64,000 bases of DNA from Thermoplasmata archaeon (GTDB lineage Archaea; Thermoplasmatota; Thermoplasmata; Lutacidiplasmatales; UBA184), in NCBI GenBank assembly GCA_022749935.1, contig JAKIWQ010000003.1:25138-89137 (forward strand), read 5' to 3'. The position numbers and the translations under genes were made by a program. The notes under the pieces were generated by a model. The model was not told the origin of the DNA and did not search any database. It saw only the letters and a program-made list of their open reading frames with translations. Position 1 is the first letter of the stretch, and every line of letters starts with the position of its first letter. This document shows, one piece after another, positions 1 through 64,000 of the stretch.

Positions 1-512
1 GGGTCGACTGGGAAGAGGTCTCCCACACCCCGACCGTCCGGGAGTACGAGGGACAGGCCCGAGTCGGCTTCCGGGGCGCGGAACGGATGATCCGGGTCCC
101 GCTGTCGGTCCGGATCGACCACCGGACCTGCCCGGACTGCAGCCGGAAGAGCGGACGATACTTCACCGCCACCCTCCAGCTCCGGGGTCCGGCCGAGGGC
201 CCCACCGAGAAATCCCCCGCGTTGCGGGCCCGACTCGAGACCGAGTGGAACCGACTCTACCAGGAGGCCCGACCGGACTGGCGGCGTGCCGTCTCCTGGC
301 TCGAGCCCCTCCCCGAGGGCTGGGACTGCTTCTTCACCGACACGCTGGCCGCCCGTGCGATGGCCAAGCTCGCGAAACAGCGGTTCGGCGCGTCCTTGAA
401 GGAATCGGCGACCCTGTTCGGACGGAAGGACGGGAGGGACATCTACCGGGTGACGTTCTGTCTCCGGTTCCCCCGTCCGGCGAAGCCCCCATCGCCCGCC
501 GTGGAACCATAG
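1..512 (+). CDS. NMD3-family (60S-subunit binding/export factor homologue) protein, C-terminal part; 5' end is off-window
   Basis: Frame is open from the window edge to the stop at 510-512; the track lists only the internal Met at 87. A CPDC zinc knuckle followed by GRYFTATLQLRG resembles the NMD3 signature. Third codon positions are GC-rich. Confidence 0.55.
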   Translation, partial: VDWEEVSHTPTVREYEGQARVGFRGAERMIRVPLSVRIDHRTCPDCSRKSGRYFTATLQLRGPAEGPTEKSPALRARLETEWNRLYQEARPDWRRAVSWLEPLPEGWDCFFTDTLAARAMAKLAKQRFGASLKESATLFGRKDGRDIYRVTFCLRFPRPAKPPSPAVEP

Positions 513-562
513 TCTTAAGAATCGACCCCCACTCGATGACCCCGGTAGCGGGGCACGCGTCC

Positions 563-943
563 ATGATGAAAAAGAGCGGTATTCTCCGGCGGCACCACGG
601 CGCAGACACTCTCGAGGAAGGGTCCTTCCTGGACCTCGGCGCGATGACGTTCGAAGACGAGGCGGGCGCGCTCGCGGGGACCAAGGGCACGGTCCGGCTC
701 GCCGAGATCCTTCGGTTCGAGGACCTCCACCAGGTCTCCAAGCTCGCCTACCAGGGGGACATCGTTCTTCTCGACTATACCTCGATCGCCAACGATTCCA
801 TCGCCGTCAAGCGGATGAGCATCGATCTGAAGAATGTCACGAAGGATACCGGCGGCGACGTCGCCGGGATCGCGAAGAACCTCCTCGCGATCACCCCGGC
901 CGGGATCCGGATCGACCGCAATAAGATCCGGCCCTCCTTCTAG
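563..943 (+). CDS. sepF: SepF-like cell-division protein (DUF552/SepF family)
   Basis: Distal part of track ORF 245..943, whose upstream part overlaps the NMD3 gene. Candidate starts are Met 536, 563 or 566. The core (VRLAEI, GDIVLLDY, GGDVAGI, LLAITPAGIRI) matches the archaeal SepF pattern as I recall it. Confidence 0.65.
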   Translation: MMKKSGILRRHHGADTLEEGSFLDLGAMTFEDEAGALAGTKGTVRLAEILRFEDLHQVSKLAYQGDIVLLDYTSIANDSIAVKRMSIDLKNVTKDTGGDVAGIAKNLLAITPAGIRIDRNKIRPSF

Positions 944-960
944 GTCCGGGATCCTCCGGC

Positions 961-2493
961 ATGAAGTTCGGCGTCGATCGTCGCGAAGCCCTCTCGGCGT
1001 CCGCGGACGCCGCGGCGGTCGGGGTCTTCGAGGTCGAGGGGAAGGACGACCGGCTCCCTCCCTCGCTCGCGCTCGCCGACAAGGCCACCGGCGGACTCCT
1101 GGCCGGGGCCTGGAAACGCCGAGAGGTCAAGGGAAAGAAACGCGAGGTGACGGTCTTGCACCGTCCCGACGGGCGGGGCCGGGTCCTCCTCGTCGGCCTC
1201 GGCGCCCGATCGCAGTTTACCGCGGACGTCGTCCGGCGCGCGGCCGCCGACGTCGTGCGCGCTCTCCGGGGCAAGGGCGCCCGCACGCTCGCCTTCCAGC
1301 TCGGGTCGTACGTCGAAGGGAGTGTCACGAGTTCGATGGCCGCCCGCGCGCTCGCGGACGGGTCGATCCTGGGCGCGTACGAGTTCCTGCGCTACCGGAC
1401 CACGACCGAGGGCGGCGTAGAGGAAGCGTCGGTCCATCTCGGCGAGGACCGTTCCTCCGAGGAACGCAGCCTCACGTCCGAGGTCGCAGAGCAGACCGTG
1501 ATCGCGGAGAACGTCCTGTGGACCCGCGATATCGCGAACCTGCCGGCCGACACCGCCACGCCCGAGCGGCTCGCCGAGGAGGCCCGCGTGCTGGGCAAGG
1601 CCCTCGGTCTCAAGGTCACGGTCTTCGACGAAAAGCAGTTGGCCAAGATGGGATGCGGAGGATTGCTCGCGGTCGGCGGCGGCTCGGTCCATCCTCCCCG
1701 TCTCGTCATCCTCGAGTACCCGGGCGGCACCCGCCGGGGCCGCACGGTCGCCGTGGTGGGCAAGGGGATCACGTTCGACTCGGGAGGGATCTCGATCAAA
1801 CCCGCCGCTCGCATGTCCGAGATGAAGTTCGACAAGTCGGGGGCGGTCGCCGTCCTCGGCATCCTGCGGGCCGCGGCGACCCTGAAGGTCGCGCCCCGTG
1901 TCATCGGAGTGATGTGCTGCGCCGAGAACCTGCCAAGCGGGTCGGCCTACCGTCCCGGCGACGTCGTACGGACCTACAATCAGAAGACCATCGAGATCCT
2001 CAACACGGACGCGGAGGGCCGGGTCGTGCTCGCCGACGGCCTCGGATACGTGGTCGACCAGTTCCATCCGGACGAGGTCATCGACCTCGCCACGCTCACG
2101 GGAGCCCAGGTGGTCGCGCTGGGCGACGACATGGGCGGTCTCGTCTGCCCCGACGACCGATTGGCGAACGGACTCCTGATGGCCTCGGCGGCCACGGGCG
2201 AGCCGATCTGGCGAATGCCGCTCACCGACTATCACCGGGAGCTCGTGAAGAGCGACCTGGCCGACGTCCGAAATTCGACCGAGATCGCGGTCGCGGGGAT
2301 GCTGACCGCCGCGGCGTTCTTGGAGACGTTCGTCGGGAAGACCCCCTGGGCCCACCTCGACATCGCGGGCGCGGCCTGGGTGAACCCCGTGACGCGAAAG
2401 TACCAACCGACCTACCAGAATCTCGGGGCCACCGGGTTCGGGGTTCGCCTCGTGGCGCGGTACCTCCAAGACCTTGGCACGTCCAAGGGGTAG
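961..2493 (+). CDS. pepA: Leucyl aminopeptidase, M17 family
   Basis: 510-aa ORF with M17 motifs VGKGITFDSGGISIKP and NTDAEGR. Confidence 0.9.
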   Translation: MKFGVDRREALSASADAAAVGVFEVEGKDDRLPPSLALADKATGGLLAGAWKRREVKGKKREVTVLHRPDGRGRVLLVGLGARSQFTADVVRRAAADVVRALRGKGARTLAFQLGSYVEGSVTSSMAARALADGSILGAYEFLRYRTTTEGGVEEASVHLGEDRSSEERSLTSEVAEQTVIAENVLWTRDIANLPADTATPERLAEEARVLGKALGLKVTVFDEKQLAKMGCGGLLAVGGGSVHPPRLVILEYPGGTRRGRTVAVVGKGITFDSGGISIKPAARMSEMKFDKSGAVAVLGILRAAATLKVAPRVIGVMCCAENLPSGSAYRPGDVVRTYNQKTIEILNTDAEGRVVLADGLGYVVDQFHPDEVIDLATLTGAQVVALGDDMGGLVCPDDRLANGLLMASAATGEPIWRMPLTDYHRELVKSDLADVRNSTEIAVAGMLTAAAFLETFVGKTPWAHLDIAGAAWVNPVTRKYQPTYQNLGATGFGVRLVARYLQDLGTSKG

Positions 2494-2499
2494 CGGCCG

Positions 2500-3960
2500 T
2501 CAGTTCGCCACGATCTGCACGCTCTCGCCGCCGTGGCGGGTCGCGCGCGGGCGGACCTCACAGAACAGCGGCGTGTGGTACCCTCCTCCGGTCACGAGGG
2601 CCACTCCGACCGGCAGCGACTGGATCATCTCGGTCATGCCCGGCGTCAGCCCCTCGATCGACTGCGCGATGGCGCGCAGGTCGAGGGGGTTCGTGACCTG
2701 GAGGATCAACTGGGTATTGCACTGGGAGAGGACGGTCTTGTCGATGCGCGCGGCCCGCTGGGTGACCGCGCAGAGGCCGAGACCGAACTTCCGTCCCTCG
2801 CTCGCGATGTTCTTCAGGATCCGGGAGCAGGTGGCGCTCCCCTGCTGGGGAGCGAAGTTGTGGGCCTCTTCGAGGACGAGGAAGAGCGGGGGGATCTTGT
2901 CCTTCTTCCGGTTCTCGAACAGGGTCGTCGCGAGCCTCGCGACCACGAGCTCCTGGACGTCGGGCGCGACCCCGCGGAGGTTGATGAGGGTCGCATCGCC
3001 CTTCTTCACGAGGTCGTTGAGGCTCGTCCCCTGGGGGCCGAGGAGCTTGGTCTGCTCGACGTACTCGAGGCGCTCGTGGAGCGTCTCCGCGACCGCCCCC
3101 TCGCCGGCCTCCGCCGCGCGGACCAGGTCGTGCACCGTATAGTCCGGATTGCTCGCCGCGACGTTCTCCATGATCTGCTTCAGCGGCGCGAGGAACGTCT
3201 TGACGTTCGTGAGCCCCATGAACACGAGCAGGTCCCGCGGGTCGGTGGTGCGCAGGTTGAAGGTCAGGGGTTTCGCCGACGGGTTCAAGCTCACGTCGGG
3301 GGAGTACTCCTGGATCTGGCGGGCGAACCCCTGGGACTCGACCCCGAATCGGTCGTGGCCTCCGTTCTTTTCGGCGGGGATCCGTAGCGAGCCGTACTCC
3401 CCGTGCGGGTCGATGATGACGCACGTGACCTTGTGCCGCAGGAGCTCCTCGATGAGGACGCCGAGGAGGTAGCTCTTCCCGCCCCCGGTCTTCGCGAGGA
3501 CGCTGACGTGGCGCTGGACGAGCTGGTTGATGTCGAGTTCGACGCGAAGGTTGTGGTTCCGTAGCAGCCCTACGTACGCGCCGCTGTTGGCGTGGTGCTT
3601 CAGCCCGAGAACGTCCGCGATGAGCGGCTCCTCCGCGCGGAAGACGTGGGCTCCGGGCCGGAAGGGGATCGAAGGGATCTTCACGAGCCCCTGGGCGTCC
3701 CGGTACCCCACGATCCGGGCGGCCCCGAGGAGGCTCTCGCGGATCGGCGTCTCCTCGCTCGGCATGAGGGCGCCGGCGTGCTCGAGGTCGAGGTCGCTCT
3801 TCCGCTTCAGGTCGTCCAGCTGACAGAGGACCTTCCCGTGGATCTCGTCCACGACCGTCAGGTAGTCGCCCCGCTCGATGGGGAGCGTGAGGCTGAGCTG
3901 GAACTGACCGAGGCCGACGTCGCCGAAGATGCGTCCGACCTCCTCCACGAGGCGTTTCAC
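2500..3960 (-). CDS. HerA-like / DUF87 P-loop ATPase (FtsK-HerA superfamily)
   Basis: 486-aa ORF with Walker A VLAKTGGGKSY, Walker B-like LFLVLEEAHNF and a C-terminal HerA-type arrangement. GTG at 3948 is an alternative start. Confidence 0.75.
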   Translation of the reverse strand: MKRLVEEVGRIFGDVGLGQFQLSLTLPIERGDYLTVVDEIHGKVLCQLDDLKRKSDLDLEHAGALMPSEETPIRESLLGAARIVGYRDAQGLVKIPSIPFRPGAHVFRAEEPLIADVLGLKHHANSGAYVGLLRNHNLRVELDINQLVQRHVSVLAKTGGGKSYLLGVLIEELLRHKVTCVIIDPHGEYGSLRIPAEKNGGHDRFGVESQGFARQIQEYSPDVSLNPSAKPLTFNLRTTDPRDLLVFMGLTNVKTFLAPLKQIMENVAASNPDYTVHDLVRAAEAGEGAVAETLHERLEYVEQTKLLGPQGTSLNDLVKKGDATLINLRGVAPDVQELVVARLATTLFENRKKDKIPPLFLVLEEAHNFAPQQGSATCSRILKNIASEGRKFGLGLCAVTQRAARIDKTVLSQCNTQLILQVTNPLDLRAIAQSIEGLTPGMTEMIQSLPVGVALVTGGGYHTPLFCEVRPRATRHGGESVQIVAN

Positions 3961-4087
3961 CGGGGGGGTCGGATATTAGTATGACGCGGGAGACGCAAGC
4001 GGAGGTGGCCCGCGCCGGAAGTCTTTATATCGCGGGGCTCGGTGGAATGCTGCCCCTACTCGATCGGTCACGGCGGGGCGCGGGCCT

Positions 4088-4951
4088 TTGACGGACGCGG
4101 CAGAAGAACTTGAACGCAAGCGGGCGGAGTCGAACGCTCGAGCGGATGAGCACCGGGCCAAGCGCGACAAGCTCAACGCGGAGGCCCGCACGATCGCCGA
4201 TGAGCGAGGCCGCATCCTGGACGAGCTGCACGGCCGAAGTGCGGATGCGCAGGATCACCGTCGGCACCGCGACCAGCTGAACTCCGATGTCCGGGAGGCC
4301 AAGCGGCTCCGGGAGGAGTGGAACCGCAAGCTGCAGGAACTCGGCGACAAGGTCCAGGAGCTGAAGCGGAGCCGGACCCCGCGGCCCGGCGCGATCCCCG
4401 TCTGGCGGCTCCGCAAGGAGCTCAAGGAGCTCGAGTTCCGTCACATGACGACCGCGCTCACCGGGGACCAGGAAAAGCGGCTCATCGAGGAGATGAAGCG
4501 GCTCGAGGCCGCCGTCCGAGAGCAGGACCAGGAACTCCGGCAGGATCCCGAGGTCGAGGCGACGCTGAAGTCGTTCCAGGAAGCGCGCGACGAAGCCGAG
4601 AAGCACCACGCCGCGGTCGGCCAGCTCGCCGAGGACGCCCAGCTCGAGCATGAGGCGATGGTCGGGCTCTACGAGCTCGTGGACGAGCTCCGACGTCAGG
4701 CCGACGAGATCCAGACCCGGCTCATCGAGGTCAAGACCGCCGCGGACGAGGAACACCGGGCCCACATCGCCTCGATCGAGGAGGTGCGGGACCTGGAGAA
4801 GACGCTCTTCGCGGCCCGCGGAGGACGTGCGCCCCCGAGCTGGGCCGACGCCGAGCCCCCGCGGGAGGAGGACTTCCTCGCCCGTCTCAAGAAGGGGGAG
4901 AAGGTGTCGACCGAGGACCTCCTCGAGTTGCAGAAGACCGGGCGCGGGTAA
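4088..4951 (+). CDS. Long coiled-coil protein (resembles archaeal COG1340-type coiled-coil proteins)
   Basis: 287-aa ORF with a TTG start. It is extremely rich in E/R/K/L/A with a heptad-like pattern over about 240 aa and has GC-rich third positions. It lies divergent from the HerA-like gene. Confidence 0.6.
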   Translation: MTDAAEELERKRAESNARADEHRAKRDKLNAEARTIADERGRILDELHGRSADAQDHRRHRDQLNSDVREAKRLREEWNRKLQELGDKVQELKRSRTPRPGAIPVWRLRKELKELEFRHMTTALTGDQEKRLIEEMKRLEAAVREQDQELRQDPEVEATLKSFQEARDEAEKHHAAVGQLAEDAQLEHEAMVGLYELVDELRRQADEIQTRLIEVKTAADEEHRAHIASIEEVRDLEKTLFAARGGRAPPSWADAEPPREEDFLARLKKGEKVSTEDLLELQKTGRG

Positions 4952-5022
4952 CCCACCGTTCGGGGGCCGCGCCCCGCCGTCCGAGACAACGTATATACCC
5001 GTCTCTGTGGTGCCCGCCCCGG

Positions 5023-5424
5023 ATGCGTCAGGTTAAGCTCGACCAGTCGGAGCTCCGCCAGATCAAGGAGCTCTACGAGGGTGTGATGTCCCACGCCTGC
5101 CACGGCTTGTTCTTCAAGGAAGGATCGGTCATCGCCGCCCCGATGGCGGAGGAGGCCCTCAAGGACCGGGCCCACTACTTCGAGCGGGCCGGGCACCAAC
5201 TGAAGGAGCACGGTTGGGTCGAGGAGGTCACGTTCGCCGAGCACGAAGTGGTCGTGAAGGGGTCCATCGAGGTCTCCCCGAGCGACATCCCAACCTGCCA
5301 CCGCCTTCGCGGCATGCTCCGCGAGTTCTACGAACGTTTTAAGGGGGGGCGCGTTAAATGCACGGAAGAGATGTGCGCTAGCACCGGCCACCCTGAGTGC
5401 CGTTTCCGCGTCGAGGAAATGTAG
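5023..5424 (+). CDS. V4R-domain-like small-molecule-binding protein (COG1719-like)
   Basis: 133-aa ORF. The C-terminal Cys pattern VKCTEEMCASTGHPECRFRV resembles the V4R signature. It lies immediately upstream of a Roadblock/LC7 gene, a known pairing. Confidence 0.5.
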   Translation: MRQVKLDQSELRQIKELYEGVMSHACHGLFFKEGSVIAAPMAEEALKDRAHYFERAGHQLKEHGWVEEVTFAEHEVVVKGSIEVSPSDIPTCHRLRGMLREFYERFKGGRVKCTEEMCASTGHPECRFRVEEM

Positions 5425-5440
5425 GAGGGGGTCGGACCGA

Positions 5441-5800
5441 ATGATGGCAACCGGGAACGTCGGCACCGTCGTGAAGGAGCTCAAGGCCCGCATCGGGGGC
5501 ACGGCCACCGCGCTCGTCTCGCGCGATGGGCTCGTCCTCTTCGCCGACGTCCCCGCCGGAGTCTACACGGAGACCTTTGCCATCATGTGTGCCACCATCC
5601 TCGGGGCCGCCGCGACGGCGAACACGGAGCTCAATCGCTCCCCGCCGGAGCGGATCGTCATCGAGGGGAACGATTCGAAGACGATCATCGTGGGGAGCGG
5701 GAAGAAGGCCCTCCTCGTGGCGGTCGTCGACAAGTCCGCGGACGTCACCAAGGTCCTCGAGGAGGTCGGCAAGGTCGCCGAGCTCCTCAAGGCGAACTGA
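5441..5800 (+). CDS. Roadblock/LC7 (MglB-like) domain protein
   Basis: 119-aa ORF. Size and pattern (ALVSRDGLVLFA, TFAIMCATILGAA, GKKALLVAVVD) are typical of archaeal Roadblock/LC7 proteins. Confidence 0.75.
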   Translation: MMATGNVGTVVKELKARIGGTATALVSRDGLVLFADVPAGVYTETFAIMCATILGAAATANTELNRSPPERIVIEGNDSKTIIVGSGKKALLVAVVDKSADVTKVLEEVGKVAELLKAN

Positions 5801-5821
5801 CGCGCGTCCGCGCGCTGCCCG

Positions 5822-6667
5822 CTACGCCTCGAGACCGGTGCGTCGGGGCATCGTCCGGTCCACCCGTCGCCCGCCTCCCGTGGTGACCCGGAAGAAGTAG
5901 CCGCCCAGCGCGGCGAGGAGGCGCGCCCAGGAAATCGCGCTCCGCTGGCCGGTCATGAGCCGACGTAACCGGTACTTCCCCCAGAGGTTCCCGTGCTTCT
6001 CGGTCAGCTGTTTGCGGCCGTACCCGTTCCAGAACGCCTGGACGAGGAACCGGACGAACGTCGTGCGCAGGTGGTGGTAGACGAGCGCTTCCGCGTCGTA
6101 GACGAGGGATCCCCCCGCTTCGACCGCCCGCAGATTCAAGTCGATGTCCTCCGCGGTCACGAACCGGGGGTCGAACCCACCGAGCCGAAGGAAGAGTTCA
6201 CGGCGGTAGGCAAGGTTGCAGGTCGGGAACGTCACATCGTTCCCTTTCTCAAAGAGCTCCACGCGCTCGAGCTGGCCGTACTTGGGTTTCCCGACGGTCA
6301 GTGTCCGGCCCGCGACGACTGGGGAGCTCCGCAGGCCCTGGCGCAGCACCTGGAGCCATTGACGGTCTGCATAACAGTCCCCGTCGATGAACGCCACGAA
6401 CTCCCCTCGGGCCTCTCGGACCCCGGCGTTCCGCCCCAGGCCCCGCGAGCCCGGTCGATGGACGAGCCGAAGGAACCCCGCGTGGTTGCGGGCGAATTGC
6501 TCGGCGATCTCCACCGTACGGTCCCGGCTCTCCGAGTCCACCAGCACGACCTCGAACGGCGCCTCCTGGGCGAGGAGGCTCTCGAGCAGTTGCCCGAGGT
6601 GGAGTTCCTCGTTCCGGACCGTGATGACGACCGAGATCAGCCCTGGGGCAGGGTCACTACTTCCCAA
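5822..6667 (-). CDS. Glycosyltransferase family 2
   Basis: 281-aa ORF. The N-terminal ISVVITVRNEE..LL.SLL.Q and VVLVDSESRDRT plus FIDGD (DxD) are typical of GT2. Confidence 0.8.
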   Translation of the reverse strand: MGSSDPAPGLISVVITVRNEELHLGQLLESLLAQEAPFEVVLVDSESRDRTVEIAEQFARNHAGFLRLVHRPGSRGLGRNAGVREARGEFVAFIDGDCYADRQWLQVLRQGLRSSPVVAGRTLTVGKPKYGQLERVELFEKGNDVTFPTCNLAYRRELFLRLGGFDPRFVTAEDIDLNLRAVEAGGSLVYDAEALVYHHLRTTFVRFLVQAFWNGYGRKQLTEKHGNLWGKYRLRRLMTGQRSAISWARLLAALGGYFFRVTTGGGRRVDRTMPRRTGLEA

Positions 6668-6899
6668 TGTCCATCACGACGACGTCCTTGACCGCGCGCA
6701 TGCTCTTGAAAGGGAGCACGAGGCGGCCGGTCGTGTCGCTCTGGAAGAGGCGTTGCTCGACATCCTCGCTCGGCGTGACGAGGACGTGCGCGATGCCACC
6801 GGTGACCGTGTCCACGACGAAATTGTCGATGAGGCCGAGGATCTGGCCGTCGTTCGTCATCACCGTTTTGCCGCGGAGCTCAGTCAGGAACCTGCGCAT
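6657..6899 (-). CDS. PRC-barrel domain protein (CdpB-like small archaeal PRC-barrel protein)
   Basis: Distal 80 aa of track ORF 6657..7046, starting at Met 6899 (MRRFLTELRGKTVMTNDGQILGLIDNFVVD). The G-rich barrel motif and size fit stand-alone archaeal PRC-barrel proteins. It overlaps the GT2 start by 11 nt. Confidence 0.6.
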   Translation of the reverse strand: MRRFLTELRGKTVMTNDGQILGLIDNFVVDTVTGGIAHVLVTPSEDVEQRLFQSDTTGRLVLPFKSMRAVKDVVVMDIGK

Positions 6900-7049
6900 G
6901 GAGGAAGGCCTCGGGCGAGGATGGCGGAGGGCAGTATTTAATCGTTCATGGGGAGACGCAGGCCCCCGGCAGAATGCCGTCGCACCGGGCGCTCCGGAAG
7001 CTCTCCGGCCGTCAGGAAACCCGCGCCGTACCTCACCCGGGGCCAACGC

Positions 7050-7055
7050 TTATAT
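7050..7055 (+). promoter_or_regulatory. TATA-like box (TTATAT) upstream of the L18e-L13-S9-RpoN operon
   Basis: This is the only AT-rich hexamer in a GC-rich spacer and sits 30-35 nt upstream of the L18e ATG at 7085. Confidence 0.4.
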
Positions 7056-7084
7056 CGGGTACCCGGGTCGGAGGCGACCCGCCC

Positions 7085-7450
7085 ATGGCCCGTTCTCACG
7101 TCAAGGGAAACCCGGAACTCCTCCGGGTCGTGCACGAGTTGCGCCTCGCGGCCCGCTCGCACGACGCCCCGGTCTGGGCCTCGGTCGCGGACCGTCTCGA
7201 GCGTGCCCGGCACCAGACCCCCGCTGTGAACGTGGGCCAGCTGGAGCGGATCGCGGCGGCGGACGAGACCCTGGTCGTGCCGGGGAAGGTCCTCGCGGAC
7301 GGCGACCTTTCCAAGAAGCTGACGGTCGCCGCCTTCTCCTACTCGGCGGAGGCGCGCATGAAGATCCACGCCGCCGGCGGAACCGCGCTCTCGCTCCACG
7401 ACCTGCTCAAGGCCAAGCCCAGCGGCGCGGGGGTGCGTCTGATTGCCTGA
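7085..7450 (+). CDS. rpl18e: 50S ribosomal protein L18e (eL18)
   Basis: Start at Met 7085 inside track ORF 6974..7450. The sequence MARSHVKGNPELLRVV...GAGVRLIA and the position ahead of L13/S9/RpoN match the conserved archaeal operon. Confidence 0.85.
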   Translation: MARSHVKGNPELLRVVHELRLAARSHDAPVWASVADRLERARHQTPAVNVGQLERIAAADETLVVPGKVLADGDLSKKLTVAAFSYSAEARMKIHAAGGTALSLHDLLKAKPSGAGVRLIA

Positions 7451-7886
7451 AGCTACCCCCGGGCCGACTCCGACCGTCGTGGATGCCTCCGGGCTCATCC
7501 TCGGTAGGGCGGCGAGCGTCATCGCGAAGCGCCTCATGAACGGCGAGTCGATCGTCGTCGTCAACGCGGAGAAGGCCGTTGTGACGGGCTCCCGGACCCA
7601 GGTCATCGCCTTCTACACGGCGGCGCGCGCCCGCGGCTCCGTCCGCAGCGGGCCCCACTTCCCCCGGTACCCGGACCGGATTTTCCGCCGAACGGTGCGC
7701 GGGATGGTTCCGCACCTAAAGACGCGCGGCAAGGAGGCCATGGACCGCCTCGAGGTCCACATCGGCGTCCCCGAACCATTCCAGAGCGTGCACGGCGAGA
7801 CGCTGCCCGCCGCCCAACCACGCCCCGCCCTCCGCCCTCCCCTCACGCTCGCCGAGGTCACGCGACTGTTGGGAGCCAAGGTATGA
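7443..7886 (+). CDS. rpl13: 50S ribosomal protein L13 (uL13)
   Basis: 147-aa ORF with a TTG start overlapping the L18e stop. Contains VVDASGLILGRAASVIAKRL..G..IVVVNAEK, typical of uL13. Confidence 0.9.
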   Translation: MPEATPGPTPTVVDASGLILGRAASVIAKRLMNGESIVVVNAEKAVVTGSRTQVIAFYTAARARGSVRSGPHFPRYPDRIFRRTVRGMVPHLKTRGKEAMDRLEVHIGVPEPFQSVHGETLPAAQPRPALRPPLTLAEVTRLLGAKV

Positions 7887-8290
7887 AGGCACCCCAGATC
7901 GTTCTGGCGACCGGAAAACGGAAGGCGGCGGTCGCGCGGGCCACCGTACGCAAGGGGATCGGCAAGGTGCGCGTGAACGAGCGGCCTCTCGAACTGGTCG
8001 AACCCGAGATCGTGCGCCAGAAGATCCAGGAACCGCTTCTCATGGTCGGCGACCGAGTGAAGAACATCGACATCGCGGTCCAGGTCCGGGGTGGTGGGAT
8101 CGTCGGTCAGGCCTCCGCGGCCCGTACCGCGGTCGCGCGGGGCCTCCTCATCTGGTTGAAGGACGACAGCTTGCGCGATATGTTCCGTCACTACGACCGT
8201 TCGCTCACGGTCAACGACCCTCGCCGAAAGCTCCCGAAGCGGCCCGGCGGCCGTGGGGCCACCCAGCGCCGGCAGAAGTCCTACCGTTAG
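7883..8290 (+). CDS. rps9: 30S ribosomal protein S9 (uS9)
   Basis: 135-aa ORF whose ATG overlaps the L13 stop (ATGA). The C-terminal RRQKSYR ending is typical of uS9. Confidence 0.9.
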   Translation: MKAPQIVLATGKRKAAVARATVRKGIGKVRVNERPLELVEPEIVRQKIQEPLLMVGDRVKNIDIAVQVRGGGIVGQASAARTAVARGLLIWLKDDSLRDMFRHYDRSLTVNDPRRKLPKRPGGRGATQRRQKSYR

Positions 8291-8304
8291 GGGGGAGATC
8301 GACC

Positions 8305-8502
8305 ATGACGATGATGGTGCCGGTCCGGTGCTTCACCTGCGGGGCCGTCGTGGGCCAGCATTGGGACGAGTACCGCGAGCGTACCGCCCGGGGCGAGGAC
8401 GCGGGCGAGGTCCTGACCAACCTCGGACTTCAGCGATACTGCTGCCGTCGCATGCTGCTGACCCACGTCGACCTCCTCGATGAGGTCGGCCCGTACGGTT
8501 AG
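8305..8502 (+). CDS. rpoN: DNA-directed RNA polymerase subunit N (Rpo10)
   Basis: 65-aa ORF with VPVRCFTCG...RYCCRRML, the RpoN zinc-binding signature. The true start may be Met 8311 or 8314. Confidence 0.9.
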   Translation: MTMMVPVRCFTCGAVVGQHWDEYRERTARGEDAGEVLTNLGLQRYCCRRMLLTHVDLLDEVGPYG

Positions 8503-8634
8503 TCCGAATCCGGCGCGCGGCCCGATCCGACCGAGGGGCCGAAAAGGTCCCGGCGGGATTCGAAGGTCGGGACCGTCGACGCGGTCGATAGAAACGGGGG
8601 GAGGAAGGGGTTTTCGTCCGAGCGACGCGAGCGC

Positions 8635-11600
8635 CTACTTCTCGTCGTCCTCGTCTTCGTCGTCGTCGTCCGCGTCCTTCTCCTTGCTCTTCCGGTCCTG
8701 GCCCGAGCGGCCGGAACCCTTCGGAGTCGACGACTTTCGGCGCGACCGGATCACGAGGTAGATCACGACGATGACCGCCACCGCCGCGGCCCCGATCCCG
8801 ATGTCGATCAGGAGGGTGGTCGTGGGGTTGGGGTTCACCGTGATGGACTGCTGGACCGTCTGGGGCCCGTTCGCGTAGTCGCCGGCGAACTCGTTGCTCG
8901 CGGTCGCGTTCGCGTAGAGCACGAAGTTCCCGGTCGAGCCGGGGTTCCAGGAGATCTCCGCCCGTACGGTCTTGTTGAACCCGAGGGTCGGGACGGCGCC
9001 CGTGGCGAGCACGGTCGAGTTGACGACTCCACCCACGTAGTTGTAGAACCGCACCGACTGGGGTGACCCCCCGACGAGCGCCTTGTTCCCGGTCCCGCTC
9101 GGCGACAGGGTGTAGAACGACACGGTCACGTTGTTCGCGACCGCACTGCTGCCGCCACCCACGGTCACGTTGACCCAGATCGTGTACGACGTACCCGACG
9201 TGAGGGTCGAGGGGGCGGTCAGGTTGTTCGACGCGAGGAGGACGCGGAACGTGGTGTTCACCGACACGGTCAGGGTCTGGTTCGCGTAGGCGTGGTTCCC
9301 GTTCAGGTCCCAGACCGTCAGGTTCACGAGGTATGGCTTCAACTGCGGGTTCAGCCAAGTGCTCGGGACGCTCCCGTTCGGCTTGACGGTCGAGTAGTTC
9401 GCGCCCCAGTGAACGCTCGTGTTGCCCGGGTTGGTGAGGAGCCAGTAGTACCGGACCAGGGACCCGTTGTGCGGGTCGGTCGCGTTCGCCGCGTTCAGTT
9501 GGACCTTCACGCTGTCGTTCTTGCCGACCTGGATGTTGGTGCCGGAGATCGCCTTGCCCGCCGCATTCTGGAGCACGAACGCCGAAGTGGGCTTCTCCGT
9601 GTCGTTCACGAGGACGTTGAACGTCGCCGTGTTGGACTGCCCCGTACCGGACCAGACGGTGAGGCTGACGTTGAACTCCCAGCCGGTCAGGGTGACCGGG
9701 CTCCCGCCGACGAGGGCGGTCTTGGTGTAGTAGTTGCCCGCGCCGAGGAAATGCGGGGTCCAGTTGCCGGGCACCGGGACGCCGTTGGTGCTGGCGGAGA
9801 AGTTCTGGGTGGACTTGTACCCCTTCGCGGTGATGGTCCAAGAGGCGACCGAAATGACGTCGTGGACCGGCGCGGTCGGCGAGATGAGCGCCGTACTCCC
9901 GGTCGCGTTCAGCTGGATCGGGGTCGACCAGTTAATCCGGGCATACGGCCCGGGGGTCGTGAACGAGCTCGTCCAGTTGCCGGTGATCTTCGCGGTGACG
10001 CCACCGGTCGCCGCGACCCAGACCTTGAACTTCGTGTTGTTGACCTGCCCGCCAGAACTAGTCACCGTCAGGGTCCCCGTGTAGGGGGTGCTTCCACTGG
10101 CCGTGGCGTAGGTGTGGTTGGCCGTCACGACGCCCTTCGTCACGTTCGGGCTCGCGTCGCCGAAATCCCAGACGAACTTCGTACCGTTCGTCCCCGCCGG
10201 ATAGGTCGAGTTGAGCGCGCTGAACGTGACGTTCTGGCCGACCCCGACCACGACCGTGTAGTTCGCGTGGGTCCCGTTGAGGACGTTCTTCGAGGAGAAG
10301 GCGAAGTTCTTGACCGAGACATTCACGTTGGCGGTCAGGTTCGCCGCCTTCACGATCGAGAACGTCGCGGTGCCCGACGGGGTCGAGGACGGGAGCGACG
10401 AGAGCGTGAACTTGGTCCAGGTCCCGTTCGGCCCGGTCGGAGAGAGCGACGTTTGCGCCGGAGGGGTCGTGCCCGCCGCGAGCACGTAGTCCGCGGGCAG
10501 GACGACACTGTAGTTGTAGACGTCGGCCGCGGTGGTGGGGTGGGCGAACCCGAAGGAGACCGAGTACGCGCTCGAGTTCTTCGGGAAGGTACCGTTCACG
10601 GCGTAGACCGAGTGCCATCCGTAGGAGATCGACCCGCCGACCGTGGACGGGTTGCACGTCCCAAGGCACGACGACGAGAAGTTGGCCAAGGTAGGACTCA
10701 CGGTCGGGTTGAGGAAGCCGGTCCCGTTGATGGTCAGACCCGCCTGCACCGCGGGGAAGGTCGGGCCGGACGAGGCGAGCCACGCCTGCACGCCGGCGTT
10801 GTCGACCGACGAGAAGTTGACCGAGTGCGCCCAATCCAAGCCGAGTTGCGCCCAGAGCTGGCTGACCGTCCCGTTCGGAAGGTCGGAGAGGACCGAGTTG
10901 TTGCCGAGGTTGACCCCCGTGACGACCGAGATGTTCCCCGAGCCTCCGAGGAGGTTGAGCTTCGAGAGGTTGAGGGTCGTCGCGTAGACACCGAGCTGGC
11001 TCGGCACCAGGGGACTCACCGACAGGTCGTGGGTCACGATCCCCGGTGCGGAGACCGGGAGGTAGAACCAGTTGGTCGTGTAGCCCGAGGTCGCAAGGAC
11101 CACGTCAAACGTGTTGGTCCCGCTCGTGAATCCCGCCGGGTACGTACCCGTAGAGTAGAATCCCCCCGCGGTCGCGGAGGAGTAGATGTACTGGTTCGTC
11201 GGGTCGATCAACGTCACGTTGCCCACATTGGGCACCGGAGCGCCCGTCGAGGCGACGGAGACCCGCCCTTGGACCACGTAGCTGTTGAGCTGGGGATTGA
11301 CCCGCGTCGGCGTTCGGTTGGCGACCGTGACCTGAGTGTAGTTGTAGGTCGTCGGGACCCCATTGAAGGTCGTCTGCAGTACCCAGGTGCCGAACGGAAC
11401 CTTGAGCGTGAAGCTCCCGTTCATGTCGGTGGTGTTGTTGACCAACGACACTCCGTTGTACTTGGCGGCCAGTAGGGAGACGATCGCCCCTTGCTCCCGA
11501 TTCCCTTGGGAGGTGACGTTCCCCCGCAAGGTGGCAGTGTACGAGAGGACGGCGACGTTGGGAACGGTGATGGCGTAGCTGACCTTCGTCAGTTGGCTCG

Positions 11601-12006
11601 CGTTCTGGTCGTAGTACACGGGCGTCGAGTTCTGCGGCAGGATCGCGCATGCGAACGGACGACAGGCGTTCAGGGTGAGGTTCGTCTGGACCGGTACGAA
11701 GACTCCCCAGAAGCCGGGCGCGAGCCCCGAGCACGGGTTCGAGCCGGAGCTCGAGACCTTGAAGAGACCGCCGCTGGCGACGGTCGTGGTGCAGAGGGCA
11801 CCCGTCGCCTTGGACACGACGTCGACCTGCACGCCCGAAGGGACCGGGGGATGACCTGCTCCCGGTTGCTCGACTGCCCCGCTCAGCGTGTACGTCGGCG
11901 ACGCCGCGGCCGCGACCCCGACCAGCGCGCCCAGCGTACTCGCCAGGACCACGAGGGCCAGGACCCACAAGGCGGCATGGGACCCAATCCGGACCAACTG
12001 CTTCAC
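8635..12006 (-). CDS. Very large secreted, C-terminally membrane-anchored glycoprotein (S-layer or cell-surface protein candidate) with at least one PKD-like domain
   Basis: 1123-aa ORF with an N-terminal signal/TM segment (ALWVLALVVLASTLGALVGVAAA). It is rich in T/S/N/V/G and carries several dozen N-x-S/T sequons. A PKD-like stretch reads FVWDFGDASPNVT...HTYA...YTGTLTVT. The C-terminal TM helix is followed by a basic then poly-acidic tail (DADDDDEDEDDEK). Confidence 0.75.
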   Translation of the reverse strand: MKQLVRIGSHAALWVLALVVLASTLGALVGVAAAASPTYTLSGAVEQPGAGHPPVPSGVQVDVVSKATGALCTTTVASGGLFKVSSSGSNPCSGLAPGFWGVFVPVQTNLTLNACRPFACAILPQNSTPVYYDQNASQLTKVSYAITVPNVAVLSYTATLRGNVTSQGNREQGAIVSLLAAKYNGVSLVNNTTDMNGSFTLKVPFGTWVLQTTFNGVPTTYNYTQVTVANRTPTRVNPQLNSYVVQGRVSVASTGAPVPNVGNVTLIDPTNQYIYSSATAGGFYSTGTYPAGFTSGTNTFDVVLATSGYTTNWFYLPVSAPGIVTHDLSVSPLVPSQLGVYATTLNLSKLNLLGGSGNISVVTGVNLGNNSVLSDLPNGTVSQLWAQLGLDWAHSVNFSSVDNAGVQAWLASSGPTFPAVQAGLTINGTGFLNPTVSPTLANFSSSCLGTCNPSTVGGSISYGWHSVYAVNGTFPKNSSAYSVSFGFAHPTTAADVYNYSVVLPADYVLAAGTTPPAQTSLSPTGPNGTWTKFTLSSLPSSTPSGTATFSIVKAANLTANVNVSVKNFAFSSKNVLNGTHANYTVVVGVGQNVTFSALNSTYPAGTNGTKFVWDFGDASPNVTKGVVTANHTYATASGSTPYTGTLTVTSSGGQVNNTKFKVWVAATGGVTAKITGNWTSSFTTPGPYARINWSTPIQLNATGSTALISPTAPVHDVISVASWTITAKGYKSTQNFSASTNGVPVPGNWTPHFLGAGNYYTKTALVGGSPVTLTGWEFNVSLTVWSGTGQSNTATFNVLVNDTEKPTSAFVLQNAAGKAISGTNIQVGKNDSVKVQLNAANATDPHNGSLVRYYWLLTNPGNTSVHWGANYSTVKPNGSVPSTWLNPQLKPYLVNLTVWDLNGNHAYANQTLTVSVNTTFRVLLASNNLTAPSTLTSGTSYTIWVNVTVGGGSSAVANNVTVSFYTLSPSGTGNKALVGGSPQSVRFYNYVGGVVNSTVLATGAVPTLGFNKTVRAEISWNPGSTGNFVLYANATASNEFAGDYANGPQTVQQSITVNPNPTTTLLIDIGIGAAAVAVIVVIYLVIRSRRKSSTPKGSGRSGQDRKSKEKDADDDDEDEDDEK

Positions 12007-12019
12007 GTCTCCCGTTGCT

Positions 12020-12039
12020 CGCCTCCTTATAGGGAGGCG
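12020..12039 (-). promoter_or_regulatory. Perfect 7-bp inverted repeat enclosing a TATA-like hexamer, upstream of the surface-protein gene
   Basis: CGCCTCC-TTATAG-GGAGGCG. The loop reads CTATAA on the minus strand and lies 21-26 nt upstream of the ATG at 12006. The element is also downstream of the cdc48 stop, so a terminator role is possible. Confidence 0.4.
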
Positions 12040-12124
12040 CGGCGCCGAACTTGGCCCTGCTACATATAGCTTGCCCGGTGCAAAATTCCGGCGAATCCCG
12101 ACCCGCGGTCCGGCGAGGGCAACG

Positions 12125-14347
12125 CTACCGGTAGATTCCTTGGACGGGCTCGCTCCGTTGGGCCACGCGGTCGCGGAAGAGTCGCTTTTCGTACTCTTCG
12201 TAGGACCGGAGCGTATCGGCGTCGCACGACGGCCGCACCGTGCGCAGCGCGCCGTCGAAATGGGCCCGGGTCACCTTGGAGGCCTTGATGTTCTCCCGAA
12301 GTGCGGAGAGCCCCGCTTCCCGGCAGAGGGCCGCGAGATCGCTCCCGACGTATCCTTCGGTTCGGACGGCCAGCGCGTTGAGGTCGACGTCGTCCGCGAG
12401 CGGCATTCGCTTCGTGTGGACCTTCAGCACCTCGACCCGGCCGACGACGTTCGGCGGCTCGACATACAGAAGCCGATCGAAGCGACCCGTCCGGAGGAGC
12501 GCCTCATCCAGGATGTCCGGCCGGTTGGTCGCGGCGATGACCAAGACCCGCTCGAGGGATTCGAGCCCGTCGATCGAGGTCAGGAGCTGGTTGACGATCC
12601 GTTCCGTCACCCCGCTCGAGTTCTGGAGACCGCGACGCGGAGCGATGGAATCGATCTCGTCGATGAACACGATCGACGGGGACGCCTGCCGGGCCTTCTT
12701 GAAGATCATTCGGATGGCTTTCTCGCTCTCTCCGACCCACTTGCTCATCACTTCGGGTCCCTTGACCGAGATGAAATTGGCCTGGCTTTCCGTCGCGGCC
12801 GCCTTCGCGAGGAGGGTCTTCCCGACCCCGGGCGGACCGTAGAGCAGGATGCCCCGCGGAGGGTCGATGCCGATGTGACGGTAGGCTTCGGGATGCTTGA
12901 ACGGCAACTCGACCGATTCCTCCAGCACCCGACGGACCCGTTCGAGGCCTCCGACCTCCTCCCAACGGGTCGAGGGGATCTCGACGGTTACGTCGCGCAG
13001 GCTCGAGGGTTCGATCTGCTTCAGGGCCTCGCGGAAATCCTGGTCGGTGACCTTCATCCGCTCGAGAAGGGAGATCGGGATCGGCTGGTCGAAGTCGATC
13101 TCGGGGAGGTACCTTCGAAGCGCCCGCATCGCCGCCTCCCGGCCGAGCGAGGAGAGGTCCGCTCCGACGAATCCGTGGCTCTGGGCCGCCAGGTCCTTGA
13201 GCAGACGCTCCCGATCCCGCTCCGACCCTTCGATCGGCATCCCGCGCGTGTGGATCTGGAGGATCTCGAGTCGACCCTCCTGGGTCGGGACCCCGATCTC
13301 GATCTCCCGGTCGAAGCGACCGGGACGTCGGAGCGCGGGATCGATCGCCTCTTCCCGATTGGTCGCGGCGATTACGATGACGTTCCCTCGTCCGGAGAGC
13401 CCGTCCATGAGCGTGAGCAGTTGGGCGACGACCCGGCGCTCGACCTCGCCGACGACCTCATCGCGACGGGGCGCGATCGAGTCGAGCTCGTCGATGAAGA
13501 TGACGCTCGGGGCGTTCTTCTCCGCCTCCTCGAACTTCTCCCGAAGCTCCTTCTCGCTCTCCCCGTAGTACTTCGAGATGATCTCCGGGCCCTGGATCCC
13601 GATGAAGTGGGCACCGGCCTCGTTTGCGACCGCCTTGGCGATGAGGGTCTTGCCGGTCCCCGGCGGGCCGTAGAGCAGGACTCCCTTCGGGGGCGTGATC
13701 GCGAGCCGGTCGAACAGCTCCGGATGCTTCAGGGGGAGTTCGATCATCTCCCGCACGCGGCCGAGCTTCTCCTTCAGCCCGCCGATGTCCTCGTAGGAGA
13801 TGCGTGGGGCCGCGACCTCCGTCTCGCTGACCGTCTCTTCCTTGATGGTGATCAAGGTCGCGGGCGCGACCTGGACGAACCCCTTCGGCTGGGTCGCGAC
13901 CACCATGAACGGAAGCGAGCCTCCCATGAGGAACACCCCCGGAATGACGAACACGTCGCCGCGGACAAAGGGACGGCGCGCGAGCGCCTTCGCGACGAAG
14001 CTCTCGAGGCCCGGCCCGAGGTCCATGCGGGCCGACCCCGCGTAGATCGGTGCGATCGTCACGGAATCGGCGTTCGGCGCATCGATCCGCATGACGGAGA
14101 TTCGGTCGCCGATGCTGACGCCGGCGTTACGACGCACCACCGCCTCGATCCGGACGAGCCCCTTACCCTCGTCGTCGGGTTGGGCTCGGCTGACGACCGC
14201 GGGGGTGGCCTTGCGACCCCGGATCTCCACTACGTCGCCGAGCCCCACCTTCAGGCGTTGACGGGTCTGGACGTCGAGGCGGGCGGTGCCCAGACCGATG
14301 TCCTGCTGGAAGGCTTCGGCGACGCGCAGCGTGATGGCTTCGCCCAT
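12125..14347 (-). CDS. cdc48: CDC48/VCP/VAT-type AAA+ ATPase (two AAA domains)
   Basis: 740-aa ORF with two Walker A motifs (GPPGTGKT and GPPGVGKT), two DE Walker B motifs, and an N-terminal double-psi-barrel-like domain. Confidence 0.95.
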   Translation of the reverse strand: MGEAITLRVAEAFQQDIGLGTARLDVQTRQRLKVGLGDVVEIRGRKATPAVVSRAQPDDEGKGLVRIEAVVRRNAGVSIGDRISVMRIDAPNADSVTIAPIYAGSARMDLGPGLESFVAKALARRPFVRGDVFVIPGVFLMGGSLPFMVVATQPKGFVQVAPATLITIKEETVSETEVAAPRISYEDIGGLKEKLGRVREMIELPLKHPELFDRLAITPPKGVLLYGPPGTGKTLIAKAVANEAGAHFIGIQGPEIISKYYGESEKELREKFEEAEKNAPSVIFIDELDSIAPRRDEVVGEVERRVVAQLLTLMDGLSGRGNVIVIAATNREEAIDPALRRPGRFDREIEIGVPTQEGRLEILQIHTRGMPIEGSERDRERLLKDLAAQSHGFVGADLSSLGREAAMRALRRYLPEIDFDQPIPISLLERMKVTDQDFREALKQIEPSSLRDVTVEIPSTRWEEVGGLERVRRVLEESVELPFKHPEAYRHIGIDPPRGILLYGPPGVGKTLLAKAAATESQANFISVKGPEVMSKWVGESEKAIRMIFKKARQASPSIVFIDEIDSIAPRRGLQNSSGVTERIVNQLLTSIDGLESLERVLVIAATNRPDILDEALLRTGRFDRLLYVEPPNVVGRVEVLKVHTKRMPLADDVDLNALAVRTEGYVGSDLAALCREAGLSALRENIKASKVTRAHFDGALRTVRPSCDADTLRSYEEYEKRLFRDRVAQRSEPVQGIYR

Positions 14348-14374
14348 CGGCGAGCCGTTTCACCCGTACCCCGC

Positions 14375-14382
14375 CTAAATAG
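14375..14382 (-). promoter_or_regulatory. TATA-like box (CTATTTAG on minus strand) upstream of cdc48
   Basis: AT-rich octamer about 28-35 nt upstream of the cdc48 ATG (14347). A near-identical CTAAATAG box recurs upstream of the gene starting at 25378, and a similar CTAAATAT box upstream of the gene starting at 35175. Confidence 0.45.
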
Positions 14383-14485
14383 GTTCTTGTCTGGCGGGCG
14401 TCGCGCCCGGCCACGAGGCGCTCCGGGTTCTGTTCGGTCCTCAGGAACGGAAGCGAGATATGGAGGCCGGAACGTCGAACGACTC

Positions 14486-15388
14486 GTGACCGACCCCACC
14501 CCGTCTCCCGCAGTTCTGCTGCGGCTCCTGGCGGCGGCGGGGTACCGCGTCCAGCGCCACGAGTTGGCCACGACCGCGGTCCGGATCCGGGACCGTAGGG
14601 CGGTAGTTCTCTCTGCGGCGACCCGTTCGCCCGCGGAGCTCGACAGTCTCTTCCCCGTCGACTCGACCCACCGGACGATCATCTACGACGACGATCCGGG
14701 TCCGGTGGCTCGGGAGATCGCGGCCGACCGCGGGATCGAGACCCTGGACCCTTCGACGCTCGGCCCGGCCCTCGGGGAGCTCCTGCTTCCGTCCCCCTCG
14801 TCTCCGGCGGAGGAACCGACGCGGGGCCCGACCCTCGAGACCCCCTTCTCCGTCCTCCCCGAAGGTGTGCGGATCGTCCGTCCGCGCATCGGTCGGAGCG
14901 AAGCCCAACTCCTGGTCGGGGCGGACGGGCCGGGGTTCACGCTCCGTCTCGTTCCGTTCTTTGTCGCCCCGTACCGTGTACGACCCGCCTCCCCGTATGG
15001 GGAGGGGGTGAAGGTCATCGACCGAACGGTCGCGGTCCATGGCGTATCCAAACACGCGGAGATCTGGGAGGAAGTGGATCGGGAGCTCGTGAGCCGACTC
15101 GAGATCCCTCACCAGTTCATCGCACCCGAGCTGACCGCGTCCGAGGCCGCCGGGATCGCGCTGGAGGCGATCCGACGCCACCATACGATCCACGTCGACC
15201 ACACCGAGCAGCACGGGGGGGCGCTCGTAATCGAGACGCGTCGCGTGCCGCCGGGCCCCGACGACATTCGGATCGGACCGCTGCAGCTGATCTATCTCCC
15301 CCACTGGTACGCCGAGGGCTCTCAGGGCCGCGTCGTCCTCGACGCAGTGACCGGCCACCGGAACGCCACGCCGCCGTCGGCTCGATAG
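14486..15388 (+). CDS. Hypothetical protein (about 300 aa)
   Basis: Distal part of the 1166-aa track ORF 11888..15388, taken from GTG 14486 after the cdc48 antisense region ends. It has strongly GC-rich third positions. The competing minus-strand ORF 14441..15358 looks less protein-like. No family is recognised with confidence. Confidence 0.5.
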   Translation: MTDPTPSPAVLLRLLAAAGYRVQRHELATTAVRIRDRRAVVLSAATRSPAELDSLFPVDSTHRTIIYDDDPGPVAREIAADRGIETLDPSTLGPALGELLLPSPSSPAEEPTRGPTLETPFSVLPEGVRIVRPRIGRSEAQLLVGADGPGFTLRLVPFFVAPYRVRPASPYGEGVKVIDRTVAVHGVSKHAEIWEEVDRELVSRLEIPHQFIAPELTASEAAGIALEAIRRHHTIHVDHTEQHGGALVIETRRVPPGPDDIRIGPLQLIYLPHWYAEGSQGRVVLDAVTGHRNATPPSAR

Positions 15389-15431
15389 GTCGTTCCTCCA
15401 TCGTCAAATACGCCCCCCCGCTCGAGCGCCC

Positions 15432-16043
15432 GTGCTCCTCGACCAGTACCGAATCGGGCCGGCGTTGAACTTCACCTACCTCGTGGCGAACGAGGAAGGA
15501 GGGGAAGGCGTCGTGATCGACCCGTCGTACGGGATCGATCCGGTCCTGGCCGCCATCGACGCGAAACGCGTCAAAGTGCGCTACATCCTGAACACCCACA
15601 GCCACACCGACCACGTCGTCGGCAACGCGGACGTCCGAGAACGGACCGGGGCGAAAGTCGTGGCCCACCGGGTCGCTCCCCTCGGGCAGGACGTCTCGGT
15701 GGAGGACGGGGACCGGTTCAAGGTGGGTCCGCTCTCGTTCGAAGTCGCCCACACGCCGGGGCACACGAAAGACAGCGTCCTCTACATTTTCGAGGGACAG
15801 GTCGCCACCGGCGACACCCTCTTCGTGGGCGAGTGCGGCCGCACCGACCTGCCCGGAGGCAGCCCCGCCGAGATGTACGACAGTCTCCTCCGCCGGGTCG
15901 TTCACCTCGACGATGCGCTCGTCGTCCTCCCGGGGCACGACTACGGGGTCACTCCGACCTCGACCATCGGCCGGGAGAAGGCGGAAAACTACACGCTCCA
16001 ACCGCGCACGAAGGACGAGTTCCTCGCCTTCCTCCGGGAGTAG
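15432..16043 (+). CDS. MBL-fold metallo-hydrolase (glyoxalase II-like)
   Basis: 203-aa ORF with the HSHTDH (HxHxDH) motif and the downstream H and D ligands (HTPGHT, GD.LF..GCGR). Confidence 0.85.
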   Translation: MLLDQYRIGPALNFTYLVANEEGGEGVVIDPSYGIDPVLAAIDAKRVKVRYILNTHSHTDHVVGNADVRERTGAKVVAHRVAPLGQDVSVEDGDRFKVGPLSFEVAHTPGHTKDSVLYIFEGQVATGDTLFVGECGRTDLPGGSPAEMYDSLLRRVVHLDDALVVLPGHDYGVTPTSTIGREKAENYTLQPRTKDEFLAFLRE

Positions 16044-16048
16044 GAGTC

Positions 16049-16615
16049 GTGCCTCCCCTTCCTACCCCCGAGGAGCGAAGCCTTCGGGCCGTGGGTGCCC
16101 GTCGACCGACCGCGGGCACTCCTCCGACCTCCGAACTAATCCGGCAACTGCGGGAGCTCGCTCGGGACGACTCGTCCCTCGTCGCGCTCTTCGATGCGCG
16201 TGGGATCGCCGGGGAGCGGCACCTGCTCTCCGCCTGGGCTCACCTCGGACGTTCCCGCGGTCGCGGGGAGACGCGCCTTCGGGACCGGGGTGCGGAGTTC
16301 GCCCTGTACGTGTCGGGAGAGGATCAACTTCCTCGGGCGCTCGCCCGGGTGGGCGTCTCGGACGACACCTCCCAGTTCGTGGTCGTGGCGGAGCGCCCCG
16401 TCGAACCGAACGACCTGGTCGCGCGGTTCGGTCTCGCGCTCGACCCGACCGCCTATCCCCGGGCGGTGGTCGAGGAAACCCTCGACCGAATCGGGGTCAA
16501 CGAAGCGGAGCGTCGTGCCGTACCGACCTCGGCCTGGGAGGGACTCGTGCTCGAGCGGGTCGCCCTGGTGGACCTCACGACCCCCTCGGGACACGCGTCA
16601 ACGGCAAAGCATTAA
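16049..16615 (+). CDS. cgi121: KEOPS complex subunit Cgi121
   Basis: Distal part of track ORF 15833..16615 from GTG 16049, just after the MBL stop. The HLLSAWAH...AEFALYVSGEDQLPRALARVGV pattern resembles archaeal Cgi121. Confidence 0.6.
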   Translation: MPPLPTPEERSLRAVGARRPTAGTPPTSELIRQLRELARDDSSLVALFDARGIAGERHLLSAWAHLGRSRGRGETRLRDRGAEFALYVSGEDQLPRALARVGVSDDTSQFVVVAERPVEPNDLVARFGLALDPTAYPRAVVEETLDRIGVNEAERRAVPTSAWEGLVLERVALVDLTTPSGHASTAKH

Positions 16616-16655
16616 CCACGGAAGTCGGTCGGAGCGCCGGTCCGCGGGCGTCCGT

Positions 16656-16757
16656 GCAGGTGTAATCTAGTGGCTAGGATGTCAGCCCTCCAAGCTGACC
16701 ACCCGGGTTCGAATCGGCGGACCGGTCCGATCCGCCGCGGAGCTCCCGGCACCTGCA
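16656..16757 (+). tRNA. tRNA gene with a 30-nt insertion (putative non-canonical intron) in the T-loop; anticodon loop CCTCCAA (UCC, Gly, by standard numbering, with C33)
   Basis: Acceptor GCAGGTG/CACCTGC forms 7 perfect bp with discriminator A. D-stem is ATCT/GGAT and the anticodon stem is TCAGC/GCTGA. T-stem CCGGG (16703-07) pairs perfectly with CCCGG (16745-49), enclosing TTCGAAT plus about 30 extra nt (16715-16744). Confidence 0.6.
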
Positions 16758-16818
16758 CTCCCGACGTCCTCGGACCCCGGGCGAGGGTTTATTCCCGAGG
16801 GTTCCGCTCGCTCTTCGC

Positions 16819-16902
16819 GCTGAGGTAGCCTAGTCCGGTAAGGCGCCAGCCTTGAAAGCTGGTGGCGATTCCGCCACGGGAGTTCAAATCTCCCCCTCAG
16901 CG
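16819..16902 (+). tRNA. tRNA-Ser (anticodon UGA), class II with long variable arm
   Basis: Acceptor is GCTGAGG/CCTCAGC. D-arm is GCCT-AGTCCGGTA-AGGC. The anticodon arm is CCAGC-CTTGAAA-GCTGG. The variable arm is TGGCGATTCCGCCAC and the T-arm is GGGAG-TTCAAAT-CTCCC. A TTTATT box lies at 16788-16793. Confidence 0.9.
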
Positions 16903-17637
16903 TTCCTCGGGGGCGACCCCGACGAGCCATCCCCGGTCTATGGATCCGCGACGGCGCGGTGGGAGCCAGGTCGCCTTCAGGCCCGTGGCCCCTAGGAGCT
17001 GCTTCAGCCGGGCCGGCTCGGTCAAGCGCAACTCCTCGACCTCGCGGACGTGTCGGAATCCCCGTCCCTCCTCCCCGATGAGATAGTCGAAGTGGATCTG
17101 CGAATTCACCCCCCGGCGCGTGCCGTAGCCGGCGCGCAAGATCTTGGTGGTCGCGTCCTCGTACAGGTCCACGCTCACATGCCCCGGACGGAATTCCTCC
17201 GGAGCGAGCCAGGGCACCGAGATCGCCACCCCGCCGGGCCGGAGGTGACGGGCGAAGGCCCGAAACGCGGAGCGCAGGTCGGACTCGGTTCGGAGATAGC
17301 CGATCGCGCTGAACAGACAACTCACCACATCAAACCGCGCTCCGAGGTCGAGGGACCGCATGTCGGCCGCGACGAGGGACACCCCGGGGAGTCGACGCCG
17401 AGCTTCCCGCAGCATCGGGCGGCTCAGGTCTACCCCCGCGACGTCGTAGTGACGCCGGAGGAACTCGAGATGGCGACCGGTCCCGCACGCTACGTCGAGC
17501 CATCGACGGCCCGACGACCGGCCGAATCGCCGCGCGAGGGCGACCACGCGGGCCGTCTCGCCCTCGTAGTCGCGGCGGGAGTAGATCCGGTCATAGTAGA
17601 CCGCCAGTTGGCGGTACATCGGAGTCGGTGCGCTCAT
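16897..17637 (-). CDS. Class I SAM-dependent methyltransferase
   Basis: 246-aa ORF with motif I (WLDVACGTGRHL) and VAGVDLS..ML. Its stop overlaps the 3' end of tRNA-Ser by 6 nt on the opposite strand. Confidence 0.75.
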   Translation of the reverse strand: MSAPTPMYRQLAVYYDRIYSRRDYEGETARVVALARRFGRSSGRRWLDVACGTGRHLEFLRRHYDVAGVDLSRPMLREARRRLPGVSLVAADMRSLDLGARFDVVSCLFSAIGYLRTESDLRSAFRAFARHLRPGGVAISVPWLAPEEFRPGHVSVDLYEDATTKILRAGYGTRRGVNSQIHFDYLIGEEGRGFRHVREVEELRLTEPARLKQLLGATGLKATWLPPRRRGSIDRGWLVGVAPEER

Positions 17638-17723
17638 CCGGCCGACGAGGAGGTTCGTGTCACCCCGTGTTCCAGCGACCCCCGGTCCCGATTATAAGCG
17701 CGGTCCCGCTCGCCGACCGGGCC

Positions 17724-20354
17724 ATGCCGGACGCGAGCGTCTCCACTCCGCTCCTCGAGCAGTACGAGGGAGTGAAGGCCCGCTACCCCGGCCATCTCAT
17801 CCTCTTCCGGGTGGGTGATTTCTACGAGACGTTCGGGGACGACGCCCGCCTGCTGTCCCGCGAGCTCGACGTGGTCCTGACCGCCCGTTCCGCGGACGCA
17901 AAGGGAGTTCGAACCCCGATGGCCGGGGTGCCCCACCACGCGGTCGACACGTATCTCGGGCGTCTGGTCCAGAAGGGGTTCAAGGTCGCTCTTTGCGACC
18001 AGGTCGAGGACGCACGATTCGCCAAGGGGCTGGTCCGTCGAGAAGTGACGAGGGTCGTCACCCCAGGGACGGTCGTCGAAGACCGGATCCTGGGGGGTCC
18101 GGACCACAGCTTCCTCGCGGTCGCCGGCGAGATCGAGAGCGGGGCTGGTGAGTACGCGGCCGTGGACATCACGACCGGAGAGTGGTACCACGGGACCGCG
18201 GATGGCCCCGGGACCGAAGCTCTCGCCTCCGCGCTCGCGCCCTTCCAGCCGCGGGAGATCCTGTGGTCGGTCCCCGCCGACCGTCCGTCGACCCTCTCCC
18301 GAACCCTCGGGCGAGAGTACCCCGGAGCGCGCCTCGAGGCGGCCCCGTCCCCCCTTACCCTCGCCGAACTCCCCGAGCGTTTCCGGCGCGGGTTCGCGGG
18401 GCCGGATGCGGCGACGAAGGTCGACCTCCAGCTGGCCGCGTACCTCCGCGCCACCCAGCCGCGGCTCCTTCCGCACCTCGAGGTCGTCCCGCACGGCACG
18501 GAGTCCCGCCGGCTCGCCCTGGACGCGAAGACGCTGCGGCACCTCGAGATCCGTCGCCCGATGAACCCGGACGACCCGAGCGGGCCGACCCTGCTCGAAA
18601 CCTGGGACGCCACGGTCACCTCGCCCGGCCGGCGTACGCTCTCATTCTGGCTGGCCAACCCTCTCGCCGACGTCGGGGCGATCCAGGAGCGTCAGGATGC
18701 GGTCGCTGCGCTCCTCGCTCGGGGCGCCTTCCTGGACGAACTCCGCACCCGTCTGCACACGATCGCCGACCTGGCCCGAATCGCCTCCCGCGTCGCCGGT
18801 CGGAGAGTTCGGCCTCCGGAGCTCGGCGTTCTCCGTCAAGGACTCCTCGCGACCGAGCACCTCGGCCCGTGGCTAGCGGAGACTCCCATGGGCGTCCGCC
18901 TGGACCGGCTCCGGGAAACCTTGCTTCCCCCTCCCGAACTTCTCGAGCTCCTCGGGTCGGCGCTCCCGGACTCCCTGCCGCTCCGGGACGACGATGGCGG
19001 ACGGTTCCGCGCCGGGCATGCCCCCGAGGTCGACCGTTGGCGCACCCTGGAACAGACCGCACTGACCGAGCTCGCCACGCTCGAGCGGGCGGAGCAGCAG
19101 GCCACGGGGATCAAGACGCTCCGGATCTCGTACAACCAGGTCTTTGGCTACTACATCGAGGTGACCCGACCGCACCTCGCGCGAGTCCCGTCCCACTTCC
19201 GACGCCGCCAGACGGTGGCCCAGGCCGAGCGGTTCACGAGCGACCAGCTCGAGGAGATCGAGCACCGGATCCTGGACGCCCGGAGGCACGCCTCGGAGGC
19301 CGAGGAACTCGAGTGGGAACGCCTCCTCGCCGCGGTCGATACCCACGTGCCCGCGATCCACCGGGTGGCTCGGGCCGTCGGAGAGCTCGATGTCCTGGCG
19401 ACCTTTGCCCATCTCGCCCAGACCCGAGGGTACGTTCGGCCGGTCGTGGATGACTCCTCGGTCCTCCTCATCCGGGAGGGGCGGCACCCGGTGCTCGAGC
19501 GGGCCGACGCTCCCCCCTTCGTGCCGAACGATACCGAGCTCGACGCGGAGCACGGCCGGCTCGTCGTCCTGACCGGCCCCAACATGTCGGGCAAGTCGAC
19601 GTACATGCGGCAGGTCGGCCTGCTGGTCGTCCTGGCCCAGGCCGGCTCCTTCGTCCCGGCCCGGTTCGCGCGCATCGGACTCGTGAACCGTCTGTTCACC
19701 CGGATGGGGTTCACTGACGAGATCGGCCGGGGCAAGTCGAGCTTCATGGTCGAGATGAGCGAAGTCGCCGAGATCCTCCATGCGGCGGACGCGAAATCGC
19801 TCGTTCTCCTCGATGAAGTGGGGCGTGGGACGAGTACCTTCGACGGCCTCGCCCTCGCCTGGGCGACCGTGCGGCACCTCCACGAACGTACGGGGGCCCG
19901 CTGTCTCCTGGCGACCCACTACCACCAGCTCACCGAGCTCGTCGGCTCCCTGCCGCAGGCTCGGAACGCCCACCTGGCCGTTCGGGAGGGACCCGACGGG
20001 ATCGTGTTCCTCCATCGGCTGGTGCCCGGAAGCACCGACCGAAGCTACGGCATCCACGTCGCTCGACTTGCCGGTGTCCCGGAGGACGTTCTCGTGGAGG
20101 CCGAGCGGTTGCTCCGACAGTTGGAGGAGGAAGGGATCGTGACCGCGGCTCCCTCGCGCCGGTCCGGACGTCCGACGCCCCGCTACACCCAGGCCGTGCT
20201 CCTCGCAGAAACCGACCGTCCGCGCGACCCCGTCCTCCAAGCCCTAGAAGACGTCGACCCCGACTCGCTCACCGCCGAGGAAGCCCAACGTCGATTGCGC
20301 GAACTCCGGGAACTGGCCCGACGCTCCTCCTTCTCGCTCCGCGGGGACCCGTGA
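17724..20354 (+). CDS. mutS: DNA mismatch repair protein MutS (MutS1 type)
   Basis: Start at Met 17724 inside track ORF 17628..20354. N-terminal TPLLEQY...GDFYETFGDDA is the mismatch-binding motif. Also has Walker A GPNMSGKST and a TH.H.L motif. Confidence 0.95.
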   Translation: MPDASVSTPLLEQYEGVKARYPGHLILFRVGDFYETFGDDARLLSRELDVVLTARSADAKGVRTPMAGVPHHAVDTYLGRLVQKGFKVALCDQVEDARFAKGLVRREVTRVVTPGTVVEDRILGGPDHSFLAVAGEIESGAGEYAAVDITTGEWYHGTADGPGTEALASALAPFQPREILWSVPADRPSTLSRTLGREYPGARLEAAPSPLTLAELPERFRRGFAGPDAATKVDLQLAAYLRATQPRLLPHLEVVPHGTESRRLALDAKTLRHLEIRRPMNPDDPSGPTLLETWDATVTSPGRRTLSFWLANPLADVGAIQERQDAVAALLARGAFLDELRTRLHTIADLARIASRVAGRRVRPPELGVLRQGLLATEHLGPWLAETPMGVRLDRLRETLLPPPELLELLGSALPDSLPLRDDDGGRFRAGHAPEVDRWRTLEQTALTELATLERAEQQATGIKTLRISYNQVFGYYIEVTRPHLARVPSHFRRRQTVAQAERFTSDQLEEIEHRILDARRHASEAEELEWERLLAAVDTHVPAIHRVARAVGELDVLATFAHLAQTRGYVRPVVDDSSVLLIREGRHPVLERADAPPFVPNDTELDAEHGRLVVLTGPNMSGKSTYMRQVGLLVVLAQAGSFVPARFARIGLVNRLFTRMGFTDEIGRGKSSFMVEMSEVAEILHAADAKSLVLLDEVGRGTSTFDGLALAWATVRHLHERTGARCLLATHYHQLTELVGSLPQARNAHLAVREGPDGIVFLHRLVPGSTDRSYGIHVARLAGVPEDVLVEAERLLRQLEEEGIVTAAPSRRSGRPTPRYTQAVLLAETDRPRDPVLQALEDVDPDSLTAEEAQRRLRELRELARRSSFSLRGDP

Positions 20355-22129
20355 GCCCGACCGCCGCTCCGGCCCGTCGACCCATCCGCCGGCTCGATGC
20401 GTCGACCGTCGAACGGATCGCGGCGGGGGAGGTCGTCGAGCGGCCCGCCTCCGTCGTGAAGGAGCTCGTCGAGAATGCGATCGACGCGGGGGCTCGGACC
20501 GTTTCCGTCCGGATCGAAGAGGGAGGGCTCTCGCGCATCGAGGTCGCCGATGACGGCGGCGGGATACCCGCGGGAGAGCTGCCGCTGGCGGTCGAGCGCC
20601 ACGCGACGAGCAAGCTCGACCCGGCCGGGCCGGTCGACCGGATCGACTCGCTCGGGTTCCGGGGGGAGGCGTTGGCGGCGATCGGCAGCGTGAGCCGCCT
20701 CCGACTGGTCTCCCGGACCCCGGACCGCGACGAGGCGTTCGGACTGACGGTGGAGGGCGGCACGGCGGGATCGGTCGTCCCGGTCGGTCGGGCCGTGGGG
20801 ACGACCGTCGAGGTCCGTGACCTCTTCTTCAACACCCCGGCCCGGCGCAAATTCCTCCGGAGCGCGGCGGCCGAGCAGGTCGAGGTGGTCGCCACCGTCG
20901 AACGCATGTACCTCGCCCGGCCGGACGTGACGTACCGGGTTCGAGGAGCGGAACGCGAGTTGGCCGTCTATCCAGGGACGACCGAACTCCGGGACGCCGC
21001 GGCTCGGGTACTCGGCCCGTCCCTTTTGCGGGAGTCGTTCTTCCTGGCGGGGGAGATCCCCGGGGGCCGGGTCGAGGGTCTCCTCGGTCGGCCGGCGACG
21101 GCCGCTTCGTCCTCCCGGGGGCTTCACTTCTCGGTGGACGGACGCGCGGTCACCTCTCGGCCCCTCGCCCAGGCGGTTCGCCTGGCGTTCGGCGATTACA
21201 TCCCCAAGTCCCGGTATCCGGTGGGCGTCCTCCGACTGGAACTCGCCCGCGACCGGGTGGACGTCAACGTCCATCCGACCAAGCGCGAAGTCCGGTTCCT
21301 TCACGAGAGGGACCTCGCCGACCGGATCCGGATCCTTGTACGCGAGACGCTCCTCGGCACCCCGACGGGTGCGGAGGCTCCGCAGGTTCGGGGCTCACCG
21401 CGTACCCCCGAGAGGGCCGCCCGCATTCGGGCTTCTTCGCCCGCCGAACTTCCCGGGACGACCTCCCGACCCAGATCGGGTGGGCGCCAACAATCGCTCC
21501 TCGCCGGGGCTCCGGCCACGGTCCGCCGCCCGGTCGCGGCCCGCGGCCCCCACCCCCGACTGGAACTTATCGGGTGCATCGCGGCCCTCTACTGGGTGGC
21601 GGAAACCGAGGACGGGCTCGTGCTGGTCGATCAGCACGCCGCGAGCGAGCGAGTGGTCTACGAAGCCCTCCGGCGGGACGGCACCCTCTCGCGCCAGACC
21701 CTCGTAGCGCCCCTTCTGCTTCATCTCTCGGGCGTCCAGCGCGCGGCCCTCGAGGCGCACGCGGACGCCGTGCGAGCCGCCGGCTTCGACGTCGAGGAGT
21801 TCGGGCCCGATACCCATCGCCTTCGTTCCGTACCCGCGTACCGGGGTCGCCGAGCCCGGGCGGAGGCGTTGGCCGAGCTCCTCTCCGAGCTCGCGACCGG
21901 CGGGCGTCCCGCGCTTCCGGATGGCCTCGAGGAACGGACGGCGGCGTCGATCGCGTGCCACGCCGCGATCCGGGCCGGCGACGTCGTCGAACGCGAGGAG
22001 TTCGCCCGGGTCCTCGACGCCCTGCACCACCTTCCGGAAGCCTCCTACTCGTGCCCGCACGGTCGCCCGATCGAGGTTCGGGTCCCGAAGAGCCGGATCG
22101 ATCGGTGGTTCCTCCGCTCCGGAGCATGA
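20351..22129 (+). CDS. mutL: DNA mismatch repair protein MutL (endonuclease-proficient type)
   Basis: GTG start overlaps the mutS stop (GTGA). The GHKL N-domain reads GEVVERPASVVKELVENAIDAG. The C-terminal motifs DQHAASERVVYE and CPHGRP are present. Confidence 0.95.
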   Translation: MSPTAAPARRPIRRLDASTVERIAAGEVVERPASVVKELVENAIDAGARTVSVRIEEGGLSRIEVADDGGGIPAGELPLAVERHATSKLDPAGPVDRIDSLGFRGEALAAIGSVSRLRLVSRTPDRDEAFGLTVEGGTAGSVVPVGRAVGTTVEVRDLFFNTPARRKFLRSAAAEQVEVVATVERMYLARPDVTYRVRGAERELAVYPGTTELRDAAARVLGPSLLRESFFLAGEIPGGRVEGLLGRPATAASSSRGLHFSVDGRAVTSRPLAQAVRLAFGDYIPKSRYPVGVLRLELARDRVDVNVHPTKREVRFLHERDLADRIRILVRETLLGTPTGAEAPQVRGSPRTPERAARIRASSPAELPGTTSRPRSGGRQQSLLAGAPATVRRPVAARGPHPRLELIGCIAALYWVAETEDGLVLVDQHAASERVVYEALRRDGTLSRQTLVAPLLLHLSGVQRAALEAHADAVRAAGFDVEEFGPDTHRLRSVPAYRGRRARAEALAELLSELATGGRPALPDGLEERTAASIACHAAIRAGDVVEREEFARVLDALHHLPEASYSCPHGRPIEVRVPKSRIDRWFLRSGA

Positions 22130-22677
22130 CCGCGGCACGAACCCCCCGTCCGTCGGAGCGGTCGATCGTGGAGGCGACCGCTCGGCACCTCGAAGCCGAA
22201 GGATACCGGACCTGGATCGATCCGGACGGTACCGACTACTTCGACCTGGTCGCTCGTCGGGGCGCCGAGGTCGGGTTGGTGGAAGCCAAAGTGGCGAACG
22301 CCCGCGCCGTGCTGACCCAGGCTCTCGTCCGCCGCGTCTGGGGGGACTGGGTCGCGGTGGTCGTGTCGACCCGCCGTTCCGCGACCGCGCTGGCCGAACG
22401 CACGAAAGGGACCCGGGCCGAGCCGGTGGGTATCTGGTGGTGCGACCCGGCCGGGGTGGGCGTGGCCCGCGCGGCGGGGAGATGGCCCTCGCCGGGAGGC
22501 GACGACCCGTACCGAGCCCTCCGAGAACGGTTCTCCGGAGTTCTCGACGCGATCGAGCGGGGCGACGTTCCCTCGGGATTGCCCTGGTCGGGGGTGCCGG
22601 GGACGGTGCGTCGAGCGTCCGGAGGACGGGGATTCCGGGAGTGGCGCCTCGATGAGGGGACGGACCCGTCGCGCTAG
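22126..22677 (+). CDS. PD-(D/E)xK nuclease-fold protein, Hjc/NucS-like (183 aa)
   Basis: ATG 22126 overlaps the mutL stop (ATGA); this is the distal part of track ORF 21574..22677. Motif string: ERSIVE...LEAEGY...DYFDLVARRG..VGLVEAKV (E ... D ... ExK). Confidence 0.55.
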   Translation: MTAARTPRPSERSIVEATARHLEAEGYRTWIDPDGTDYFDLVARRGAEVGLVEAKVANARAVLTQALVRRVWGDWVAVVVSTRRSATALAERTKGTRAEPVGIWWCDPAGVGVARAAGRWPSPGGDDPYRALRERFSGVLDAIERGDVPSGLPWSGVPGTVRRASGGRGFREWRLDEGTDPSR

Positions 22678-23822
22678 GACGCCGTCCGGGCGATCCCTTC
22701 GGAGACCATGCCGGCCACGCGTTCGGGTCGGAACCGGTCGCCGTAGCGCTCTCCGGCGGCGGTGAGCTCGCGCCGCTCGCGGGAGTCGGCGAGGAGTTCC
22801 GCGAGGGCGGCCGCGAGCTCGGCCGGATCGTCCGACGGTACGGTGCGGACCGCGCCTCCGGGGTCGAGCGGGAAGCGGACCCCGGGCCCCACGATGACGG
22901 GGCAGTTCGCCCGCAGCGAGAGGATGACGCCCGGGTCGAACCCTACATACGACGGGGCGACCAGCGCTACGTCCCCCGCGGCGAACGCCCGTTCGAACGT
23001 CGCGGAGTCCCGGTCGAGGATGGACGAGACCCCGGGCTCCGTAGGGGCCGCGCCGCCGACCACGACCAGCCGCGCCCCGGAGAAGAGCGAGCGGGTACGA
23101 CGGAACGCCTCCTGGACCCGAGCGGCCCCGGAGACCGAGGGATCCTCGGAGGCGAGCGGGGCGATGACGACGGGAACGTCGAGCGGGAGATGTAACTCGC
23201 GTCGGGCGTCCTCCCGGGTGACGCGGACACCGCTGTCCCGGACGGACGGAGGGACGGGACGCAGACGTCCCGCCGAGATGCCGTACTCCCTGGCCAGTAC
23301 CTCCGGCAGCTCCGGAGAGTCGTAGACCAGGTGCTGCGCCTCGTCCAGCGCACCCCGCTCGAGGCGACGCACGGCGCGGCGGTCCCTCCAGGTGTCGACG
23401 CGATCGAACAGGGAGGTCGCCGGCCGGCGGGAGGATTCCGTGTCGTACACCGCCAGTTCGAGCCGGTGGACCACGCCGACCACCGCCGGAGAGCTCCCGC
23501 GCCGGGTCTCGAGCCCGAGTCGGCCGAGGCCGAACGGGTCGCGGACCACGAGGTCGGCATCCGGACGGATCCGTCGTCCGGCCGCTTGCGTCAGCACCGC
23601 TCCCTCGACCAGCGCGCCGGGTCGGCGCAGAGGCACGTCGACCAGCAGCGGTTGCACACCGAACGGAGGCTCGGCGCTTGCGGGTCCGGCCGGATGGAGG
23701 ACTCGGACCTGGTCGCCCCCGGCGGCGAAGCCGGCGGCCAGGGCCCAAGCGGAGGCGGCCGGGTCGTACGGGTCCCGGGGGCACGGACCGACGGCGACCA
23801 GGTCGATGGTCCGTCCCGACAC
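22674..23822 (-). CDS. GT-B fold glycosyltransferase (GT4-like)
   Basis: Taken from GTG 23822; the rest of the 560-aa track ORF overlaps the upstream gene and is R/P-rich. C-terminal LVVVGG...VALVAPSYVGFDPGVILSLRANCPVIV resembles the GT4 nucleotide-sugar-binding region. Confidence 0.55.
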   Translation of the reverse strand: MSGRTIDLVAVGPCPRDPYDPAASAWALAAGFAAGGDQVRVLHPAGPASAEPPFGVQPLLVDVPLRRPGALVEGAVLTQAAGRRIRPDADLVVRDPFGLGRLGLETRRGSSPAVVGVVHRLELAVYDTESSRRPATSLFDRVDTWRDRRAVRRLERGALDEAQHLVYDSPELPEVLAREYGISAGRLRPVPPSVRDSGVRVTREDARRELHLPLDVPVVIAPLASEDPSVSGAARVQEAFRRTRSLFSGARLVVVGGAAPTEPGVSSILDRDSATFERAFAAGDVALVAPSYVGFDPGVILSLRANCPVIVGPGVRFPLDPGGAVRTVPSDDPAELAAALAELLADSRERRELTAAGERYGDRFRPERVAGMVSEGIARTAS

Positions 23823-23872
23823 GCCCCCGAGTCGTCGGGAGGGCCCAAAAAGCGTTCCGTCGCAGTGGCGGC

Positions 23873-25378
23873 CTAGGACGCGAGGCCGAGACGGGCCCCG
23901 AACGACCGTCCGTTCCAGGTCGCCGGCGCGACGACCCCCATCCCTTCGAGGATGGTGGGCGCGACATCGATGAGTCGGATGGCTCCTGGGTTGGCTCCGG
24001 CCCGGATCCCGTCCCCGGCTCCGATCAAGATCCCGTCCATGCGATGGGTGCCCGAGCCGCAGAAGTAGTCGGGGCGGTCGCGGATCAACGCCTGGGGGTA
24101 GGCGAAATCCATCCGAGGCTCCGTGCGCATGTCGTCGACCCGGATGAGGAGGTCGGGGGCGTGGCGGAGGTTGCGGCCCCGGTAGATCTGTTCCGGCCCG
24201 AGGACTTCGATTCGGGCCTCGGAATACTGCTCGAGCCGTTCCCGGATCGCGTCGAGGGCCGACGCACGGCGGGCGGGAGTGGCGAGGTCCGGATTGTGCG
24301 GGTTGAGGTAGATCCCTTCGGGCACCGGATAGGAGAATGCGATCGTCTTCTTCCAATCGATGTGCGAGTGGGCCTGCTCGAACGAGGCATCGCCGACGAC
24401 GAGGTTCGCGAGGCTCGCCCCGTGTCCCTCACGGAGGAGGTCGGCCATCCGTCGCGAGAACCGGGCCACGCCGGGAATTCTCTGGGCGGAGAGGAACAGC
24501 GAGCTGAACAGGCGCCGACCGAGGGGATTCGGAGCGCTCTGGAACTGCAGGAACCCCTCCTCCTGCAACCACCGATTCGTCAGGAAATCGGAGTGGATCT
24601 CTCCGTGCCCGTGGTCGGAGATGACGAGGGTGACGGCCGGTCCGGCCGTCGCGCGGAAGGCCGCATCGATGTCCGCACACGCCGTGTCGACCGCCTGCCA
24701 GAACTCGCGCAGGTCCGTCGGGATCTCGGAGGCCGGTCGGGCGAGCTCCTTCCAGAGCTGGTGTTGCAAACGGTCGGTCTCGCGGAAGAGGGCGAAGAGG
24801 AAGTCGGGTCGGTGACGCGCCGCGAGCGCCGCCGCGGCCCGACCCCGCTGGACCACCGAGCGCGTCGCGCCCGCGACCCAGGCGTCGCGCTCCGTGTCCT
24901 TGAACACCGGGAGCTCGGCCGGGTACTCCCCGCCGAGCTGGCCCTCGACTTCGGCGCGGAGGTTGCCCGGGAAGGTCGGGGCGGAACTCGAGAACATCCC
25001 CGGAAGGATGAACCCGTGGACCGGGTAGCCGGACCACAATGGGAAGTTCACGACGCCCACCCGCCGCCCGATGCGGGACAGACGATCCCAGATGGCTTCG
25101 GCCGGCCGGAACGTCTGCACGAGCTTCGAATGGCCCGGTACGCCCGCCGGCTCGGTGAAGCCGAAGATCCCGAGCTCGCCCGGGTCGAGACCGGTGGCGA
25201 ACGAGTACCACGCGGGGATCGTCTTCGCCGGATAGACCGAGGTGAGCGGGGCCTTGACGCCCTTCCGCGCCATCGAACGGAGGAAGGGGAGGTCGCCCGA
25301 CTCCATCAGCGGGTCGAGGAGTTCGAACGTCCCGCCGTCCAGCCCGAGGATGAGAAAGCGGCGGGCCGGCGACGGCAT
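23873..25378 (-). CDS. Alkaline-phosphatase superfamily protein (type I phosphodiesterase/nucleotide pyrophosphatase-like)
   Basis: Start at Met 25378 is preferred over TTG 25441 because a CTAAATAG box lies at 25422-25429. N-terminal FLILGLDGGTFELL...YPAKTIPAWYSFATG and a later ISDHGH motif are typical. Confidence 0.7.
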   Translation of the reverse strand: MPSPARRFLILGLDGGTFELLDPLMESGDLPFLRSMARKGVKAPLTSVYPAKTIPAWYSFATGLDPGELGIFGFTEPAGVPGHSKLVQTFRPAEAIWDRLSRIGRRVGVVNFPLWSGYPVHGFILPGMFSSSAPTFPGNLRAEVEGQLGGEYPAELPVFKDTERDAWVAGATRSVVQRGRAAAALAARHRPDFLFALFRETDRLQHQLWKELARPASEIPTDLREFWQAVDTACADIDAAFRATAGPAVTLVISDHGHGEIHSDFLTNRWLQEEGFLQFQSAPNPLGRRLFSSLFLSAQRIPGVARFSRRMADLLREGHGASLANLVVGDASFEQAHSHIDWKKTIAFSYPVPEGIYLNPHNPDLATPARRASALDAIRERLEQYSEARIEVLGPEQIYRGRNLRHAPDLLIRVDDMRTEPRMDFAYPQALIRDRPDYFCGSGTHRMDGILIGAGDGIRAGANPGAIRLIDVAPTILEGMGVVAPATWNGRSFGARLGLAS

Positions 25379-25516
25379 CGAAGCTGTCAATGACGCTCCG
25401 ATGCGTTCGACCCGGGTCACCCTATTTAGTGTTTCGTCCAACGGCGCAGCTACCGAGGACTCGGAGAGTCTATGCGGAGCGCCAGCGCGCGCCGGACGAC
25501 CGTTCGTGATGCGCGC

Positions 25517-27421
25517 CTAGAGCAGCCGGATCGCTTCCAGATTGAACGGGGCGCGGGAATCGATATTGAACCGCTTGTGCAGACTTCCGGCGAGGTCGAC
25601 CGCCTTCGATTCCTCCCCGTGATTGAGGATGATCCGCTGGGGGCGCGGGTCGAGGGACGCGACGAAGTTCATGAGTTGGACCCGGTCGGAGTGGCCCGAG
25701 AACCCCTCGATGGTCGCGATCGTGAGACGGACCGGGACCCCCACCTGGCGCGGCCCGTCCAGGAAGGTCGCTTCCGAGAGCCCGCGCTGGAGCCGCCGGC
25801 CGAACGTCCCTTCCGCCTGATAGCCCACGAACAGGAGCCCGTTCTTCTCCTCCGGCGCCCAGGCCCGGAAGTACTCCATCACCGGACCTCCGCTCATCAT
25901 CCCCGACGTCGCGAGGATGATGCACGGATCCTTCGAGTCGAGGATCCCCATCCGCATCTGTTGGGAGTCGACCCGGCGGAAGATGTCGGAGAGGAACGGG
26001 TTGTCGCCCTGCTGGAAGATCTGCGTTCGGAGCTGGCTGTTCAGGAATTCCGGGTACGCGGTGTGGATGGCCGTCGCTTCGAAGATCATCCCGTCGAGGT
26101 AGACGGGGACCTTCGGGATCTTCCCCTCGCGCATCCGCTCCTCCAGGACGAGCATGACCTCCTGGGAGCGGCCGACGGCGAACACGGGTACGATCAATTT
26201 TCCGCCCCGGCCGACCACCCGGGTCGCGAGCGCGCTGAAGTCGTCCGTCGCCTGCTGCCGGCTCGGCTGGATGTCCCGGTACCCGCCGTACGTCGATTCC
26301 AGCACGAGCGTCTCGAGCCGTGGGAAGCGGTTGGTCGCCGGATTGAACAACCAGCTTCGTTCGAACTTGATGTCGCCGGAGTAGGCGAGGTTGTGGTCCC
26401 CCTCGCCGAGGTGGAAATGACAGATGGACGACCCGAGGATGTGGCCCGCGTTGTGCATGGTGAGCCGGATGTCGGGGGCGATGTCGGTCGTCTCGCCCCA
26501 GCGGAGCGGGACGGTGCGCGTCACCAGGTCCCGGACATTGGACGAATCGTAGAGGCCCTTCCGGGCCTCCTGGTTCACGACCTTGATCGCGTCGAGCAGC
26601 ATGAGCGTCATCAGGTCGCGCGTCGGCGCCGTGCAGTAGATCGGCCCCTTGTACCCGTACTTCAGCAGTACCGGCACGAGCCCGCAATGGTCGAGGTGGG
26701 CATGGGTGACGACCACGGCATCGAGGGAATCGAGCGGGAGCAGCTCGGGTGCGTTGAAGTAGGGCGTTCGGTCCGAGCCGGGGTCGATCCCGCAGTCGAT
26801 CAGCACCTTCGAGTTCTGGGTCGTCAGGAGGTGCGCGCTCCGTCCGACCTCCCGGTACCCCCCGAGGGCGGTGTTCCGCGCCCAGAGTTTTTCGGGGAGC
26901 GGGTCCCGGGCGATCCGGATGCCGACCTTCTTCAGGAAGGCGCGCCGGTCGTCGAACGAGTTCCGGAGGTGGATCCGGACCTCCTCGACGGTCTTCGAGG
27001 GGATCGGAGGGGTTCGGACCACCGTCGGGATCCAACCGATCTGCCGCTTGAGGTCGTTGAGCACGGACCCGCCGCGACCGATGGCCGCGCCCGGGTTGGC
27101 CGCCTCGATCGTCACCTCCCCGGTCTCGGGCTCGAAGAACAACTGGTTGATCTCGGCCTCGGGCGGGATGAGCGCCCGGATCTGTTTTTCCGCCTCTTTG
27201 GGGTCGATGAGGGTGGACGGGTCGCTTCGGACCAACACGCGACGACGGAGCCGTTGGGCGACCTGCCGGAGCAGGTCTCCCCCCGAAAGGAAGGCGTCCA
27301 ACTGCTTCGTGTAGAGGACGATATGCGGGCCTTCCAGCTCGATGTCCGTGACCTCGATGGTGTCCGGCAGGACCTGTTTCAAGGTCTCCCGGGTCTCGTT
27401 GACTAACGACTCGAAACTCAT
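25517..27421 (-). CDS. aCPSF1/FttA: KH-domain beta-CASP MBL ribonuclease (archaeal transcription termination factor)
   Basis: 634-aa ORF with N-terminal KH motifs (GRGGSVLNDLKRQIGW), the MBL motif HAHLDHCG and a beta-CASP C-terminal region. The length is typical of aCPSF1. Confidence 0.9.
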   Translation of the reverse strand: MSFESLVNETRETLKQVLPDTIEVTDIELEGPHIVLYTKQLDAFLSGGDLLRQVAQRLRRRVLVRSDPSTLIDPKEAEKQIRALIPPEAEINQLFFEPETGEVTIEAANPGAAIGRGGSVLNDLKRQIGWIPTVVRTPPIPSKTVEEVRIHLRNSFDDRRAFLKKVGIRIARDPLPEKLWARNTALGGYREVGRSAHLLTTQNSKVLIDCGIDPGSDRTPYFNAPELLPLDSLDAVVVTHAHLDHCGLVPVLLKYGYKGPIYCTAPTRDLMTLMLLDAIKVVNQEARKGLYDSSNVRDLVTRTVPLRWGETTDIAPDIRLTMHNAGHILGSSICHFHLGEGDHNLAYSGDIKFERSWLFNPATNRFPRLETLVLESTYGGYRDIQPSRQQATDDFSALATRVVGRGGKLIVPVFAVGRSQEVMLVLEERMREGKIPKVPVYLDGMIFEATAIHTAYPEFLNSQLRTQIFQQGDNPFLSDIFRRVDSQQMRMGILDSKDPCIILATSGMMSGGPVMEYFRAWAPEEKNGLLFVGYQAEGTFGRRLQRGLSEATFLDGPRQVGVPVRLTIATIEGFSGHSDRVQLMNFVASLDPRPQRIILNHGEESKAVDLAGSLHKRFNIDSRAPFNLEAIRLL

Positions 27422-27473
27422 TCTTGGGGGAAGAGGTTGGCCGGAAAGGGTTGGCCGGGACCCGGTGGGACGG

Positions 27474-28148
27474 CTAGGGCAGGACCGGTGGCAACGGTAT
27501 CTTGAGGGCCTTCAGGCGCTTATTGATTTCGTCGTCGGTGAACTCGTGGTATTCCTTCGGAGTGATGACGTTCACGAGGTACCCGTCCCCGCTGGCGCTG
27601 TCCCGCTTCATCGCCGCGGTGAGGCCCCGGAGCGCGAGGTCGACCGCGTCGGTGGTGGAGATCTCCCGAGTGTACCCCTCTTCCATGAGTCCGTAGGTGA
27701 ACGTCGAACCCGAGCCGACCGAGACGAATCGGTCCTCGATGCATCCGCCCGCCGGGTCGACCGAGAAGACGTGGTTGCCCTTCGCGTCCACGCCGCCAAC
27801 GATCAGCCAGGCGTAGTACGGGTAGTACCGGTTGCCCGAGAGGATGTTGGAGAGGAGGGTCGCCGCACCCTCGGCCGAGAGGAGCGCGTTCCGGCGGAGC
27901 CGATAGAGCGCCACTTCCGCCTTCAAGTACCGGGTCAGGACCTGGGCGTCCCCGACGAGGCCCGCGATCGTGATGCCGATGTTCTGGTCGATCTTGAACA
28001 GCTTCTGGGTCTGCTTGTTCGAGATCATCGTGCCGGCGGTCGCTCGGCGCTCGGTCGCCAGGACGACCCCGTCCTTCGCCGAGATTCCGATCGTGGTCGT
28101 ACCCTTGAGGAGCCGCCCCTCGTCCATGGCGCTGATCTGCCCTTGCAT
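27474..28148 (-). CDS. psmB: Proteasome subunit beta
   Basis: 224-aa ORF with a propeptide followed by GTTTIGI (catalytic Thr) and a typical beta-subunit core. Confidence 0.9.
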   Translation of the reverse strand: MQGQISAMDEGRLLKGTTTIGISAKDGVVLATERRATAGTMISNKQTQKLFKIDQNIGITIAGLVGDAQVLTRYLKAEVALYRLRRNALLSAEGAATLLSNILSGNRYYPYYAWLIVGGVDAKGNHVFSVDPAGGCIEDRFVSVGSGSTFTYGLMEEGYTREISTTDAVDLALRGLTAAMKRDSASGDGYLVNVITPKEYHEFTDDEINKRLKALKIPLPPVLP

Positions 28149-28308
28149 CGTAGACCCCTGTAGACGACAGAGAACGAACCGCCGACCCGGGCGCGCTATA
28201 TAACGGCGCGCGCGGCGATTACGCGCGCGACACCGAGGAACCTCAAGCGACCTCGTAGACCGAGAACTCCGGCTCCGGTCGCGGCCCTCCGGTCGACCCC
28301 GCCGTCCC

Positions 28309-28316
28309 CATTAAAA
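28309..28316 (+). promoter_or_regulatory. TATA-like box (CATTAAAA) upstream of sdhA
   Basis: Only AT-rich octamer near the start; it lies 25-32 nt upstream of the ATG at 28341. Confidence 0.4.
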
Positions 28317-28340
28317 CCCGGCTCGCATCGGGAGGCCCGG

Positions 28341-30014
28341 ATGCAGAAGCACGAAGTCGTCGTGGTCGGCGCGGGTCTGGCCGGCCAGCGTGCGGCGCTC
28401 GCGGCGATCCAGGCCGGCCGCGACGTCGCCCTCGTGTCCAAGCTCCACCCTCTCCGCTCCCATTCGGGAGCGGCGCAGGGCGGGATCAACGCCGCCGTCG
28501 GCGCCGAGGATTCGGTCGACACCCACATCTACGACACGGTGAAGGGGTCGGACTACCTCGGCGACCAGGACGCGATCGAGTTCTTCTGCCGGGCGGCCGG
28601 CCCCACCGTCGTCGAGATGGAGCACTTTGGCACCATCTTCAACCGCGGGGCGGACGGCTCGCTCGCGCGACGGCCGTTCGGGGGTGCGGGATTCCCACGG
28701 ACCATCTATGCGGCCGACCGCACCGGACTCGCGCTCCTTCAGGCCCTCTGGGAACGACTGGGCACCGAACAATTCACCACCTACGAAGAGTGGGACGTCA
28801 CGAACCTCATCGTCCGGGAGGGGGCGGTCCAGGGGCTCGTGGCCTTCGACCGGCGGAGCGGAGAGTTCGCCGAGATCGGGGCGAAGGCCGTCGTCCTCGC
28901 CACCGGTCCGTTCGGCCGGGTCTACGGGCGCACGACCAACGCCCACAGCTGCACCGGCGACGGCGTGGCCGCGGCGTACTCGGTCGGGGCCTCGCTGAAG
29001 GACATGGAGTTTGTCCAGTTCCATCCGACGGCGCTGATGGAATCCGGGATCCTCATCACCGAGGGAGCCCGGGGAGAGGGAGGCATCCTGAAGAACGGGG
29101 TCGGAGAGCGGTTCATGACGAAGTATGCCCCCCATGTCCTCGACCTCGCATCGCGGGACGTCGTGTCCCGTGCCATCGTGACCGAAGTCCTGGAGGGGCG
29201 CGGATTTCCTGGGGACTATGTCCACCTGGAGCTCATGCACCTCGGTCGCGAGCGGATCGAGTCCCGGCTCCAGGAGATCTGCGACTTCGCCCGAAATTTC
29301 GCCGGGATCGACCCCGTCACCCAGCCCATCCCGGTCTACCCCGCCCAGCACTACATGATGGGCGGGATCGGCACCGACATCCACGGCGCGACCAACCTCC
29401 GCGGGCTGTTCGCGGCCGGCGAGGCGGCCTGCGTCTCGATCCACGGCGCGAACCGACTCGGCGGGAACTCGTTGCTGGAGACGTTGGTGTTCGGAAAGGA
29501 GGCGGGCATCGCAGCGGCCGCGTTTGCTTCCACCGCGCCGGCGCCTGCCCTTCAGGAGAGCGACCTCGACCGGTCGGTGACCCCGCTGCGGGCCTGGTCG
29601 AGCCGGAGCGACGGGGAGGATCCCACCGCCCTTCGGACGGAGATGCAGCGCGTGATGGACCGGTACGTGGGGATCTATCGGACGGAGGGGGACCTCCTCG
29701 AGGGGGTCCGTCGGATCCGCGAGCTCCGGAAGCGGTTTGAGCGGGTTCGAGTCGTCGACCAGTCCCCCGTCTACAATCTCAACCTCACGGACGCCCTCGA
29801 GGTCGGGCACATGCTCGAGCTCGCCGAGGTCATCGTGGTGGGAGCCTATGCCCGGACGGAGAGCCGGGGGGCGCACGCCCGACGGGACTACCCGACGCGG
29901 GACGACGTCCACTGGATGAAACACACGGTCGCCACGCGCACCCCGGAGGGTCCGCAACTCTCCTACGCTCCCGTCGCCTACACGCGGTGGGAACCGAAGG
30001 AGCGGGTCTACTGA
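28341..30014 (+). CDS. sdhA: Succinate dehydrogenase/fumarate reductase flavoprotein subunit
   Basis: 557-aa ORF with the N-terminal FAD fold [14 protein letters not shown], the covalent-FAD His context ([10 protein letters not shown]) and HPT...GGI motifs. Confidence 0.95.
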
Positions 30015-30994
30015 TGTCGGAAGCGACGGTGAAGGCGACGTTCGACGTCTACCGATTCGACCCCGTGCGAGATGCGGGGCCCCGGTACGACCGGTACGTC
30101 CTCGACCTCCCTCCCCACACCCCGGTCCTGACTGCCCTGCTTCAGGTGCGGGCCGACCTCGACCCCTCGCTCACGCTCCGCTACTCCTGCCGGAGCGCGA
30201 TCTGCGGCTCGTGCGCGATGCAGATCAATTCGAAGAGCCGGCTCGCCTGTGAGGCCCCCATCGGACCCGAGCTCGCTCGCGACGGGCGGATCGTGGTCGA
30301 ACCGATGCGCAACCAACCGGTCCTCCGGGACCTCGTGGTCGACCAGGAACCGTTCTGGCGGGAGTACCGGAGGATCGAACCGCACCTGATCCTCGACCCG
30401 CGCCACCCGATGCCGGAGGGTACGGCGAACCCGATGACCCCGGCGGAGGTCGACCGGTTCAAGGAAACCCCGCGCTGTATCGCCTGCGCGGCGTGCTACT
30501 CGGCCTGTCCGGCTGTGGAGGCCGACCCCGCGTTCCCCGGCCCCATGGCCCTCGCCAAACTCTACCGGTTCGTCGTGGACCCGCGCGACCAGGGCCAGCA
30601 GGACCGACTCGTCAAGATCCAGACCGACGGACTTTGGCTGTGCCTCCGCTGCCATCTGTGTACGGAGGCGTGTCCGAAGGACGTCCGGCCCAGCGAGCGG
30701 ATCCGGGACCTCAAGGAGCTCGCCATCGCCGCGCAGGGCGCGACGGAACCCGGCAGCCGCCATGCGCTCGCGTTCAAGGAGAACATCCGGGAGCGGGGTC
30801 AGCTCAACGAGATGAAGCTCGCCCGCCAGACGGCCGGTCTGCCGGGGTTAGTGACCCAGGTTCCCCAGGGGATCCGGATCTGGCGAAAGAAGCCCGAACT
30901 CCTCCACGCTCCCCATCCGATCGAGGGGGCGGACCAGGTCGAGAAGATCTACGAGGCGCTGGACGACGGGAAGACGAAGGAGGATGCTCCGTGA
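30014..30994 (+). CDS. sdhB: Succinate dehydrogenase iron-sulfur subunit
   Basis: ATG 30014 overlaps the sdhA stop (TGATG). The three Cys clusters are [23 protein letters not shown] and [12 protein letters not shown]. Confidence 0.9.
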
Positions 30995-31869
30995 GGCTCG
31001 CGTACTATCCCGGCTGCGTCGCCCAAGAATCGGGCAAGGAGCTCGACATGGCGACCCGGTGGGTCGCGCGGGCCCTCGGGATCGAGCTGGTCAGCTTCCC
31101 GAGCTTTTCCTGCTGCGGCTCGGGGTTCCTGGACGAGGCGAACGAGGTCCTCAACGTCGCCCTCAACGCGCGCAACCTGGCGATCGCGGAAAAGGCGGGC
31201 CTCGACCTCCTCACGATCTGTTCGACGTGCCAGGGGATGTTGACGTTGGCCAACGTTCGCCTCGGCGACCCGAAGGTGAAGTCCCGGGTCGACGGCGCGC
31301 TCCGTCCGCTCGGCATCGAGTATCGGGGGACCACGAAGGTGAAACACCTTTTGCAGGTCCTCACGCAGGACATCGGCCTGGACGCCATCCGGGCGAAGGT
31401 GAAGCGCCCGCTCCAGGGCTTGAAGGTCGGAGCGTTCTATGGGTGCCACCTCCTGCGGCCGGCCGACGAGCTCCGTTGGGAGAGTGCGGAGGAGCCCCAC
31501 TCCTTCGAGGACCTCCTGGCGGCGCTCGGCGCGACGCCCGTCTACTATCGGGGGCGGGTGATGTGCTGCGGGTTCCCGATCCAATTCGTGAAGCCGGCGA
31601 CGGCGAGCAAGATCGCCGGCGCACAGATCGTGGACGCGAAGGCGCACGGCGCCGAAGCGATGGCGACGCCCTGTCCGCTCTGTCACATCTCGCTGGACGC
31701 GTACCAGAACCAGGCCGAGAAAGCCGTGGGCCACTCCCTCGACATGCCGGTCCTCCACCTCCCGCAGGTCGTCGGGCTGGCCCTCGGGGCCACTCCGGAG
31801 GAGTTGGGGCTGCCGCGCCACTTGGTATCGACCGCCCCGGTGCTGGCGAAGATCGGGGCGCGCGCCTAG
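30991..31869 (+). CDS. CCG-domain (HdrB-like) subunit of succinate dehydrogenase, as in type E SdhC/SdhE
   Basis: GTG 30991 overlaps the sdhB stop (GTGA). Two CCG motifs are present (SFSCCGSG and VMCCGFP), plus YPGC and PCPLCH. Confidence 0.75.
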
Positions 31870-31912
31870 GTCCGACGTTCGCGGGACGTAACCCCCGGTC
31901 CGCGCGACGTTC

Positions 31913-31920
31913 CTTTATTT
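31913..31920 (+). promoter_or_regulatory. TATA-like box (CTTTATTT) upstream of thyX
   Basis: Lies 22-29 nt upstream of GTG 31942, consistent with a leaderless transcript. Confidence 0.4.
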
Positions 31921-31941
31921 CCCGGTTCGGGTCCGGGGGTC

Positions 31942-32850
31942 GTGAGTTCCGCCGAACCCCCGATGCGCCGCCCGACGGTCCCCGAGGCCGACCAGATGGT
32001 CGGCGTGAAGGTCCCCGTCCTGTCGCACGGGTTCGTCGTGCTGGTCGACTACATGGGGAACGACGCGGCCATCGTCCAGGCCGCCCGGGTCTCGTACGGC
32101 CAGGGGACGAAGACCGTCCGCGACGATCGCGGACTCATTCGCTATCTCATGCGGCACCGCCACACCACGCCGTTCGAGATGGTGGAGTACAAGTTCCTCG
32201 TCCGGCTCCCCATCTACGTCGCGCGCCAGTGGATCCGCCATCGCTCCGCCTCGGTCAACGAGTACAGCGCCCGCTATTCGGTGATCCCGGACGAGTTCGA
32301 GGTCCCGCCGGTCGAGGAGGTTCGCCATCAATCCGAGCGGAACCGCCAGGGTCGGGGCGAGGCCCTGCCCCCCGACGTCGTCCACCGCTTCCGGACCGAC
32401 CTGGAACGGATCGCGAAGGACGCCTACGCCACGTACACGACCGCCCTCGAGGCCGGAGTCGCGCGGGAGACCGCCCGACTGGTCCTCCCGGTCGCCTACT
32501 ACACCCAGTGGTACTGGAAGACGAACCTGCACAACCTGTTCCACTTCCTGTCCCTCCGCCTCGACCCCCACGCCCAGGAGGAGATCCGGCTCTTCGCGAC
32601 GGCGGTCGACCAGCTCGCCCGTCTCGTCACCCCCGTCGCCTTCGAGGCCTTTGACGAGTTCCAGCGCGAGGGGATCTCCCTGGGCCGGCAGGAACGGAAG
32701 GCGTTTCGGCTGCTGCTCGAGGGAAAGACCCCGGAAGCCGCCTGCGAGGCCGCCGGACTGCCTCTCGTCCGTGAGGATGGGAAGCGGATGAAGACCGGCG
32801 AGGGCGTGGAGTTCCTCGAGAAGCTCGAGCGGCTCCGATCCGACGCATAG
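31942..32850 (+). CDS. thyX: FAD-dependent thymidylate synthase ThyX
   Basis: 302-aa ORF containing RHRHTTPFE and the ThyX signature RHRSASVNEYSARYS. Confidence 0.9.
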   Translation: MSSAEPPMRRPTVPEADQMVGVKVPVLSHGFVVLVDYMGNDAAIVQAARVSYGQGTKTVRDDRGLIRYLMRHRHTTPFEMVEYKFLVRLPIYVARQWIRHRSASVNEYSARYSVIPDEFEVPPVEEVRHQSERNRQGRGEALPPDVVHRFRTDLERIAKDAYATYTTALEAGVARETARLVLPVAYYTQWYWKTNLHNLFHFLSLRLDPHAQEEIRLFATAVDQLARLVTPVAFEAFDEFQREGISLGRQERKAFRLLLEGKTPEAACEAAGLPLVREDGKRMKTGEGVEFLEKLERLRSDA

Positions 32851-32941
32851 CGGCCCATCGGCTCGCCGCACTCGGAGGCTTCGCCGCGAACACGGCCGAT
32901 CCGTGGGCCGGGTCCGGGTGCGGTTCCTCCGCGAGGCTGGG

Positions 32942-34141
32942 TCAGAATCGGGGGTCGTCGCCCCCCTCCAACGTGAACCCGGGTCTGGGGGCGACGGCCG
33001 GAGTGCCGGCGGGGAAGCGTTCGGGGAGCACCGGGCGGAGCGCGTCCCGCTCGGCGGTGGCTCCCTCGCCGACCGCGAGGTACTCGGCCAGCCGTTGGGC
33101 GACACCGCCGGCCCGCATGACGCCAAACCCGTTGAACCCCGTGAGGGCGAACAGTCCCCGGGCCCCCGGAATGGGCCCCACGAAGGGGCGGCGGTCGGGG
33201 GTCGAAGTGCATACCCCGGCCCACGCTCGGACGAGCTCGGCCTCCGCCCACCCCGGAAAGCGGGTCCCGAAGCTTTCGGCGAGATGGGTCAGGAACTTCT
33301 CATCCCCTCCCCCCGAACTCCGGTCCGGATCGACCTCGATGAGTTCGGTCCCGTCGCCGGCCAGGATCCTCCCCTGGTCCTCCGGCCGAACGTAGACATC
33401 GAGGTCGACGTCATGGACCGAGGGGAACGGAGCCGGCCCGCCGGGCGGGGGTCGCAGGACCGCGGCCTGCGTTCGGTACGGGGCGAGAGGGAGGGGGTGG
33501 CCCAGCGAGGCGAAGATCCGCTTCGACCACGCTCCGGCCGCGACCACCAGTCGAGCGGCTCGCACCGTCCGCCGGCCGACGGTCATCTCCCAGGTCTCCG
33601 CATCGTGCGATAGGGAACCGAAGGGGGTACCGAACTCGACGTCCACGCCCCGGGACCGGGCCCCCTCCGCGTAGATCTCGGTCATCGCGCTCGGCGTGAC
33701 GACCGCGTCGCCCGGACTGAAGATCGCCCCCTCGAGGTCGTCGAATCGGGCCCACGGGACGGCGCGGGAGAGCTCGCTCGCCCCGGCCGGCCGCACGTCG
33801 ACGTTCCACTGCCGAAGGCGCGGGATGGCGTCCTCGAGCACCCGGGCCGCCTCCCGGTGGGCCGTGAACCGGACGAAGCCGTTGACCGTGTACGCGGAGG
33901 GATTCCACCGGGCGGCGAGCTCCGCATACTCGTTCTTCGAGGCCCGGGCCACGTCCACGTCCCAGGAGTTCCAGAGTTGTTCCGTCACGACCCCGGCCGC
34001 CCGGCCGGTCGCTCCTGCGGCGGGCGTCCGGGGGTCGTAGAGGAGCACCGGGCCCACCCCGCGACCCGCCAAGTGGTAGGAGAGCGCACAGCCGGCGATC
34101 CCGGCACCGAGCACGATCGTGTCGACCCGCTCGGCGGCCAC
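32942..34141 (-). CDS. FAD-dependent oxidoreductase (DAO family, glycine/D-amino-acid/sarcosine oxidase-like)
   Basis: Start is taken at GTG 34141, giving VAAERVDTIVLGAGIAGCA (GxGxxG). The track start at 34288 would overlap xerA by over 100 nt. Confidence 0.75.
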   Translation of the reverse strand: MAAERVDTIVLGAGIAGCALSYHLAGRGVGPVLLYDPRTPAAGATGRAAGVVTEQLWNSWDVDVARASKNEYAELAARWNPSAYTVNGFVRFTAHREAARVLEDAIPRLRQWNVDVRPAGASELSRAVPWARFDDLEGAIFSPGDAVVTPSAMTEIYAEGARSRGVDVEFGTPFGSLSHDAETWEMTVGRRTVRAARLVVAAGAWSKRIFASLGHPLPLAPYRTQAAVLRPPPGGPAPFPSVHDVDLDVYVRPEDQGRILAGDGTELIEVDPDRSSGGGDEKFLTHLAESFGTRFPGWAEAELVRAWAGVCTSTPDRRPFVGPIPGARGLFALTGFNGFGVMRAGGVAQRLAEYLAVGEGATAERDALRPVLPERFPAGTPAVAPRPGFTLEGGDDPRF

Positions 34142-34164
34142 GGGCGCGGCAGCCCTTGGGGTGG

Positions 34165-35076
34165 TTAATACTGCGGCTTGGCCCGGGCGTACGCTTCCTT
34201 GAGCGCCGTGATGTCGACGTGGGTGTAGATCTGGGTCGTCGCGACCGACGCATGGCCGAGCAGCTTCTGGATGTACCGGATGTCGCACCCCCGCGACAGG
34301 AGGGCGGTGGCGAGGGTGTGGCGAAGCACGTGGGGAGTGACTCGGTGCTGGATCCCGGCGGCCTGGGCCGCTTTCCGCACGATCCGTTCCACGGTGACGG
34401 GGCCGACCGGGAAGAGACGGGTGCTCCCCTCTCCTACGAGGGTGCGCTCGGTCAAGTACCGGTCGATGGCGGCGCGGGAGCGGTCCTCGAGCACGACCTC
34501 CCGGTCCTTGTCCCCCTTACCGGAGCGAACGTGGAGCACGTTGCGCTCGAACTCGATGTCCTCGAGCTCGAGGTGGCACAGTTCCCCGACGCGCAGCCCC
34601 GCGAACCCGAGGACGTGCACCATCGCGCTGTCCCGCGGGGAGTCTTTCACCGCTTCGAAGAGGCGGTGCATCTCGTCCTCCGTCAGGTACCGCGGGAGCC
34701 GCTCGGGCCGGCGCGGTGGCTCGAGCTGGTCCGCGATCGAATACCCAAAGCTTCGGAACAGACAGGTAAGACCCCGGACCGTCGTGTACACGGAGTTCTT
34801 CGAGTAATGCCGCTGCAGCACGAGGTACTCCCGGAACGATTCGAGGTCGTGCAGGGTCACGTCCTCGAGGGGCTTCTGGGTGTAGCCGAGGAACGTCTTG
34901 GCGATGTGTCCGTACTGCTTGACGGTGCAGGGACTCCTCTCCTTCGATTGGAGCATCCGCTGGAATCGCCCTACGAGCTCGTCCACGCGGAAGGTGGGCC
35001 CCTCCGCCGGCTCCGGCCCATCGTTCCTCCCCCGCCGCACGGGCGAGGGTCCGCGCGCGAGCGGAGTCGAAGCCAT
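34165..35076 (-). CDS. xerA: Tyrosine recombinase XerA (archaeal XerC/D homologue)
   Basis: 303-aa ORF with the catalytic region RHTLATALL..G.DIRYIQKLLGHASVATTQIYTHV and the upstream R...HxxR context. Confidence 0.85.
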   Translation of the reverse strand: MASTPLARGPSPVRRGRNDGPEPAEGPTFRVDELVGRFQRMLQSKERSPCTVKQYGHIAKTFLGYTQKPLEDVTLHDLESFREYLVLQRHYSKNSVYTTVRGLTCLFRSFGYSIADQLEPPRRPERLPRYLTEDEMHRLFEAVKDSPRDSAMVHVLGFAGLRVGELCHLELEDIEFERNVLHVRSGKGDKDREVVLEDRSRAAIDRYLTERTLVGEGSTRLFPVGPVTVERIVRKAAQAAGIQHRVTPHVLRHTLATALLSRGCDIRYIQKLLGHASVATTQIYTHVDITALKEAYARAKPQY

Positions 35077-35100
35077 CGACGCTCGCTGGCCGGGATTCGC

Positions 35101-35108
35101 CTAATAAT
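35101..35108 (-). promoter_or_regulatory. TATA-like box (ATTATTAG on minus strand) upstream of xerA
   Basis: Lies 25-32 nt upstream of the xerA ATG (35076). Confidence 0.4.
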
Positions 35109-35145
35109 CGTATGGACGCACAGGAACGGGCCCGCTTCCCGCGGG

Positions 35146-35153
35146 CTAAATAT
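35146..35153 (+). promoter_or_regulatory. TATA-like box (CTAAATAT) upstream of the tRNA thiolase gene
   Basis: Lies 22-29 nt upstream of GTG 35175. It falls inside the N-terminal extension proposed by the track ORF (ATG 35112). Confidence 0.4.
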
Positions 35154-35174
35154 CAGCGCGAGGTTCCGGCCCTC

Positions 35175-36110
35175 GTGAACTGCTCGACCTGCGACGAGCC
35201 GGCGGTGGTCGACCAGCCCTACCGGGGCCAGCACGTCTGCCGGAGCCACTTTCTTTCCTCCGTGGACGACCGGATCCGGTCGGAGTTCCATCGCCAACTC
35301 CCCCGGTTCTCCGGCGGGACGGTCGCGGTCGCGTTGTCCGGAGGGAAGGATTCCGCGGTCGCGCTCGCCGCCGCGCACCGGTACTTCGCCCGACGGTCGA
35401 CGGTCCGGCTCGTCGCCGTGACGGTCGACGAAGGGATCGATGGGTACCGCTCCGGGACCCTCGAGGCGGCCGAACGACTCACTGCGCGATTGGGCGTGGA
35501 GCACCGCGTGGTCCGGGCCGAGTCCGAACTCGGGATGACGACCGACCGCGCGGCGGCCGAGCTCCCGGATACCGTCCCTTGCTCGTTCTGCGGGGTCTGG
35601 CGGCGACGCCTCCTGAACCGGGCCGCCCGGGACATGGAGGCGGAGGTCCTGGTCCTCGGGTTCAACCTGGACGACCTCGCCCAGACCGTGCTCATGAACC
35701 TCGTCCGGGGAGACCTCGACCGGATCGGGCGGATGGCGCCCCACCGGACCCGGCAGCCCGGACTCGTTCCGCGCATCGCTCCCCTCGCCCAGATCCCCGA
35801 GCGGGAGGTGTTCCTCTACGCCCGCCTCACGGGACTCCCGTTCGACCACGGGGAGTGTCCCCACGCCGGCCGGGCGGCCCGGAATGTCTTCCGAGACGTC
35901 CTCTGGCAGCTCGAGGAGGCCCTGCCCGGTTCTCGTCAGGCGTTGCTCCGGACCCGGGAGGAACTCCTCGAGCGCGTGGCTTCCACGGGCCGCGCCGGCG
36001 CCCCTCGGTCGTGCCGGGAGTGCGGAGAAGCTTCGAGTGGGGAGTTGTGCCGATCGTGCACGTACCTCGAACGGGTGCGCCTGCCCATGATCCCGACGGC
36101 GGCCCCATGA
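35175..36110 (+). CDS. tRNA 2-thiolation PP-loop ATPase, TtuA/NcsA (Ncs6/Ctu1) family
   Basis: Contains PP-loop SGGKDS, the central PCSFCGVWRR motif, and N- and C-terminal zinc fingers (CSTC...CRSH and CRECG...CRSC). ATG 35112 is an alternative start. Confidence 0.8.
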   Translation: MNCSTCDEPAVVDQPYRGQHVCRSHFLSSVDDRIRSEFHRQLPRFSGGTVAVALSGGKDSAVALAAAHRYFARRSTVRLVAVTVDEGIDGYRSGTLEAAERLTARLGVEHRVVRAESELGMTTDRAAAELPDTVPCSFCGVWRRRLLNRAARDMEAEVLVLGFNLDDLAQTVLMNLVRGDLDRIGRMAPHRTRQPGLVPRIAPLAQIPEREVFLYARLTGLPFDHGECPHAGRAARNVFRDVLWQLEEALPGSRQALLRTREELLERVASTGRAGAPRSCRECGEASSGELCRSCTYLERVRLPMIPTAAP

Positions 36111-37018
36111 CCGAACCGCTCGGGCCGACGGACAGCGACCCTCGGGACTCCGTTCGCACGAGGGTCCTCGTCGTGGGGGCGGGCATCATGGGGAGCGGCG
36201 TCGCCGCCCAGTGTGCGCTCGCCGGCTACCCGGTCACCCTCGTGGACGTGAACGAGGAGTTCGCCCGCCGGGGCCGGGAGAGCGCAGCCCGGGCCCTCGA
36301 CCACGCGGTACGGAAGGGCCAGGTCGGTCCCGGGGACCGGGAGGCCGCGATGGCCCGCCTCGATGTCGGCATCGGCCTCCGCCGGGCCGACTCGGCCCAG
36401 ATCATCGTGGAGGCGGCGCCGGAGAACCTCGAGTTGAAGCGGAAGGTCTTCGCGGAGATCGAGGAGGCCGCCGGGGCCGATGCCCTGCTCGCCTCCAACA
36501 CCTCCTCCCTCCCGATCACGGCGATCGGGGAACGACTGAAGGAACCTTCCCGTCTGGTCGGCGTCCACTTCTTCAATCCGGTGCTCCAGATGGCGCTGGT
36601 CGAGATCATCCCCGGACATACCACGCGGCCGGAGGTGGTCGAACGCGCGCGCGAGTTCGCGGTCAGCCTCGGGAAGACCGTCGTCCTCTCGCGCGACACC
36701 CCGGGGTTCGTGACCACCCGGGCGCTCGCGGTCCTGGTCAACGAGGCCGCCTGGATGCTCTACGAGGGCGTCGCGACCCAGGAGGACATCGACACCGCGT
36801 ACAAGCTGGGATTCCACCACCCCATGGGCCCCTTCGAACTGGTGGACCTGGTCGGGATCGATACCGCGCTCGCGATCCTCGATGTGCTGTGGGACGGCTT
36901 CCATGACCCGCGCTACCGGGCCTGTCCCCTCTTCCGCACGATGGTCTCGGCCCACCTGCTGGGTCGGAAGACCGGCGAGGGATTCTATCGCTACCCCGCG
37001 ACCGGGAGTACGGCATGA
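36107..37018 (+). CDS. 3-hydroxyacyl-CoA (3-hydroxybutyryl-CoA) dehydrogenase
   Basis: ATG 36107 overlaps the upstream stop (ATGA). Contains the Rossmann VLVVGAGIMGSG, then NTSSL, HFFNP and GFV.NR-like motifs. Confidence 0.85.
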   Translation: MTEPLGPTDSDPRDSVRTRVLVVGAGIMGSGVAAQCALAGYPVTLVDVNEEFARRGRESAARALDHAVRKGQVGPGDREAAMARLDVGIGLRRADSAQIIVEAAPENLELKRKVFAEIEEAAGADALLASNTSSLPITAIGERLKEPSRLVGVHFFNPVLQMALVEIIPGHTTRPEVVERAREFAVSLGKTVVLSRDTPGFVTTRALAVLVNEAAWMLYEGVATQEDIDTAYKLGFHHPMGPFELVDLVGIDTALAILDVLWDGFHDPRYRACPLFRTMVSAHLLGRKTGEGFYRYPATGSTA

Positions 37019-37866
37019 GTTCGAACGACGCCACGCTCGACCTGGTCCTCCTGGTCGTCATCGCGCTCGTCCCGGCGCTCATTTACTTGGCGTGGGTCCG
37101 CCGCTCGGCCCGCCTCGAACGCGAGACGTGGGGGCCCCTCCTCGGGGCGTTCCTCTACGGCGCCCTGTTCGCGACGGTCGCGGCGGGGCTCGTCGAGGTC
37201 ATCCTGGTCGCGCTCGGGACCGCCGCGAGCCAGCAGTATCCCGGACCGGAGTTCGTCTTCCTGAACGGCAACTCGACCCTGGGCGGGTTCTTCCTGGTCC
37301 TCGTCATCGCACCGGTCGTCGAGGAAGCGCTGAAGGCCTCGGGGGTGTACTCCTACCGGGATCGGTTCCGCAGCATCGCCGATGGCCCCGTGTTCGGCGC
37401 CTCGGTCGGACTGGGGTTCGGGTTCTTCGAGACCCTCCTCTACGGGCTCGGGGCGTACCTCGTCGGCGGACTCGAGGTCGGCCTCGCGCTCATCATCGTC
37501 CGGAGTCTTTCGAGCGTCCTCTTGCACGGGAGCTCGACCGGGATGTTCGGGTACGGGTTCGCCCGCAGTCGCTTCCACCAGCCCGGGCCCGGTACGGGTT
37601 CCTACTACCTGCTCGCCGTGGCGATGCATGCCGGCTTCAACGCCCTCGCATCGCTCGCCGTGATCCTCGTCTTCCTCGGGGCGTCCGGCTTCGCGGTCAC
37701 GACCGCATCGTACGTCGCGCTGATCGCGGCCATCCTCTTCGCGTTCGCCGCGATCGAGCACGTCCGTTCGGTGGTCGCGACGGCCGAGTATCCGGCCATC
37801 CAACTCGGCTCGGCGCGGTACCGGCCCCGCGGAGGCCGACGGCCCGGTCCGCCGAAGACGCCCTAG
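37015..37866 (+). CDS. PrsW-family intramembrane metalloprotease
   Basis: ATG overlaps the upstream stop (ATGA). It is a multi-pass membrane protein with an EEALK (EExxK) motif, FGFFE and LHGSSTG/HAGFN His motifs. Confidence 0.7.
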   Translation: MSSNDATLDLVLLVVIALVPALIYLAWVRRSARLERETWGPLLGAFLYGALFATVAAGLVEVILVALGTAASQQYPGPEFVFLNGNSTLGGFFLVLVIAPVVEEALKASGVYSYRDRFRSIADGPVFGASVGLGFGFFETLLYGLGAYLVGGLEVGLALIIVRSLSSVLLHGSSTGMFGYGFARSRFHQPGPGTGSYYLLAVAMHAGFNALASLAVILVFLGASGFAVTTASYVALIAAILFAFAAIEHVRSVVATAEYPAIQLGSARYRPRGGRRPGPPKTP

Positions 37867-38258
37867 GCCTTTCGGGGCTTCGACCCGTCGCGTTGCCAGG
37901 CGGCCTCGCCGATCGAGCGGTAGACCGATTCGGCCTCGTCGGTCGCGGGAGCGTCCCCGCCCTGGCCGACGTCCCGGATCCGGGTTTTCTTCAACAGCCA
38001 GTAATGGATCCTCCAGGTCTTGCCGCGTGAGACGGTCGCGTCCTCCTCCTCGCTCGACAGGAGTCCCTCCTCCTCGAGCTGGTAGAACCGGTCCCGGTCG
38101 TCGCTCGAGAGCTTGTTGTCCAGCACGGTCCCCTCCGCGCCGAAGTAGCCGAGCACCATCCGGGCCGTCGGGCGGGCCTGCTCGGTGGGCATCTTTCCGT
38201 GAATGACAAGGGTCCGTTCGAGCGCGCGAGTGAGCTCGGCTTCGGTGATCGACGCCAT
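37863..38258 (-). CDS. Hypothetical small acidic protein (131 aa)
   Basis: Only the distal part (from Met 38258) of the 570-aa track ORF 37863..39575 is taken; the remainder is antisense to pus10. The sequence looks globular (MASITEAELTRALERTLVIHG...KTWRIHYWLLKK) with GC-rich third positions. Confidence 0.5.
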   Translation of the reverse strand: MASITEAELTRALERTLVIHGKMPTEQARPTARMVLGYFGAEGTVLDNKLSSDDRDRFYQLEEEGLLSSEEEDATVSRGKTWRIHYWLLKKTRIRDVGQGGDAPATDEAESVYRSIGEAAWQRDGSKPRKA

Positions 38259-38294
38259 CCCGGTCGGGGAGGCACCGGCCGGACCGAGGATAAG

Positions 38295-39590
38295 GTGTGC
38301 GCGCGACACGAAACGCTCCGACGAACTTTTGTGACGCTCCGGGGTCGCCTCCCCGTGCCCGACCCGGTCGTGTTCGACCCACCCCCCCCGGCGCTGGCCT
38401 CGGCCCGGGGCGCGCTCGACCGCGGTCTCTGCGCCGAGTGCTTCGGGCGCCTGTTCGGACGGCTCGGTCACGGACTTTCGAACCCGGAACGGGCGGCCCG
38501 ACTCGACCAGCTCCTCGGGGAGTCCCGGTCGCCGGCGGCGACTCCCTGCCCCGCGTGCGGCGACGTGTTCGCCCGCCTGGACATCTGGGTCGACCGGGGC
38601 CTTCGCGCCGTCGAGGGGTTCGAGTGGCACCGGTTCACCTGCGGCTCGCGTTGGGAACCGGAGGTGCTCGCCCGGGAGGAGCATCTGTGGCTCCAGGTCA
38701 CCAGTGAGTGGGGCGAGAGCGCCCGGTCCGCCTTCAACCGGGAGTGGGGAAAGGCCCTCGAGGGCCGGACGGGGGCCTCCGGCGGTCCGGACCGGCCGGA
38801 CGTGGTCTTCCTCGCCGACCTGGCCGTGGGCCGGGTCGAACCGACCGTCCTTCCCGTCTACGTCCGGGGGCGGTACCGGAAGCTCGACCGGACGATCCCT
38901 CAGACCCACTGGCCCTGCCGACGCTGCCGGGGGCGTGGATGCGACACGTGCGGGGGTTCGGGGAAGACGTACCCGACGAGCGTGGAGGAGCTGGTCGGTG
39001 GGCCGCTCCTCACTGCGGCCGGCGCCGAGGAGACCCGCTTCCACGGGATGGGCCGGGAAGACATCGATGCCCGGATGCTCGGTCGGGGCCGCCCCTTCGT
39101 CCTGGAGTTGGTCCGGCCCCGTCGGAGGACGCTGGACCTCGCCGCGCTGGTCTCGGAGGTCGCCACGAGTTCCGCCGGGCGGGTCGAAGTCGACGAGCTC
39201 CGGACGGCCGACGCGGGCGACGTGCTGCTCGTGAAGGAAGCGGCGCCGGAAAAGAGCTACCGGGTCGGCGTCGTCGGGTCGGTACCCGTGGCAAAAGTTA
39301 ATGAGGCGCTGGACGTCGCGACGGGCCGAGCGATCGCTCAGCGCACCCCCACTCGGGTGGCCCACCGGCGTTCCGACCGCGTCCGCGCGCGTCGGATCGT
39401 CTCGGCCCGGGTCGTCGAGTCGGCGGAGGCGGGCTTCACGCTCGAGATCCGGACCGAAGCGGGCACATACGTCAAGGAGTGGGTGGAAGGAGATGGGGGC
39501 CGTACCGAACCAAACCTCGCGGGACTCGTGGGAGTCCCTCTGAAGGTCGGCTTCCTCGACGTGCTGGACGTTCACGACACGCTAGGATAG
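38295..39590 (+). CDS. pus10: tRNA pseudouridine synthase Pus10 (psi54/55)
   Basis: Start is at GTG 38295 or 38331 within track ORF 38199..39590. N-terminal zinc motifs are CAECFGRLFG and CPACGD. The C-terminal GTYVKEWVEGDGGRTEPNL is typical of Pus10. Confidence 0.85.
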   Translation: MCARHETLRRTFVTLRGRLPVPDPVVFDPPPPALASARGALDRGLCAECFGRLFGRLGHGLSNPERAARLDQLLGESRSPAATPCPACGDVFARLDIWVDRGLRAVEGFEWHRFTCGSRWEPEVLAREEHLWLQVTSEWGESARSAFNREWGKALEGRTGASGGPDRPDVVFLADLAVGRVEPTVLPVYVRGRYRKLDRTIPQTHWPCRRCRGRGCDTCGGSGKTYPTSVEELVGGPLLTAAGAEETRFHGMGREDIDARMLGRGRPFVLELVRPRRRTLDLAALVSEVATSSAGRVEVDELRTADAGDVLLVKEAAPEKSYRVGVVGSVPVAKVNEALDVATGRAIAQRTPTRVAHRRSDRVRARRIVSARVVESAEAGFTLEIRTEAGTYVKEWVEGDGGRTEPNLAGLVGVPLKVGFLDVLDVHDTLG

Positions 39591-39594
39591 TTCC

Positions 39595-39909
39595 ATGGTC
39601 AAGAGTTCGAAGGGGTTCCGTTCGCGGAGCCGCGGGACGTTCACCAAAGAGGTCCGCGAGAAGGGGATGCCCCCCGTCAACTGGTTCCTCCGCTCGTTCG
39701 AGATCGGCGACCGGGTGACGGTACGGATCGAGCCGTCCGACCCGCACGGCCAGCCCCACCCCCGCTATCAGGGAAGGACGTGCGTCGTGGTGGCGAAGTC
39801 GGGCCGGGCCTACCGGGTCGAGTTCCTCGACGGAGGCAAGCGAAAGCAGCTCATCGCCACCCCGGTCCACCTGTGGCCGGTCCCCAAGGCCGAGGCGACC
39901 CATGCCTGA
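39595..39909 (+). CDS. rpl21e: 50S ribosomal protein L21e (eL21)
   Basis: 104-aa ORF starting MVKSSKGFRSRSRG with the SH3-like core GDRV.V...P. It sits at the head of the conserved L21e-RpoF-DUF655-KsgA cluster. Confidence 0.9.
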   Translation: MVKSSKGFRSRSRGTFTKEVREKGMPPVNWFLRSFEIGDRVTVRIEPSDPHGQPHPRYQGRTCVVVAKSGRAYRVEFLDGGKRKQLIATPVHLWPVPKAEATHA

Positions 39910-40216
39910 CCCGGTCCCGCTCTCTCGGGTGAAGGACCTCCTCACGGAGGAGGCCGCCCACCGGACCCTTCCGCGGGAGGCTGCGCTCGCGCTCCAGCAC
40001 GCCGAGCTGTTCGTCCGGCTCTCGACCGAACAGACGGAGAAGCTCATCACCGAACTCCGCGGCCTCCCCTACGTGGACGCGGTGGTCGCCGTCAAGCTCG
40101 CGGACACTCTCCCCCTGTTCCCCGAGGAAATCCGGCTCCTGTTCTCGAAAGAGCGGGTCGCCCTCGAAGAGGCGCAGGTCACGCAACTCTTGGAGATCAT
40201 TGCGCACCACCGATGA
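39902..40216 (+). CDS. rpoF: DNA-directed RNA polymerase subunit F (Rpo4)
   Basis: 104-aa helical protein in the conserved position after L21e. It overlaps the L21e stop by 8 nt. Confidence 0.75.
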   Translation: MPDPVPLSRVKDLLTEEAAHRTLPREAALALQHAELFVRLSTEQTEKLITELRGLPYVDAVVAVKLADTLPLFPEEIRLLFSKERVALEEAQVTQLLEIIAHHR

Positions 40217-40231
40217 CCGGGGAAGGACTCC

Positions 40232-40777
40232 GTGGAGAGCTACGCGCACATCTTGGATTACCTGCCGAACGGTCGGCAGACCGAACGGGGATTCCATCGT
40301 GAACCCCTCGCCCTTGCCGTCGGCGAGGACGAGCTGAAACTCTTCGAACTCGTACCGCGCGTCGGCGCGAAGCTCACACCGGGGCAACGGATCTCGCTCC
40401 TCCCCCTCGAGGGGGTCCCACCCCCGATCGACCACGTCCGCCGCCGCCTCGCCCACGACGAGCTCACGGTGGCGGCCCGGGCAGAACTGACGGCAGCTCT
40501 CGAGCGGATCGTACGGGCCAACCCGAGCCGCTACCTGCGGTTCTTCAACGAGGCTCCCGCCGTCTCCCGCCGATTCCACCTGCTCGAGCTCCTGCCAGGG
40601 ATCGGGAAGAAGACGATGCAGCAGATCGTGGACGAACGCAAGCGGGCCCCGTTCGCCAGCTTTGAGGAGATGGAGAACCGCCTGCACATGAAGAGTCCCG
40701 AACTCTTGATCGTGGGCCGGATCGAACAGGAACTGAGCGGTGTCGAGGACAAGTACCGGCTCTTCGTCGCACCCTGA
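40232..40777 (+). CDS. DUF655-family protein (putative RNA-binding, HhH-containing)
   Basis: 181-aa ORF with N-terminal YAHILDYLPNGR...ALAVGEDELKLFELVP, typical of DUF655. It is in the conserved position before ksgA. Confidence 0.7.
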   Translation: MESYAHILDYLPNGRQTERGFHREPLALAVGEDELKLFELVPRVGAKLTPGQRISLLPLEGVPPPIDHVRRRLAHDELTVAARAELTAALERIVRANPSRYLRFFNEAPAVSRRFHLLELLPGIGKKTMQQIVDERKRAPFASFEEMENRLHMKSPELLIVGRIEQELSGVEDKYRLFVAP

Positions 40778-40832
40778 CCCCGGGACCACCGGTCTTCCGC
40801 CGGTCCCCACGACGCCCTCCGAGGTTCGGAGC

Positions 40833-41633
40833 GTGCTCGCGGGGCTCGCCGTTCGGCCCTCGAAGGGATGGGGACAGTCGTTCCTCACCGACCCGTTCGT
40901 CGCGGACGCCGAGGCCGCGCTCCTCGACCTCTCGCCCGGTCACCCGATCCTCGAGATCGGAGGGGGACTCGGCCAGTTGACGGCGGCCCTTCTCCGCCGC
41001 GGTCTCGGACCCCTCACCGTGGTCGAGCGAGACCCCCGCCTCGCCCGGTTCCTGCGACGCACGTTCGGGCACCGGATCACCCTCCTCGAGGGGGACGCCC
41101 TCGAGGTCGACCTCCCGCCGGTGGACGCCGCCGTCGGCAACCTGCCGTACGCGGTGGCGACCCCGCTCCTCCTCCGCCTGTTCGCGGCGCGGGTCCCGCG
41201 CATCGTCTTTCTCGTGCAGGAGGAGGTGGCCCGTCGGCTCGCGGCCGGCCCCGGGTCGAAGGAATACGGCCGGCTTTCGATCATCGCCCAGCTGTACGGG
41301 TCCGTCGAACTGTACCGAACCGTCCCGCCCTCCGCCTTCACTCCGGTCCCGGAGGTGACCAGCCGGTTGGGGGTCCACGAGGCGAGGGTCGGGACCCTCC
41401 CCGTCCCGTCGGTCCCCGCGTTCGAGGAGGTCGTCCGCACACTTTTCTCCTCCCGCCGAAAGCAGCTCCGAAACCTCATGCCCCGCGTGGTGCCCTCGGC
41501 TCCCGAGGCCGAACGACTTCTCCGCCAGGCCGGATGGCCCGACGACTGGCCCGGGCGTCGTCCGGAGACCCTGCCACCGGAAGCCTACTTCTCTCTCGCA
41601 CGGGAGTTGGCCCCGCGGGCGAACTCCGGGTAG
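40833..41633 (+). CDS. rsmA: 16S rRNA (adenine1518/1519-N6)-dimethyltransferase RsmA/KsgA (Dim1)
   Basis: Contains GQSFLTD, the SAM motif ILEIGGGLGQLT, VERD and GNLPY. GTG 40833 is preferred; the track start at 40740 overlaps the upstream gene by 38 nt. Confidence 0.85.
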   Translation: MLAGLAVRPSKGWGQSFLTDPFVADAEAALLDLSPGHPILEIGGGLGQLTAALLRRGLGPLTVVERDPRLARFLRRTFGHRITLLEGDALEVDLPPVDAAVGNLPYAVATPLLLRLFAARVPRIVFLVQEEVARRLAAGPGSKEYGRLSIIAQLYGSVELYRTVPPSAFTPVPEVTSRLGVHEARVGTLPVPSVPAFEEVVRTLFSSRRKQLRNLMPRVVPSAPEAERLLRQAGWPDDWPGRRPETLPPEAYFSLARELAPRANSG

Positions 41634-41734
41634 TTGGCCCGACCGGGCCCCCCTCGCTCGGAGGATGAGTTCCTCGAGAAGGGTCGGGACTCGATACGGT
41701 TAGGTAGCTCTCCCGGGTCGCGCCACCGAGTCCC

Positions 41735-42574
41735 ATGAGTCCGCGGACGACCCGGCCGGCGAAGATCCCGCGGCCTCCCCGGCGGACCTCTTCCCACGAA
41801 CGGACGAACCGCACGCTGTGGGAGCGGGACGCACGGGCCTACGAGAGGCGGAATGCGGAGACGCTCGAGCGGGGAGACCCGATGGGTTGGGGAATGTGGC
41901 ACCTCCCCGAACGAAAGCTCCGGATCCTGGGCGACTTCCGGGGGAAAGACGTCCTCGAGCTCGGGTGTGGCGCCGCCCGGTGGTCGGTGGCCCTCGCCCA
42001 GCGAGGAGCCCACGTCGTCGGGCTGGATTTCTCGGCCGCTCGGCTCGAGCAGGCGCGGGCCGAGATGCGCGCCGGAAAGGTCGATTTCCCCCTCGTCGAG
42101 GCGAGCGCGGAATCCGTACCTCTGCCCTCGGCCCGTTTCGACATCGTCTTCTGTGACTGGGGCGCCGTCACCTTCACCGACCCGTACCGGACCGTGCCCG
42201 AGGTCGCCCGGCTCTTGCGCCCCGGCGGGCTGTTCGCGTTCTCCAACTCGAGCCCGTTCCGGACCCTGTGCGAGGACCGGAAGCGCGACCGGTTGGGGCC
42301 ACGACTCCGCTACGACTATTTCGACCTCCACCGGGTCGAGTACGGGGACGAAGTCAACTTTCAGTTGCCCTACGGGCGGTGGATCCGATTGTTCCGGGAC
42401 CATTCCCTCGAGGTCGAGGACCTCCTCGAAGTCCAGCCCCCCGCGAACGCCCGCACGACCTACCTCTCCGCGGCCTCCCAAGCGTGGGCCCGCCGCTGGC
42501 CGATCGAAGTGATCTGGCGGGTTCGAAAGTCGAGCTCGACCCCGGGCCGGACCCGCGCGAATCCCCGCGTTTAA
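41735..42574 (+). CDS. Class I SAM-dependent methyltransferase
   Basis: 279-aa ORF with motif I (VLELGCGAARWS) and VVGLDFS..L. Confidence 0.7.
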   Translation: MSPRTTRPAKIPRPPRRTSSHERTNRTLWERDARAYERRNAETLERGDPMGWGMWHLPERKLRILGDFRGKDVLELGCGAARWSVALAQRGAHVVGLDFSAARLEQARAEMRAGKVDFPLVEASAESVPLPSARFDIVFCDWGAVTFTDPYRTVPEVARLLRPGGLFAFSNSSPFRTLCEDRKRDRLGPRLRYDYFDLHRVEYGDEVNFQLPYGRWIRLFRDHSLEVEDLLEVQPPANARTTYLSAASQAWARRWPIEVIWRVRKSSSTPGRTRANPRV

Positions 42575-42618
42575 GTAACCCGGATCGGTCCGCCCTGCGG
42601 GGACGGGCCGTGGGGAAA

Positions 42619-43437
42619 ATGAGGGGCGTCTGGGCGGGATTCCTGGTGGTCCTGATGGTCGGCGCCTGGGCCGTTCCGGCGGTCGCCGTGGTCGCGACCT
42701 CGGCGGCGAGCTCTCCTCTCCTCGAGTCGGGAGTCTACCACACGTCCCACGTCAAGAGTTTCAACTGGGGAGGGTACGCCGTCACGGGGGCGACCAACTC
42801 GTTCACCAAGGTCGACGGTTCCTGGATCCAGCCGAAGATCCACGGAACCTGCCCCAGCACGGACCAGTATGCTTCGTTCTGGGTCGGGTTGGATGGGTAC
42901 AGTTCGGGGACGGTCGAACAGACCGGGACCGACTCCGACTGTCAGGGCGGGTCTCCCGTCTACTACGCGTGGTATGAGTTCTACCCCAATCCCTCGATCC
43001 TGATCAGCTCGGTCACCATCCATTCTGGGGACGTGATCTTCGCCGAGGTGAAGACCATCACCCCGACTTCGACCAACGGGCACAAGAACTTCGCCCTGAC
43101 CCTCAAGGATGTGACGACCGGCGGTTCGTTCACCAAGACGGGCAAGGTGACGGGCGCGATGCGCAACTCCGCCGAGTGGATCGCCGAGGCCCCCTACTCG
43201 GGAGGGATCCTTCCGCTCGCCAACTTCGGGACGATGGACTTTGGGTTCGACTACACGGCGGTGGCCTCGACCAACGACGCGACCCACTCCGGTACGACCG
43301 GCGACATCGCCTCCTTTGCCCAAATCGACGCGATCACGATGGTCAACAATGCCCGCACGCTCACGAAGGCGAGTGTCGGGGCGCTGAGCTCGGACGGTAC
43401 CAGCTTCAAGATGACCTGGAAGAACGCGGGGCCGTAG
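42619..43437 (+). CDS. Secreted glutamic peptidase, G1 (eqolisin / peptidase A4) family
   Basis: Start at Met 42619 inside track ORF 42268..43437. It has an N-terminal signal/TM segment. Family motifs are NWGGY, SFWVGLDG....VEQTG (catalytic Gln context), YAWYEFYP and AEWIAEAP (catalytic Glu context). Confidence 0.7.
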   Translation: MRGVWAGFLVVLMVGAWAVPAVAVVATSAASSPLLESGVYHTSHVKSFNWGGYAVTGATNSFTKVDGSWIQPKIHGTCPSTDQYASFWVGLDGYSSGTVEQTGTDSDCQGGSPVYYAWYEFYPNPSILISSVTIHSGDVIFAEVKTITPTSTNGHKNFALTLKDVTTGGSFTKTGKVTGAMRNSAEWIAEAPYSGGILPLANFGTMDFGFDYTAVASTNDATHSGTTGDIASFAQIDAITMVNNARTLTKASVGALSSDGTSFKMTWKNAGP

Positions 43438-43506
43438 GGGAGCCTCACGGACCCCTCCGAACCATCCGCTCGGAGGAGTTACCCCGCGGAGCGAGGACAG
43501 GGGATC

Positions 43507-44247
43507 ATGGCATCGAGCGGACCCCACCCGGACGACCCGAAGTGGGGAGAGGTGGACCGATTCCTCGCGGAGCTCTTCGGACCCGATGACCCGGCGCTGG
43601 AGGGTGCGCTCCGGTCGAGCGAGGCCGCGGGCCTGCCGTCGATCCAGGTCTCGGCCGTGCAAGGTCGACTGCTCGGCCTTCTGGCGCGGCTGGTCGGCGC
43701 CCGTACCATCCTCGAGATCGGAACGTTGGGCGGGTACAGTACGATCTGGCTCGCTCGGGCCCTGCCGCCGGGGGGACGGTTGACCACGCTAGAGATCGAA
43801 CCCACCCACGCCCAGGTCGAAAGGGCGAACCTCGATCGGGCCGGACTCTCCCACCTCGTCGACGTCGTGAACGGACCCGCCCGGGACTCGCTCGCTCGGT
43901 TGGTCGCCGAGGGCCGGGGCCCGTTCGACTTCGTCTTCCTCGACGCGGACAAGCCCGGCTACCCCGAGTACCTCGCCGGGGTACTGCGACTCGCGCGTCC
44001 CGGGACGCTCCTCGTGGCGGACAACGTGATCCGTCACGGTGCCGTGGACGACCCGCACAGCACCGACCCTCGGGTTCAGGGGGTCCGACGTTTTCTCGAG
44101 TTGCTCGCGGCCGATCCCCGCCTCGAAGCCACGGCCCTCCAGACCGTCGGCTCGAAAGGGTATGATGGGTGGGCCCTCGCCCGAGTGCGGGCGGAGCCGG
44201 ACGACGAAGCGCCTGCTCCTCCCGGGGCCGCCGTGGGCAAGAAGTGA
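43507..44247 (+). CDS. O-methyltransferase (caffeoyl-CoA O-methyltransferase-like, COG4122)
   Basis: 246-aa ORF with ILEIGTLGGYSTIWLA, the LE.. segment and FDFVFLDADK motifs. Confidence 0.75.
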   Translation: MASSGPHPDDPKWGEVDRFLAELFGPDDPALEGALRSSEAAGLPSIQVSAVQGRLLGLLARLVGARTILEIGTLGGYSTIWLARALPPGGRLTTLEIEPTHAQVERANLDRAGLSHLVDVVNGPARDSLARLVAEGRGPFDFVFLDADKPGYPEYLAGVLRLARPGTLLVADNVIRHGAVDDPHSTDPRVQGVRRFLELLAADPRLEATALQTVGSKGYDGWALARVRAEPDDEAPAPPGAAVGKK

Positions 44248-44389
44248 AGCCGTTCGAATTCGTCGGTTCCCGGGAGCGTCGTTGGGATTCCCGCGAGGTA
44301 GCGTCCCGAACCTGAAGGCCGCCGTGCGTCCTCGCACACGGTCCCGAGCAGTTCGCCCCGTGCACCCCCATGGGAAGTCGGCGGGCGCG

Positions 44390-44866
44390 GTGGGGGCGTA
44401 CTACGTGCTCGTCCGAGGCCCCTTAGGTATCGGAAAGTCCACGGTGTCGAAACTTCTGGCGAACCAGATCGGGGGCCAGGTCATCTCGATTGACCAGATT
44501 CTCGAGGATCACGACCTCTGGGAGTCGGGGGCTCGCTCCGAGTTTCTGACCGCCAACGAGTTCGCCGCGGAACAGGGGCGGGCGCTCCTGCTCCGAGGTA
44601 TTCCGGTGATCTTCGACGGCAACTTCTACTGGGAGGAACAGATCGAGAATTTGGTCGGACGGTTGAACTTCCGGCACTATGTGTTCACGCTCGCCGCGCC
44701 GCTCGCCGTGTGCATCGAGCGGGACCAGCGCCGAGAGAAACCGCACGGGCGCGCGGGGGCGAAGGCGGTCTACGCGAAGGCCACGGCGTTCGATTGGGGA
44801 ATCGGGATCGACGCGACCGGCCCTCTGGAGGCCACGGTCGAGGAGATCGTCTCCCACTTGTCCTGA
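44390..44866 (+). CDS. P-loop kinase-like ATPase (AAA_33-like)
   Basis: Distal part of track ORF 44039..44866, starting at GTG 44390 or 44360. Contains Walker A GPLGIGKST; the small size fits this class. Confidence 0.55.
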   Translation: MGAYYVLVRGPLGIGKSTVSKLLANQIGGQVISIDQILEDHDLWESGARSEFLTANEFAAEQGRALLLRGIPVIFDGNFYWEEQIENLVGRLNFRHYVFTLAAPLAVCIERDQRREKPHGRAGAKAVYAKATAFDWGIGIDATGPLEATVEEIVSHLS

Positions 44867-44910
44867 GCCGGAGCCACCACGACCGGAAGGCGCACGCTCC
44901 CGCGGGGGGT

Positions 44911-45345
44911 TCACGTCTTCCGGGCGAGTGCCCTGACCGCGGGCGCGTCCTCGTTGAATTCCCGCTGGAGCCAATCCCGTACATGCTGCTCGAGCTGACC
45001 CGAAGGAATCGTGCTCGAGACGAACTCGCCGACGACGTCGATCTGGGTCTTCTCCCCTCGGGGAGTGTAGAGGTAGACCATGGTCGACCCGGTGAGAGGG
45101 CCCGAGACCCACTCAAACGCGAAGCCGAGGGGCTGAAGGACCGTGATCTGGATCGACTCCCCCGTCCATTGTCCCCGGGACTCCCGTTCGACGGTATACA
45201 CGAACACGGTGGGGGAGACCGGCTTGAACGAGGGATTTCGGGTCGAGGTGTGGGCCCGAGCATGGGTGGCCGCATCCTCGTGATACTTCCAGACCACGTC
45301 GATCGGCGCCTCGAACAGGCTCCCTTCGTCCTTGATGTGCACCAT
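44911..45345 (-). CDS. SRPBCC/START-like domain protein
   Basis: 144-aa ORF whose pattern fits a beta-rich fold with a long C-terminal helix. This is weak recognition only. Confidence 0.4.
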   Translation of the reverse strand: MVHIKDEGSLFEAPIDVVWKYHEDAATHARAHTSTRNPSFKPVSPTVFVYTVERESRGQWTGESIQITVLQPLGFAFEWVSGPLTGSTMVYLYTPRGEKTQIDVVGEFVSSTIPSGQLEQHVRDWLQREFNEDAPAVRALARKT

Positions 45346-45460
45346 GGGTGGTTCTCCCGGGGGTCGAACCAGCCAGCGGTAGGACCCTTATGACCGTACA
45401 GAAGCACGCACTGGTGGGCCGGGCCCAGGAGCGGAGATTCCGGGGTCCGGCTTGAGTCAG

Positions 45461-45470
45461 TTTTATATAG
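45461..45470 (+). promoter_or_regulatory. Strong TATA box (TTTTATATAG) upstream of the thermosome gene
   Basis: The most AT-rich decamer in the spacer, 31-40 nt upstream of the ATG at 45501. Confidence 0.55.
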
Positions 45471-45500
45471 AAGTGCAAGTCTGTCCGGATTGGTGACCAC

Positions 45501-47126
45501 ATGCTTCAGGGTACCCCAATCCTCGTCCTGAAAGAAGGCACAGAGCGCGAACGCGGCAAGGGCGCTACGGCGAACAACATCGCCGCGGCTCGGGCGGTGG
45601 CGGATGCGGTCCGCACGACCCTCGGTCCGCGCGGTATGGACAAGATGCTGGTCGACTCCATGGGAGACATCACCATCACGAACGACGGCGTCACGATCTT
45701 GAAAGAGGTCGACGTCGAGCACCCCGCGGCCAAGATGATCGTGGAGGTCGCCAAGACCCAGGATCAACAGTGCGGGGACGGCACGACCACCGCGGTCGTG
45801 CTCGCCGGCGAGCTATTGAAGCGCTCCGAGTCGCTCCTCGAACAGAACGTCCACCCCACGGTCATCACCCGCGGGTTCCAATTGGCCCTCCAAGAGGCCA
45901 AGCGCCTCCTCGAGACCGAGATCGGCACGCCGGTCAAGGCCGACGACGAAGCCATCCTCCTCGATTGCGCGACTACCGCGATGGGCTCGAAGGGCGTCTA
46001 CGGTTCCCGGGAGCACCTCGCGAAGATCGCCGTAAAGGCGGTCCAGAAGATCGCCGAGACACGGGGCGGAAAGACCGTCGCGGACGTCGACCAGATCAAG
46101 GTCGAGAAGCGGCACGGCGGTACGATCGGCGACACGGAGCTCCTGGACGGTATCCTGCTCGACAAGGAGCGGGGCCACCCCCGGATGCCCGGCGAGGTCA
46201 CGAACGCCAAGATCGCCCTGCTGAACAGCTCCCTCGAGGTCAAGAAGACCGAGATCGAGAGCAAGATCAACATCAAGAATCCGGCGCAGATCCAGAGCTT
46301 CCTCGATGAGGAAGACAAGACGTTCCGGAAGATGGTCGAGACGATCAAGGCCTCCGGCGCGAACGTCGTGGTCTGCCAGAAGGGGATCGACGACGTCGTT
46401 CTCCACTACCTCGCCAAGGAGAAGATCTACGCCATCAAGCAGGTCAAGGAGTCCGACCTCCAGAAGCTCGCCCGGGCGACCGGCGGGAAGATCGTGACCG
46501 GCGTGAAGGAGCTCACCTCGGCGGACCTCGGCACCGCGGCCCGCGTGGAGGAGCGAAAGATCGGGGATGACGACATGACGTTCGTCACCGGCTGCGCCAA
46601 CCCCCGTTCGGTCTCGATCCTCATCCGCGGCGGCACGGAGCATGTCACCCAGGAAGTCGAGCGCTCCCTCCAGGACGCGTTGAAGGTGGTCGCGAGCGTG
46701 CTCGAGGACGGCGTCGTCTGTCCGGGCGGCGGCGCGACCGAGATCGACCTCTCCGTCAAGCTGCGGAAGTGGGCGGGAACCGTCGGCGGCCGGGAGCAAC
46801 TGGCCGTCGAGGCGTTCGCTCAGGCGCTCGAATCCGTTCCGTGGGCGCTGGCCGAGAACGGCGGGTACGACGCCATCGACACCTTGATCGAGCTGCGGAG
46901 CGCCCACGAGGGCCCCAATGCGAACAAGAACGTCGGCGTGAACCTGGCGGACGGCAAGGCCGCGGACATGTGGAAGCTCCGCGTGGTCGAGCCCGCCCGC
47001 GTGAAGCGGCAGGCGCTCAGCTCGGCGGCCGAGGTCGCCTCGATGGTCCTTCGGATCGATGACATCATCGCCTCGAAGAAGACTTCCGGCCCGCCAGGCG
47101 GCGGGGCGGGCGGCCACGACCACTAG
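45501..47126 (+). CDS. ths: Thermosome subunit (group II chaperonin)
   Basis: 541-aa ORF with [16 protein letters not shown], the ITNDGVTIL motifs and a C-terminal G-rich tail. Confidence 0.95.
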
Positions 47127-47222
47127 GCACTCCCACGAACCCTTTCCTCCCTTCGCCACCGCCGGCGGACCGTCCGGATTTCGGCGAAGGCTTCATAACA
47201 GGGAACGGGTAGGCCGCCCACC

Positions 47223-47624
47223 ATGCGCACGAAGCAGGTCGAAGGCGTGCTGCGCCTGGACGTCGTCGCCCTCGAACCGCGTCCCGCGATCTACCTCGTG
47301 TACGATGGGCTCGCCGGCGTTAGCCAGCGCCCGATCCTCAGAGACCTGGTCGATGAGCTCGCGCGCAAGGGTCCCCAGGAACTCGCAAAATTCATCGACA
47401 CCCTCCGGCGCCGGCACTCCGGTCAGGTGCACGTCTACTTCGCCGACTACGTCAGCTACGGGATCGGCGGCGGGGATGCGACCTCGGAGTTCTTCCTCGG
47501 AACCTTCCTCGTCCTGCATGAGGCCGCCCGGGCCGCCGGGGAGGGTCCCGCGGTGCCCGAGCACCTCGCCCTCTTCCGCCCGGGGGGCGTCGAGCGGCTC
47601 GCCCTCGAAGGCGTCGCCACCTAG
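47223..47624 (+). CDS. Hypothetical protein (133 aa)
   Basis: GC-rich third positions and a globular-looking composition. The competing minus-strand ORF 47193..47888 is R/G/P-rich. No family recognised. Confidence 0.45.
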   Translation: MRTKQVEGVLRLDVVALEPRPAIYLVYDGLAGVSQRPILRDLVDELARKGPQELAKFIDTLRRRHSGQVHVYFADYVSYGIGGGDATSEFFLGTFLVLHEAARAAGEGPAVPEHLALFRPGGVERLALEGVAT

Positions 47625-47681
47625 ACGTCCCGCGCAAGAACCATCTGCTAGTCCCGGCCTCCCCCCGCCGGACCGAGACGG

Positions 47682-49157
47682 ATGACGGACGAAACCCCCC
47701 TCGAACACGAACGCCGCTCCAAGGTCGCGCGGTGGCGATCCGAGGGTCGGGAGCCGTATCCCTGGAACTTCTCCGGGCGGGTCCCGACCGAGACGGTCCG
47801 GGTGCGGTGCTCGACGCTCTCTTCGGGCGAAGAAGCCCCCGGTGAAACGGCCCGGGTCGCGGGCCGGCTTCGGGCGCTCCGGGTCCACGGGCGCACGGCG
47901 TTCGCCGACCTCGACGACCTTTCCGGGAGCCTCCAGCTCCTCTTGCGGGCCGACGTGATCGGGGAGGAGGCGTATCAGCAGTGGGTCGCCGACCTCGATT
48001 CCGGGGACATGATCGGGGCCGAAGGTGCCCCGGCGCTGTCCCGACGGGGCGAGCCATCGTTGCTCGTACGCCGCCTCGAACTCCTAGCCAAGGCGATCGC
48101 TCCCCCTCCCGAGAAGTACCATGGACTCCAGGATGTCGAGGAGCGTCTCCGGCGGCGGTACCTGGACCTCCTCGCTTCACCCGAAACCCGCCAGCGGTTC
48201 CGAGTGCGCTCCTTGCTGACGCGGGAGACCCGGACCTTCTTCGAGGAGTCGGGATTCCTCGAGGTGGAGACCTCCACGCTCGTCCCGGTCGCGGGCGGTG
48301 GCGCCGCCCGGCCGTTCGTCACGCGCTCGGGGTATCTCGACCAGGAGGTCCAACTCCGCATCGCTCTCGAACTCGCGTTGAAGCGCCTCATCGTCGGGGG
48401 TCTCGAGCGGGTCTTCGAGGTGGGAAAGTGCTTCCGGAACGAAGACCTCGACACCACCCACTCGCCCGAGTTCACGATGCTCGAGGCATACTGGGCGTAC
48501 GCCGATTACCTGGACATGCGGGCGCTGACCGAGCGACTCTACGCGCGCCTCGCCACCCGGGCCGCGGCCCTCCTTCCCGAGGTTGCCGAGGCGCAAGAGG
48601 CGGCGCGGGCGTTCGCGGGGGGGTTCCTCACGATCGACTTCGTGGACGAGCTCGAACGGACGAGCGGGGTCTCCGGGATCCTCGAGAAGACCCCCGACCA
48701 ACTGAGGGAGCTCGCGCGCGCGGCCGGGTCCACCGTTCCGGCCGATTCCCCGCCCGGCGTCTTCCTCGACAAGTTGTTCGAGCACTACGTCGAACCGAAC
48801 CTCACCCGCCCGACCTTCGTCATGGACCATCCGATCTCCACCACCCCGCTCGCCAAGCGGCACCGGCGTCTCGCCGGTCGCGTCGAGCGGTTCGAGTTCT
48901 ACTTCCGTGGGTTCGAACTCGGGAACGCGTACACCGAACTCACGGACCCCGACGAGCAGGAGCGGCGCTTCCAAGAGCAGCTCGAGGCCCGGGCCGAGTA
49001 CCGGTTCGTCTACGACGCCGACTTCATCCGGGCCCTTCGCCACGGGATGCCTCCGACCGCGGGGATCGGGATCGGGATGGACCGCATGGTGATGGCGCTC
49101 ACGGGGGCGGCCTCCATCAAGGACGTGATCCTCTTCCCGCTCGTGCGTACTTCCTAG
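47682..49157 (+). CDS. lysS: Lysyl-tRNA synthetase, class II
   Basis: 491-aa ORF with an OB-fold N-domain, class II motif 2 (FRNEDLDTTHSPEFTMLE) and motif 3 (GIGIGMDRMVM). Confidence 0.9.
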   Translation: MTDETPLEHERRSKVARWRSEGREPYPWNFSGRVPTETVRVRCSTLSSGEEAPGETARVAGRLRALRVHGRTAFADLDDLSGSLQLLLRADVIGEEAYQQWVADLDSGDMIGAEGAPALSRRGEPSLLVRRLELLAKAIAPPPEKYHGLQDVEERLRRRYLDLLASPETRQRFRVRSLLTRETRTFFEESGFLEVETSTLVPVAGGGAARPFVTRSGYLDQEVQLRIALELALKRLIVGGLERVFEVGKCFRNEDLDTTHSPEFTMLEAYWAYADYLDMRALTERLYARLATRAAALLPEVAEAQEAARAFAGGFLTIDFVDELERTSGVSGILEKTPDQLRELARAAGSTVPADSPPGVFLDKLFEHYVEPNLTRPTFVMDHPISTTPLAKRHRRLAGRVERFEFYFRGFELGNAYTELTDPDEQERRFQEQLEARAEYRFVYDADFIRALRHGMPPTAGIGIGMDRMVMALTGAASIKDVILFPLVRTS

Positions 49158-49205
49158 GGGCGACCGCCCGCGGGCTTATCCCCCCGTACGACCGGTGCGT
49201 ACACG

Positions 49206-50006
49206 ATGTCCTCCCCGACGGGCGGTACCGCACCTCTCCCGCTCCGCGTCGACGACCTTTCGGTCGTCTACGGCGAGCGGCGCGCCGTGGACCGGCTCAC
49301 CTTCGAGGTCCGACCGGGCGAGATCTACGGGTTGCTGGGGTCGAACGGCGCGGGGAAGTCGAGCACGATCAAGTCGATCGTCGGGCTCGTCCGCCCGGCC
49401 GGTGGGACCATCCGGGTCTTCGGACTCGACGCGGTGCACGAATCCCTCCGCACCAAGGCCCAGATCGGGTACGTCCCCGAGACCTCGATGTTGTACGAGG
49501 CGTTGACCCCGCACGAGTTCCTCGAGTTCGTGGCCAGCGTGCGCCGCCTCGAGCCGCGTCGGTCCGCGGACCGGGTCCGCAACCTCGTCACCGCCTTCCG
49601 GCTCTCCGAGGAGTTCGACGAGCCGATCGCATCGCTCTCGAACGGGACCCGTCAGAAGGTGCTCCTCGTCGCGGCCCTCCTCCACGAACCCCCGCTCCTC
49701 GTCCTGGACGAACCGATGAACCACCTCGACCCCCGTTCGTTGCGTCTCATGAAGGACCTGCTCGCCCAGTATGTCCGGAACGGAGAACGGGGGGTGCTGT
49801 TCTCCACCCACGCGATGGAGATCGCCGAGCAGCTCTGCCACCGGGTCGGGATCCTCGACCACGGCGTCCTTCGGGGCGAAGGGACGGTCGCGGGGCTGCG
49901 GGAGCGCGGGGTGGAGGGGGACGCCTCTCTCGAGGAGATCTTCCTGCATCTCACCGCGGAGGACGAAGGGGTCCGGGCCGCGCTGGCCTCGCTTGAGAGG
50001 ACGTAG
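49206..50006 (+). CDS. ABC transporter ATP-binding protein
   Basis: 266-aa ORF with Walker A GSNGAGKSS, signature LSNGTRQ and Walker B LLVLDEP. Confidence 0.9.
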   Translation: MSSPTGGTAPLPLRVDDLSVVYGERRAVDRLTFEVRPGEIYGLLGSNGAGKSSTIKSIVGLVRPAGGTIRVFGLDAVHESLRTKAQIGYVPETSMLYEALTPHEFLEFVASVRRLEPRRSADRVRNLVTAFRLSEEFDEPIASLSNGTRQKVLLVAALLHEPPLLVLDEPMNHLDPRSLRLMKDLLAQYVRNGERGVLFSTHAMEIAEQLCHRVGILDHGVLRGEGTVAGLRERGVEGDASLEEIFLHLTAEDEGVRAALASLERT

Positions 50007-50007
50007 G

Positions 50008-51675
50008 ATGGGGTGGCGGGCCGCGTACCGCCTCAGTCAGGTCGCCTTCGCGGAGCTCTCGTTCCAGGCGATCTACGCGTTCCGCCAAGGCAACCTCCTA
50101 CCGCCCGGCGACGCGTCGAAGCTCGCGACTCGGGCCCGCTCCCGCGTGTTGCAGAGCAAGGCCCTCGTGGCCGGGTTGCTCGGATTCCTGGCGGTCGGGG
50201 CTTCGTTCCTCCTGCACGACGCGGGCATCGTCACCGCGCGCCTCCTCCCCTATCCGATCCCGGTGCCCGTGTTCGACGCGGGCGTGTTGACCGCGCTTCT
50301 GAGTCTCGACGTGGCGTTCCTCTGGTGGACCGGTCTGCAAGTGTTGCCGACCTTCCTCTCGTCCGGTGTCCTCCCGGTGCTCGAACCGCTCCCGATCGAC
50401 GAGCGGACCCTTCGGCAGACCGCCACGCTGCTCTACCTCCGCCTCTTCGACCTGCCCATCCTCACCCTCCTCATCGTCACCCCGTTGCTCGTGGGACTCG
50501 CGCTCAATCCCCTCGCCGGACTCGCCCTGCTGCCGGGGCTCCTCACCGCGGTGATCTTCGCGCTCACGCTCGCCCTCGTGACCGGACGATTCTTCGTGCG
50601 ACGCGTGCAGGGGTCACGCGGCGGAGGCGGCCGGACCCTCCTACGGTGGGCGTACCTCGTCCTTTGGGTCGTTCCGGCGTTCGCCATGTTCGGGTTCGTC
50701 ACTCTCGCACCCACCTTCTTCAGTACGCTTTCGAGCCTGACCGCCGGAGGCCCCTCCGCCGGCCTCGACCTGTTGTGGTCAGCCTTCCCGTTCCCCCTCG
50801 CCGCCCTCCCGTCTCTGACGACCGCGGGAAGCGGAACCCTTCCGCTCGGAGGCGCCGGCCTCGGGTTCCTGGTCGTCTCGACCTCGGGGTATCTCCTCCT
50901 TGGAACAGCGGCGGCGCTCTGGATGGGCCGGACCCTCCACGAGATCGGACTCACGCCGCCGGGAGTACCCACCCCTCCTCGGACCGGATCGCTCGACCTC
51001 CGCACCACCGGCCCGGTGTACTCGGTCCTCGTCAAGGACCTGCGGATGGCCAGCCGAACCCCCGGCTACGCCTTCCTCATCCTGCTTCCAATCCTGGACG
51101 CGGTCGCGCTCGGTTTGCTCACGTACTTCACCGGTCCCCGGCCCGGGACCGCGACCTCGGTGGCCCTCGGTGCGGTGACGACCGCTGCCTTGCTCGCAAC
51201 CTTCTTCGGACCGGCGTTCTTCGCGATCGAGGTGGTGGCGTACTCCTACGGTCGGACGCTCCCGCTCTCCGACCGGACCCTCGTGCTCGGGAAGGTCGCC
51301 CTCATCGCGGCCGTCTATCTCGTGGCCGGTGGCCTCGTCCTGGCGATCGCCGACCTCCGCGTCGACCAACCCCTCGTGTTCGCGGGATTCGTCGCCGCGG
51401 AGCTCCCGGCGGTCATCGCCGCCTCGCTGCTCGAGCTCGGGATCCTCTTGCAGCGGGCCCGGCGCCGCGGAATGCCCCTCGTGAACCTCTATACGGGCGC
51501 CTGGGTGGCGTTGGCCGTGTCCATTCCGGGCCTCTTCGTCGCGGCGGCGCCCCTCGTGGCGTACGAGTCGCTGCAGGGCGGGTCGGGGCTGGTCGCGGTT
51601 GGAGGGATGGCCCTGGTCGCCCTCGCGAGCCTGGCCCTCATCGCACCCTTCGTCCTCGCACGGGGTGAGCCGTGA
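50008..51675 (+). CDS. Multi-pass membrane protein, putative permease partner of the ABC ATPase
   Basis: ATG 50008 lies 1 nt after the ABC stop; this is the distal part of track ORF 49771..51675. It is 555 aa with many hydrophobic segments. Confidence 0.6.
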   Translation: MGWRAAYRLSQVAFAELSFQAIYAFRQGNLLPPGDASKLATRARSRVLQSKALVAGLLGFLAVGASFLLHDAGIVTARLLPYPIPVPVFDAGVLTALLSLDVAFLWWTGLQVLPTFLSSGVLPVLEPLPIDERTLRQTATLLYLRLFDLPILTLLIVTPLLVGLALNPLAGLALLPGLLTAVIFALTLALVTGRFFVRRVQGSRGGGGRTLLRWAYLVLWVVPAFAMFGFVTLAPTFFSTLSSLTAGGPSAGLDLLWSAFPFPLAALPSLTTAGSGTLPLGGAGLGFLVVSTSGYLLLGTAAALWMGRTLHEIGLTPPGVPTPPRTGSLDLRTTGPVYSVLVKDLRMASRTPGYAFLILLPILDAVALGLLTYFTGPRPGTATSVALGAVTTAALLATFFGPAFFAIEVVAYSYGRTLPLSDRTLVLGKVALIAAVYLVAGGLVLAIADLRVDQPLVFAGFVAAELPAVIAASLLELGILLQRARRRGMPLVNLYTGAWVALAVSIPGLFVAAAPLVAYESLQGGSGLVAVGGMALVALASLALIAPFVLARGEP

Positions 51676-54353
51676 CCGCCCCGGCCCTCGCGTCCCGGTA
51701 CGAACCGCGGGAGATCGAAGCCCGGTGGCAGGCCGCTTGGAACGACGCCGGGATCTTCCGTGCCCCCGAGCGACCGGCGGGGATTCCGTTCTCCCTGATC
51801 CTCCCCCCACCGAACGTCACGGGGGTCCTCACCCTCGGTCACATGCTCGGGGACACCGTCATGGACCTTCTCGCTCGGTGGCACCGGATGCGGGGAGAAC
51901 CGACCCTCTGGGTCCCCTCGGTCGACCACGCCGGACTCTCGACCCAGGTCGCCGTCCGGCGAGCGCTGGCGAAAGAGGGGGTTCGATTCGAGGAACTCCC
52001 CGCCGAGGAGGCTCGCTCCCAGGTCGAGAAGTGGCGGGCGGTGCACGAGGCCCGGATCCGGGAACAGACCGTCGCCGGCGGTTTCTCGCTCGACTGGAGT
52101 CGGTACCGGTACACGATGGACCCCGCGGCGGTTCGGGCGACCCGCGAGGTGTTCGTCCGACTTCACCGGGAGGGGTTGATCTATCGGGCGGAGCGGATGG
52201 TGAATTGGGACCCCCGCCTTCGGACGGCCCTCTCCGACCTCGAGGTCGTCCACTCGGAGGAGGAAGGTTCCCTCGTCCACCTCTGCTACCGGTGGGCGGA
52301 TGGCTCGCCGGGAGGATTGGAGGTCGCGACGGCCCGCCCGGAAACGATCTTCGGGGATGTCGCGGTCGCGGTCCACCCGGACGACCCGCGCCACACCTCC
52401 GCCCTCGGTCGGGAGGTCATCGTCCCGCTGACGGATCGGCGGATCCCCGTGATCACGGACGAGGCGATCGACCCCGGGTTCGGCTCGGGGGCCCTGAAGG
52501 TAACTCCCCGACACGACCTGGTCGACTACGAGGTCTTCCGTCGGCATCCCGGACTCCCGATGCCCCCCGACGTCCTCGACGATCGTGGGCGTCTCGCGAG
52601 CGACTGGGTCCCCGCCGAGTTCCGGGGGCTGGACCGGGACGCGGGACGGGTGCAGACGCTCGAGCGATTGCGCGCCGAGGGGTTCGTCCTGCGCGAGGTC
52701 GTGTACCGGCACTCGGTCGCCCGGTCCGAGCGGTCCGAGGAGGTGGTCGAGCCCCGCCTCTCGACCCAGTGGTTCGTGCGGGTCGCCCCGCTGGCCGCTC
52801 CGGCGGTCGCCTCGGTCCGCGAGGGCCGTGTGCGGATCCACCCCGACCGGTGGACCCTGACCTTCCACCGGTGGATGGAAGCGATCCAGGATTGGTGCAT
52901 CTCCCGTCAGGTGCTCTGGGGTCACCCGATCCCCGTCTCCCACTGCACGCCCTGCGGGCACGACACCGTCTCGGTGGAGACGGTCGAGACGTGCGAACAG
53001 TGCGGCTCGCGCGACCTTGACCCCGACCCGGACGTGCTGGATACCTGGTTCACCTCCTGGCTCTGGCCGTTCGCCGCGCTGGGGTGGCCGGAACCGACCT
53101 CCGACCTCGCCCACTACTATCCGACCAGCGTCCTCGTCACCGGGCGCGACATCATGTTCTTCTGGGTCGCCCGGATGATGATGGCGGGGGAGCATTTCAC
53201 CGGGCGGGCGCCGTTCTCGGACGTCTACTTCACCGGCATGCTGCGGGACGAGACCGGCCGACGCATGTCCAAGCACCTTGGGAACTCCCCCGACCCGATC
53301 GACGTGATGCGGGAGCGGGGCGTCGACGCCCTCCGCTTCGGGCTGGTCTTCCCCAACCCCACCGAGGAGGACGGTCCGTTCGGGAGCGCGACCCTCGAGG
53401 GAGGGGCGCACTTCCTGACGAAGCTCTGGAACCTGGTCCGATTCACCCTCCTCCACATGCCCGACGGGACGCCGCCCCCATCGGGACCCCCGAACCTCCC
53501 GAACTCGGCGGCGTTGGCGGACCGCTGGATCCTTTCCCGGTGGCGACGCACGGCCGAGGAGGTCGACCGGGCGCTCGGAGCGTTCGAGCCGACCCGAGCC
53601 TCGACCGCGATCTACACCTTCGTCTGGCACGACCTCGCCGACCGCTACGTCGAGATCGTCAAGGAGCGTCTCTTTGGCCGGCTGGGGGAGCCCTCGGCCC
53701 GGGAAGCAAGGGACACCCTCCTCTACGTCGTGGAGCGTACCCTCCGTCTCCTGCATCCGTTCGCGCCGCACCTGACGGAGGAACTCTGGCACGCCGTGCC
53801 GCACGACGGGGAGCTTCTCGCCGCGGCGCGGTGGCCGGTCGCCGGGGAAGCCCCGTCCGACCCGGAGGCCGAGGTCGAGATGGAGACGGTCCTCGAGGCC
53901 GTGCGACTGATGCGGAACCTCCGCTCCGACGAACACATCCCGCTCGAGGTCGTCCCTCCGGCCTGGATCCGCCCGGCGGGACCCGAGGTCGCCCAGTTGC
54001 TCGCGAGGGAACAGGGAACGGTCGAACGGCTCGGTCGGGTCCGTCCGCTCACGTTCCTCGGGTTCGGCTCGCCCAACCCTCCCCGGAGCGGCAGTCGGGT
54101 GGCCGAGCTCGGCGAGTGCTACGTGGAACGCCCCGAGTCCGGCCCCGCCGAATTTGAGACGCTCCGGCGCGAACGGGAGAAGATCTCCGCCCTTCTTGAG
54201 AAGACCCGGGGGCGCCTCGCCGACCAGGGGTTCCGGGCCCGGGCGCCCCCCGAGGTGGTCCGGGAGGCCGAGGAGAAGGTCCGGGAGCTGGCCGAGCGGA
54301 TCGGCCGTATCGATGACCACTTGAAGGGGGACGCCTCGGGGGGCTCACCATGA
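51672..54353 (+). CDS. valS: Valyl-tRNA synthetase
   Basis: 893-aa ORF with PPPNVTGVLTLGHML (HIGH region), RMSKHLGNS (KMSKS region) and a C-terminal coiled coil. The GTG start overlaps the upstream stop. Confidence 0.95.
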   Translation: MTAPALASRYEPREIEARWQAAWNDAGIFRAPERPAGIPFSLILPPPNVTGVLTLGHMLGDTVMDLLARWHRMRGEPTLWVPSVDHAGLSTQVAVRRALAKEGVRFEELPAEEARSQVEKWRAVHEARIREQTVAGGFSLDWSRYRYTMDPAAVRATREVFVRLHREGLIYRAERMVNWDPRLRTALSDLEVVHSEEEGSLVHLCYRWADGSPGGLEVATARPETIFGDVAVAVHPDDPRHTSALGREVIVPLTDRRIPVITDEAIDPGFGSGALKVTPRHDLVDYEVFRRHPGLPMPPDVLDDRGRLASDWVPAEFRGLDRDAGRVQTLERLRAEGFVLREVVYRHSVARSERSEEVVEPRLSTQWFVRVAPLAAPAVASVREGRVRIHPDRWTLTFHRWMEAIQDWCISRQVLWGHPIPVSHCTPCGHDTVSVETVETCEQCGSRDLDPDPDVLDTWFTSWLWPFAALGWPEPTSDLAHYYPTSVLVTGRDIMFFWVARMMMAGEHFTGRAPFSDVYFTGMLRDETGRRMSKHLGNSPDPIDVMRERGVDALRFGLVFPNPTEEDGPFGSATLEGGAHFLTKLWNLVRFTLLHMPDGTPPPSGPPNLPNSAALADRWILSRWRRTAEEVDRALGAFEPTRASTAIYTFVWHDLADRYVEIVKERLFGRLGEPSAREARDTLLYVVERTLRLLHPFAPHLTEELWHAVPHDGELLAAARWPVAGEAPSDPEAEVEMETVLEAVRLMRNLRSDEHIPLEVVPPAWIRPAGPEVAQLLAREQGTVERLGRVRPLTFLGFGSPNPPRSGSRVAELGECYVERPESGPAEFETLRREREKISALLEKTRGRLADQGFRARAPPEVVREAEEKVRELAERIGRIDDHLKGDASGGSP

Positions 54354-55345
54354 CTCCGACCGCACGGAAGCCCCGCGGACCTCCGAAGCACCGAGGCGCC
54401 CCGGAGGCTCCTCCGACCCTCGAGATCGGATCCCTCCCCCTCGTGGCCGGGGCGAAATCCCATCCGGCGCTCGGTCTCGGACTCTGGGCTCTCGGGCGCT
54501 GGACGCCCGCCGACGAGGCCCGGACCAAGGCGACGATCGGGCGCGCCTACGAGAAAGGGATGCGCTGGTTCGACACGGCCGAGGTCTACGGCAACGGCCG
54601 GTCGGAGCGGATCCTCGGCGACGTCTTGCTCCGGGCGGCGGGAGGAGCGCCGGACGCCTTCGTGACCACGAAGGTCTCGTGGGAACACCTCCGCCCTTCC
54701 CAGGTCCGTGCGAGTCTCGTGAACAGCCTCGAGCGGATCGGCCGCACGTCGGTCGACCTCTACCTCATCCACGCCCCCGACGCCCGAGTTCCCCTCGCCG
54801 AGACGATTCCGGCCCTCGAGGCCCTCTGGAAGGAGGGACGCGTCGGCGCGGTAGGGGTCTCGAACTTCGGCGTGGAGGAGCTCGAGGAGGCCTCCCGACA
54901 TTTTGCGTCGACGCGGATCGCGGTGAATCAGGTCCGCTACAACCTCTTCGACCGGGACGAAGCGGAGCCGGTCCGCGAGTACTGCCGGACCCACCAGATC
55001 CTCCTCGAGGCGTACTCGCCGCTCGCGCGGGGGCTCTTGCACGGTCGCTACCTGGACGGGGAGAAGGTCTCCCCCGAGGTCAAGCGGTTCGCCCACCGCC
55101 TCTTCGAATCGGACCGTCTCCCGGAGATCCTCCAACGGACCCGGGTCCTGAGGGACCTGGCGAAGGACGAGAAGCTCCCCCTCGCGGCGATCGCGCTCCA
55201 TTGGCTCGAGCGGAACGGCGCAGCGCCGATCGTCGGCGCGAGCCGCCCGGAGCAGGTGGACGAGAACCTCGCGGCGTGGTCGGCCCGCCCGAGCGCGGCG
55301 GTCCTCGACCGGGCGGATGCGATCGCGCGGGGCGACCGTGCTTAA
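54350..55345 (+). CDS. Aldo/keto reductase
   Basis: 331-aa ORF whose ATG overlaps the valS stop (ATGA). Contains FDTAEVYGNGRSE, VDLYLIHAPD and GVSNF motifs. Confidence 0.85.
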   Translation: MTPTARKPRGPPKHRGAPEAPPTLEIGSLPLVAGAKSHPALGLGLWALGRWTPADEARTKATIGRAYEKGMRWFDTAEVYGNGRSERILGDVLLRAAGGAPDAFVTTKVSWEHLRPSQVRASLVNSLERIGRTSVDLYLIHAPDARVPLAETIPALEALWKEGRVGAVGVSNFGVEELEEASRHFASTRIAVNQVRYNLFDRDEAEPVREYCRTHQILLEAYSPLARGLLHGRYLDGEKVSPEVKRFAHRLFESDRLPEILQRTRVLRDLAKDEKLPLAAIALHWLERNGAAPIVGASRPEQVDENLAAWSARPSAAVLDRADAIARGDRA

Positions 55346-55991
55346 ACTGGTCGCCCTCGACATGGACGGGACGCTCGTCGACGTAGCGAGCTCCTGGGCG
55401 GCCATCCACCACCACTTTCAGGACCACAACGCGGACGGTCTGCGCGACTTCCTCGCCGGGCGGATCGACGACCACGAATTCATCCGGACGGACGTGCGGA
55501 TCTGGCAGCGTCACCTCCCCGAGCTGCGGGTCGAGGACCTGGAGGCAATCCTCGCACGGGTCCCGCTCATGCCGGGCGCCTCGACCCTGATCGCCGGTCT
55601 GAAGGCCCGAGGGGTCCGCACGGCGATCGTCAGCGGCGGGATCGACCTGCTCGCCCACCGGATCGCCCGGGAGCTGGGGATCGACCTCACCCTCGCCAAC
55701 GGGTTCCGCGTCACCGCGGACGGCCGCCTCACCGGCGAGGGGATCGTCCGCGTTCCGATCAAAGGGAAGGAGGGGGTCCTCGCCGGTCTCCAGCACCAGC
55801 TCGGGACGACGATCGAGGAGACCGCCTCGGTCGGGAATTCCGAGATCGACGTCGGACTGTTCCACCGCAGTCGCATGGGGGTGGCCTTCCTGCCGGAGGA
55901 CGAGGCGGTCCGACGTGCGGCGACCCGCGTCGTGACCCAGAAGGACCTCGGACTCGTCCTGGACGCGCTCCGCGAGTTCTCCGATTCGTAG
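55338..55991 (+). CDS. HAD-superfamily hydrolase, phosphoserine phosphatase (SerB)-like
   Basis: Contains LVALDMDGTL (DxDGT), SGG, and the K...GNSEID region. GTG 55338 overlaps the upstream stop; ATG 55317 is an alternative start. Confidence 0.75.
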   Translation: MLKLVALDMDGTLVDVASSWAAIHHHFQDHNADGLRDFLAGRIDDHEFIRTDVRIWQRHLPELRVEDLEAILARVPLMPGASTLIAGLKARGVRTAIVSGGIDLLAHRIARELGIDLTLANGFRVTADGRLTGEGIVRVPIKGKEGVLAGLQHQLGTTIEETASVGNSEIDVGLFHRSRMGVAFLPEDEAVRRAATRVVTQKDLGLVLDALREFSDS

Positions 55992-56050
55992 AACGGTTCG
56001 GAGACCGGGGAATCCTTATCCCCCGCCTCCCGCTTCGTAGACCGTTCTCG

Positions 56051-56668
56051 ATGGAAGCGTATCAGGCCCTCTTGGAACGTGCGCACACGAAGCTCCCTCC
56101 GATACGGACGGGGGGCGAACGGTTCGTCGTTCCCGAACCCGACGTGATGACGGACGGCAAGAACACCGTCATCCGGAATTTCCAGGAAATCACGGCCGTT
56201 CTCCGGCGCGAGCCCGCCCACGTCATCGGACACCTCGCCCGGGAGCTCGGTTGCCCGGGAGTGCTCGACCTGCCCCGCGGGGTCCTCAAGTCCCGGGTGA
56301 CCAAGGAGCAGATCGCCCAGCGGTTGCGCGAGTACACCGCGAAGTACGTCATCTGTTCGGAGTGCAAGCGACCGGACACCCACCTCTCGAAGGACGGCCG
56401 GCTCACGATGCTCATCTGCGAGGCGTGCGGCGCCCAGCGACCGGTGACGGTCCGTCGGGTGGTCGCGCCCGAGAAGCCCCGGGCCCCGGTCGAGGTGGGC
56501 GAGGTCTACCGGCTCACGATCGAGGACGTCGGACGACGGGGCGACGGCGTCGCGAAGAAGGAAGGGTTCGTCATCTTCGTTACGGGGGCGAACCAGCGGG
56601 GAACGACCGTCAACGCGAAAGTGACCAAGGTCCTCGGGAACAACGCGTACGCCGTGGTCCAACCGTAA
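56051..56668 (+). CDS. Translation initiation factor aIF2 beta subunit with C-terminal TRAM domain
   Basis: The N-terminal 140 aa carry the aIF2-beta zinc ribbon (CSECKRPDT...CEACG). The C-terminal 60 aa (GEVYRLTIEDVGRRGDGVAKKEGFVIFV...V.AKVTKV) match the TRAM pattern. Confidence 0.8.
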   Translation: MEAYQALLERAHTKLPPIRTGGERFVVPEPDVMTDGKNTVIRNFQEITAVLRREPAHVIGHLARELGCPGVLDLPRGVLKSRVTKEQIAQRLREYTAKYVICSECKRPDTHLSKDGRLTMLICEACGAQRPVTVRRVVAPEKPRAPVEVGEVYRLTIEDVGRRGDGVAKKEGFVIFVTGANQRGTTVNAKVTKVLGNNAYAVVQP

Positions 56669-56674
56669 CCGACG

Positions 56675-57643
56675 ATGCGCAGCGTCCGCTGGCTCGGCCT
56701 CCTCGCGCTCTACGTCGGCGCCCAGACGGTCGGTCTCATCCTCGCCGACCCGTTCCGTTCGATGGGGCTCGCGTCCAACTCCAACCCCCAGAGCGTGACC
56801 GCGCCGCTCGCGATCATCGCGCTCATCGTGATCGCCCCGCTCGGCATCCTCTACCTCGCGCGTCGGAAGGGGGGCGTCGCAGCGCTCCGGCACCTGATCC
56901 TCGTGGGGATCGGCGGGGCCCTGTACGTCACGTTGTTCGCCACGTTTTCCGTCCTACCTCTCGGGACCTACCTGCCGCCGCCGTACGCCGCCGAACTGAA
57001 TCTCGACTGGGCGCTGGTCCTCGCGGGTTCGGTCAGCGCGACCCTCTACCTCGCGCTCCTCCTCGAACCCCAGTGGTGGGTCGTCGACCTGGTCGGGTTC
57101 CTCGCGGCCGGCGCGCTGGTCGCGATCCTCGGGATCTCGTTCGCGATCCTTCCCGCCTTCATCCTCCTGATCGCGCTCCTCATCTACGACGCGATCGCCG
57201 TCTACCGGACGAAGCACATGATCTCGCTCGCCGACGTGGTGGTCGACATGAAACTCCCGATCCTCCTCGTCATGCCCGACTCGGCGGGGTACGACTACAC
57301 GGCCGCTCCCTCGCTGAAGGAGCAACGGGGTCAACCGGTCACGGAGAGGGCGGCGCTCTTCATGGGGCTCGGCGACGTCGTGATCCCGGGCACCCTGGTC
57401 GTCTCCGCCTTCGTCTGGCTCCCATCCGTACCGGGCGTCCTCGGGGTGGGCGCGAACCTCGTCGTCGCGGTCGCCGCCCTGCTCGGCTCCCTGGTCGGCT
57501 ACGGCTTCCTGATGGGTCTCGTCCTGAGGGGGAATCCGCAGGCGGGACTCCCGCTCCTCAACGGGGGAGCGCTCCTCGGCTACACCACCGCCTATCTCCT
57601 CATCTTCCACTCGTTCACGCTCGGGTTCACCGGGGCGCTTTAA
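56675..57643 (+). CDS. Presenilin/signal-peptide-peptidase-like intramembrane aspartyl protease (A22 family)
   Basis: 322-aa multi-pass membrane protein with catalytic motifs LLIYDAIAVY (YD) and MGLGDVVIPG (GxGD). The position of the PAL motif appears to read GAL. Confidence 0.7.
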   Translation: MRSVRWLGLLALYVGAQTVGLILADPFRSMGLASNSNPQSVTAPLAIIALIVIAPLGILYLARRKGGVAALRHLILVGIGGALYVTLFATFSVLPLGTYLPPPYAAELNLDWALVLAGSVSATLYLALLLEPQWWVVDLVGFLAAGALVAILGISFAILPAFILLIALLIYDAIAVYRTKHMISLADVVVDMKLPILLVMPDSAGYDYTAAPSLKEQRGQPVTERAALFMGLGDVVIPGTLVVSAFVWLPSVPGVLGVGANLVVAVAALLGSLVGYGFLMGLVLRGNPQAGLPLLNGGALLGYTTAYLLIFHSFTLGFTGAL

Positions 57644-57665
57644 CGTCCGGCGGCTCCGGGCGCGC

Positions 57666-58610
57666 ATGCCGCGCCGGGTCGAGGACGTTCGGGTCGACGA
57701 CGCACCCCACCTCGACCGCTTCGTCCGTCGGCTCGAGGCCGGGGGCGGGTTCAGTGCGAAGGGGGTCGCGGACGGTACCACGCTCCTGACCCGGATCCTC
57801 GGGGACGCCGAGATGACGACCTTCCTCTCCTTCCCGGCGGACATCGTCGCGACGGGGACGCGGGGGGTCCTCGCGGGACTCGTGCGGGACGGGTACATCG
57901 ACGCGATCGTGACGACCTGCGGCACCCTCGACCACGACCTCGCCCGATCCTTCCGTCCGTACTACCACGGGGAATGGAACCTCGACGACGCGGACCTCCA
58001 CCGACGTCACCTCTACCGCCTCGGAAACCTGGTCATCCCGGAGGCGAACTACGGAACGGTCATCGAGCGCAAGATGCGTCCGATCCTGGATCGGCTGTGG
58101 AAATCGGGCGTCCGAGCCCTCTCGACGGTCGAGCTGTGCCGGGCGATCGGGGGAGCCATCCCGGCGCGCGCGGGCGCCTCGAGCATCCTTCGCGCGGCGT
58201 ACGACCGGAACGTGCCCGTCTTCGTCCCGGGGATCACGGACGGGGCCGTCGGTTCGCAGGTCTGGCTCTACTGGCAGGACCACCGGGGACTCTCGCTCGA
58301 CCTGCTCTCCGACGAACAGCTCCTCTCCGACCTCGTCTTCGCCGCGAAGCGGAGCGGCGCCATCCTGCTCGGGGGCGGCATCTCCAAGCACCACACCATC
58401 TGGTGGAACCAATTCCGCGACGGGCTGGATGCCGCCCTGTACCTCACGACCGCGGTCGAGTGGGACGGGAGCCTCTCCGGGGCCCGAACCCGAGAAGCGA
58501 TCTCCTGGGGCAAGGTGAAGCCGAACGCCCGGCACGCCACGGTCGAGGGCGACGTCACGCTCCTCTTCCCCCTCATGGTCGGCGCCGCGCTGGAGCGGCT
58601 CCGACCGTAG
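57666..58610 (+). CDS. dys: Deoxyhypusine synthase
   Basis: 314-aa ORF with the GGGISKHH motif and the typical DHS core. Confidence 0.9.
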   Translation: MPRRVEDVRVDDAPHLDRFVRRLEAGGGFSAKGVADGTTLLTRILGDAEMTTFLSFPADIVATGTRGVLAGLVRDGYIDAIVTTCGTLDHDLARSFRPYYHGEWNLDDADLHRRHLYRLGNLVIPEANYGTVIERKMRPILDRLWKSGVRALSTVELCRAIGGAIPARAGASSILRAAYDRNVPVFVPGITDGAVGSQVWLYWQDHRGLSLDLLSDEQLLSDLVFAAKRSGAILLGGGISKHHTIWWNQFRDGLDAALYLTTAVEWDGSLSGARTREAISWGKVKPNARHATVEGDVTLLFPLMVGAALERLRP

Positions 58611-58666
58611 CGACGCCTTCGTCCGAGCCTTTATCTCTCGGAGTCCAGTCGGCCCGAACCGTCTAC

Positions 58667-58739
58667 GGGCCCGTAGCTCAGTCGGTAGAGCAGGCGGCTC
58701 TTAACCGCAAGGTCAGGGGTTCGAATCCCCTCGGGCCCG
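58667..58739 (+). tRNA. tRNA-Lys (anticodon CUU)
   Basis: Acceptor is GGGCCCG/CGGGCCC. D-arm is GCTC-AGTCGGTA-GAGC. The anticodon loop is CTCTTAA and the T-arm is AGGGG-TTCGAAT-CCCCT. Total length is 73 nt. Confidence 0.9.
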
Positions 58740-58789
58740 GACCCGATCCCCCCTACGCGAACGCACCAGACCCGGGGAGGGGGGGCGGA

Positions 58790-61762
58790 CTACGGATCCT
58801 CGACCCACTCCTCGGGCTCCGGAGATGGGGGGGTCGGCCTCTGGCGGCGCCGGAGGACGAGCACCACCGCCGCGACGGCGACTAGCCCGACGAGGGCCAC
58901 GAGGAGGAGGTCGAACGTCATGCCCGGCAGGCCGAACACGGAGGTCGACGAGCTCGCCGTGACGTTCGTGTACGCCTGGCCGGTCGCGGAGACGCCGAGA
59001 GAGTCGTGCACGGTGACGGTCACGAGGTAGGTCCCGGTCGCGGTGGGCGTGCACGTGAGCGCGGAGGTGTTCCGGCTGTCGCAGCCCGTCGGCAGACCGG
59101 TATACGAGTAGGTGAATCCCCCGCTCCCGTTCGTCGCCTTCGCCTGCAGGTCGAGGGGGTTCCCGATCGTCGTCGGGGACCCGTTCGCGACCAACAAGGA
59201 GACCGACGGGTCGTGATTGACCACGAGCGGGCCGGACCCGACCATCGCCTGGCCGAGTGCATCGGTCACGGTGACGGTCACGAGGAAGGTCCCAGGAAGG
59301 CGGGGCGTACAGGACACCGACGCCGAAGCGGTGAGCGCGGTGCACCCCCGCGGGAGACCGGCGAAGGCGAACGTATACGGTGCGGTCCCGCCGACGGGGG
59401 TCACGGCGACGGTCACGTTCTGACCGAGGTCGATCGCGCCGGGGGAGGCCGCCACCGTCGGCAGCGACATCGGGAAATTCACCGAGAGCGTAAAATTCTC
59501 AAAGGTCGAGAATCCGGTCGCGTCGGTCACCTTGGCCTCGATCGTGAAGTTCCCCGCCACGGACGGAGCGCACGTGTTCGCCGCGTTGTTGCCCAGCGCG
59601 CATCCCGCGGGCCCCCCGGAGTACGCAAAGTGGTACGGGCCGATTCCCCCGGTGACGTTGGCCCAGACTTGAGTGGAGGTCCCGACGTCGAGGATACTCG
59701 GTGTTGCCAACCCCGAGGTGAACACCGGGTCCGACGCGACGCGGACCGGGACCGATCCGTTCGCGACCCAGCCGTCCGCATCGGTCGCGGTCAGGGTGAC
59801 GAACCCGGCCCCGGGGCCGGTCGGGCGGCAGGTCAGCATCGCCGAATCGTTCGACGCGCAACCCGGGGGCAGCCCGGTCCAGGCATAGTGAATCGGTTGC
59901 GTCCCCCCCGTGAGGAGTGCCACGAGCTGTAACGGTTGATTCGCGTCGAGCGCGGTCGGGAACGCGGTCACCTGGGTGACGGCGGGGCGCGCATTGACCA
60001 GGAGCGTCAAGGTCGCGCTGAGCGCGAAATGCGCGCTGTCCGTGACGTTGACCCGGACGAGGAACGTCCCCGCCACGGCCGGGGTGCAGTTGAGGGTCGG
60101 GCGGTTCGCCGTCGAACATCCGGCCGGGAGGCCCGAGAACCGGTATGTGAGGGGCGGGGAGCCGCCGCTCGCGCTCACACTGAGTGCGACCGTCGACCCG
60201 ATCGTTACGTTCCCCGCCGAGGAGGTGAACGACGCGATTGTCGGATCGGCTTGGACGACCAGGGTGGCGTTCACGGTGCCCGGAACCCCTCCGGAATCGT
60301 TGCGGACGACGACGACGGAGAACACGCCGGTCGAGCTCGGCGTGCAGGTGAGCGCCGACACGTTCGCCGACGTGCATCCGGGAGGGAGCGTGGTGTAGTT
60401 GTACACTACATACCCGGGGTGACCGATCGGCTGCGCGTTGATCGTGACCGACTGGCCGAGGTCGATCGCGCCCGGAGCGATCGAGACGGCGCCGAGGATC
60501 GAGGGCCCGAGAGCCCAGGTCTCGTTGCTGTAGGTCACGTTCGCGAACTGACCGCCGTAGGCGATCGTGTAGCCATCGAGCGGGTCGAACACCATCTCCA
60601 GGTACGCGAGTCTCGGCGGCGAGACGGGCAACGAACTCGTGAGGCTGGTCCAATTGCCGCCGCTGAAGTTCCACGTATCGGCGAGGGCGCCGCTCGGCGA
60701 GGTGGGGACGGTCGAGCCGCCGAACAGGAGGAGTGTCTTCGCCAACGAGGAGTAGGTGAGGCCGTAGTAGACCCGTGGGGAGGGATGGGCGGAGGGCGTG
60801 AGGGCCGCCCAGGTGAGGTTGTGATACTCCCACGTGGCCCCATCGGGGGAGGCGCACGCGTAATTGTTGCACCCGCCGAACGCGACCGTGTAGTTGTCGA
60901 TCGGGTCGTACACCATGCTCGCCCGGAACCGCGTGGGAGGGCCCCCCGTGACGGTGAGGGCCGTCCAGTTCCCACGGAGGTACTCCCACGTGTCCGCGTA
61001 CGCCGTGGTCGTGGTCGTCCCACCGTACATGAGGACGTAGCCGTCGCCCGCGTCGTACGTCATCAGGGGCCGCCACCGGGGCCCGGGGGTCTGGTTCGTC
61101 AAGCCGGTGTGGTTCGTCCAGGAACCGTGGACGTAGGTCCACGTCTGATTGTAGATGATAGCGGCCGGGTAGAGATAGCCACCGAACATCACGGCGTAGC
61201 CGTCGGCCGAATCCCAGGCGATGCCTGCGAGATACCGGCTGCTCGGGGAGTTCGAGGGACTCAGCTCATTCCACTGTCCGTGGGCGAACGACCAGGTGTC
61301 CGAAAGGGACCCCGCCGCATCCGCACCGCCGAACAGCAGGACATACCCATCCAACGGATCAAACACCATCATCGGCAGGTAGCGCGCCGTCGGGGCGTTC
61401 GTCTCGACCTTGGTGAGGTCCGTCCACGTCTTCGGATTCACTCCGGTGGCCAGGGGATGGACGGCGGGCGGGAGGGCGCGAGTTGCGCAGGTTTGCCCGA
61501 GCAACTTCGAGGCTTGGCAGGTGAGGTTCGCGGCCGATTGCAACACCGGGCGGGCCGACCGGTCGGCCGGGACGAGTGCCACACCGTGGCTCCCGGTGAC
61601 GGAGTGCAGGGGGGAAGAATACGGAAGCCCTCCTAACAGCAGGATGAACAATACGACCCAGATGGGGAGGGTGGCGTTGAGGGCCGGCCGAACGGACGAA
61701 GACGGTCGGTCGGGTCGGGGGCGGGCCGCGGTCACTCCCGGGAGGAGCCGTCCGACGGTCAT
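58790..61762 (-). CDS. Large surface-anchored protein: N-terminal signal/TM, Kelch-type beta-propeller repeats, six Cys-containing Ig-like (He_PIG/Cadg-like) repeats, C-terminal TM anchor
   Basis: 990-aa ORF with Kelch-like units (DGYVLLFGG...W.F, DGYAVMFGGY, DGYVLMYGG, DNYTVAFGG, LLLFGG, DGYTIAYGG). Six repeats of about 90 aa follow the pattern Y.[YF].GLP.GC....L.C.P...G...V.V.V.D. The C-terminal hydrophobic helix is followed by RRRQR. Confidence 0.7.
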   Translation of the reverse strand: MTVGRLLPGVTAARPRPDRPSSSVRPALNATLPIWVVLFILLLGGLPYSSPLHSVTGSHGVALVPADRSARPVLQSAANLTCQASKLLGQTCATRALPPAVHPLATGVNPKTWTDLTKVETNAPTARYLPMMVFDPLDGYVLLFGGADAAGSLSDTWSFAHGQWNELSPSNSPSSRYLAGIAWDSADGYAVMFGGYLYPAAIIYNQTWTYVHGSWTNHTGLTNQTPGPRWRPLMTYDAGDGYVLMYGGTTTTTAYADTWEYLRGNWTALTVTGGPPTRFRASMVYDPIDNYTVAFGGCNNYACASPDGATWEYHNLTWAALTPSAHPSPRVYYGLTYSSLAKTLLLFGGSTVPTSPSGALADTWNFSGGNWTSLTSSLPVSPPRLAYLEMVFDPLDGYTIAYGGQFANVTYSNETWALGPSILGAVSIAPGAIDLGQSVTINAQPIGHPGYVVYNYTTLPPGCTSANVSALTCTPSSTGVFSVVVVRNDSGGVPGTVNATLVVQADPTIASFTSSAGNVTIGSTVALSVSASGGSPPLTYRFSGLPAGCSTANRPTLNCTPAVAGTFLVRVNVTDSAHFALSATLTLLVNARPAVTQVTAFPTALDANQPLQLVALLTGGTQPIHYAWTGLPPGCASNDSAMLTCRPTGPGAGFVTLTATDADGWVANGSVPVRVASDPVFTSGLATPSILDVGTSTQVWANVTGGIGPYHFAYSGGPAGCALGNNAANTCAPSVAGNFTIEAKVTDATGFSTFENFTLSVNFPMSLPTVAASPGAIDLGQNVTVAVTPVGGTAPYTFAFAGLPRGCTALTASASVSCTPRLPGTFLVTVTVTDALGQAMVGSGPLVVNHDPSVSLLVANGSPTTIGNPLDLQAKATNGSGGFTYSYTGLPTGCDSRNTSALTCTPTATGTYLVTVTVHDSLGVSATGQAYTNVTASSSTSVFGLPGMTFDLLLVALVGLVAVAAVVLVLRRRQRPTPPSPEPEEWVEDP

Positions 61763-61830
61763 CTATGTTTCCTTAGGGGCAGATGGTGCCCGGAGTGAGG
61801 CCCCGTTGGGCTCCGGCCCATCGTGGGAGG

Positions 61831-62541
61831 TTACGCTCGCTCGCCCGAGCGTCCCCAGGGGACGACCCGACGCACCGCCACCATCGGGAAGAGCTCCCCC
61901 GCTCGCTTCTCGATCTGTGCGCGCGCCGCCTCTTTCCCGACGGCCCGACCTCGGAAGGCGTGCGTCGACTTCCAATGGGGCCAGGATGCGAGCACTTTCA
62001 CGTGGCGTCCGGAGGGGGTGTGGACGGAACGTCCCACGACGAGGAGCCTACGCTCCAACTCCCGAGCGAGGTCCCCCGTGGTTCGCTGACGGGGGAGAGG
62101 GACGGCCTCGACCCCGTCCATTCGGAGCTCTCCCTCCCGGTCGACCTGCCGGAGAAGGGCGCGGGCCGCGGGAGCGAGGTCCGCCAACTGCCAGGGGGAA
62201 CGGGGGGCGGCGACCGACACGACGGCGGGCCACATTCGGCGGTGGACGAGCGTGGTCTTGTGAAAGAAGAGCGGAATCTCGAGAAGATCGGACGAATCGT
62301 CGAGGATCTGGGCCACCGCGTAGATCTGGCCCCCCATCGGATGGCCCCACCAGGACCCCGCCACAGGGCCACCCACGACCAGACTCACCACACTTTCGAA
62401 CCGTGCGTCCGTGAAGAGGAGGTACCCGACCTCGTCCAGGCGCTCGCGAACCCGGACTGCGAGGGCGGCGGTACTCGATTCCGTTCGGCCCCTTCCGGCG
62501 TCCCGCATTTCGATCTCGAGTTCACCCGGTCGAACTCGCAA
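61831..62541 (-). CDS. Hypothetical protein (236 aa)
   Basis: GC-rich third positions and a balanced composition. The overlapping plus-strand ORF 61783..63231 is R/P/S/G-rich and is rejected. No family recognised with confidence. Confidence 0.5.
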   Translation of the reverse strand: MRVRPGELEIEMRDAGRGRTESSTAALAVRVRERLDEVGYLLFTDARFESVVSLVVGGPVAGSWWGHPMGGQIYAVAQILDDSSDLLEIPLFFHKTTLVHRRMWPAVVSVAAPRSPWQLADLAPAARALLRQVDREGELRMDGVEAVPLPRQRTTGDLARELERRLLVVGRSVHTPSGRHVKVLASWPHWKSTHAFRGRAVGKEAARAQIEKRAGELFPMVAVRRVVPWGRSGERA

Positions 62542-62633
62542 CGCCGGGGGATGTTAAGGGCGACCGGAGGGCGAGTGCGAGGGACTCCGAACCGAGGAAC
62601 ACGCATCTATCCACGTCGCTACCTACCTTCGTC

Positions 62634-63383
62634 GTGGGCCGAACGCTCCCCATCGTCCTCGCAGCGTACAACGACACCATGGTCCAAGCCGCGGCCTCCG
62701 ACCTGCGACCCTTCCTCGTCCCGGGTGACGAGGTCGACCTCGTCACCGGAAATCACTCCAACCCACTCTCCATCCCGTCGCTCGAGCGGTGGACGCGTCA
62801 GCTGGCAGGAAGGCTTCCCGAGGGGGTGCGCTTCCTCGCTCACACCTCCGGCCTCGGCAACGCCGGGAAGATCGCGTCGGACGCCCCGCCCGCCATTGGT
62901 TCGATCCTGCTCGACTACGAACCGAACTGGGATCCGGAGTTCACGTGGGACTTCGCCGGAACTCTCCAGCACCTGGACCAATTCGCTTCGAACTGCCGGG
63001 CGCACGGACGACGTGCCGTCGCCTACCCCACCGGGCGGCCGCTCCTGGAGGGTCCGCTGCAAGGATACGGGTGGGACTACGCCGGGATGCTCGGTCATGT
63101 CGACGAGGTGTACCCGCAGACCCAACACTGGGCGACCCTCGGATCGGACCGTTGGGCGGCGGCCCTCGGAAAGCTCCGGTCCCAGTGGAGCGCCCGAGGG
63201 CTCGACCCCGGACGACGCGTGGTTCAACTGACCGTCGGGGATCGGGAGAATGGGGTCCTCGCTCCCGTGGCCTCCGAGCGGTGTCGCGAGGCTATCCAGG
63301 ACGGCATCCAACGCCTGTTCGTATGGTGGTCCCCCGCCGTGATGGGCGAGCTCGTGTCGTTCCTTTCGGCGTTGGACCGGTAG
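62634..63383 (+). CDS. Hypothetical protein (249 aa)
   Basis: GTG start, GC-rich third positions and a balanced composition (W/Y/D-rich, possibly TIM-barrel hydrolase-like). The overlapping minus-strand ORF 62619..63914 is rejected. Confidence 0.5.
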   Translation: MGRTLPIVLAAYNDTMVQAAASDLRPFLVPGDEVDLVTGNHSNPLSIPSLERWTRQLAGRLPEGVRFLAHTSGLGNAGKIASDAPPAIGSILLDYEPNWDPEFTWDFAGTLQHLDQFASNCRAHGRRAVAYPTGRPLLEGPLQGYGWDYAGMLGHVDEVYPQTQHWATLGSDRWAAALGKLRSQWSARGLDPGRRVVQLTVGDRENGVLAPVASERCREAIQDGIQRLFVWWSPAVMGELVSFLSALDR

Positions 63384-63493
63384 GGTCCTTGGCTCGTCCG
63401 ACCCCTCCGCCTCGCGGGCGGTAAGGCTCCTCTCGGTCCGAGTCACGGGTGGGTCCGCTACCGATATGGGGACCGGAACGATGCGACGCCACC

Positions 63494-63802
63494 ATGGCCG
63501 AGACCATTCGCATCCCGAACGTGACCCTTCCCGCCGAGGGGAGGGTCCGTCGCGTGATGGCCAACGGAACTCCGGTGGCCTTGTTCCACATCGGGGCCGA
63601 GTACTACGCGATCGACGCCCGCTGCACGCACGTCGGCGGTCCGCTCGACCGGGGAATGGTTCAAGACGGTCACGTGACGTGCCCGCTGCACGGGTCGATG
63701 TTTGACGTGAAGACCGGCAAGGTCCTCCGCGGCCCCGCCGCCCGCGATGTGTCGGCGTACCGAGTCCACGTGGAAGACACGACCCTCGTGCTGGAACGAT
63801 AG
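63494..63802 (+). CDS. Rieske [2Fe-2S] domain protein (ferredoxin-component-like)
   Basis: Start at Met 63494 within track ORF 63449..63802. The Rieske ligand motifs are CTHVGGPL (CxH) and CPLHGSMF (CxxH). Confidence 0.8.
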   Translation: MAETIRIPNVTLPAEGRVRRVMANGTPVALFHIGAEYYAIDARCTHVGGPLDRGMVQDGHVTCPLHGSMFDVKTGKVLRGPAARDVSAYRVHVEDTTLVLER

Positions 63803-64000
63803 GCCCCTCGTCGTCCGGACCGAGCGTCCCCGGCCCCCTGAACCAGGGTCTCGGAAGCGGGGTGCTACCCCTCTCTCGGGTCCGTACCGTCGAGTTCATC
63901 CGACCGGAGGGCATGGAGACTCGGAGCGCATTCCGTGACGCGACCTCAGAGTTCGAAGACGGGAACCAAGCCCTCAGTCGACAAGAAAACCTTCGACACC

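What the first reader, a model, noticed from the sequence alone, without database searches (positions are those of the whole stretch)
16656..16757. tRNA gene interrupted by a 30-nt insertion inside the T-loop (non-canonical intron candidate), with C at position 33
The + strand at 16656-16757 forms a complete cloverleaf only if 30 nt are removed from the T-loop. The acceptor GCAGGTG (16656-62) pairs perfectly with CACCTGC (16750-56), and the discriminator is A. The D-stem is ATCT/GGAT and the anticodon stem is TCAGC/GCTGA. T-stem CCGGG (16703-07) pairs perfectly with CCCGG (16745-49), but between them lie the canonical T-loop TTCGAAT (16708-14) plus 30 extra nt (about 16715-16744). The junction is ambiguous by 1 nt either way because T16714=T16744 and C16715=C16745. 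The insert forms its own 7-bp hairpin (CGGCGGA 16715-21 / TCCGCCG 16731-37). Removing it gives a 72-nt tRNA. Introns at non-canonical positions, including the T-arm, are known mainly from Thermoproteales and a few other archaeal lineages, whereas this contig looks euryarchaeal/Thermoplasmatota-like. I could not fold a strict bulge-helix-bulge motif around the junctions by hand, so the excision mechanism is open. The second oddity is the 7-nt anticodon loop, which reads CCTCCAA: anticodon UCC (Gly) preceded by C33 instead of the near-universal U33.
Basis: partly seen in the sequence, partly recalled or inferred. Interest (0 to 1): 0.7.

Follow-up and report, generated by a model that had tools for sequence, protein, structure and literature searches.

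The report
tRNA-Gly gene with T-loop intron
This is a real glycine tRNA gene from a soil archaeon, interrupted in its T-loop by a 30-base intron with the textbook archaeal splicing signal; this rare arrangement is conserved across the archaeon's whole order, and two thirds of the species sampled also carry an unusual C next to the anticodon.

Summary
Window 16656-16757(+) is tRNA-Gly(UCC) with a 30-nt intron.
- outer helix: the T stem
- 3' bulge: GC|U
- central 4-bp helix: U54-G57 (UUCG) paired with intron CGGA
- 5' bulge: AA|U
- inner helix: 7 bp

This places the splice sites at 16713|16714 and 16743|16744, which is tRNA position 59/60.

The source is a Thermoplasmata MAG of the order Lutacidiplasmatales (UBA184). 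The same interrupted gene lies next to Cgi121 in 78 of 80 species-level genomes. Introns are 28-34 nt and free to vary, while BHB pairing is kept (98% of cells paired, 9 covarying pairs). In the related Methanomassiliicoccaceae, the nine matching genes found share the 3' half of the tRNA and are all intronless with U33, so the intron was probably gained in or near this order.

C33 is real. It occurs in 53 species against U33 in 25, with about 8 switches on a tree.

Position 59/60 BHB introns are already known (ARMAN-2, Crenarchaeota), and C33 has a precedent in Sulfolobales tRNA-Cys. This is therefore a new member of a known kind, not a new mechanism. No RNA data were available.

The parts
16606..16616 (+). 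Putative BRE/TATA-like promoter box AAAGCATTAAC of the tRNA-Gly gene. It overlaps the Cgi121 stop codon TAA at 16613-16615.
   Evidence: An AAAG-(C/A)-(A/C)-TTAA-like box lies 38-50 nt upstream of the tRNA 5' end in most of 78 loci. The promoter role is inferred, not tested.
16656..16713 (+). 5' exon of tRNA-Gly(UCC), tRNA positions 1-59: acceptor 5' strand, D arm, anticodon arm (C33 = 16688, anticodon 16689-16691), variable region, T stem 5' strand, and T-loop nucleotides 54-59 (UUCGAA).
   Evidence: Invariant or covarying in 75 distinct sequences.
16703..16707 (+). Outer BHB helix, 5' strand (T stem CCGGG). It pairs with 16745-16749.
   Evidence: 100% paired.
16708..16711 (+). Central 4-bp BHB helix, exon strand (U54 U55 C56 G57). 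It pairs with 16738-16741.
   Evidence: Fully paired (4/4) in 74 of 78 loci. 99% of cells paired, with U-A/U-G alternation and one G-C to A-U compensation.
16712..16714 (+). 5' three-nucleotide bulge AA|U. The 5' splice site lies between 16713 and 16714.
   Evidence: The cleavage position follows the BHB rule as described for canonical introns (PMC4090602).
16714..16743 (+). Intron, 30 nt, at tRNA position 59/60.
   Evidence: Removing it gives a tRNA that ARAGORN accepts. Length is 28-34 nt in relatives, with variable sequence.
16715..16737 (+). Inner BHB helix (CGGCGGA 16715-21 / UCCGCCG 16731-37) closing a 9-nt loop (16722-30).
   Evidence: Six of 7 pairs show changes on both sides across 75 sequences.
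16738..16741 (+). Central 4-bp BHB helix, intron strand (CGGA).
   Evidence: Variants are CGGA 32, CGAA 25, CGAG 12, CGGG 5, and TGAA 1 paired with UUCA.
16742..16744 (+). 3' three-nucleotide bulge GC|U. The 3' splice site lies between 16743 and 16744.
   Evidence: The first two bases vary and the third is T in 78 of 78 loci.
16744..16757 (+). 3' exon: U60, T stem 3' strand CCCGG, acceptor 3' strand CACCTGC, and discriminator A73. CCA is not encoded.
16049..16615 (+). Cgi121 (KEOPS subunit) gene, the syntenic anchor immediately upstream.
   Evidence: Pfam PF08617. 100% match to NCBI L3K10_01175, Thermoplasmata archaeon. Synteny shown.
16819..16902 (+). tRNA-Ser(UGA), the next gene downstream. 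It is syntenic in all relatives examined.

Best explanation
Window 16656-16757(+) is the functional tRNA-Gly(UCC) gene of a Lutacidiplasmatales (Thermoplasmata) archaeon, split by a 30-nt intron between tRNA positions 59 and 60.

In the precursor, T-loop nucleotides U54-G57 pair with the intron's CGGA. This forms the central 4-bp helix of a strict bulge-helix-bulge motif. On the outside it is flanked by the T stem, and on the inside by a 7-bp intron hairpin. A 3-nt bulge on each strand presents a splice site.

Inferred steps:
1. The archaeal splicing endonuclease EndA cuts after the second base of each bulge (16713|16714 and 16743|16744).
2. RtcB joins the exons, restoring the T loop UUCGAAU and a 72-nt tRNA.
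3. RNase P, tRNase Z and the CCA-adding enzyme finish the ends.

The intron was probably gained in, or just before, the ancestor of this order, and has been kept since.

Position 33 is a pyrimidine that toggles between U and C within the order. Both forms must work, because GGA codons are common.
For: **Shown by computation:**
- The cloverleaf is restored only after removing 30 nt.
- Every BHB pair was checked base by base.
- The same gene lies 3' of Cgi121 in 78 of 80 species-level genomes. These include UBA184 and Ca. Lutacidiplasma silvani.
- Introns are 28-34 nt. The central helix is 4/4 paired in 74 of 78 loci, and T60 is invariant.
- On an ungapped 32-sequence alignment, 98.2% of cells pair, 7 pairs change on both sides, and 0 of 500 shuffles reach the observed percentage paired, double-change cell count or covariation score (1 of 500 for the number of double-change pairs); slid controls give 34-45%.
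- On a CM-guided alignment of 75 distinct sequences, 98.2% of cells pair and 9 pairs covary. Those include acceptor 6-67, anticodon stem 27-43, central-helix 57 and six intron-helix pairs.
- Intronless genes with the same 3' half of the tRNA (anticodon-stem 3' strand, T arm and acceptor 3' strand; D loop, position 26 and variable region differ) occur in Methanomassiliicoccaceae. They score 66-68 bits on Rfam tRNA.
- GGA makes up 15% of Gly codons, 13.4 per 1000.
- There is no other hidden tRNA in the window.

**From the literature:**
- The BHB is two 3-nt bulges around a 4-bp helix, and 59/60 is a known intron site (PMC4090602).
- ARMAN-2 has a strict hBHBh' intron at 59/60 (PMC3239211).
- All EndA forms cut a canonical BHB. 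The homodimeric Ferroplasma (Thermoplasmatales) enzyme cuts minimal BHB substrates without a tRNA body (PMC8707768).
Against: - There is no RNA evidence, so splicing, ligation and aminoacylation are all inferred.
- EndA and RtcB are not in the window, and the EndA type of this order could not be determined.
- The minimum-free-energy fold does not form the central 4-bp helix: -46.3 kcal/mol against -40.8 for the BHB cloverleaf. This is usual for BHB motifs, but it means thermodynamics alone does not support the structure.
- A second, divergent tRNA-Gly(UCC) copy elsewhere in these genomes cannot be excluded. Only about 3.5 kb per genome was examined.
- Reviews state that alpha4/alpha2 enzymes act on BHB 'at the canonical position' (PMC4090602, PMC3239211). 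In vivo use of a T-loop site by such an enzyme is therefore an extrapolation.
Confidence: 0.88

Rival explanations
1. The gene is spliced, but at the first reader's alternative junctions (60/61 or 61/62) rather than 59/60.
For: In the window all three cuts give the same 72-nt product, because T16714 = T16744 and C16715 = C16745. Position 60 is not strongly constrained in tRNAs (general knowledge).
Against: Only 59/60 places both cuts after the second base of a 3-nt bulge flanking a 4-bp helix (rule from PMC4090602). In relatives the base after A59 varies (T 46, A 31, C 1), whereas the base before CCCGG is T in 78 of 78 loci. That T equals T60 of the intronless orthologues.
Confidence: 0.04
2. 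The 30 nt are not removed. The locus would then make a tRNA-like RNA with an extra arm in the T loop and some non-translational role.
For: No RNA data exist. The inner hairpin is stable, and the MFE fold keeps it as an extension of the T arm.
Against: The exact BHB geometry is conserved: 3-nt bulges and a 4-bp helix, with the intron strand co-varying with T-loop position 57. Meanwhile hairpin sequence and length drift. That is the signature of a splicing signal, not of a functional arm. GGA codons need a UCC tRNA, and no intronless copy with the same 3' half (T arm and acceptor) turned up from this order in the one metagenome scan; its nine hits all have a different D loop and Methanomassiliicoccaceae-type neighbours where checked.
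Confidence: 0.04
3. It is a decaying tRNA pseudogene, or the scar of a mobile-element insertion.
For: Standard tRNA finders miss it. It has C33. A tyrosine-recombinase gene lies in the window at 34165-35100.
Against: The gene is kept at the same site in 78 species-level genomes. All stems pair 100%, and there are compensatory changes in the acceptor and anticodon stems. The recombinase is 17 kb away.
Confidence: 0.02

Closest known systems
ARMAN-2 (Ca. Micrarchaeum acidiphilum) pre-tRNA-Pro(GGG) and pre-tRNA-Cys(GCA) introns at 59/60 (PMC3239211)
   Same: Intron inserted in the T loop at exactly 59/60. The tRNA-Pro case is a strict hBHBh' motif, like this one.
   Different: ARMAN-2 is a DPANN archaeon with an epsilon2 EndA of broad specificity. 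56% of its tRNA genes are disrupted, often with relaxed motifs and multiple introns. Here there is a single strict-BHB intron in a Thermoplasmata order, fixed in one tRNA across at least 78 species. The EndA type is unknown, and alpha'2 is expected from related orders.
Non-canonical tRNA introns of Thermoproteales and other Crenarchaeota (Sugahara 2008, Marck & Grosjean 2003, as reviewed in PMC4090602)
   Same: BHB-bounded introns at positions other than 37/38, including 53/54, 56/57 and 59/60. They are missed by simple tRNA finders.
   Different: Those lineages have (alpha-beta)2 EndA with a specific loop, many introns per genome, frequent relaxed hBH/HBh' motifs, and evidence of intron transposition. 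None of that was seen here.
Methanopyrus kandleri pre-tRNA-Glu(UUC) non-canonical D-loop intron (PMC5829648)
   Same: A euryarchaeal exception to the rule that introns sit only at the canonical position.
   Different: That intron is a relaxed HBh' motif in the D loop, it accompanies a canonical intron, and M. kandleri has a heterotetrameric EndA. This one is strict, single, and in the T loop.
Canonical archaeal 37/38 tRNA intron
   Same: Same motif and same topology: the exon strand supplies the central helix, the 5' cut is in the inner bulge, and the 3' cut is in the bulge next to the tRNA stem. The enzymes are presumably the same (EndA, RtcB).
   Different: The host helix is the T stem instead of the anticodon stem. 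The central helix uses the universally conserved U54-U55-C56-R57 instead of nucleotides 32-35. The T-loop/D-loop tertiary core therefore cannot form before splicing.
C33 in Sulfolobales tRNA-Cys(GCA) (PMC7668247) and in many eukaryotic initiator tRNA-Met (PMC5041475)
   Same: A clade-specific replacement of the near-universal U33 by C.
   Different: Here it is in tRNA-Gly(UCC) of a Thermoplasmata order. It is not fixed: C in 53 species, U in 25, with about 8 switches.

Membership tests
Archaeal BHB (hBHBh') tRNA intron | Two 3-nt bulges on opposite strands, separated by a 4-bp helix. | tested here: met
   Bulges at 16712-14 and 16742-44. The helix pairs 16708-11 with 16738-41 (U-A, U-G, C-G, G-C). 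It is 4/4 paired in 74 of 78 loci.
Archaeal BHB (hBHBh') tRNA intron | Flanking helices on both sides (strict form). | tested here: met
   The outer helix is the 5-bp T stem, 100% paired. The inner helix is 7 bp, 92% of cells paired, with 6 covarying pairs.
Archaeal BHB (hBHBh') tRNA intron | Excision at the bulge sites restores a canonical tRNA. | tested here: met
   ARAGORN calls tRNA-Gly(tcc), 72 nt, only after removal. The product equals the T arm and acceptor of intronless orthologues that score 66-68 bits on RF00005.
Archaeal BHB (hBHBh') tRNA intron | Intron sequence is free to vary while the structure is kept. | tested here: met
   Length 28-34 nt, variable loop, 9 pairs with double changes, 0 of 500 shuffles.
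Archaeal BHB (hBHBh') tRNA intron | Cleavage by EndA and ligation by RtcB in the organism. | not testable with these tools
   No RNA data. No EndA or RtcB gene in the 64-kb window.
tRNA-Gly(UCC) | Anticodon UCC in a 7-nt loop, discriminator A73, C2-G71, and orthology to known tRNA-Gly. | tested here: met
   The anticodon-stem 3' strand, T arm and acceptor 3' strand are identical to Methanomassiliicoccaceae tRNA-Gly(tcc).
tRNA-Gly(UCC) | U33, the universal elongator tRNA feature. | tested here: not met
   C at 16688. C33 occurs in 53 species and U33 in 25. It is always a pyrimidine.
tRNA pseudogene | Loss of constraint: broken stems and no conservation among relatives. | tested here: not met
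   All four tRNA stems are 100% paired in 75 distinct sequences, with compensatory changes.
Self-splicing group I/II intron in tRNA | A catalytic RNA core of hundreds of nucleotides. | tested here: not met
   The insert is 28-34 nt, and no Rfam intron family matches it.
Integrated mobile element at a tRNA gene (att site) | Adjacent integrase, direct repeats of the tRNA 3' part, and variable presence among relatives. | tested here: not met
   The nearest recombinase is 17 kb away. The insert is present at the same site in 78 of 78 informative loci.

The most novel reading that the evidence does not exclude
The genomic U/C toggling at position 33 does not matter because the RNA is corrected or compensated. 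One route would be an unknown C-to-U deamination at C33. Another would be C33 acting as a protonated mimic of U33 in the U-turn in these acid-soil archaea. Either way, this order would be a natural system where an essential elongator tRNA escapes the universal U33 rule.
Probability: 0.07. Interest if true: 0.7.

Novelty: new member of a known kind. Interest (0 to 1): 0.4.

Why it matters
- **Annotation.** Common tRNA finders (ARAGORN, Rfam at threshold) miss this gene in every genome examined from this soil order where they were run. Codon-coverage and MAG-quality counts will therefore wrongly report tRNA-Gly(UCC) as absent.
- **EndA specificity.** It is a clean counter-example to the statement that Euryarchaeota-type lineages carry tRNA introns only at 37/38. 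It fits the idea that a strict BHB is enough for any EndA, wherever it sits.
- **Intron origin.** The nine closely matching genes found in the related Methanomassiliicoccaceae are all intronless. The intron is fixed in at least 78 Lutacidiplasmatales species. This looks like a bracketed intron gain that could inform the debate on how tRNA introns arise.
- **U33.** The recurrent U33/C33 switching offers a natural experiment on how indispensable U33 really is.

Tried and rejected
- **Unspliced sequence.** ARAGORN, with and without its intron option, and Rfam at gathering score find nothing.
- **Energy folding.** MFE folding does not show the central BHB helix, so it neither finds nor refutes the motif.
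- **Source contig.** Looking it up by the exact Cgi121 protein failed.
- **Outgroups.** A second Cgi121 homology search from a basal member stayed inside the order and gave no outgroup.
- **L069 and L083.** These two Cgi121 loci have lost synteny and say nothing about the tRNA.
- **First trees.** Two quick trees were distorted by wrongly extracted ORFs and over-counted the U/C switches at 12. One rebuild timed out. The tblastn-based tree gives 8.
- **C33 and GC pressure.** Not supported: GC is 0.712 for C33 loci against 0.702 for U33 loci.
- **EndA type.** There is no EndA in the window. A recalled M. jannaschii EndA sequence matched PDB 1A79 and the T. acidophilum dimer 2OHC. I had no way left to reach the Lutacidiplasmatales enzyme, so the type remains unknown.
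- **Other explanations.** A group I/II intron, an att-site scar and a pseudogene were considered and rejected (see the membership tests).

Full report
**1. What is in the sequence.**

Window 16656-16757(+) reads:

GCAGGTG TA ATCT AGTGGCTA GGAT G TCAGC CCTCCAA GCTGA CCAC CCGGG TTCGAAT [..] CCCGG CACCTGC A

ARAGORN finds only tRNA-Ser(tga) at 16818-16903 and tRNA-Lys(ctt) at 58666-58740 in the window. Rfam at gathering score finds the same two. With permissive thresholds, Rfam gives the candidate 22 bits by forcing a false 3' half. When 30 nt are deleted, ARAGORN calls a 72-nt tRNA-Gly(tcc) with a normal cloverleaf.

**2. The missed splicing motif.**

Reading from the outside in:

| Element | Coordinates | Bases |
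|---|---|---|
| Outer helix (T stem) | 16703-07 / 16745-49 | CCGGG / CCCGG |
| 3' bulge | 16742-44 | GC\|U |
| Central 4-bp helix | 16708-11 / 16738-41 | UUCG / CGGA (U-A, U-G, C-G, G-C) |
| 5' bulge | 16712-14 | AA\|U |
| Inner helix (7 bp) | 16715-21 / 16731-37 | CGGCGGA / UCCGCCG |
| Loop (9 nt) | 16722-30 | |

This is the strict hBHBh' form: two 3-nt bulges around a 4-bp helix, with a helix on either side (definition in PMC4090602). It has the same topology as a canonical 37/38 intron, with the T stem taking the place of the anticodon stem. In canonical introns the 5' cut falls after the second bulge base; the same is assumed for the 3' bulge from the motif's two-fold symmetry. Applying this rule puts the splice sites at 16713|16714 and 16743|16744, which is tRNA position 59/60.

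Minimum-free-energy folding does not draw the central helix: -46.3 kcal/mol against -40.8 for the BHB cloverleaf. Thermodynamics alone is therefore uninformative here.

**3. Whose genome.**

The upstream gene is Cgi121. Its product is identical to NCBI L3K10_01175 from a 'Thermoplasmata archaeon' MAG.

Searching one genome per species for Cgi121 relatives gave 80 loci. All but one are labelled Thermoplasmata or Thermoplasmatales MAGs; L035 is labelled only 'bacterium'. They include UBA184 and Candidatus Lutacidiplasma silvani. The source therefore belongs to the order Lutacidiplasmatales (UBA184, formerly TMEG): high-GC, acid-soil archaea (PMC9287336).

The gene order is conserved: MBL-fold protein, Cgi121, tRNA-Gly, tRNA-Ser(UGA), convergent methyltransferase, MutS.

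**4. Comparative test.**

Of the 80 loci, 78 carry the same interrupted gene right after Cgi121. One is cut by a contig end, and one has masked bases in the anticodon. The other two have lost synteny and are uninformative.

Across 78 distinct species-level copies:

| Feature | Values |
|---|---|
| Intron length | 28-34 nt (30 nt in 39 copies) |
| Central helix | 4/4 paired in 74 copies |
| Intron strand of central helix | CGGA 32, CGAA 25, CGAG 12, CGGG 5 (U-A and U-G alternate) |
| Compensation at position 57 | where G57 became A, one lineage has TGAA |
| First intron base | T 46, A 31, C 1 |
| Base after the 3' cut | T in 78 of 78 |

Formal pair counts:
- On an ungapped 32-sequence alignment, 98.2% of cells pair and 7 pairs change on both sides. 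None of 500 shuffles reaches the observed percentage paired, double-change cell count or covariation score (1 of 500 for the pair count). Slid controls give 34-45%.
- On a covariance-model-guided alignment of 75 distinct sequences, 98.2% of cells pair and 9 pairs change on both sides. These are acceptor 6-67 (U-A/U-G/C-G), anticodon stem 27-43 (U-A/G-C), central helix 57, and six pairs of the intron hairpin. Again 0 of 500 shuffles, with slid controls at 31-45%.

This excludes a pseudogene or a chance hairpin.

**5. Junction.**

In the window, the three candidate cuts are indistinguishable. In relatives they are not. The base after A59 varies freely, as an intron base should. The base before CCCGG is always T. 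Only 59/60 fits the BHB geometry. The intronless orthologues (section 6) have the T loop TTCGAAT, so T60 is the exon base.

**6. Relatives without the intron.**

One metagenome scan used a pattern covering the last two anticodon bases, the anticodon-stem 3' strand, an uninterrupted T arm and the acceptor 3' strand. It found nine genes. All have U33 and a different D loop. Where checked, the neighbouring proteins are named Methanomassiliicoccaceae. These genes score 66-68 bits on Rfam tRNA.

So a related order of the same class has this tRNA uninterrupted, and no intronless copy attributable to Lutacidiplasmatales turned up. The simplest reading is an intron gain in or near the Lutacidiplasmatales stem. 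Loss in the other order is not excluded, and other sister orders were not sampled.

**7. Mechanism.**

The shown parts are the motif, its conservation, and the restored tRNA. The inferred parts are:
- transcription from an AAAGCATTAAC-like box 38-50 nt upstream, which overlaps the Cgi121 stop codon
- cleavage by EndA
- ligation by RtcB
- end processing and CCA addition (CCA is not encoded)

The literature supports feasibility. All EndA architectures cut a canonical BHB, and the homodimeric enzyme of Ferroplasma (Thermoplasmatales) cuts minimal BHB substrates without a tRNA body (PMC8707768). Thermoplasmatales EndA is of the alpha'2 type (PMC5829648).

A consequence, also inferred: U54, U55 and C56 are locked in the central helix before splicing. 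T-loop folding and T-loop modifications must therefore follow splicing. A Pus10 gene and a TtuA-like gene lie in this window.

I could not find EndA or RtcB in the window, and I could not determine the EndA type of the order.

**8. C33.**

C at 16688 is real. Across species, 53 have C33 and 25 have U33. It is never a purine.

On a tblastn-based tree of four flanking proteins (894 columns, 67 taxa), the basal lineages have U33. Parsimony needs 8 changes (8-9 in bootstraps), against 14-21 when the states are shuffled. The state is therefore clustered but recurrent.

C33 occurs only with a U6-A67 acceptor pair, and some sister clades differ at three tRNA positions at once. Allele exchange may account for part of the pattern.

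GC content does not differ between the groups. GGA is 15% of Gly codons in the window. The tRNA is therefore needed, and both forms are presumably functional.

Precedents exist: C33 in Sulfolobales tRNA-Cys(GCA) (PMC7668247) and in eukaryotic initiators (PMC5041475). Whether the mature RNA keeps C33 is unknown.

**9. Comparison with what is known, and novelty.**

- Position 59/60 is listed among known non-canonical intron sites (PMC4090602).
- ARMAN-2 has a strict hBHBh' intron at 59/60 in tRNA-Pro(GGG) and a relaxed one in tRNA-Cys(GCA) (PMC3239211).
- The same reviews state that Euryarchaeota carry introns only at the canonical position. The cited exceptions are M. kandleri and M. thermautotrophicus (PMC4033280; PMC5829648).
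- I found no paper mentioning tRNA introns in Lutacidiplasmatales or Thermoplasmatota. tRNAscan-SE 2.0 searches for such introns by default and may well annotate this one.

This is a new member of a known kind: a known mechanism and a known position, in a new lineage, fixed order-wide, with a bracketed origin and an unusual Y33 polymorphism.

**10. Limits.**

- No RNA data were available.
- Only about 3.5 kb per related genome was seen, so a second tRNA-Gly(UCC) copy or further non-canonical introns elsewhere cannot be excluded.
- The EndA type is unknown.
- The trees are distance-based on four proteins.

Noticed in passing
window 16783-16902: tRNA-Ser(UGA) at 16819-16902 follows the Gly gene after 61 nt. 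It has its own TATA-like GGTTTATT box about 30 nt upstream, conserved in L001 and L003. Its 3' end overlaps by a few bases the stop of the convergent methyltransferase ORF 16897-17637(-).
   Followed up: partly
window 16606-16616: The Cgi121 stop codon (TAA, 16613-15) lies inside a conserved AAAGCATTAAC-like box. The box is kept even where the C-terminal residues differ, which suggests one sequence serves as both gene end and tRNA promoter.
   Followed up: partly
window 34923-36110, 38031-39590, 40737-41633: A cluster of RNA-modification genes: a TtuA-like PP-loop protein (2-thiouridine-54 type), Pus10 (the archaeal pseudouridine 54/55 synthase family) and KsgA. The first two act on the T-loop bases that are sequestered in the BHB helix of the precursor.
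   Followed up: no
window 34165-35100 (-): A tyrosine recombinase (phage-integrase family, Xer-like) overlaps the start region of the TtuA-like ORF. I did not look for a mobile element around it.
   Followed up: no
window 11888-15388 (+): A 1166-aa ORF with no Pfam hit. It is most likely the antisense shadow of the Cdc48/AAA gene on the other strand (12125-14359), a typical high-GC artefact.
   Followed up: partly
L032:2108-2209, L074:2105-2206, L009, L014, L016: Natural variants of the motif. L032 has a 4-nt 3' bulge (an extra T). Ca. Lutacidiplasma silvani (L074) has 3 of 4 central pairs. L009 and L014 have A57 unpaired, and L016 has A57 compensated by U. These would be useful natural substrates for testing EndA tolerance.
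   Followed up: partly
L010/17/19/27/45 versus L012/28/31/37/39/61/73/76: Sister clades differ at three tRNA positions together: D-loop T/C, position 33 C/U, and position 67 A/G. C33 is only ever found with U6-A67. This hints at exchange of whole tRNA alleles between lineages rather than repeated point mutation.
   Followed up: partly
L040:2108-2207 (UBA184): The anticodon loop of the tRNA-Gly gene is replaced by NN in the stored record, so the position-33 state of UBA184 itself could not be read.
   Followed up: no
window 8635-12270 (-) and 58790-61762 (-): Two very large ORFs with PKD and Kelch repeat domains. They are probably surface proteins and were not examined further.
   Followed up: no
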